Source: an uncultured virus (IMG/VR IMGVR_UViG_3300042898_002828) (lineage: Duplodnaviria > Heunggongvirae > Uroviricota > Caudoviricetes > Crassvirales). Taken from it: a stretch of 20,000 bases of DNA. The translations under genes were made by a program, and so were the position numbers. The stretch lies in IMG/VR virus record IMGVR_UViG_3300042898_002828. One strand, given 5' to 3'. Every line of letters begins with the position of its first letter. Position 1 is the first letter of the stretch. A model generated the notes under the pieces. It searched no databases. It was given only the letters and a program-made list of their open reading frames with translations, and had not been told where the DNA came from. This document shows, one piece after another, positions 1 to 20,000 of this stretch.

Positions 1-1
1 A

Positions 2-451
2 GTAGATGCTACTAATATAGCTTGCAAAAAAGCAATTGGCGATATTTTAGTTTACCTTTCCGATGATTTTAATTGTCCTGATAATTGGGATGAATTAATA
101 GTTGATGCTTTTGGAGATAAGATTAATGAGCCTTGTTGCATTAAAGTTGATGACTGCTTGCAAAGGTTTGATGTAGCGGTTCTTACAATACCAATAATTA
201 CTAAACATTTATATAATAAATTAGGTTATTTTTGGCATCCAGAATATAAATCTATGTTTGTAGATGAAGACCTTTTTTGGACATGCAATAATAATGATTG
301 GTTATTAAAAGTCCCTTATTTAAGGTTTGAGCATCATCATCCTGCAAATGGTAAGGCATTAAACGATGAGACGTATATACGTAGTGCTGCAAATTGGAAC
401 CAGGGTAAAGAGGTGTACTCAAAACGTAAATCATTAAATTTCCCGCTGTGA
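2..451 (+). CDS. GT-A fold (GT2-like) glycosyltransferase, 5'-truncated by the window
   Basis: The frame is open from base 2 (VDATNIACKKAIGDILVYLSDDFNCPDNWD...) and continues into the tracked ORF 158..451. GDILVYLSDD is a DxD-type motif; later MFVDEDL and FEHHH are typical of phage GT2-like proteins. Confidence 0.75.
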   Translation, partial: VDATNIACKKAIGDILVYLSDDFNCPDNWDELIVDAFGDKINEPCCIKVDDCLQRFDVAVLTIPIITKHLYNKLGYFWHPEYKSMFVDEDLFWTCNNNDWLLKVPYLRFEHHHPANGKALNDETYIRSAANWNQGKEVYSKRKSLNFPL

Positions 452-1005
452 AATTATCAATTCTAATACCTTCTTTAGAGATTCGAGCATCTCAGTTAAA
501 TAAACTGATTAAAAATTTAGAGTCTCAAAAAACTAGTGATGTAGAAATAATTTCTTTAGTTGACAATAAGCAAATGTCGACAGGCGCAAAAAGGCAAAAG
601 TTATTAGAAATGTCAATAGGAAAATACATAGTTTTTATTGACGATGACGATACTGTGCCTGAATATTATGTTTCTGAAATGCTAAAAGGATGCGAAACTG
701 GTGCTGATTGCATGGCTATCAATGGGTATATAACAACCAATGGAGTTAACCGTATTGATTGGAGAATTTCAAAGGATTACGACAATATCACTATAATTGA
801 AAGAGGTAGGAGTGTTTATCTTAGAAAAACTAACCATATTACAGCGGTTAAAAGAGATTTAGCATTGCAAGCGGGGTTCCCTGATAAATCTTTGGCAGAA
901 GATAAGGCATACAGTGATTCTTTATCAAGATTTTTAAAAACAGAGCATAAGATTCTTTTAAATATGTATCATTACGATTTTCAAACTGCAAACAAACAAT
1001 ATTAA
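448..1005 (+). CDS. glycosyltransferase family 2
   Basis: N-terminal LSILIPSL, GAKRQ...GKYIVFIDDDD (DxD motif) and C-terminal GFPD..AED; GTG start overlaps the upstream stop. Confidence 0.85.
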   Translation: MKLSILIPSLEIRASQLNKLIKNLESQKTSDVEIISLVDNKQMSTGAKRQKLLEMSIGKYIVFIDDDDTVPEYYVSEMLKGCETGADCMAINGYITTNGVNRIDWRISKDYDNITIIERGRSVYLRKTNHITAVKRDLALQAGFPDKSLAEDKAYSDSLSRFLKTEHKILLNMYHYDFQTANKQY

Positions 1006-1719
1006 ATGAAAAAAACAGTAGTATCATTCGCTGACGGTTCAGGTAACTACGCCAAGGCATTAATGAGATTAGAACAATCTTTGCGCCAAGTAAATTTTGA
1101 AGGTCAATTTAAAGGAATAAACGATTACGGGCACATAGGTTCACCGCATCATAAAGGAAGCCCAGGTGCAGTACCTTATGCCTTTAAAGCACTTTCAATT
1201 AAAAAGGCTATAGAAGAAGGTGCTGATTTAATTCTATGGTGTGATAGTGTAGTTTACGCTACAAAATCAATAAATCCTATATTTGAGTATATAGAAAAAA
1301 GTGGGGTACTTTTATTTGATAATATAGGTTATTCCATTGGAGATTACACTTCTGATTATTGTCTTGATTATTACAATATGACGCGAGAACAAGCTTTTAA
1401 TAATAAAATGATAATGGCTTGCGTTATGGGGTTTAATATTCATAATCCAACTGCTAAAGAGTTTTTAGATCAATATATTTCTGCATCCGAATTAGGAGTA
1501 AGTTCTCCTTACAATGGAGATTGGAGTAATAATAATCTAGAAGTTTCAAATGATATGAGGGTAAAAGGCCACAGGCACGACCAAAGCGTTGCTTCTGTTC
1601 TTGCAGAGCAAATGAATATACCAATTATAAATGCTCAAAGCACCTTTTTCGCTTATGAATCTCACAAAGGAATAGTACCAGTATCTAACAATGTATGTTT
1701 ATGGTCAGGAGGAATTTAG
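1006..1719 (+). CDS. putative nucleotide-diphospho-sugar transferase (GT-A-like)
   Basis: YAFKA, LILWCDS (DxD-like) and a C-terminal GHRHDQSVAS motif seen in GT-A-like proteins; lies in a glyco cluster. Confidence 0.6.
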   Translation: MKKTVVSFADGSGNYAKALMRLEQSLRQVNFEGQFKGINDYGHIGSPHHKGSPGAVPYAFKALSIKKAIEEGADLILWCDSVVYATKSINPIFEYIEKSGVLLFDNIGYSIGDYTSDYCLDYYNMTREQAFNNKMIMACVMGFNIHNPTAKEFLDQYISASELGVSSPYNGDWSNNNLEVSNDMRVKGHRHDQSVASVLAEQMNIPIINAQSTFFAYESHKGIVPVSNNVCLWSGGI

Positions 1720-2348
1720 AATACGCAAAACAAATAGCTTTTTCAAGCGAAGAAACATTAATGTTTTCTTACGAGTGTGCTTTAAACATGAAAAACACAG
1801 ATGGAGATTATGTTGAATGCGGTGTTGCTGCTGGAGCTCAAATCATAGCAATGGCCACTGCTTCCCCAAATAAGATTATCCATGCTTTTGATTCTTTTGA
1901 CGGTATTCCCTTACCTTCTAATCGTGATGACCAAATGCCTGGAATTAGATACTTAACTAAAGAAGAACAAAAAGATTTACCTAATGCCGGTGAACAAGAA
2001 TTGGTATCAAGCGGAGCAACTGTAATTCCTTTGGATGGATTTATACATAATCTAATGAAATGCGATATTAATTTAAGTAATATTACAATTCATAAAGGCT
2101 GGTTTGAAGAAACGTTACCTAAGACATCTATCGGTAAAATATCTATATTAAGACTTGATGGTGATTTATATAATTCAACATTAGTTTGCTTGCAATACTT
2201 ATTTAATAATGTAATTGAGGGCGGTATTGTAATTATTGACGATTACGAATTAGAAGGTTGCAAAAATGCTTGCGATGATTACTTTAAATCAATAGGCTAC
2301 GAACCAAAATACAAAAAGATTTCTAACATATCATATTTTATAAAATAA
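1695..2348 (+). CDS. TylF/MycF (macrocin O-methyltransferase)-family SAM-dependent sugar O-methyltransferase
   Basis: GDYVECGV, FDSFDGIP, KGWFEETL, LRLDGDLYNST and GGIVIIDDY are the hallmark TylF motifs. The start may be 1695 or 1701. Confidence 0.9.
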   Translation: MFMVRRNLEYAKQIAFSSEETLMFSYECALNMKNTDGDYVECGVAAGAQIIAMATASPNKIIHAFDSFDGIPLPSNRDDQMPGIRYLTKEEQKDLPNAGEQELVSSGATVIPLDGFIHNLMKCDINLSNITIHKGWFEETLPKTSIGKISILRLDGDLYNSTLVCLQYLFNNVIEGGIVIIDDYELEGCKNACDDYFKSIGYEPKYKKISNISYFIK

Positions 2349-2956
2349 TGTACTCACAAAACGCAGAAGAAAACTATATAATTGACTATTTTGGTAATTT
2401 TAAAGGAAGCCTACTTGATATAGGCGCTAACGATGGAAAAACATTTTCAAACTCTTTAAAATTAATAGAATTAGGTTGGAAAGCTACCCTTATTGAGCCT
2501 TCACCAAAAGCATTTAATAAATTATCAGAGCTTCACTTTGGAAATAACAATGTAACATGTATTAATACTGCAATAGGAACTAAAAATGGCACCATGATTT
2601 TACACGAATCAAGCCATCATAATAAAGACCAAAAAGACATAGCACTTCTTAGCTCTTTAAAAGAATCTGAAACTGAAAGATGGAAAAAATCAGGAGTAAA
2701 ATTCAATCAATGCGAAGTTAATGTATCTACATACAAAAAAGTGTTTGAAACTAGTGTATTTGATTTTATAACAATTGATGCAGAAGGTTACGATTTAGAG
2801 ATATTACGTCAAATAGACCTAACAGACACTAAACTATTATGTATTGAGTGGAATACCAACGATCAGGCTAAAGGTCAAATATTAGAATACACAATTAAAT
2901 TTGGAATGAATAAAATAATTTATGTTTCAGGTGAAAATTTATTAATAGGAAGATGA
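2348..2956 (+). CDS. FkbM-family methyltransferase
   Basis: MYSQNAEE start, LDIGANDG, LIEPSP, and DFITIDAEGYDLEIL motifs. Confidence 0.88.
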   Translation: MYSQNAEENYIIDYFGNFKGSLLDIGANDGKTFSNSLKLIELGWKATLIEPSPKAFNKLSELHFGNNNVTCINTAIGTKNGTMILHESSHHNKDQKDIALLSSLKESETERWKKSGVKFNQCEVNVSTYKKVFETSVFDFITIDAEGYDLEILRQIDLTDTKLLCIEWNTNDQAKGQILEYTIKFGMNKIIYVSGENLLIGR

Positions 2957-3702
2957 CACGATTAGCTGCTATTTATAATTGTTTTGCTGATAGTTCAGAA
3001 TTACTACCATACAGTCTTAATTGCCTAATTGGTCATGTAGATGAAATAATAATAGTTTACCAGGATGTATCTAACTACGGAGAGCCAATCCCATTTGAGA
3101 AACTATCAGACAAATTCATAAAAAATATATTTTCAAATTTTACATACGTTAAATATTCCCCAAACTTTAGTTTCTCAGGCACCGTAAACGAAACATTAAA
3201 ACGTAATTTAGGAATACAATCAGCAAAAGAAAGTGGATGTACGCATTATTTCTGTTGCGATTCCGATGAACTATGGGAAAACTTTAGTCTAGCAAAACAA
3301 CAATACTTTGATTCGGGCCACAAAGCATCAGTAGCATCTATGTGGACATTCTTTAAAGACCCAACCTTACGTTTTCAAAACAAAGACAATTATTATGTTC
3401 CATTCATTTGTGAGCTAACACCAGAGTCAAACGTAGGAAATAACCGATGTAAATACATCTGCGACCCTACTAGAAAACCAAACGAGCAAGACGTTATTTT
3501 AATAGAAGAACCTATGTGGCATTATTCTTGGGTACGCAAAGACATCCTACTCAAAGTAAGAAACAGTTCCGCCCAAGTAAATATAGGGAACTCAAATAGA
3601 CTGCACGATTACAGAAACCCCGATTGTAAAGAAGGATATTATGTTAAAGACTTCCAACAAAAACTAATCAAAGTAGAAAACACATTTAACATTAACATAT
3701 AA
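2953..3702 (+). CDS. putative glycosyltransferase (GT2-like)
   Basis: VDEIIIV, ETLKRNLG, YFCCDSDE (DxD motif) and a C-terminal MWHYSWVR motif; ATGA overlap with the FkbM gene. Confidence 0.6.
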   Translation: MTRLAAIYNCFADSSELLPYSLNCLIGHVDEIIIVYQDVSNYGEPIPFEKLSDKFIKNIFSNFTYVKYSPNFSFSGTVNETLKRNLGIQSAKESGCTHYFCCDSDELWENFSLAKQQYFDSGHKASVASMWTFFKDPTLRFQNKDNYYVPFICELTPESNVGNNRCKYICDPTRKPNEQDVILIEEPMWHYSWVRKDILLKVRNSSAQVNIGNSNRLHDYRNPDCKEGYYVKDFQQKLIKVENTFNINI

Positions 3703-3727
3703 AAAAAAGCACCCGGATAAGGTGCTT
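3700..3727 (-). terminator. intrinsic terminator between convergent genes (possibly bidirectional)
   Basis: Stem AAGCACC (3707-3713) / GGTGCTT (3721-3727) with a 7-nt loop; the A-run from 3701 gives a U-tract on the minus strand. Confidence 0.75.
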
Positions 3728-3751
3728 AATTTGTGTGTTGGTTTAAACTTC

Positions 3752-4072
3752 TTAAGCTATAGCTATAGAAGTAATAAGTTGTTGAGTAGATCCAACTAAC
3801 GGCAATACAGGAACAATAATTGTGTCTGGATTAGATGCAGCGCTGTTAGCAAGAGCCAAAGCGTCAATTACTGCGTAGTGAGACTGATAAGTAGCATCAG
3901 CGGTAGTAAATGTAATTGTAATTACATCAGAAGCAGCGTGTCCCTCATAAAGGTGAAGCAATACAGTGCTTGTTGAAGGCATTGTAATAAAATAATCTGC
4001 ATTAGCAGAAATTAAAGTCTTTGGCAATGCATTTGCTGCGCCAACTGTAAATTGTAAATATTTTCTGTTCAT
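3752..4072 (-). CDS. hypothetical protein (Ala/Thr-rich, 106 aa; possibly virion-associated)
   Basis: Clean ORF with its own upstream TATTTTTG element and downstream terminator; no recognisable motif. Confidence 0.75.
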   Translation of the reverse strand: MNRKYLQFTVGAANALPKTLISANADYFITMPSTSTVLLHLYEGHAASDVITITFTTADATYQSHYAVIDALALANSAASNPDTIIVPVLPLVGSTQQLITSIAIA

Positions 4073-4080
4073 AGTGGATA

Positions 4081-4088
4081 CAAAAATA
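4081..4088 (-). promoter_or_regulatory. Bacteroidota sigma70 -7 element (TATTTTTG)
   Basis: Matches TAnnTTTG, 8 nt before the ATG at 4072. Confidence 0.6.
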
Positions 4089-4117
4089 GTAATTTTTTAA
4101 ATAAAAAATAAAGCCCA

Positions 4118-4783
4118 TTAACCTTTTGACTTATTAGGAGTCTGAATACTATCATAAAACCAATAATCTTCCCCCGCAACCTTTTCTAAACTAATCTTAT
4201 TCTCTTTATACATACCTAACATATCAGTATGAAATCTTCCACCTACTTTACCAACACCATGCTTAATACCTAAACAAATCATTTCCTTAGGTAAAAACGT
4301 TAACTTATTCTTAATATTAATCCATAAATGACTATCCGTATAAGGATAATCATCAGCAGGCCAACTAAAATCTAAATCCGCCTTAATTAACGTACTCATC
4401 ATACTACTTCTTTTCTCATGACGAAAAACAAAATCCTTCCTTAGCCCCAAATGATAGTAAATAGTATAATTAGGCCCAAACAAATCAGGCCTACCTAATC
4501 TATCCCACTCAGAAACCATAACCTCAATATACCTAGGACTATACCAGTCATCACTTTCTATAAACAAAATAACATCCAAGCCACAATTCCTAAGCTTATC
4601 ATAACCATACCTATACCTAGGCGTTATATCACAATCATCACTAACAGGAGCATAATCAACAACCTCTATAACCTCAGGTTTTAAAGTCTGCCTATCCATC
4701 ATCCTATAATACTGTTCCATAAACAAAGGCCTATCACCTCTATCAGGAGTAATAACCCCAACCCTAATCTGTGTTACACTCAC
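4118..4783 (-). CDS. putative glycosyltransferase (GT2-like)
   Basis: VGVITPDRGDRP N-terminus and VILFIESDDWYSPRYIE (DD motif); GTG start. Confidence 0.65.
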   Translation of the reverse strand: MSVTQIRVGVITPDRGDRPLFMEQYYRMMDRQTLKPEVIEVVDYAPVSDDCDITPRYRYGYDKLRNCGLDVILFIESDDWYSPRYIEVMVSEWDRLGRPDLFGPNYTIYYHLGLRKDFVFRHEKRSSMMSTLIKADLDFSWPADDYPYTDSHLWINIKNKLTFLPKEMICLGIKHGVGKVGGRFHTDMLGMYKENKISLEKVAGEDYWFYDSIQTPNKSKG

Positions 4784-4818
4784 CAGTACAAATTATACAG
4801 TTACACTCATTCATGCCA

Positions 4819-4826
4819 CAAATATA
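4819..4826 (-). promoter_or_regulatory. Bacteroidota sigma70 -7 element (TATATTTG)
   Basis: Canonical TAnnTTTG pointing into the 4783 gene. Confidence 0.6.
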
Positions 4827-4893
4827 AATCTCACACACTTATATTGCAATCAATTAGATAAAAAAGTAATGAGATAGATAGATGTGTGAGGTT

Positions 4894-4957
4894 GACCCCC
4901 CGTATTACAAACGTGGCCCGAAAATAAAAACCGATTTTTTTTGATCCGGGGGGGGTC
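4894..4957. repeat. GACCCCCCG...CGGGGGGGGTC inverted repeat at the composition switch; candidate terminus/packaging signal
   Basis: GACCCCCCG at 4894-4902 and CGGGGGGGGTC at 4947-4957 in AT-rich DNA. The repeat is seen directly; the function is inferred. Confidence 0.45.
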
Positions 4958-5207
4958 TCGTTTTTAACTTTTACTGTGAAATTTTCAGCTTTTGCATTCC
5001 CGGGGGTTGTGCAGGTGCCACGGTCCTGTTGCTGGATGGTGTTTGTTGCGTTACATTCTGCAAAATAATTGCATAGAAGCATTTTAATAAATTATATATG
5101 TTACTCCTTATCTATGTAGGGGCAAAGGTAGATAATTGAACACGGGGCAAATAAACTATATCCTTTACCTTGTCTGTTGTTGTGTTGGATTGTTTTAATT
5201 TAATCCT

Positions 5208-5235
5208 ACTTAACATAATGTAGATTATATAACTT
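5208..5235 (-). other. dif-like XerC/XerD recombination site
   Basis: Minus strand reads AAGTTATATAA-TCTACA-TTATGTTAAGT: 11-6-11 layout, XerD arm 10/11 identical to TTATGTTAAAT, and XerC arm ending in ATAA. Confidence 0.75.
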
Positions 5236-5498
5236 TAACTGTTTGTTGTCGTTTGTTGGATTTATTTTGTCTCCACCGTGTGGCGAAATTAGCTTATGCA
5301 TATGTTCTGGGGTTTTTTGGGGTGGTTTGCATGGTCCCGGGGAGGGGTTAACCTCCCTTTAATCCCCTTTTAAACTTTCTTTTTTGCTCTGATCCTGAAA
5401 ATATTAAATTTCTTTTTCTCTTTTTTTATTGGCTCCTATTGGGTTGTGGGTTTATTTTGCAAAAAATTATTTTTTTTATTTCCTTCTTTAGTCTTGTT

Positions 5499-5517
5499 AT
5501 GTAGAACTATTCTAAAT
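5499..5517. promoter_or_regulatory. palindromic box A (ATGTAGAA-CTA-TTCTAAAT)
   Basis: One mismatch to ATTTAGAA-N3-TTCTAAAT; one of six copies. Confidence 0.6.
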
Positions 5518-5544
5518 TGTTTTGTACATGTGGTTTTATTGGTA

Positions 5545-5743
5545 GTTTGGCACGGTATTAGCAAAGGTTTTTTTATGTCCTTTTTATTGGGTTTTTGATC
5601 TCTTTTTAGTCTTTGTTGGTTCCTTTGTTTTCAGGGGTTCCGGAGGTTATGTCTAGTATTGTTTATTTTAGTGTATTATTTATTAGATTTTTAGAGTTTG
5701 GCACGGTTTGCTTGTTCCCTTTGTTTGCGGGGTTTGGCACGGT
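5545..5743 (+). repeat. three perfect copies of GTTTGGCACGGT (5545-5556, 5696-5707, 5732-5743), sigma54 -24-like
   Basis: Exact 12-mer three times; the first copy continues as TGGCACGGTATTAGCA (GG-N10-GC). Confidence 0.65.
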
Positions 5744-5799
5744 TTTTAATTTTTGGTATTGGGTTTGTAATGTAAGTAGTACAATTAAACGAAAAACAA

Positions 5800-5943
5800 A
5801 TGGAACAGATTATTGAAGCCACCGTAAAAGAAGTTATTAGAATTTCGCATCTTATAGAATCTAATACAGCAACTAAAAAAGATTTATTAAAACTTGCTAT
5901 TCTTAGCGAATTTATTGAAAAAGTAAACAGGCATCTTATTTAA
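5800..5943 (+). CDS. hypothetical protein, 47 aa (MEQIIEATVKEVIRISHLIES...), first gene of the early-type cluster
   Basis: Read manually; A-rich leader ACAATTAAACGAAAAACAA before the ATG. Confidence 0.6.
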   Translation: MEQIIEATVKEVIRISHLIESNTATKKDLLKLAILSEFIEKVNRHLI

Positions 5944-5988
5944 TCAATAAACAGGCAATTTAAACACAATTAAACAAACAATTAAATT

Positions 5989-6213
5989 ATGAAAGTAAAT
6001 TATTTAGCACCTAAACAAGCTTGGACCATCCAAGGCAAACAAATTGTTTTTCAGTCTTATGATACTGTTGTATGTATTATTGAAAATTGGGAACATGGGA
6101 ACCATCCAGTTATTAAGATAACGCCAGGACAGCCCCAAAGTCAAACCACGGCAAAGTATTTAAACATGTTTTTAAAATTACATACACCTTTTAATAATTA
6201 TAAAAACATATGA
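5989..6213 (+). CDS. small phage hypothetical protein (FQSYDT...SQTTAKY family)
   Basis: The FQSY.T and S.TT.K pattern recalls a common small phage early protein; A-rich leader. Confidence 0.75.
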   Translation: MKVNYLAPKQAWTIQGKQIVFQSYDTVVCIIENWEHGNHPVIKITPGQPQSQTTAKYLNMFLKLHTPFNNYKNI

Positions 6214-6482
6214 AAAATTTATCTTTTAACGGCACCTTATATGGGGAACGTTTGACCCTTAATCAAGTATCCAAAGCAACGGCCCGCAAACTTTATGAAG
6301 CGGGCCAGGCAGTCTACATCCAAAGCTCAAATTTTCACCCCTTCGGTGTTTGGAGCCAAGCGCACGAAATAGTAAAGGATGACGAACTACAAACCACGTT
6401 TGAAGCTATATGTAATAACTTTAGATATTACAACTGTAACAACGAGCAAGGCAAATATATAACATTTTACAAAGCAAATTAA
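6210..6482 (+). CDS. hypothetical protein
   Basis: ATGA overlap, co-directional tight packing. Confidence 0.75.
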   Translation: MKNLSFNGTLYGERLTLNQVSKATARKLYEAGQAVYIQSSNFHPFGVWSQAHEIVKDDELQTTFEAICNNFRYYNCNNEQGKYITFYKAN

Positions 6483-6484
6483 AT

Positions 6485-6796
6485 ATGAAAAATCAAATAT
6501 CACAAGTCACCGGATACCCTTTTGTATCTCATGTAGATCAGAACCAAAGGCCTATTTTAAATAATCCTGCCGAATTTATTAAAAAGGTTTATTTATCTCC
6601 TTTTTATACCAATGCAGATAATATTTTCAAGTTTGGATACTATAAAAATATGGGTTATTTATTCGACCTCAAACCAATGTTAAAAAAGTATCTATTTAAA
6701 CAGCACGGACGATGGGAGGAAATTTACGCACCTAATAAAACAGCAGTAAGAAAAGTAATTTACGGTAAAATTAATAAAATAATTGAATTAAAATAA
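6485..6796 (+). CDS. hypothetical protein
   Basis: Tightly packed ORF. Confidence 0.7.
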   Translation: MKNQISQVTGYPFVSHVDQNQRPILNNPAEFIKKVYLSPFYTNADNIFKFGYYKNMGYLFDLKPMLKKYLFKQHGRWEEIYAPNKTAVRKVIYGKINKIIELK

Positions 6797-6800
6797 AATT

Positions 6801-6995
6801 ATGACAAAAAAAGATAGAATAACACAGCTAGAATTAAATGAAAATTGGAAAATTTTTGTAGAATCTCAGGCCCTTAAAATTATGGAGGAATTATTAAAAA
6901 ATTATGAATGTGGTTTTTATACTCCGCAAGAATTTGTGAACCTGAACCTGGAAACATTAAACAACGTAAAAAAACAATTTATAAAAATATCGTAA
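6801..6995 (+). CDS. hypothetical protein
   Basis: Tightly packed ORF. Confidence 0.65.
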   Translation: MTKKDRITQLELNENWKIFVESQALKIMEELLKNYECGFYTPQEFVNLNLETLNNVKKQFIKIS

Positions 6996-7171
6996 TGGAA
7001 ACAATATTAAAACAAATGAAACGAGGCCAGGAGGCCCGGGAACGTGAAACGACCAAACAAAGGTTAATAGGTGAATATGAGCAAAAATTAAATTATGCTT
7101 ATGACTTCACCCCTCACAAAGTAGAATATTATAAAGAACTATTAAACCAAGCTAAAAATTTATTCAAATGA
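6995..7171 (+). CDS. hypothetical protein (start corrected to METILKQ at 6995)
   Basis: TAATG overlap with the upstream stop. Confidence 0.65.
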   Translation: METILKQMKRGQEARERETTKQRLIGEYEQKLNYAYDFTPHKVEYYKELLNQAKNLFK

Positions 7172-7395
7172 GAAAAAAAGAAATAATACAGCATGTTTCA
7201 CAGTATAAAAGTGAAATAAATAGAATCCTTTTAAAACAAGGGAAGGAGTATCAAATAGGTTTTAATTACCATGACTCTATAGACCTTTATTATTTTGGAT
7301 CCAAAGATAAAAATATAATTAGGACCGTATACAATGCAAACAACGGCAAGGACCTATTAAAAGCAATTCAAATAATATATTACTCACAACAATGA
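7168..7395 (+). CDS. hypothetical protein
   Basis: ATGA overlap. Confidence 0.65.
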   Translation: MRKKEIIQHVSQYKSEINRILLKQGKEYQIGFNYHDSIDLYYFGSKDKNIIRTVYNANNGKDLLKAIQIIYYSQQ

Positions 7396-7544
7396 AATAC
7401 CAAATAATTTACAACAGCAACGACATCCAGGCAATTAAAAGCGCTGAGAGACAAAAAACAATGTACGAAAATAAAGGATACAATTTAATAAATACTAAAA
7501 TTTGTCCTAACGGCCTCGTTCAATTAACTTACTTAAAAAATTAA
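7392..7544 (+). CDS. hypothetical protein, 50 aa (MKYQIIYNSNDIQAIKSAERQK...)
   Basis: Read manually; ATGA overlap; fills the gap between tracked ORFs. Confidence 0.6.
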   Translation: MKYQIIYNSNDIQAIKSAERQKTMYENKGYNLINTKICPNGLVQLTYLKN

Positions 7545-7548
7545 AATT

Positions 7549-7797
7549 ATGACATACACTAAAACAGCTTTTAAAAACTCAAAATTAACAATTATTCAAA
7601 AAATATATTTTAGGGAAAACGCCCTTTATTTTTTAGAATGGCAACAATACCATCAACTTATTGAACTTAATAAAATAGTTTTGGCACCTTATTACAAAGG
7701 TATTTTAAGGGAGCAGGCGAAATATTGCCAGGATGTCCAAAATTTTAGAAATTTACACGATGGGAAATGGCCCTATGAATATGAAAACAATATTTAG
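7549..7797 (+). CDS. hypothetical protein
   Basis: Tightly packed ORF; its stop codon lies inside palindromic box B. Confidence 0.65.
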   Translation: MTYTKTAFKNSKLTIIQKIYFRENALYFLEWQQYHQLIELNKIVLAPYYKGILREQAKYCQDVQNFRNLHDGKWPYEYENNI

Positions 7798-7853
7798 AAC
7801 GATTATAAATAACAAAAGTCTTTTTTAATAGACAGTAGTTTAATATAAATTTG
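7792..7853 (+). promoter_or_regulatory. box B (ATTTAGAA-CGA-TTATAAAT, 7792-7810) plus -7 element TAAATTTG (7846-7853)
   Basis: Direct reading; 39 nt between the box and the TTTG. Confidence 0.7.
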
Positions 7854-7877
7854 TATAACAATTAAACACATAAAAAC

Positions 7878-8048
7878 ATGAACAAAAAATTTGAAATTAT
7901 CGTAGAATCTTATTTTAACGGGAATATTTCTTGGGTAAAATCTGAAGTAAAAAAATTATCTAAACAGGCCCGAAAGGAATTATTTATTTATTTCACGGAT
8001 CTATACACAGATAAAAATCAAAATACTTTTTTCTTTAATCTAATTTAA
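7878..8048 (+). CDS. hypothetical protein, 56 aa (MNKKFEIIVESYFNGNISW...)
   Basis: Read manually; directly follows the box B promoter. Confidence 0.65.
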   Translation: MNKKFEIIVESYFNGNISWVKSEVKKLSKQARKELFIYFTDLYTDKNQNTFFFNLI

Positions 8049-8050
8049 TT

Positions 8051-8275
8051 ATGATACCTAATAAAAACCAAATTTTGACAACAAGGCAAAAAAGCACAAA
8101 TATAGCCTTTAGAGATATAGCCGGAGGCTCGTTTCATGTTTATAGTTCACATCCTGAATTACCACACATGCAACGAATATATAAGGCCCTAAAAGATTTA
8201 AAACATACGGGATGTATAAACATATACCTTCTGAAGAGAAACAAGCTAAGATTAATTAAAACAAAGGGATATTAA
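8051..8275 (+). CDS. hypothetical protein
   Basis: Tightly packed ORF. Confidence 0.6.
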   Translation: MIPNKNQILTTRQKSTNIAFRDIAGGSFHVYSSHPELPHMQRIYKALKDLKHTGCINIYLLKRNKLRLIKTKGY

Positions 8276-8301
8276 AAATAACAATTTAATCAAATAGAAT
8301 T

Positions 8302-9015
8302 ATGAAAAATTTAAAACAATTAACGGCAGAACTAAATCTATTCCAGTGTAACGACATACCAGCACCATGGAAACAAAAACAGGTATTAAACGGATCAACG
8401 TTTGACTATTCAGATAAGGTATACAATGAATTTTATTTGCCTTCTGAGCTATTAAAAAAATACGAACATGGTTTGTTCTGGGAATGTAAAAAACAGTATA
8501 AAAATATGGCTCCTGATGAAGTAGAACTTTATTATATTGAGCATTCAAGAATATTATTTTTAAGTCCCAAGGGAAACCTATTAAGACTGACAAAAAACAA
8601 ACAAAATAAATATGATTTCCATCTTGATTGGTCCCACTATAGAGAAGTACAAAATATTTCACACTATAAACGCGAGGCAGCGATTAAAGAAAGTGGAATT
8701 GTGGAACCTAATTATATTGGAGTATTCACGGATAAAAAAATACTTGATTGGTGTAACTATTGTGATGCAATGGCCGAAATAAACAAACAACTTGTTTTGG
8801 ACTCAGCAGACAAAAATACTGAAATAGAAAAAGAGATCCAAAGTTTTATTGACTCGGTAAAGTGCCAAGTTCAAAGATGGGACAACAAAACAGATGTAAC
8901 AACCGATTTTTTTCACGTTCGATTTACACATGACAAAGCAAGCCAATATTTAAGTAAAGCAGTAACCTTCACCGGGACATTAAAAGACATAACAAATTTA
9001 ACCAATAAAAAATAA
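8302..9015 (+). CDS. hypothetical protein, 237 aa
   Basis: Long ORF co-directional with its neighbours; no motif recognised. Confidence 0.8.
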   Translation: MKNLKQLTAELNLFQCNDIPAPWKQKQVLNGSTFDYSDKVYNEFYLPSELLKKYEHGLFWECKKQYKNMAPDEVELYYIEHSRILFLSPKGNLLRLTKNKQNKYDFHLDWSHYREVQNISHYKREAAIKESGIVEPNYIGVFTDKKILDWCNYCDAMAEINKQLVLDSADKNTEIEKEIQSFIDSVKCQVQRWDNKTDVTTDFFHVRFTHDKASQYLSKAVTFTGTLKDITNLTNKK

Positions 9016-9215
9016 TGAAAACAAAAATATCAATTTACGATTTTACCTTCACTCCTTCAGGATACGGACATTATAAAATAGTCTATGAAAGTCCCGCAAC
9101 TGGTAAACAATGGAGCACAACTACAAACGATATGCCGTTAATAGATGCAACAAAAAACAGCGAATCTCCGAAAGTTAAAGACCTTAACACATTAAAAGAA
9201 ATTTGTAAAAAATAA
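9015..9215 (+). CDS. small conserved Bacteroidota phage/mobile-element protein (SGYGHYK...TGKQW...NDMPLIDATKN)
   Basis: Resembles a family recalled from Bacteroides mobile elements; function unknown. Confidence 0.75.
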   Translation: MKTKISIYDFTFTPSGYGHYKIVYESPATGKQWSTTTNDMPLIDATKNSESPKVKDLNTLKEICKK

Positions 9216-9219
9216 AATT

Positions 9220-9423
9220 ATGAAACCAAAATACAAACCAACCAAAAAAAGAATCTACGAGAATAACCACTATGTTATAACTCTAGTAATTAATACCGGA
9301 GCTTATAAAGTGTCTCCCAAAGATAGTTTTAACGATAGTTATTTTAATACTTTAGATGAAGCAGCGAAGTACATCGGGACAACTTCCGACAATATAATGA
9401 ATGCAGATAGTTTTACATCATGA
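9220..9423 (+). CDS. hypothetical protein
   Basis: Tightly packed ORF. Confidence 0.6.
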   Translation: MKPKYKPTKKRIYENNHYVITLVINTGAYKVSPKDSFNDSYFNTLDEAAKYIGTTSDNIMNADSFTS

Positions 9424-9569
9424 TAACAAGAAACGAAATTTTAGATCAGTTTGGGACCTTCTTTAAAGAATCAGACCAAACAACCGAGGATGCAACCATT
9501 AACATGCTAGACCTCGAGAGAATGAACGACAAGCAATTAACCCGTATTTATAACGCCTTTTTTAATTAA
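9420..9569 (+). CDS. hypothetical protein, 49 aa (MITRNEILDQFGTFFKES...)
   Basis: Read manually; ATGA overlap. Confidence 0.55.
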   Translation: MITRNEILDQFGTFFKESDQTTEDATINMLDLERMNDKQLTRIYNAFFN

Positions 9570-9573
9570 AACC

Positions 9574-9897
9574 ATGAAACAAACATATAATATTCAAGAC
9601 AGAGAAGCCGGAAACATAATTGTATCGGGCTTGACCCTTAAAAATGCACAAAACTTTTTAAGAGGTTATGAAGAAACAGACCGAGCAAACCACGAATTTA
9701 CACCGAACTTTTACGAAATCGGGGAAGATGAAGAAATTGAAAAATCATATTTTGCCAAGTCCAAAAAAGAATATTACACTTTTCGAGCAACAGACAACGA
9801 AGATGCAAGGCACTGGATTATTAACCACCTTGACACGTCTCAAGAATGGAATTATGGATTAGTTGTATATCCCTTACAAGAATCTTTTAATGTCTAA
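9574..9897 (+). CDS. hypothetical protein
   Basis: Tightly packed ORF; N-terminal half similar to 10057..10212. Confidence 0.7.
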   Translation: MKQTYNIQDREAGNIIVSGLTLKNAQNFLRGYEETDRANHEFTPNFYEIGEDEEIEKSYFAKSKKEYYTFRATDNEDARHWIINHLDTSQEWNYGLVVYPLQESFNV

Positions 9898-10060
9898 GGC
9901 CATGCTAACAAAGATAGAAATTAAGTTAATAGTTGAATCGTTGGAGATTCACGCGGGAGAATGTTTGGAAGCCTTAAAACACGCCCGAAAATTAAAGATA
10001 AGCGATAAGGCTATAGTATCAAAATACAAAAAGATTTACAAATTAATTGAAAAGCTATGA
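9890..10060 (+). CDS. hypothetical protein (start corrected to MSKAML at 9890)
   Basis: In-frame ATG overlapping the end of the upstream gene. Confidence 0.55.
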   Translation: MSKAMLTKIEIKLIVESLEIHAGECLEALKHARKLKISDKAIVSKYKKIYKLIEKL

Positions 10061-10212
10061 CAACAGAATTATTTAACATAATCAACACAACAACCGGAAT
10101 AATATTGTGCTCAGGACTCACCCAAGACGAAGCAGAAGAAATGAAGCAAGAATATATTAACCTGGACATCTTTAATTCAAACAAAGAAATTTATAAAATT
10201 ATAAAATCATGA
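10057..10212 (+). CDS. hypothetical protein, 51 aa (MTTELFNIINTTTGIILCSGLTQDEA...)
   Basis: Read manually; ATGA overlaps at both ends. Confidence 0.6.
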   Translation: MTTELFNIINTTTGIILCSGLTQDEAEEMKQEYINLDIFNSNKEIYKIIKS

Positions 10213-10391
10213 AAATTAGAAACACGCAAAGCGGGGGAGTAATGCTTCAGAGGAAACGTCAAAGTGAGTCATCATCCTTGTTTAAGGTTATAGATCCAAA
10301 TGGGAACATTAGATATAAGATTGGCGATGAATTTTGGATTAAGCATTCAACAATCGGTCCAGGACTATTAAACGAACCAATTAAAGAATAA
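10209..10391 (+). CDS. hypothetical protein
   Basis: ATGA overlap. Confidence 0.55.
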   Translation: MKIRNTQSGGVMLQRKRQSESSSLFKVIDPNGNIRYKIGDEFWIKHSTIGPGLLNEPIKE

Positions 10392-10395
10392 AACC

Positions 10396-10827
10396 ATGAC
10401 AGACGCAGAACAACTTAAAGAAGATAGGATGATTTTTGAATTAAAATGCCTCCTAGATATTAAAGATTTTAAAATATTTCAAGACGAAGCAGAAAAAATA
10501 TGGATTTTAGATAAGTTGAAAAAACATAATTTTAATGTCACTAAAACTGCTATTGAAATTCGCATCCAGCGGAGCCATCTTTACAATAAAATCATCAAAT
10601 ACAAAATTCCAATAGATAGGAAACTAAAATACAGCTATTCAAATGGTAAATACATGGTAATTTTCAATCCTAATGGGGATAGGTTTAATTTTATTATCAA
10701 AAATGAACCCGAACTAACGGAAACTATAAAAAGTGGCTTACAATTCGTTTATATACGAAAATCAAATTTAGCTTACATGGCCAAAAAAATATTCACCCGG
10801 ATAGAAAATTTAACAAACGTCAATTAA
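10396..10827 (+). CDS. Fis-type (HTH_8) DNA-binding protein resembling the C-terminus of NtrC/NtrX-like sigma54 activators
   Basis: FQDEAEKIWILDKLKKHNFNVTKTAIEIRIQRSHLYNKIIKYKI fits the Fis/NtrC HTH pattern; no AAA+ or receiver domain. Confidence 0.75.
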   Translation: MTDAEQLKEDRMIFELKCLLDIKDFKIFQDEAEKIWILDKLKKHNFNVTKTAIEIRIQRSHLYNKIIKYKIPIDRKLKYSYSNGKYMVIFNPNGDRFNFIIKNEPELTETIKSGLQFVYIRKSNLAYMAKKIFTRIENLTNVN

Positions 10828-10842
10828 TTAATAAATGCATCT

Positions 10843-10903
10843 ATTTAGAATGATTTTAAATAACTAAACCACTTGATTATTAAAATCAGAACAACGTATT
10901 TTG
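10843..10903 (+). promoter_or_regulatory. box C (ATTTAGAA-TGA-TTTTAAAT, 10843-10861) plus -7-like CGTATTTTG ending at 10903
   Basis: Direct reading; 38 nt between the box and the TTTG. Confidence 0.7.
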
Positions 10904-10919
10904 AACCAACAATTAAATT

Positions 10920-11189
10920 ATGAAAAAGACATTAGAACTAACATTATGCGAAAGTGAAGGAGTAAAGATTGAAGTATCTTGCGATGTGCTACGAATTGAA
11001 ACTGACAATCCTGCTACACATCCCGATGACCCGAATCAAGCAACCATTACAGAGTATTGGTGTAAGACCATTAATAAATTAAAGATAAACGGTTTTGAGT
11101 TGGGAATTTACAACCATAAAACCTTAAAAGAAATTGAACGATTAGTGGAGGACCAGTTAGGATCTAACCCTGATTTATTTGAAGGATAG
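10920..11189 (+). CDS. hypothetical protein
   Basis: Follows the box C promoter, with an ACAATTAAATT leader. Confidence 0.75.
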   Translation: MKKTLELTLCESEGVKIEVSCDVLRIETDNPATHPDDPNQATITEYWCKTINKLKINGFELGIYNHKTLKEIERLVEDQLGSNPDLFEG

Positions 11190-11335
11190 TATATAGCGTA
11201 CAATAATATGAGAAGTTGGGGGCTGTCGTGAGCAGTTGACAAAATGAGTCCTACCCCACGGAGAAGATGCCGAAAATGACGGTTAAACATCGATTCCCCA
11301 ATTTCTTATATTTATTGTTATAAAATCGTTTTAAT

Positions 11336-11472
11336 GTTTTATAACGGCTGACGCTATACGAAGGCAGGGGTTAAGATGCACTCCCTTTCAGCCTACCACA
11401 AATGATAAATAGATGCACACCGCTTGTATTAGCAGTAAAGCCCCTGCTTTTGTATAGCGTATGTTATAGGGC
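11336..11472 (+). mobile_element. attC-like integron cassette recombination site
   Basis: ...TATAAC (ending 11345), an 18/20 inverted repeat (11351-11370 / 11441-11460), then GTTATAGGGC (11463-11472). Confidence 0.65.
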
Positions 11473-11489
11473 GTTTTAATTTAATTACA

Positions 11490-11750
11490 ATGGAAAAGAC
11501 TTACAGATTAGAATTTAATGAAAAACAACAAAACTTTCATTTAGACAACTTCACTCACGAAGAAGGAACGCACGGATGGTTTACGATTTTTGAGCATTGC
11601 ACAGATATTGAGTTTAAAGTTTACGAGGCTTTTGTTAATCGTATCCCAAATAAAAAACTTACAAAAGAATACTTGCTAAAATGTGCAGTAGAAGTAAAAT
11701 TATTTACTAATAATTTGTTGGAATACGGATTGGTTGTCGGTCGTTCTTAA
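11490..11750 (+). CDS. hypothetical protein carried as a gene-cassette-like unit
   Basis: Flanked by GTTATAGGGC (11463-11472) and its reverse complement GCCCTATAAC (11753-11762). Confidence 0.75.
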   Translation: MEKTYRLEFNEKQQNFHLDNFTHEEGTHGWFTIFEHCTDIEFKVYEAFVNRIPNKKLTKEYLLKCAVEVKLFTNNLLEYGLVVGRS

Positions 11751-11806
11751 ATGCCCTATAACTAATCGTTCAGTGTTATAAAACTAAATATTAAACTTTT
11801 AAAAAT

Positions 11807-11941
11807 ATGCAAGTTACAATTAATTACAATTTGAAATGGCAGCTAAAAACAGCCCCGAATTATCAGTTTACAGACAATGGAATCTGCATCAATACATTAA
11901 GAGGCAAGATAGTTAAAAAAGTAATATTGCAGCGTTACTAA
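11807..11941 (+). CDS. short or possibly truncated hypothetical protein (MQVTINYNLKWQLKTAPNYQF...)
   Basis: Read manually; 44 aa. Confidence 0.45.
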   Translation: MQVTINYNLKWQLKTAPNYQFTDNGICINTLRGKIVKKVILQRY

Positions 11942-12012
11942 CTTACACACCAATAACACCGATACTTGGGTTAGATGATTACAATAGCACCCAAAAATTA
12001 GTAAATGCACCT

Positions 12013-12073
12013 ATTTAGAACGTTTCTAAATTACTTAAACCAACAAATAATTAAAACAATATCTCTTAATTTG
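12013..12073 (+). promoter_or_regulatory. box D (perfect ATTTAGAA-CGT-TTCTAAAT, 12013-12031) plus -7-like TTAATTTG ending at 12073
   Basis: Direct reading; 38 nt between the box and the TTTG. Confidence 0.7.
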
Positions 12074-12077
12074 AATA

Positions 12078-12224
12078 ATGAAATTTAAAGCACTTAGGAA
12101 GTTCAGTAGGCAAGAGGTTGTGGGATACCTAAGTAAAATTAACAAAGTAAGAATTTATACCATTGATGGGGTTGATTATACAATAACTGAATTTAAAAAA
12201 CATTTTAATAATTTTGAAATATGA
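12078..12224 (+). CDS. hypothetical protein, 48 aa (MKFKALRKFSRQEVVG...)
   Basis: Read manually; near-leaderless start after the box D promoter. Confidence 0.55.
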   Translation: MKFKALRKFSRQEVVGYLSKINKVRIYTIDGVDYTITEFKKHFNNFEI

Positions 12225-12394
12225 CAAAGAAAGGAAAATATTTTTTTAGAGATATATCGCCAGGTACATACAATAAACACGAAGTTATTCCGGCCACTAG
12301 GGTTTGTTTTTGTTGCGGTAAATACGTGGAACCATTCAATATATTTTGTGATCCTTGTTATGCAAAAAATAACCAACGAAGAACTAATAATTAA
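12221..12394 (+). CDS. small Cys-rich (zinc-finger-like) protein, 57 aa (...VCFCCGKYVEPFNIFCDPCY...)
   Basis: Read manually; CxxC...CxxC pattern; ATGA overlap. Confidence 0.55.
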   Translation: MTKKGKYFFRDISPGTYNKHEVIPATRVCFCCGKYVEPFNIFCDPCYAKNNQRRTNN

Positions 12395-12398
12395 ATAA

Positions 12399-12650
12399 AT
12401 GAACATACAAAACATTTTTAAAAGTAAACCAAAATTTGAAACATGTACCTTGGCAATAGCCGACTACTTTAAAAGAAATGGTAGTTTAAGCCAGTTGGAG
12501 TGTTGCCAGTTATTCCTTAATTGGAATCTTCACAAAGTAGTGGACCGTCTAAAAAAACACCACAATATGAATTTTGAGAAAACAAAAAAGCTTGTTAAAA
12601 CCAGATACGGTAAAACAACTGAAATTGTAACCTATCACTTAATAAGATGA
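12399..12650 (+). CDS. winged helix-turn-helix protein (HTH_39-like)
   Basis: GSLSQLEC...L..VVDRLKK...TRYGK...TYHL pattern. Confidence 0.55.
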   Translation: MNIQNIFKSKPKFETCTLAIADYFKRNGSLSQLECCQLFLNWNLHKVVDRLKKHHNMNFEKTKKLVKTRYGKTTEIVTYHLIR

Positions 12651-12838
12651 TTGAAGATTATCCGTTATTTGCTGACTTTTGGAAGCTAACCAATAAAATT
12701 GGGAGAAAAGAGTTGATGGCAAAACGATGGCAGGTATTGCCACAATGGAAGAAGATTGAAGTTTTTAACAAAGCATTAAACGATAAAAATAAAAAGGGAG
12801 CAGAATTTTACCTAAACATAGGAAGATGGAAGAATTAG
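12647..12838 (+). CDS. hypothetical protein resembling a replication-initiator C-terminal fragment (F.DFWK...A..RW..L)
   Basis: ATGA overlap; weak resemblance to the C-terminus of 13149..13748. Confidence 0.55.
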   Translation: MIEDYPLFADFWKLTNKIGRKELMAKRWQVLPQWKKIEVFNKALNDKNKKGAEFYLNIGRWKN

Positions 12839-13005
12839 AAAACATAAAATCAGAAATAGAAAGCATTAAAGATGAAATTGAAAATCTGTCCGACCAAATT
12901 AGAAGAGAACGTGACGGTTCTGTTGATAATCAACGAGATTTAATGAAAAAATCTATGGAGTTAAATTTAGCACGTAGAAAACTTGAATTTAAGCTAATGA
13001 GGTAA
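12826..13005 (+). CDS. coiled-coil hypothetical protein, 59 aa (MEELENIKSEIESIKDEIENLSDQI...)
   Basis: Read manually; heptad pattern. Confidence 0.6.
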   Translation: MEELENIKSEIESIKDEIENLSDQIRRERDGSVDNQRDLMKKSMELNLARRKLEFKLMR

Positions 13006-13028
13006 TTTGTTTTTGTAATAAGTTAAAC

Positions 13029-13036
13029 TATATTTG
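13029..13036 (+). promoter_or_regulatory. Bacteroidota -7 element TATATTTG for the replication operon
   Basis: Canonical TAnnTTTG; no palindromic box upstream. Confidence 0.65.
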
Positions 13037-13050
13037 TACCGCTCATCACG

Positions 13051-13152
13051 ATGAAAATCTTTAAAAATAAATCCCCATTCCTTACATTGCACTTTGCATA
13101 TTCTATGCACGTGATGAGCCTTTGTATTGGATGGGGTTATTTTTATAAATGA
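13051..13152 (+). CDS. putative 33-aa leader peptide (MKIFKNKSPFLTLHFAYSMHVMSLCIGWGYFYK) coupled to the initiator gene
   Basis: Its TGA (13150-13152) overlaps the initiator ATG (13149-13151), and it spans a structured leader. Confidence 0.45.
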   Translation: MKIFKNKSPFLTLHFAYSMHVMSLCIGWGYFYK

Positions 13153-13748
13153 GAGATTCCTGTATTTTTTACCGTAGTTTTTATGAATCAATTAACGAAC
13201 TACCAGACATAAACAAATTAGAAATTTACAACGCTATTTTTAGCTATTCTTTGAACTTTATTGAGCTTGAATTAACAGGTTTAAGTAAATCTATTTTTAC
13301 ATTAATAAAACCACAACTTGATGCTAATATCAAGCGTTTTAATAACGGTAATATACCAAAAGATAAGCAAACAAAAAGCAAAACAGAAGCAAAACAGAAG
13401 CAAAAAGAAAGCAAACGTGAAGCTAATAACAATGTAAATAACAATAACAATGTAAATGATAATAAGAATAAAGAAGAAAAGATAAATTTTGATATTTTTT
13501 ATAATTTATATGATAAAAAAGTAGATGGCAAGGATGCTAAATTAAAATGGGATAGATTAGATTTACAAACTCAACAACTAATATTATCGGTAGTTCCTAA
13601 ATACATAAAATCCACCCCTGATAAGCAATTTAGAAAATCGCCTTTGGTTTACTTAAATAAAAAGGCATGGGAGGATGAAATTATTATAGAAAAAGAGTTT
13701 AACAAACCAGTACAAACATACAAAGAACCAATATCAAAATTATTATGA
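13149..13748 (+). CDS. phage replication initiator (DUF6291-like N-terminus, low-complexity linker, FDIFYNLY...W C-terminal domain)
   Basis: DSCIFYRSFYESI...IKPQLDAN N-terminus, internal iterons, and position upstream of DnaB. Confidence 0.75.
   Translation: MRDSCIFYRSFYESINELPDINKLEIYNAIFSYSLNFIELELTGLSKSIFTLIKPQLDANIKRFNNGNIPKDKQTKSKTEAKQKQKESKREANNNVNNNNNVNDNKNKEEKINFDIFYNLYDKKVDGKDAKLKWDRLDLQTQQLILSVVPKYIKSTPDKQFRKSPLVYLNKKAWEDEIIIEKEFNKPVQTYKEPISKLL
13365..13480 (+). repeat. 11-bp iterons (AAGCAAAnnnn-type, six units, 13365-13430) plus an AT-rich tract: putative origin of replication
   Basis: aagcaaacaaa / aagcaaaacag / aagcaaaacag / aagcaaaaaga / aagcaaacgtg / aagctaataac, followed by AATAACAATGTAAAT repeats. 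Confidence 0.65.
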
Positions 13749-13969
13749 GAAAAATAAGATTAGAATACTCAAGAGAGCAAGGATGTTTTCACTTTGAAAA
13801 TGTTAATAAGGACAATAAAAATACATTTAGTTATTTTACAATTAAAAATGAGGTTGATAGTGATATAGCTTCTGAATTTGTAAAAATGTATGATAGTAAA
13901 TATCCTAAAAGAAATATATCAATCCAGGCAATGAAAGATGAATTTAATAACTTTATCAATGGAAGGTAA
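13745..13969 (+). CDS. hypothetical protein, distant paralog of 11490..11750
   Basis: Shares RLE....Q..FH..N and FTI with 11490..11750. Confidence 0.7.
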   Translation: MRKIRLEYSREQGCFHFENVNKDNKNTFSYFTIKNEVDSDIASEFVKMYDSKYPKRNISIQAMKDEFNNFINGR

Positions 13970-15377
13970 ATTACCACCACAGGCAATAGATTTAGAAGAA
14001 ATAGTAATAGGGGCTGCAATGCTTGAAAAAACGGCATTTGGTAAAGTATCAACTATTTTAGATAAAAAAGATTTTTATAAGGAGCAACATAGTATAGTTT
14101 GGGATATTATGAGTGAACTATATAATGAAAATTTACCAATAGATATTATGTCTGTTATTGAAAAGTTAAGGTCAAAAGGTAAATTAGATTTAATAGGTGG
14201 TGCGCATTTTATAAGCCAACTAACAATAAGGGTTGCTTCTGCTGCAAATATTGAATATCATTCTACAATTATAAAACAGTTATCACTACAAAGAAATATT
14301 ATTGAACTTTCAACGGATTATTTAAATAAAGCATGGGAAAATGGAATAGACCCTTTTGAATTTAGTAAAGAATTTGCATGGAAACTTGAAAATATTACAT
14401 CTTCACTTACTCCCGATATGAGAGATATAGGTAAAGTTGCTAAATTAACTTACAGTATGATGCGTGAAGCAAGTTTAAATGAAAGTGATATAATTGGGTA
14501 TCCAAGTTCAATAAGTGCCTTAAATGATAAATTATTAGGCTATTCTGCACCCGATTTTACAATAGTTGCAGCAGGAACCGGAGAAGGTAAATCTACGTTT
14601 ATGTTAAATGAAGTTAAGGCACTTGCAAAACAAGGCATTCCATGTGCTGTATTTAGTTTAGAAATGAACGATTATCAACTATTATGGAAAATGTTTAGTT
14701 CTGATTTAGATATAGATGTTAAAAGTATAAGAAAGGGTAAAATGGATGAAGGTAGATGGGATAGTTTAAGTGATAATGTTAAAGAATATGCAAAGATGCC
14801 AGTTTACTTTTATGATTCAGGGGGATTAACGATAGAAAAGTTTTGTGGTATTGTTAAAGAAGCTGTAAGGAAAAACGGTGTAAAAATGGTTTTTATAGAT
14901 TATATACAGTTGCTTATGGTTCAAAATGCTAAAGACTTTGGTAATAGAGAGGGTCAGGTTAATTTTATATCTAAAAGGATTAAACGATTAGCAAGGGAAT
15001 TAAGCATACCTATAATGGCTTTAAGTCAATTATCAAGATTAGAAAAAGGAACTAAAAGAAAATATAAACTTTCGGATTTAAGAGAATCTGGAGCATTAGA
15101 ACAAGATTCAGATAACGTAATATTTTTATATAATCCATCTTATCATGGAGTTGAAGAAATGGAATTTTATGATAAAAACGAAAACGGAAATTATGAGAAA
15201 CAAACTATTGCATTTGATCATGAAGATTGTTTAATTTTGATAGAAAAATGCAGATTAGGAGAAACAGGAATAGTAAGATGTAAATTTAAAGGTAAATTTT
15301 CACGACATGAAGATTTACCAAATAGCCAACGAATACAAAAGACAGAAGATTTTAGTTTTAACGATAGACCTTTTTAA
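13959..15377 (+). CDS. dnaB: replicative DNA helicase DnaB
   Basis: LPPQAIDLEE N-terminus, Walker A AGTGEGKST, FSLEM, VFIDYIQL, ALSQLSR and SDLRESGALEQDSD; start set at MEGKLPP (13959). Confidence 0.95.
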   Translation: MEGKLPPQAIDLEEIVIGAAMLEKTAFGKVSTILDKKDFYKEQHSIVWDIMSELYNENLPIDIMSVIEKLRSKGKLDLIGGAHFISQLTIRVASAANIEYHSTIIKQLSLQRNIIELSTDYLNKAWENGIDPFEFSKEFAWKLENITSSLTPDMRDIGKVAKLTYSMMREASLNESDIIGYPSSISALNDKLLGYSAPDFTIVAAGTGEGKSTFMLNEVKALAKQGIPCAVFSLEMNDYQLLWKMFSSDLDIDVKSIRKGKMDEGRWDSLSDNVKEYAKMPVYFYDSGGLTIEKFCGIVKEAVRKNGVKMVFIDYIQLLMVQNAKDFGNREGQVNFISKRIKRLARELSIPIMALSQLSRLEKGTKRKYKLSDLRESGALEQDSDNVIFLYNPSYHGVEEMEFYDKNENGNYEKQTIAFDHEDCLILIEKCRLGETGIVRCKFKGKFSRHEDLPNSQRIQKTEDFSFNDRPF

Positions 15378-15380
15378 AAT

Positions 15381-15653
15381 ATGATAAAGTGGATTAACAA
15401 ACCTTACGGGAATTGTCCCGTACAAGCGGAAGGATATTTTTTGAATCATTATTTCTATTTTCGGGCAAAATGGGAATTTGTTGAGATAGAGTTTTACAAA
15501 ACACAGGAAGACTTCTGGAGCAATGAACCTATAAAAGAATATCTTTTAATGAATACAGAAGAGTACAAAGCAGGATGGTTAAGCCACCGAAAATGTTATT
15601 TTTTGATAGTAAAAGGATTGATTAAATTTTCTTATTATATATTATTCAAATGA
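15381..15653 (+). CDS. hypothetical phage protein (GNCPVQAEG...FYFRA)
   Basis: Tightly packed ORF. Confidence 0.7.
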   Translation: MIKWINKPYGNCPVQAEGYFLNHYFYFRAKWEFVEIEFYKTQEDFWSNEPIKEYLLMNTEEYKAGWLSHRKCYFLIVKGLIKFSYYILFK

Positions 15654-15823
15654 GTTGGAAATCTAAATATGAAGAAATATCAAAAAAGCGAATAGCTGAA
15701 ATTGATAAATTAGAAAAAGAATTAGATGTATTTAATAAAAAGTACAGAGAGCTGGAGAATAAATTAAGACAAGCCCTCGAACTTATCCAAAAATTAGAAC
15801 CTAATGATAAAAATAAATATTAA
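15650..15823 (+). CDS. coiled-coil hypothetical protein, 57 aa (MSWKSKYEEISKKRIAEIDK...)
   Basis: Read manually; ATGA overlap. Confidence 0.55.
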   Translation: MSWKSKYEEISKKRIAEIDKLEKELDVFNKKYRELENKLRQALELIQKLEPNDKNKY

Positions 15824-16136
15824 GCCTTTATCGGTTAATCAAGTTTGGCAGGGCAAACGATTTAAGACACCTATTTATAAAAGCTATGAAACAAGTTGTT
15901 TATGGTTATTACCTACAATAGAAATACCAGCAGCACCTTATGAGTTTCATTATGAATTTGGATTTAGTTCTAAATTATCTGATTTGCTTAATCCTGAAAA
16001 ACCAATTACGGATATAATTTGCAAACGATATGGAATAGATGACCGATATATTAATAGGATGGTATTAGAAAAGGTTATGGTTAAAAAAGGTGAGGAATAT
16101 ATTAAATTTGAGATAACTCATGCAAAACCACGTTAA
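15804..16136 (+). CDS. RusA-like Holliday junction resolvase
   Basis: KPLSVN start, SDLLNPEKPITD (D-x2-N-x2-K-x3-D) and GIDDRYI. Confidence 0.75.
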   Translation: MIKINIKPLSVNQVWQGKRFKTPIYKSYETSCLWLLPTIEIPAAPYEFHYEFGFSSKLSDLLNPEKPITDIICKRYGIDDRYINRMVLEKVMVKKGEEYIKFEITHAKPR

Positions 16137-16395
16137 GGTTTACTTAAACCATTTCGGATATGGTGAAGATGATTTTATAAAATGTGAAAGACCCGAATGC
16201 AATAAAAGGGCAGTAGATATTATGCACCTTATACCACGTTCTAAGTTTGGTAAAAAAAGAAAAGATGAACAAGACCACATTACTAACCTTTTTGCAGGGT
16301 GTAGGTTATGTCATACAGCATTTGACGATGGGAAAAAATGGACATTAGAAGAAATGCAAAAAATACATTTATTTAATTTATCAAGATTAATATGA
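16120..16395 (+). CDS. HNH-like endonuclease with Zn-binding cysteines
   Basis: CERPEC...AVDIMHL...NLFAGCRLCH. Confidence 0.65.
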   Translation: MQNHVKVYLNHFGYGEDDFIKCERPECNKRAVDIMHLIPRSKFGKKRKDEQDHITNLFAGCRLCHTAFDDGKKWTLEEMQKIHLFNLSRLI

Positions 16396-17165
16396 AAAAA
16401 TACATATCATTTAGCGGTGGAGTTGAAAGTTCAACAATGGCAATACTTTATGGCAAAGGTGCTAAATTGATATGGGTAGATACCGGAGCAGAACATAAAG
16501 AACTTTATGACAGATTAGATATGTTTGAAAAATACATATTAGAACTACATAAAGGAGATTGTGAATTAATCCGTTTAAAAGGTTCTTATTCTACTAAAGG
16601 TGTAAAAGTAGATAGTTTGATTGATGCGATAAGAATAGGACAATTTATGCCATCAGGCCAAAAAAGATTTTGCACATCAGCATTTAAAATTAAACCTATT
16701 GATAATTATTTAAAGTCACTTGGCGAAGTAGAACTTATGATAGGTTTTAATTTGGATGAAGAAGGTAGGACAGGAAACCTTGAAAAAATATCAAGTATTA
16801 ATTACACATATCCTTTAATTAATGATGGCTACACAAGAAAAGACTGTGAAGCTATTTTAGAATTTCACGGAATGCACCCATCTTTTCCTGTTTATATGAA
16901 TAGAGGAGGCTGTAAGATGTGTTTTTATAAGTCACAAAAAGAATACAAAGCAATGTATTATTTAGACCGTGATACTTTTAATGAAATTAAAGAATTAGAA
17001 AATAATATTCAAGATAAAAGAACTAAGCGTTTTTCAATTATGGAATCAGGCAAATCAATGAATCAACTAGAACAAGAGTGCAAAGAAGAAATACCATTTG
17101 ATTTTACCGAAATTTATAAAGATAGGGAGAGCAATCGTTCTTGTGGAGCATTTTGTAGAAGATAG
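16392..17165 (+). CDS. PAPS-reductase-family (PP-loop, Cys-rich) protein
   Basis: SFSGGVES, VDTGAEH, RFCTSAFKIKPI, YPL, GGCKMCFY and C-terminal SCGAFC. Confidence 0.8.
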   Translation: MKKYISFSGGVESSTMAILYGKGAKLIWVDTGAEHKELYDRLDMFEKYILELHKGDCELIRLKGSYSTKGVKVDSLIDAIRIGQFMPSGQKRFCTSAFKIKPIDNYLKSLGEVELMIGFNLDEEGRTGNLEKISSINYTYPLINDGYTRKDCEAILEFHGMHPSFPVYMNRGGCKMCFYKSQKEYKAMYYLDRDTFNEIKELENNIQDKRTKRFSIMESGKSMNQLEQECKEEIPFDFTEIYKDRESNRSCGAFCRR

Positions 17166-17166
17166 T

Positions 17167-17322
17167 ATGACATACAAAGGATTTAAAATAGAACTAAACG
17201 AGTATTACAATTGGCGATACCCAAATACAAAATATTTATATTATAGTATTAATGATTGTGATAGACCTGTATTATGGGCTTCAACAATAGATGAATGCAA
17301 GAAAGAAATAGACCTTATTTAG
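17167..17322 (+). CDS. hypothetical protein (start corrected to MTYKGF at 17167)
   Basis: In-frame ATG right after the upstream stop; its own stop lies inside box E. Confidence 0.6.
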   Translation: MTYKGFKIELNEYYNWRYPNTKYLYYSINDCDRPVLWASTIDECKKEIDLI

Positions 17323-17377
17323 ATTAATTTTAAATTAGAAAACCCGATAAAACGTATTAGTTGAAATATTACTTTTG
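17317..17377 (+). promoter_or_regulatory. box E (ATTTAGAT-TAA-TTTTAAAT, 17317-17335) plus -7 element TACTTTTG (17370-17377)
   Basis: Direct reading; 38 nt between the box and the TTTG; precedes the methyltransferase gene. Confidence 0.7.
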
Positions 17378-17382
17378 AAAAT

Positions 17383-18807
17383 ATGAAAATAAATGTATTG
17401 AGCCTGTTTGATGGGATGTCTTGCGGACAACAAGCACTTGAAAGAACTGGTATTAAAGTAGATAATTATTTTGCATCAGAGATTGATAAGTATGCAATCC
17501 AAGTTACTATGGCAAATTACCCCAATACAATTCAATTAGGGAGCGTTGTAGGAGTGGATGGGTATAGTTTACCTAAAATTGATTTATTAATAGGTGGAAG
17601 TCCTTGCCAATCGTTTTCATTTGCAGGTAAAAGAAAAGGAATGTCTACCAAATGCGAAACTGAGATATTAACCTTAGAGCATTACCTTGAATTAAAAGCA
17701 GAAGGCTACGAATTTGAAGGGCAGTCTTATTTGTTTTGGGAATTTATGCGGTTACTATATGAATGCAAACCTAAATACTTTTTACTTGAGAATGTTGAGA
17801 TGGGCGAAAAGTGGGAAAAAGTATTAAGTAAGGCAATTGGAGTTAATGGTATCCATATAAACTCAGCTTTATTCTCTGCTCAGAATCGTAAGCGTATTTA
17901 TTGGACAAATATAGGATTAGAACCGGCAGGATTATTTGGTTATCCAATGTCTATTATAAGAAAACCAAAAGACAAAAAAATATTATTAAAAGATATTTTG
18001 GAAAGTGAGGTTGATGAAAAGTATTTTTTGAGTGAGAAAGCAATTGATCGATTTGCAAGGTCAGAAGGTGGTGAAAAGTGTCTTGATAATGATAATAAAT
18101 CTATGTGTTTAATTAGTGGATATTATAAACAAGGCAGAGATAATCAATTAATAGTCCACAACACAATGCCACGTTCATCAACATCGGGCAAAGGTGGTAC
18201 AGGCCCATTAAGTAGAGCTGATGGAAAAACTTATTGCTTGGATACCGGTAATACAAATGCGGTGGAGGTAGTTAGTACAATTAAACATAAATACAATGGG
18301 GATGTTTTAGAAAATACAAGTGGAAAAGTTGGTACAATTACTCAACATATGAGCAGAAGCGGTATGACTAATGGATTTAAAGTTGTTGTTCCTAATACTA
18401 ATGAGGTGGAGATAGTGGCTCAAAGAGGCAGAGGCGAAAAAGGCAATATTGAGCAACAATTAGAAGTTAGGAAAGATGGAAAAACAAATTGCTTAACAAG
18501 TGTGCAAAAAGATAATTTAATTAGACAACTTAACCCATCTCTTGAAAGTGGTGGCAAACAACCTTACCAACAAAATAGAGTGTATGATATAGATGGAATT
18601 AGTCCTGCATTACAAGCTCAATTACCATATGGAGCTAATATTATAAACACTTCACGCATCCGCAGACTAACGCCAACAGAATGCGAAAGATTGCAAACAG
18701 TACCTGATAACTACACTAATCACGTTAGCGATTCACAACGATATAAAATGCTTGGAAATGGGTGGACAGTTGATGTTATTGCTCACATATTATCTTATTT
18801 AGAATGA
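17383..18807 (+). CDS. DNA (cytosine-5)-methyltransferase with a long modular target-recognition region
   Basis: VLSLFDG (motif I), GGSPCQ (IV), LLENV (VI), QNRKR (VIII), RRLTPTECERLQ (IX) and LGNGW (X). Confidence 0.93.
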   Translation: MKINVLSLFDGMSCGQQALERTGIKVDNYFASEIDKYAIQVTMANYPNTIQLGSVVGVDGYSLPKIDLLIGGSPCQSFSFAGKRKGMSTKCETEILTLEHYLELKAEGYEFEGQSYLFWEFMRLLYECKPKYFLLENVEMGEKWEKVLSKAIGVNGIHINSALFSAQNRKRIYWTNIGLEPAGLFGYPMSIIRKPKDKKILLKDILESEVDEKYFLSEKAIDRFARSEGGEKCLDNDNKSMCLISGYYKQGRDNQLIVHNTMPRSSTSGKGGTGPLSRADGKTYCLDTGNTNAVEVVSTIKHKYNGDVLENTSGKVGTITQHMSRSGMTNGFKVVVPNTNEVEIVAQRGRGEKGNIEQQLEVRKDGKTNCLTSVQKDNLIRQLNPSLESGGKQPYQQNRVYDIDGISPALQAQLPYGANIINTSRIRRLTPTECERLQTVPDNYTNHVSDSQRYKMLGNGWTVDVIAHILSYLE

Positions 18808-18857
18808 TTCCAAATTAGCAAACCCGATAAATATATGAATTGAATAAACGTATTTTG
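18797..18857 (+). promoter_or_regulatory. box F (ATTTAGAA-TGA-TTCCAAAT, 18797-18815) plus -7-like CGTATTTTG ending at 18857
   Basis: Direct reading; 38 nt between the box and the TTTG; the MTase stop codon is the box centre. Confidence 0.7.
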
Positions 18858-18881
18858 CCCTACAATTAAACAATTAAAAAA

Positions 18882-19169
18882 ATGAAAATTACAGTTAAAG
18901 AAACAATCGAACAGGAAATTGAAATTACATTTCCAAGTTTTTACAAGACTAATTACAATTATTCCAAACAGACTTACTATGCTTTTTTCAGCGAGAAATT
19001 GGGATTATGTATTACTGAAGGATTTACCTATCAAACTACACCAGAAAGTTCAATGATTGTATTTAAAGAATTGGTACTTTGCGACAAATCAGAAGTAGAG
19101 CAAGTATTCAAAGCTAATCAAAGGTTTTTTGAAACCACTATGAAAGGAACCATAGTGTTAACTACATAA
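18882..19169 (+). CDS. hypothetical protein
   Basis: Follows the box F promoter, with an ACAATTAAACAATTAAAA leader. Confidence 0.75.
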   Translation: MKITVKETIEQEIEITFPSFYKTNYNYSKQTYYAFFSEKLGLCITEGFTYQTTPESSMIVFKELVLCDKSEVEQVFKANQRFFETTMKGTIVLTT

Positions 19170-19321
19170 TTAAAGACTTGCAATGGAAAAGCTAATTAAC
19201 AACTGGATTAAATCAATCTTCACCCGAAAATCAAGTTTTAAAAAACGACTTAAACAAATAAGTAAACCAATTAATTTCAAATGAAAGAATCAATATCAAT
19301 AATAATTTTATATATAGTATA

Positions 19322-19417
19322 ATGGAAAATTCAGAAATAACAGGCAAAAGAATCCTATTAGGAATATTTGTAGGATGTGTAATATTTTGGAGTTTAATAA
19401 TTTTTAACCACTGTTAA
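19322..19417 (+). CDS. 31-aa single-transmembrane peptide (MENSEITGKRILLGIFVGCVIFWSLIIFNHC)
   Basis: Read manually; hydrophobic stretch after KR. Confidence 0.4.
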   Translation: MENSEITGKRILLGIFVGCVIFWSLIIFNHC

Positions 19418-19447
19418 GTAAATCGTAACAATTTTAATAATAATATA

Positions 19448-20000
19448 ATGGCAAGAACAAATCCAAATCAATCAGAGCTTCCAAAAAATCCTGCAACAAT
19501 GTTTGCACAATGGAAAGACCCAGGACTATTCCTTTATTGGGACAAAGAAAAAGAAAAGAACATTGAGTTACCATCTAACTTTACTTTTATTGTATTAGAT
19601 GAACTTTCAACTATCAAAGGTTGGAATGACCCAACAAGTTCAGGTATCTACGCTAATGAAATCAGAAACATTAAATCTGAAACATTAACGGTTAAATCAT
19701 TTAAAGGCGGTTTAATAGCAGAAGGCACTTATGGTAATATTCACGATACTATTGTAGCGTCAGGAGGTAAATATTGCGCTTCTGTTTACATAGCTTACAA
19801 AGATTCAGAAGGCTTTAAAATAGGTAACATTCAATTTACAGGTTCATCTTTAGGCGGGTGGTTTGAGTTTCGCAAAGAAAGCAAAAACGATCTATATTCA
19901 AAAGCAGTACAGTTAACCGGTAAAACTGAAGCTAAAAAAGGGGCAACAAAATATTATGTTCCAGTCTTTAAGTTGATTGATGTAAGTCAAGAAACGGATG
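19448..20000 (+). CDS. conserved phage protein, possibly ssDNA-binding; 3'-truncated (MARTNPNQSELPKNPATMFAQWKD...)
   Basis: Open frame from ATG 19448 to the window end (FIVLDELSTIKGW, IYANEIR, KKGATKYYVPVF); absent from the track because it has no stop. The SSB role is a guess from family recollection and context. Confidence 0.7.
   Translation, partial: MARTNPNQSELPKNPATMFAQWKDPGLFLYWDKEKEKNIELPSNFTFIVLDELSTIKGWNDPTSSGIYANEIRNIKSETLTVKSFKGGLIAEGTYGNIHDTIVASGGKYCASVYIAYKDSEGFKIGNIQFTGSSLGGWFEFRKESKNDLYSKAVQLTGKTEAKKGATKYYVPVFKLIDVSQETD

Follow-up and report, generated by a model that had tools for sequence, protein, structure and literature searches.

A Fur-box palindrome at fixed spacing upstream of predicted promoters in a Bacteroidota phage suggests control by host iron status

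We analysed a 20,000-nucleotide stretch of DNA from an uncultured virus (IMGVR_UViG_3300042898_002828), hereafter the window, and found six copies of a palindrome identical in consensus to a Bacteroidota Fur box, five of them at nearly constant distance from predicted host-type promoters. From these sequence comparisons, we consider it probable that iron-loaded host Fur activates early and middle phage promoters. Because the fixed spacing matches the host layout at genes of iron-rich respiration, these phage genes are probably turned on when iron is present. Named matches of the window's DnaB were to Bacteroidota (best 41%, a Taibaiella MAG). The 54.9-kb relative G002 was used as a proxy for the whole phage genome, and of 85 records matched by its capsid protein, 84 were phages of Flavobacterium, Cellulophaga or Maribacter.

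Six boxes and the promoters behind them

Scored over the 16 arm positions of the 19-bp consensus, boxes A (5499..5517), B (7792..7810), C (10843..10861), D (12013..12031), E (17317..17335) and F (18797..18815) carried 1, 1, 1, 0, 2 and 1 mismatches, respectively. The window held seven matches with up to 3 mismatches against 1.21 ± 1.06 expected, and 0 of 200 shuffles reached seven. A weight matrix of the kind proposed in the initial annotation was built from host sites picked by pattern; it gave the six boxes 19-28 bits (host range 12-32), and nothing else in the window exceeded 2.2. The total was set at six because the remaining candidate, at 19803 (3 mismatches, inside a gene), scored only 0.8 bits and was rejected. 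No box occurs in positions 1-5498. The position scan, the shuffles and the matrix scores confirm the six palindromes with 0-2 mismatches that had been noted initially, and the flanks described as common to C and D and to E and F are really shared.

The TTTG of a -7 element starts 39, 38, 38, 38 and 38 nt after the ends of boxes B-F, just as first reported, and the TA of the element follows the box end by 35, 35, 35, 34 and 35 nt. The chance of such an element at +34/35 from a random position is 0.0037, and the probability of the shared spacing is 1.4e-5 when B, C/D and E/F are taken as three independent lineages and the first is fixed. Transcription starts were predicted by setting the -7 box at -12..-5 (after PMC9723704). 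Boxes B-F thereby span about -66 to -48, with centres at about -57, of five rightward predicted host-polymerase promoters, which are mostly without a -33 element.

All five -7 elements lie on the + strand. Box B is followed by a canonical TAnnTTTG element (7846..7853, +35), a predicted start at ~7858 and small ORFs from 7878. Box C lies 16 nt past the ORF of a Fis-type HTH protein (HTH_8; 10396..10827, + strand; PF02954 at 23.8 bits, cut-off 22) and precedes a short element (10897..10903, +35) with a predicted start at ~10909 and a gene at 10920. Behind box D, a perfect match, the short element at 12067..12073 (+35) places the predicted start at the ATG at 12078, for a probably leaderless transcript. 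The unit of cassette D heads towards the ORF of an HTH_39 winged-helix protein (12399..12650, + strand; atlas score 0.93 to PF14090 clusters) and the replication genes. The canonical element of box E (17370..17377, +34) gives a predicted start 1 nt before the ATG of a C5 DNA methyltransferase (17383..18807, + strand; PF00145, E=2.5e-43), again probably leaderless; this gene lies between cassettes E and F. Box F precedes a short element at 18851..18858 (+35), a predicted start at ~18863 and a gene at 18882. Box A stands in a long non-coding region ahead of the first small rightward ORFs. Its TAnTTTG element, at 5543, lies at +25, one helical turn nearer than in B-F, and reaches into the -33 zone, an arrangement that could mean either activation or repression.

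Three of the five -7 elements (C, D and F) are non-canonical, being one base short, as the initial annotation had seen. Its suggestion that they may be weak does not necessarily follow, since Flavobacterium psychrophilum has a documented promoter class, SM5 (TAnnTTGY), that is itself shorter by one base; element F fits SM5 completely, and C and D have the TA and TTG without the final pyrimidine. The same annotation correctly placed the upstream gene's stop codon inside three boxes, namely the TAG of ORF 7549-7797 in B (7795-7797), the TAG of ORF 17098-17322 in E (17320-17322) and the TGA of the methyltransferase in F (18805-18807). The idea that boxes are kept within coding DNA gains little from these stops, the overlap being only 6-11 nt.

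A canonical -7 element without a box lies at 13029..13036 (+ strand), with a TTTG/TTG-rich stretch upstream, and precedes the replication module, which has a DUF6291 protein and DnaB; boxes are thus not on every promoter. The initial annotation's proposal that the boxes control a putative "SSB unit" is less certain, since another short -7-like element occurs at 19383, and the sole match of the putative "SSB" ORF at 19448 was phrog_6706, of unknown function. Scans for sigma-70 promoters (87 vs 83.6 expected) and terminators (10 vs 7.1 expected) stayed at chance level, and an Rfam search gave 0 matches.

The motif, its probable reader and the sign of control

The consensus of the phage palindrome equals the Fur box printed for Riemerella anatipestifer. 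In that species, removal of either the box or fur lifts the repression of rhuH, and in a fur mutant rhuB rises more than 20-fold and no longer responds to iron; Fur binds only with Mn in EMSA, and CH-1 is the strain behind the Fur genetics and EMSA. The initial annotation had linked a palindrome of this form to the Fur box of Flavobacteriia, a link that these data bear out. The comparison with host genomes proposed at the same time points the same way. Among 80 named genome loci with exact copies, 56 were Bacteroidota by name, and 33 of these adjoin hemA, suf, iscA, feoA, a siderophore receptor, SOD, fur, a cytochrome, nqr, nuo or similar (37 if generic SusC/TonB and nrdD are counted); the motif thus marks iron and haem genes across the phylum. 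The 24 loci not named as Bacteroidota (one an Ignavibacteriaceae record) were excluded from these counts, and L207-L246, for which no names were listed, entered the phasing test only. Phage boxes also share host preferences at six flank and spacer positions outside the search pattern, a match reached in 0 of 200,000 random draws for six boxes and at 1e-5 for four independent boxes. A box upstream of fur itself, the layout of Fur autoregulation, was seen at L148 only and in none of five further hosts. Taken together, the motif comparisons make host Fur very likely to be the binder of the phage boxes.

Host boxes fall into two layouts. In one the box overlaps the promoter (suf, iscA, siderophore receptors), and in the other it lies helix-phased upstream at +35/+45/+56 (nuoB, sdhC, cytochromes). 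Upstream distances were +34/35 for nuoB, +44-46 for sdhC, actA and cytochromes, and +55-57 for sdhC and ccoN, all on the same helical face as the phage boxes; boxes B-F, at +34/35, have the nuoB layout. The spacing between host boxes and canonical -7 elements was helix-phased (n=40, R=0.6, p~5e-7, related loci counted separately; orthologues are among the loci counted, a single actA promoter making up 15 of 30 in one set), and the phage +35 falls on the mean phase. Phased upstream boxes were found at 10 of 13 respiratory or iron-using loci, which were not selected by geometry, vs 0 of 16 uptake, suf or SOD loci. In a gene-first test within one family, that of R. anatipestifer, a box with up to 3 mismatches was present in 11 of 12 sdhC upstream regions (control 0/12), and the best sites in those 12 were all at +45/46 or +57. 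Phylum-wide, a box stood at only 3 of 29 sdhC loci, and 9 of 10 hemA loci were without a canonical element at phased distances.

Published expression data bear on the sign. In wild-type Riemerella under iron restriction, sdh, cytochrome and nrf genes go down and suf and TonB genes go up. RNA-seq of R. anatipestifer YM found sdhC and cytochrome genes still iron-responsive in the fur mutant and, with iron, listed no change for them between mutant and wild type; uptake genes also still responded to iron in this mutant, unlike in CH-1. A search within part of the supplement of PMC5429918 gave two cytochrome rows. In Caulobacter crescentus, sdhCDAB, nuoA-N and acnA are activated by Fur directly, through binding sites that lie upstream of -35 (PMC2724300), and norB, nuoA and pan1 of Neisseria are cited in that paper as further cases of direct Fur activation. 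The activator role that the initial annotation drew from the fixed spacing accords with this precedent and with the host layout at respiratory genes, but the YM dataset does not show activation that depends on Fur.

We propose that metal-loaded host Fur would bind the boxes upstream of the phage promoters and recruit host RNA polymerase to them, most having no -33 element to rely on. Early and middle transcription would then be up in iron-replete, respiring cells and down in iron-starved cells, and the modules under control would be the small ORFs, the DNA methyltransferase and the unit that runs towards the replication genes. The repeated cassettes of box and promoter may also act as recombination joints for swapping gene modules, in which case incoming genes would inherit the Fur control. 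Mosaic breakpoints between the window and G002 coincide with boxes C, E and F; G002 lacks the methyltransferase and has a single chimeric cassette made of E and F. Box D with its promoter also occurs in G007, a more distant phage. Among 24 capsid relatives (17 from IMG/VR and 7 from GenBank, the latter including elemoE, phi38:1, Calle_1, phi13:2, phi19:3 and Panino), none had more than one box at up to 2 mismatches. The array is therefore not family-wide, and no cultured model is among these 24.

Alternative readings

Host Fur might bind without any activating role, which we regard as unlikely. Many strong sites on the replicated genome could sequester Fur and so derepress host iron uptake, or bound Fur could repress or block transcription reading through from promoters further upstream. 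Such readings draw on box density (at up to 1 mismatch, 250 per Mb from 5 boxes in 20 kb, vs 0.6 per Mb from 15 boxes across five host genomes totalling 24.3 Mb), on the demonstration of Riemerella Fur only as a repressor, and on box A, whose +25 resembles the layout at a SusC-like gene (+27) and at fur of L148 (+28). A sponge, however, needs neither the fixed 34-35 nt spacing nor helical phase, and all four boxes of G002 lie at early/middle gene-module boundaries, with none in the remaining about 38 kb. For repression, an overlapping layout was available, as in virus contig G434 (+6 at 3/3 boxes), yet it is unused in this phage.

It is also rather improbable that Fur, being plentiful and active most of the time, was recruited just to strengthen weak promoters, with iron sensing incidental and no decision point. 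Genes behind the boxes are without evident iron function, activation in Caulobacter is only about 2-fold (PMC2724300), and a search for integrase (PF00589) in G002 and G007 found none, leaving no obvious lysis/lysogeny switch. Against this, stronger canonical promoters evolve easily, one being present at 13029, and near-consensus boxes are preserved despite diverging flanks: box A is identical to its G002 counterpart at 19/19 nt, with flanks matching at 12/20 and 14/25. Boxes moreover recur in unrelated virus contigs, and in four without blastn similarity to the window the +34/35 layout holds for 4/4 (G468), 3/3 (G470), 4/5 (G473) and 2/4 (G469) boxes.

A different host metal or redox regulator, either a PerR-like paralogue or a DtxR-family protein, could read the palindrome, making peroxide or manganese the signal, but we find this improbable. 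The palindrome core resembles the 7-1-7 PerR box, PerR of Bacillus controls hemA and fur, PF01475 genes number 2-3 in some hosts, and the iron response persists in the YM fur mutant. A PerR regulon centres on catalase, AhpC and Dps, and PerR itself carries Asp at its regulatory site. Of 95 ORFs next to host boxes, none was named as catalase, AhpC or Dps; six host Furs (the main one in each of five hosts, and that of L148) carry Glu in place of the Asp of B. subtilis PerR; two box-bearing hosts (G023 and G482) have a single PF01475 gene each; and the CH-1 genetics and EMSA indicate Fur. A phage-encoded regulator, for which the initial annotation had named the proteins at 10396..10827 and 12399..12650, is very improbable: box C adjoins the first gene and box D travels with the second in G007, but the same motif and flank preferences occur at host iron genes, searches of 16 other contigs, each carrying 3-7 boxes, detected neither protein (single-protein searches may miss distant homologues), G007 keeps box D without a 10396 homologue, and a phage Fur (PF01475) was found in 0/3 close records and 0/18 phage and multi-box contigs.

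Significance and known systems

In the literature searched, mostly open-access, we found no description of activation by a Bacteroidota Fur and nothing on point for Fur sites on phage promoters. If activation by iron-loaded Fur is true, an apparently lytic phage uses Fur sites on its core promoters to sense host iron. This would offer a molecular handle on iron-limited viral production in Bacteroidota, which are major organic-matter degraders, and would make Bacteroidota Fur a direct activator with defined geometry (centres near -57, -67 and -78). A wider reading is tentative and somewhat doubtful: many unrelated Bacteroidota phages may have been wired independently to host Fur, gating or timing lytic development in two modes. 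Helix-phased activating sites would serve early/middle promoters (this phage, G468, G470 and G441), and overlapping repressing sites would serve other operons (G434). Under the same wider reading, respiratory operons of Bacteroidota would be activated directly by Fur, a role not so far described for it, and swapped-in genes such as DNA-modification enzymes would be iron-controlled on arrival.

A Fur box lies on stx1 of lambdoid prophages and a DtxR site on corynephage tox. Each is one repressing site on a prophage cargo gene, whereas here six sites accompany core promoters and no integrase was found. T-even phages carry repeated early-promoter cassettes (PeSL elements) as shuffling joints; there, too, repeated promoter units bound exchangeable modules, and here the unit includes a host regulator site. 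The R. anatipestifer Fur regulon (PMC5609570, PMC7976709, PMC10986502, PMC11967795) shares the 19-bp palindrome, the phylum and the -7/-33 promoter type, but its box has been described solely at host iron and haem uptake genes and solely as repressing, whereas the sites here are helix-phased upstream of phage promoters. In Caulobacter (PMC2724300), upstream sites mark iron-using respiratory genes and overlapping sites uptake genes, the same split as in Bacteroidota genomes; that system differs in motif letters and phylum and concerns host genes only, and Fur activation in Bacteroidota is what we infer here. Phages reading CtrA (Alphaproteobacteria phages), LexA (GIL01/CTX) and Spo0A (phi29) likewise carry multiple promoter-linked sites for a host regulator (PMC9437464, in which neither "Fur" nor "iron" appears); in the present phage the regulator would be Fur, the cue metal status, and the predicted outcome activation of early/middle modules.

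Boxes and promoter geometry in the phage

The initial annotation reported six 19-bp palindromes, boxes A to F, at 5499, 7792, 10843, 12013, 17317 and 18797. All were recovered in a pattern search of the window (7 hits at ≤3 mismatches, 1.21 expected), and a host-trained weight matrix scored six sites at 19-28 bits and everything else at ≤2.2. The box feature is real. The proposed fixed spacing also held: the TA of the Bacteroidota-type -7 element lies 35, 35, 35, 34 and 35 nt past boxes B to F, and 25 nt past box A. With the -7 box set at -12..-5, after the excerpt of PMC9723704 (the -7 consensus is also given in that of PMC7366714), the boxes span -66..-48. The one-base-short -7 elements of cassettes C, D and F are similar to the SM5 class of promoters in F. 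psychrophilum, as described in the former excerpt. A TTG in the -33 zone occurs in cassette C only, and a canonical -7 element without a box stands at 13029, ahead of replication genes. Since the predicted starts of D and E fall at ATG (12067-12078; 17370-17383), ORF 12078 and the C5 DNA methyltransferase gene probably have leaderless mRNAs.

The window (31% G+C) opens with a glycosyl/methyltransferase cluster at 1-3700 and has a long non-coding stretch at about 4800-5800. Besides many small rightward ORFs, it encodes a DUF6291 replication protein, DnaB, a PAPS-reductase-like protein and a C5 methyltransferase. Contig G002, a mosaic relative of 54.9 kb (90% complete), shares blocks 79-99% identical and adds portal, GroEL/GroES, NinG and two Mom genes; no tyrosine integrase was found in it. 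We infer a Bacteroidota host because 84 of the 85 GenBank matches of the G002 capsid protein are phages of Flavobacterium, Cellulophaga or Maribacter (25-54%) and the named DnaB matches are Bacteroidota (about 37-41%). The glycosyl/methyltransferase clusters of the window (1-4783) and G002 (17697-22478, with an asparagine-synthase-like gene) are not alike, and the minus-strand gene 4118-4783 is common to both within this otherwise differing region. Between divergent gene blocks, the strongly G/T-skewed non-coding DNA at 4800-5790 holds a 10-nt motif three times (near 5546, 5698 and 5733) and is possibly an origin or packaging region. Weak paralogy (27% over 55 aa, pairwise E 7e-5) links the small ORFs 11490-11750 and 13745-13969. 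An imperfect inverted repeat of ~135 nt with AAC/GTT ends (11336-11472) precedes ORF 11490, and a matching short core (11751-11765) follows it; together they resemble a gene cassette with its attC site, as in integrons. The fold z-score of the repeat is only -1.6, and no Rfam match to it was found. Directly upstream of box E, 16392-17165 encodes a PAPS-reductase-family protein with cysteine clusters, possibly an Fe-S enzyme for DNA modification, which had no PDB match at E≤0.1.

Identity of the motif and its probable binding protein

The initial annotation had tentatively linked the palindrome to a Fur box, and exactly this 19-mer is the predicted R. anatipestifer Fur box in the excerpt of PMC5609570, where EMSA on promoter fragments is shown and the abstract gives the E. 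coli consensus instead. Cleaner support comes from strain CH-1: rhuH was derepressed by deletion of the box and by deletion of fur (PMC11967795, excerpt), while in the fur mutant rhuB and two other receptor genes were derepressed and the iron response was lost, and Fur binding required Mn (PMC10986502 and PMC7976709, excerpts). An exact-match scan of genome contigs gave at least 120 stretches, and 56 of the 80 named ones were Bacteroidota. In 33 of these 56 loci a neighbouring gene had an iron, haem, Fe-S or respiratory function; among 95 flanking ORFs scanned were hemA (10), suf (5), TonB/SusC receptors (5), cytochromes c (5), iscA (2), nqrA (2) and SOD (2), as well as nuoB, nrfH, feoA and fur. 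In two Bacteroidales genomes (L177, L201) an exact box also precedes dnaA by about 300 nt, and in L127 one stands 181 nt upstream of nrdD. At two flank positions per side and two outer spacer positions, the phage boxes agreed with what Bacteroidota sites prefer (none of 200,000 random draws did as well; for A, B, C and F alone, 1e-5), a test that is not purely circular because the search pattern left these positions free.

The initial annotation had offered a phage regulator as the alternative, either ORF 10396 (a weak HTH_8 hit) or ORF 12399 (an HTH_39 protein). This proposal lost ground, as neither protein turned up in any of 16 further contigs that carry 3-7 boxes. No Fur gene was found in the phage, nor in the close records and multi-box contigs searched. 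At the residue that is Asp in B. subtilis PerR, host Fur proteins retain a Glu aligned with C. jejuni Fur, presumably a mark of Fur type versus PerR type, and each of two box-bearing hosts has just one gene of the Fur family. It is very likely that the phage promoters carry a host Fur regulon.

Box layouts in host genomes and proposed activation

A search of 401 Bacteroidota genomes for the box with TANNTTTG after it found 44 matches, versus 7 for controls. Among the 30 examined, 15 of them one orthologous actA promoter, the phage spacing (38-39 nt to TTTG) was that of nuoB promoters, 49-50 that of actA, nuoA and a cytochrome, and 59-60 that of sdhC and a cytochrome. Measured from exact boxes in host genomes, the distances to the canonical -7 element clustered at 23-28, 33-36, 43-47 and 55-57 nt (n = 40, orthologues included; Rayleigh R = 0.6), as did those in virus contigs (n = 43, R = 0.68); the phage spacing of 35 is on their mean phase. 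With loci assigned to gene classes by hand, the box was phased upstream in 10/13 respiratory/iron-using loci taken without selection for geometry and in 0/16 suf/iscA/feo/TonB/SOD loci; eight of the latter have a canonical element, which precedes or underlies the box in seven and lies at +27 (nt from box end to TA) in one. The hemA loci mostly did not fit (phased in 1/10); in 4/8 cases the box there lies 3' of a divergent araC promoter. In the conserved divergent hemA/araC pair of Flavobacteriales (L139, L143, L150, L156, L166, L175, L179, L191), an exact box lies 15-47 nt before the araC start. A gene-first test in the family of Chryseobacterium, which includes Riemerella, placed a box at 11/12 sdhC loci; the 12 best sites all lie at +45/46 or +57, and the control gave 0. 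Across the phylum, only 3/29 sdhC loci had one (29 of 56 matches examined).

Experiments on Caulobacter Fur have shown the same split: overlapping sites serve to repress uptake genes, and upstream sites give about 2-fold activation of sdh, nuo and acnA (PMC2724300, excerpt). Against activation, RNA-seq of R. anatipestifer YM showed that sdhC and cytochrome genes drop under iron restriction in wild type and fur mutant alike, and with iron present no fur effect on them is listed; the excerpt of PMC5429918 shows only a cytochrome gene decrease under iron limitation. Uptake and suf genes retain their iron response in the YM fur mutant, at odds with the CH-1 data, a conflict that may be explained by a threshold effect, by a second regulator or by the dataset itself. 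Activation by a Bacteroidota Fur is proposed from geometry and analogy, and the whole statement, a host Fur regulon that is also activating, seems to us reasonably probable.

Spread, probable exchange and precedent

Among 50 virus contigs picked because they bear boxes, 17 had at least three at ≤2 mismatches (control 1/50), and boxes beyond the seeds numbered 71 versus 15 in controls. In contigs without blastn similarity to the window, the layout was +34/35 in G468 (4/4), G470 (3/3), G473 (4/5) and G469 (2/4), +55/56 in G441 (7/7) and +6 in G434 (3/3); G445, G451, G464 and G475 had mixed spacing or mostly no paired canonical element. The array is local within the capsid family of this phage, where 0/24 relatives had more than one box. 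G002 has four cassette boxes, all within 23-38 kb.

Alignment blocks with G002 begin or end at box C (10861), box E (17351) and box F (18791). In G002 an E-type box is fused to an F-type promoter, the methyltransferase being absent, box C is followed by an E-type promoter, and box A is identical amid diverged flanks. In the more distant phage G007, box D is shared with the window almost unchanged, as are the 60 nt after it, and the upstream DNA is unlike. Recombination inside the common cassette sequence would be the simplest reading. G002 also has an intact 73-aa ORF (32279-32500) with its stop codon inside box D, the window copy (11807-12015) being broken. Two Mom-family DNA-modification genes (Mom binds iron) lie downstream of the G002 box-C cassette (30235-31745, L370); the window has instead the C5 methyltransferase behind box E.

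Phage promoters that bear sites for host factors are a known arrangement, with CtrA, LexA and Spo0A as examples in the excerpt of PMC9437464, in which Fur and iron do not occur. In the literature searched, at the level of listings, neither Fur sites on core phage promoters nor an activating Fur layout in Bacteroidota had been described.

What the first reader, a model, noticed from the sequence alone, without database searches (positions are those of the whole stretch)
13029..13152. Leader peptide plus pseudoknot-like RNA switch in front of the replication initiator
Seen: right after TATATTTG (13029-13036), GCTCATCACG (13041-13050) is perfectly complementary to CGTGATGAGC (13110-13119). A second long imperfect stem pairs AAAAATAAATCCCCATTCCTTACA (13063-13085) with TGTATTGGATGGGGTTATTTTT (13123-13144) and covers the initiator's start region. 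The two pairings cross (a-b-a'-b'), giving a pseudoknot or alternative folds; an inner hairpin TGCATA-TTC-TATGCA is also present. A 33-codon ORF (13051-13152) runs through the structure and ends in an ATGA overlap with the initiator. Established: IncI/IncB plasmids control Rep translation through a leader peptide (repY), a pseudoknot and an antisense RNA. Inference: an analogous copy-number or timing control in a phage.
Basis: partly seen in the sequence, partly recalled or inferred. Interest (0 to 1): 0.72.

Follow-up and report, generated by a model that had tools for sequence, protein, structure and literature searches.

The report
Portable pseudoknotted leader RNA in phages
A short conserved RNA leader with two interlocking stems and a small upstream reading frame sits between a promoter and a phage replication gene; its relatives also precede nuclease genes, so it looks like a movable expression control and not a replication-specific switch.

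Summary
Both crossing pairings, the inner hairpin and the 33-codon upstream ORF sit where stated, apart from one end coordinate that is off by one.

Relatives show this is not chance. I found 10 lineages of the element in lake-water phage contigs. Helix a (10-11 bp) has a different sequence in every lineage yet always pairs perfectly with its own partner. Helix b keeps pairing through compensatory changes. G.U pairs occur and A.C never, so the selected molecule is RNA of the + strand.

A Bacteroidota-type promoter (TTTG-N19-TATATTTG) places the predicted start on the first base of helix a. The 3' arm of helix b ends 2-3 nt before the downstream start codon.

The upstream ORF stays open to that start codon, or fuses with it, in 7 of 10 lineages (1.6 expected). 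Its peptide is not conserved.

The element is not tied to replication. The same promoter-plus-leader cassette precedes initiators, HNH and endonuclease VII genes and small ORFs, with recombination breakpoints at its edges. I found no antisense promoter and no Rfam match.

Best reading: a portable cis-acting leader that gates translation, and possibly transcription, of dose-sensitive DNA-metabolism genes. The mechanism is inferred.

The parts
13003..13152 (+). Whole portable cassette: promoter, leader RNA and junction with the downstream start codon
   Evidence: Homology to G003 begins at 13003. Homology to G002 stops at 13152 and resumes at 13398. CM R1 and R2 match 13029-13151 at E 5.5e-30 and 7.3e-25, the only copy in the window.
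13006..13009 (+). -33 TTTG motif, 19 nt upstream of the -7 box
   Evidence: Identical in window, L003, L007 and L028. Not present in L112.
13029..13036 (+). -7 box TATATTTG, matching the Bacteroidota consensus TAnnTTTG
   Evidence: The consensus is cited in PMC7641319. A box at this place occurs in all aligned members, degenerate in L294 and L313.
13041..13042 (+). Predicted transcription start (inferred)
   Evidence: F. johnsoniae start sites lie 4-5 nt after the -7 element (PMC6847099). In all 11 aligned members, 'GC' follows the box after 4 nt and opens helix a.
13041..13050 (+). Helix a, 5' arm
13051..13152 (+). Upstream ORF: 33 codons plus stop, ATGA overlap with the initiator start
13051..13061 (+). 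Linker L1 (AUGAAAAUCUU): conserved, unpaired, holds the upstream AUG
   Evidence: Invariant except one base in A3. An AUG lies 0-6 nt after the helix a arm in all members.
13062..13086 (+). Helix b, 5' arm (A-run, CCCC core, UACA)
13095..13109 (+). Inner hairpin (6 bp, loop UUC)
   Evidence: A hairpin is present at this place in every member, with other sequences.
13110..13119 (+). Helix a, 3' arm
13120..13122 (+). Linker L3 (CUU) between the two 3' arms
   Evidence: Invariant in A3 and A5.
13123..13145 (+). Helix b, 3' arm, including the U-rich tract 13137-13144. It ends 3 nt before the initiator AUG.
   Evidence: The block TATTTTTAT plus 1-3 nt plus ATG is present in 10 of 12 members.
13149..13748 (+). 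Downstream gene: initiator or replisome-organiser-like protein (199 aa)
   Evidence: Pfam DUF6291, residues 4-69, E 5.4e-15. PHROG 270 'replication initiation protein', residues 75-182, E 4.1e-12. DnaB helicase follows at 13938-15377.

Best explanation
The region 13003-13152 is a self-contained promoter-plus-leader cassette of phages that, judging by their promoter type, infect Bacteroidota.

How I think it works:
1. Transcription starts at about 13041.
2. The first 10 nt pair with 13110-13119 (helix a).
3. An A-run/CCCC segment (13062-13086) pairs with a GGGG/U-run segment (13123-13145) that ends 3 nt before the start codon of the downstream gene (helix b).
4. The two helices interleave, giving either a pseudoknot or two competing folds.
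5. These hosts do not use Shine-Dalgarno pairing, and structure around a start codon inhibits initiation. Helix b should therefore hold the downstream gene's initiation region closed, and helix a should hold the 5' end next to the upstream AUG closed.
6. A ribosome that starts at the upstream AUG (13051) reads through both 3' arms, melts them, and terminates on or next to the downstream start (ATGA). The downstream gene is then translated mainly by coupling or re-initiation.

Net effect: a throttle on dose-sensitive DNA-metabolism genes (initiators, nucleases) that travels with those genes.

Shown here: the motif matches, both helices and their strand, the position of the two start codons relative to the helices, the bias for an open upstream frame, and the portability.

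Inferred: the transcription start, translation of the upstream ORF, coupling, and the direction of the effect.
For: Helix a:
- 10 distinct arm sequences occur in 10 lineages, each fully complementary to its own partner. Own partner pairs 10 of 10; foreign partners average 6.2.
- 8 of 10 pairs change on both sides.

Helix b:
- Compensatory cores include CCCCA/UGGGG, CCCCG/CGGGG, CCCUCA/UGAGGG, CCCGC/GCGGG, CCCGCUC/GAGCGGG and CCCAUCA/UGAUGGG.
- Duplex energy is -20.0 kcal/mol for own arms and -13.4 for foreign arms.

Strand: G.U or U.G cells occur in every helix and there are no A.C cells.

Promoter: a full TTTG-N19-TAnnTTTG promoter lies directly upstream. The predicted start falls on the first base of helix a, using the 4-5 nt rule from PMC6847099.

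Position of the start codons:
- The first AUG lies 0-6 nt after the helix a arm in all members.
- A or G occupies its -3 position in 10 of 10 lineages, read.
- The helix b 3' arm and its U-tract abut the downstream AUG in front of at least 7 different genes.

Upstream frame:
- It is open to, or fused with, the downstream start in 7 of 10 lineages. Shuffles predict 1.6 (P about 2e-4 if the lineages were independent).
- The other two frames are open in 2 of 10 and 0 of 10 lineages.
- The conserved block GCCUUUGUAUU is read in different frames in different lineages, so the act of translation matters and the peptide does not.

Host translation: PMC6847099 (abstract and passages) reports that Bacteroidetes lack SD use, that structure around the start tunes initiation, that A at -3 helps, and that stray AUGs near starts are avoided.
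Against: - The upstream frame is cut short inside the element in 3 of 10 lineages: L298 type (12 or 25 codons), L297 (16 codons) and L294 (19 codons).
- In 3 lineages it is fused in frame to the gene, which is not coupling in the strict sense.
- In the 6 close variants tested, one antisense frame is also open. Open frames are therefore partly a property of this sequence.
- A second, unrelated leader type in front of related initiators has a similar layout (promoter, long-range pairing, U-tract, AUG) but no 5' upstream ORF.
- The U-tract and A-tract never vary (15 of 23 helix b pairs are invariant). That fits a terminator U-tract as well as it fits pairing.
- The upstream AUG would have a leader of only about 10 nt. 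In F. johnsoniae, 87% of predicted transcripts have leaders longer than 10 nt.
- I have no RNA, ribosome or reporter data.
- I could not test whether the two helices form at the same time.
Confidence: 0.45

Rival explanations
1. Transcription attenuator, or target of antitermination. Helix b (a GC core followed directly by UUAUUUUUAU) would act as an intrinsic terminator placed just after a strong promoter. Most transcripts would then end as a roughly 105-nt leader RNA. Read-through into the gene would occur when helix a forms first (its 3' arm is made before that of helix b), when a ribosome on the upstream ORF covers helix b (pyrBI-like logic, recalled), or when a phage factor modifies the polymerase (lambda pR'-tR'/Q, nut or put logic, recalled).
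For: - A GC-rich stem is followed directly by a U-rich tract that is invariant in 10 of 12 members.
- The A-U part of helix b never swaps orientation.
- The unrelated 'type 2' leader before related initiators ends in a clearer hairpin-plus-U5AU4 just before the AUG and has no upstream ORF.
- The upstream ORF spans the whole terminator-like helix.
Against: - The terminator scan finds nothing here.
- The only canonical terminator in the window is a compact 8-bp hairpin at 3707-3727.
- Helix b encloses 36-48 nt with a hairpin and the a' arm, which is unusual for a terminator.
- The U-tract is itself paired with the A-run.
- The fixed 2-3 nt spacing to a start codon in front of many different genes points to translation.
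- No antiterminator-like protein was recognised among the neighbours.
Confidence: 0.25
2. Generic expression cassette in which the structure acts mainly on the RNA's lifetime. A fully paired 5' end (helix a starts at +1) would protect against 5'-end-dependent decay, or the roughly 21-bp helix b would be an RNase III-type processing site. The upstream ORF would be incidental.
For: - Helix a begins at the predicted +1 in 11 of 11 members.
- The cassette is portable and precedes unrelated genes.
- Helix b is long enough for a double-strand-specific RNase. This rests on established knowledge of T7 and lambda processing sites, recalled.
Against: - It does not explain the bias for an open upstream frame.
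- It does not explain the fixed abutment of helix b on the start codon.
- It does not explain the conserved unpaired AUG-containing linker.
Confidence: 0.12
3. One reading: an IncI/IncB-like replication control in which a leader peptide, an activating pseudoknot and an antisense RNA set the initiator level and so the copy number or timing.
For: - The leader ORF ends in ATGA on the initiator start, and the pairings cross.
- A diverged copy again precedes a DUF6291 initiator plus DnaB in G009 (L313).
- The plasmid mechanism is as summarised in PMC8053102 (passages).
Against: - No -7 box lies on the minus strand between 13040 and 13700.
- The cassette also precedes HNH, endonuclease VII and other genes.
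- Distant DUF6291 initiators lack it.
- The crossing helices are long, whereas the plasmid pseudoknot is a short loop-to-tail contact (that detail is recalled from Asano & Mizobuchi 1998, cited, which I did not read).
Confidence: 0.03
4. A DNA-level element: inverted repeats serving as a recombination hot spot, an origin, or a protein-binding site, with no role for the RNA.
For: - Mosaic breakpoints lie at both edges of the cassette.
- PeSL cassettes of T4-type phages mediate shuffling by homology (PMC2839356).
Against: - G.U pairs without any A.C pairs show selection on one strand only.
- The element starts exactly at a predicted transcription start.
- Candidate iterons lie elsewhere, at 13357-13469.
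- A recombination role may well coexist with an RNA role.
Confidence: 0.05

Closest known systems
IncIalpha/IncB (I-complex) plasmid repY-repZ / repB-repA control
   Same: A leader ORF is translationally coupled to an initiator gene, and RNA pairing crosses another helix near the initiator's start. The plasmid mechanism is as summarised in PMC8053102.
   Different: No antisense promoter was found. The helices are 10 and about 21 bp, not a short loop contact. The element sits in a phage in an SD-less host, is not restricted to initiators, and shows no sequence relation.
PeSL 'promoter-early stem-loop' mobile regulatory cassettes of T4-type phages (PMC2839356, PMC4122927)
   Same: A roughly 100-150 bp composite of a consensus host promoter plus a G/C-run stem, running up to the start codon of the next gene. 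It precedes variable genes, and recombination breakpoints lie at its edges.
   Different: Here the structure lies downstream of the start site, in the RNA. It has two interleaved helices under RNA-level selection and carries an upstream ORF. It is single-copy in 3 of 3 near-complete genomes, against about 50 PeSLs per T4-type genome.
Leader-ORF attenuators such as E. coli pyrBI (recalled, not read here)
   Same: A leader ORF runs through a terminator-like hairpin plus U-tract and ends just before the structural gene.
   Different: No nucleotide-sensing logic is evident. The extra helix a ties the 5' end to the inside of the hairpin. Termination was not tested.
Start-site-occluding hairpins of free-standing homing endonuclease genes in T4, and the 5' pseudoknot of the T4 gene 32 leader (both recalled)
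   Same: Phage DNA-metabolism or nuclease genes are kept low by structure in their own leaders.
   Different: The architecture differs and there is no sequence relation. The host lacks SD-dependent initiation.
'Type 2' leader found here before related initiators (L013, L016, L019, L021, L023, L025)
   Same: The layout matches: TATATTTG promoter, a 5'-proximal segment complementary to the apical loop of a long helix (GUAGGAU / AUCCUAC), then a U-tract and the AUG. It is portable in front of three N-terminal domain types.
   Different: The sequence is unrelated and there is no 5' upstream ORF. The contact is loop to loop, not between long crossing helices. It has no Rfam match.

Membership tests
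IncI/IncB-type antisense-controlled initiator leader | Leader ORF translationally coupled to the initiator gene | tested here: met
   There is an ATGA overlap in the window. The frame reaches or fuses with the downstream start in 7 of 10 lineages. Translation itself was not tested.
IncI/IncB-type antisense-controlled initiator leader | Antisense RNA gene on the opposite strand of the leader | tested here: not met
   No TAnnTTTG box lies on the minus strand between 13040 and 13700. No RNA run was available, so this rests on motifs only.
IncI/IncB-type antisense-controlled initiator leader | Short activating pseudoknot between a hairpin loop and the sequence next to the initiator's ribosome-binding region | tested here: inconclusive
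   Crossing helices exist with covariation. They are 10 and about 21 bp long helices, and their effect is unknown.
IncI/IncB-type antisense-controlled initiator leader | Dedicated to the replication initiator of its replicon | tested here: not met
   The same element precedes NUMOD4/HNH_3, HNH_3, endonuclease VII and small ORFs.
Intrinsic terminator / attenuator | GC-rich stem directly followed by a U-tract | tested here: met
   CCCCAUUC/GGAUGGGG is followed by UUAUUUUUAU. The tract is conserved in 10 of 12 members.
Intrinsic terminator / attenuator | Compact hairpin (short loop) able to fold at the U-tract | tested here: not met
   The scan finds no terminator-like site in 12000-14200. The helix encloses 36-48 nt.
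Intrinsic terminator / attenuator | Transcripts actually end there | not testable with these tools
   No RNA holder is listed.
PeSL-like mobile regulatory cassette | Consensus host promoter plus stem-loop filling the gap up to the next start codon | tested here: met
PeSL-like mobile regulatory cassette | Many copies per genome, flanking variable genes | tested here: not met
   One copy in the window and one each in G002, G003 and G006. Two copies in the fragments G007 and G009.
PeSL-like mobile regulatory cassette | Recombination joints at the cassette | tested here: met
   Breakpoints lie at 13003 and 13152. All four combinations of two element types with two downstream N-terminal domains exist.
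Any Rfam 15 family | Match to a curated covariance model | tested here: not met
   0 matches at gathering score in the window. The best E-value in 12980-13200 is 1.4, to eukaryotic miRNA or snoRNA models.
H-type RNA pseudoknot | Two helices in the order a-b-a'-b', each supported | tested here: met
H-type RNA pseudoknot | Both helices present at the same time in one molecule | not testable with these tools
   No pseudoknot-capable folding or probing was available. My own geometry estimate says a side-by-side arrangement is possible, and that coaxial stacking of the full helices is not (inference).

The most novel reading that the evidence does not exclude
The cassette is a new class of Shine-Dalgarno-independent translational gate. 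Helix a starts at +1 and ends at -1 of the upstream AUG, so the mRNA can be entered only in the brief interval before the a' arm is transcribed. Alternatively, helix a docks on the ribosome platform in place of an SD duplex. Each transcript would then yield a fixed small burst of an initiator or nuclease and afterwards lock into a stable pseudoknot. Because promoter, gate and start codon form one recombining unit, phages could pass this dose control between genes.
Probability: 0.15. Interest if true: 0.8.

Novelty: new variant of a known kind. Interest (0 to 1): 0.6.

Why it matters
Almost nothing is known about post-transcriptional control in phages of Bacteroidota, a phylum whose ribosomes ignore Shine-Dalgarno sequences. 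This element is a compact RNA of about 105 nt with unusually clean covariation in two interleaved helices, a conserved upstream start codon and a fixed junction to the regulated gene. It is absent from Rfam.

It gives a directly testable handle on two questions. The first is how start-site choice and translational coupling work without SD pairing. The second is how phages keep initiators and homing-type nucleases at low dose.

Its behaviour as a movable promoter-leader unit also extends the 'mobile regulatory cassette' idea from T4-type coliphages to an unrelated phage group. If it turns out to be only a terminator or stabiliser, it is still a new RNA family worth curating.

Tried and rejected
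Searches that found nothing:
- Rfam: no family at gathering score in the window. Only chance-level hits in 12980-13200. None for the type 2 leader.
- tRNA or tmRNA: none.
- Isolate phages: no DNA match for 12800-13800. By protein the nearest are Riemerella phages at 32-46% identity, and their DUF6291 gene has an A-rich, different leader.
- Own genome: not held.
- Earlier scan notes: none.

Pattern scans of limited value:
- One search had a miscounted spacer and found nothing.
- The single metagenome scan used too loose a pattern.
- The genome-contig scan found one unrelated site, L160.
- The scan for '-7 box plus 12-14 nt plus ATGAAAAT' gave 119 loci, mostly chance. 30 of 119 have ORFs of 60 or more codons, against 18% for control ATGs. 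The CM found no new members among them. I therefore draw no conclusion from it about short leaders being usual.

RNA evidence:
- No RNA holder is listed.
- Laid contigs of 4 lake-water DNA runs show only one change inside the element, 13103 C>T in the hairpin loop.

Ideas rejected:
- Leader peptide function: the sequences and hydrophobicity differ between lineages, and a conserved nucleotide block is read in different frames.
- Pairing of the helix a arm with the initiator's AUGAG, seen in the MFE: it is not conserved in L007.
- Programmed frameshifting at the U-run: no slippery heptamer in frame, and the structure lies upstream, not downstream.
- Weak CM hits L014, L013, L015, L167, L240 and L306: not accepted as members.
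- Neighbouring proteins gave no recognisable antiterminator or RNA-binding protein.

Not consulted: supplements of the papers.

Full report
**1. What is in the sequence.**

- TATATTTG lies at 13029-13036.
- A perfect 10-bp inverted repeat joins 13041-13050 and 13110-13119.
- A long imperfect stem joins 13062-13086 and 13123-13145.
- The hairpin lies at 13095-13109.
- The ATG ORF at 13051-13152 ends in ATGA on the start of the 199-aa ORF 13149-13748.
- The only slip is that the 24-letter 5' arm ends at 13086, not 13085.

The downstream protein has a DUF6291 N-terminal domain (E 5.4e-15) and a C-terminal part matching PHROG 270 'replication initiation protein' (E 4.1e-12). A DnaB helicase follows. 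Calling it an initiator is reasonable, by annotation only.

**2. Folding alone is weak evidence.**

The nested minimum-energy fold of 13029-13160 contains helix b and the hairpin but not helix a: -30.3 kcal/mol, z -2.79, and 2 of 200 shuffles fold as well. With helix a forced, the nested energy is -17 to -21 kcal/mol, against -27 to -29 without it. Perfect 10-12 nt inverted repeats also occur by chance in this AT-rich region.

**3. Relatives decide it.**

Protein-guided and pattern scans of IMG/VR found close copies (L001, L004, L002) and variants (L003, L007, L028). The one metagenome scan gave L112. A last, looser IMG/VR pattern gave 9 new loci, 7 of which match the covariance model at E of 7e-7 or lower: L302, L303, L298, L300, L305, L297 and L294. 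Searching those records found two diverged second copies, L313 and L314. That makes 10 lineages.

*Helix a.*
- Four variants aligned by MAFFT: 7 of 10 pairs change on both sides, and every cell pairs.
- Eleven members aligned to the model: 8 of 10 pairs change on both sides and 100% of cells pair. Slid controls give 24-40%. That alignment leans towards the structure.
- An alignment-free control: each 5' arm pairs 10 of 10 with its own 3' arm, against a mean of 6.2 with other members' arms.

*Helix b.*
- It is more conserved in sequence; 15 of 23 pairs never vary.
- Its GC core still changes in a compensatory way.
- Own arms bind at -20.0 kcal/mol and foreign arms at -13.4.

*Inner hairpin.* A hairpin is present at the inner position in all members, with different sequences.

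*Strand.* G.U pairs occur in all helices and A.C never. The selected molecule is therefore an RNA, or at least a single strand, of the + strand.

**4. Promoter and ends.**

The motif TTTG-N19-TATATTTG matches the Bacteroidota -33/-7 promoter. The -7 box TAnnTTTG is cited in PMC7641319. In F. johnsoniae the start site lies 4-5 nt after the -7 element (PMC6847099). That places +1 at 13041-13042, the first base of helix a. In all 11 aligned members the box is followed by 4 nt and then by the 'GC' that opens helix a.

At the other end, the block TATTTTTAT is followed after 1-3 nt by the ATG of the next gene in 10 of 12 members. The element is therefore a complete 5' leader. The host phylum is inferred from three things: the promoter type, the nearest isolate relatives being Riemerella phages, and the source being lake-water metagenomes.

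**5. The upstream ORF.**

An AUG lies 0-6 nt after the helix a arm in all members.

| Outcome of the frame | Junctions | Count (of 14) |
|---|---|---|
| Ends on or next to the downstream start | window, L003, L007, L028, L313, L314 | 6 |
| Fused in frame to the downstream gene | L112, L302, L303 | 3 |
| Stops early | L298 and L300 (12 codons), L305 (25), L297 (16), L294 (19) | 5 |

For L028 the downstream TTG start is my own reading.

By lineage, 7 of 10 frames are open where shuffles predict 1.6. The other two frames are open in 2 of 10 and 0 of 10. The lineages are related, so the nominal P of 2e-4 overstates the case.

The peptide is not conserved. The invariant block GCCTTTGTATT is read as S-L-C-I in the window and as A-F-V-L in L007 and L112.

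Against a simple reading, one antisense frame is also open in the 6 close variants, and all truncated upstream ORFs still run past the 5' arm of helix b.

**6. Not a replication-specific device.**

Downstream genes fall into these groups:
- DUF6291-type or other initiators: window, L003, L007, L028, L313.
- NUMOD4 plus HNH_3: L302.
- HNH_3: L305.
- Weak HNH_3/AP2: L303, L314.
- Endonuclease VII: L297.
- 62-aa ORFs ahead of DUF5906 or Prim-Pol genes: L298, L300, L294.
- An unassigned Cys-rich ORF lying between two transketolase-subunit genes: L112.

Mosaic joints sit at the cassette's edges. G003 resembles the window only from 13003 onward. G002 resembles it up to 13152 and again from 13398. 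Both element types occur with both initiator N-terminal domains.

The cassette is single-copy in the window and in the three records that are at least 90% complete. More distant DUF6291 genes lack it.

**7. A parallel case.**

Initiators that share only the C-terminal domain carry another conserved leader, seen in L013, L016, L017, L019, L021, L023, L024 and L025. Six of these and a partial copy, L018, were aligned.
- It starts with a TATATTTG promoter.
- A first hairpin has the loop GUAGGAU. Its stem covaries from AGGU/ACCU to GGAU/AUCC.
- A long helix carries the complementary loop AUCCUAC at its apex.
- A U5AU4 tract and the AUG follow.
- It has no 5' upstream ORF and no Rfam match.

The shared layout (promoter, 5' segment pairing into the apex of a long helix, U-tract, start codon) suggests a common logic in which the upstream ORF is not essential. 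This raises the weight of the attenuator rival.

**8. Mechanism.**

I favour translational gating with ribosome-dependent opening through the upstream ORF (0.45), for four reasons.
- The two start codons sit exactly at the feet of the two helices.
- The spacing to the regulated start codon is fixed across unrelated genes.
- The upstream frame is kept open more often than chance predicts.
- Initiation in this phylum is structure-sensitive and SD-independent (PMC6847099).

Attenuation or antitermination is the main rival (0.25). RNA stabilisation or processing (0.12), a purely DNA-level role (0.05) and the IncI/IncB-type antisense model (0.03) follow. The remainder is unassigned.

Whether a and b coexist is open. 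By my own estimate, an 11-nt L1 and a 3-nt L3 allow the helices to lie side by side but not to stack coaxially at full length. During synthesis, a' appears before b', so helix a can form first. Both points are inference.

**9. Novelty.**

Rfam 15 has no such family. A full-text search for phage, pseudoknot, leader peptide, replication initiation and translational coupling returned 14 papers holding at least 4 of the 5 terms. None of the 10 listed describes such an element, judged from the listing only.

Papers I saw: PMC6847099, PMC7641319, PMC8053102 and PMC2839356 as passages, and PMC4122927 as abstract and outline. All other systems named here (pyrBI, T4 gene 32, T4 homing-endonuclease hairpins, lambda Q/N, HK022 put) are recalled.

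Noticed in passing
window 13357-13469: Tandem repeats lie inside the initiator gene's low-complexity linker: an 11-bp unit repeated about 5.4 times (13357-13415) and an 18-bp unit repeated 2.5 times (13425-13469). They could be iterons of an origin lying within the initiator gene, as in lambda-type phages (recalled). Homology to G002 resumes inside this array, at 13398.
   Followed up: partly
L013:2467-2568, L016:2517-2619, L019:472-573, L021:2509-2610, L023:2518-2619, L025:2545-2646: A second conserved leader family ('type 2') precedes three different initiator N-terminal domains. It has two hairpins whose 7-nt loops are complementary (GUAGGAU / AUCCUAC), a long helix, and U5AU4 directly before the ATG. 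It has no Rfam match.
   Followed up: partly
window 13149-13398 versus L003:2752-3100 and L028: The initiator's N-terminal domain is swapped exactly at the start codon while the C-terminal domain is kept. All four combinations of two leader alleles with two N-terminal domains exist.
   Followed up: partly
L112:1-1437: The leader plus an unassigned Cys-rich 169-aa ORF lies between a transketolase N-terminal-type gene and a transketolase pyrimidine-binding-type gene. It looks like an insertion into a split transketolase operon.
   Followed up: partly
window 13043 and 13148 (run X24): Loose contig ends show two further forms. One has another leader sequence behind the same promoter. The other has a different upstream sequence joined directly to the same initiator start. 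More alleles of this junction therefore exist in lake water than I could fetch.
   Followed up: no
window 3707-3727: This is the only canonical hairpin-plus-T-run terminator in the 20 kb. It reads as a terminator on both strands and lies between convergent genes 2953-3702 (+) and 3752-4072 (-).
   Followed up: no
window 4088-4072 and 4826-4812 (minus strand): The -7 boxes lie only 8 and 4 nt before ATGs of minus-strand ORFs. This would give leaderless or nearly leaderless mRNAs in the same phage.
   Followed up: no
L176, L181, L234, L245, L264, L267, L271, L277 (around position 401-460 or 321-380): A recurring, nearly identical sequence follows a TATATTTG box in at least 8 unrelated IMG/VR contigs. 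Other such recurring groups include L174/L178/L247/L255, L238/L243/L266/L279 and L224/L230/L250/L289. They may be further conserved promoter-proximal elements.
   Followed up: no
window 10396-10827, 16392-17165, 17383-18807: Neighbouring genes include a Fis-type HTH_8 protein (E 3.6e-5), a PAPS-reductase-like protein (PHROG 424) and a C-5 cytosine DNA methylase (E 2.5e-43).
   Followed up: no
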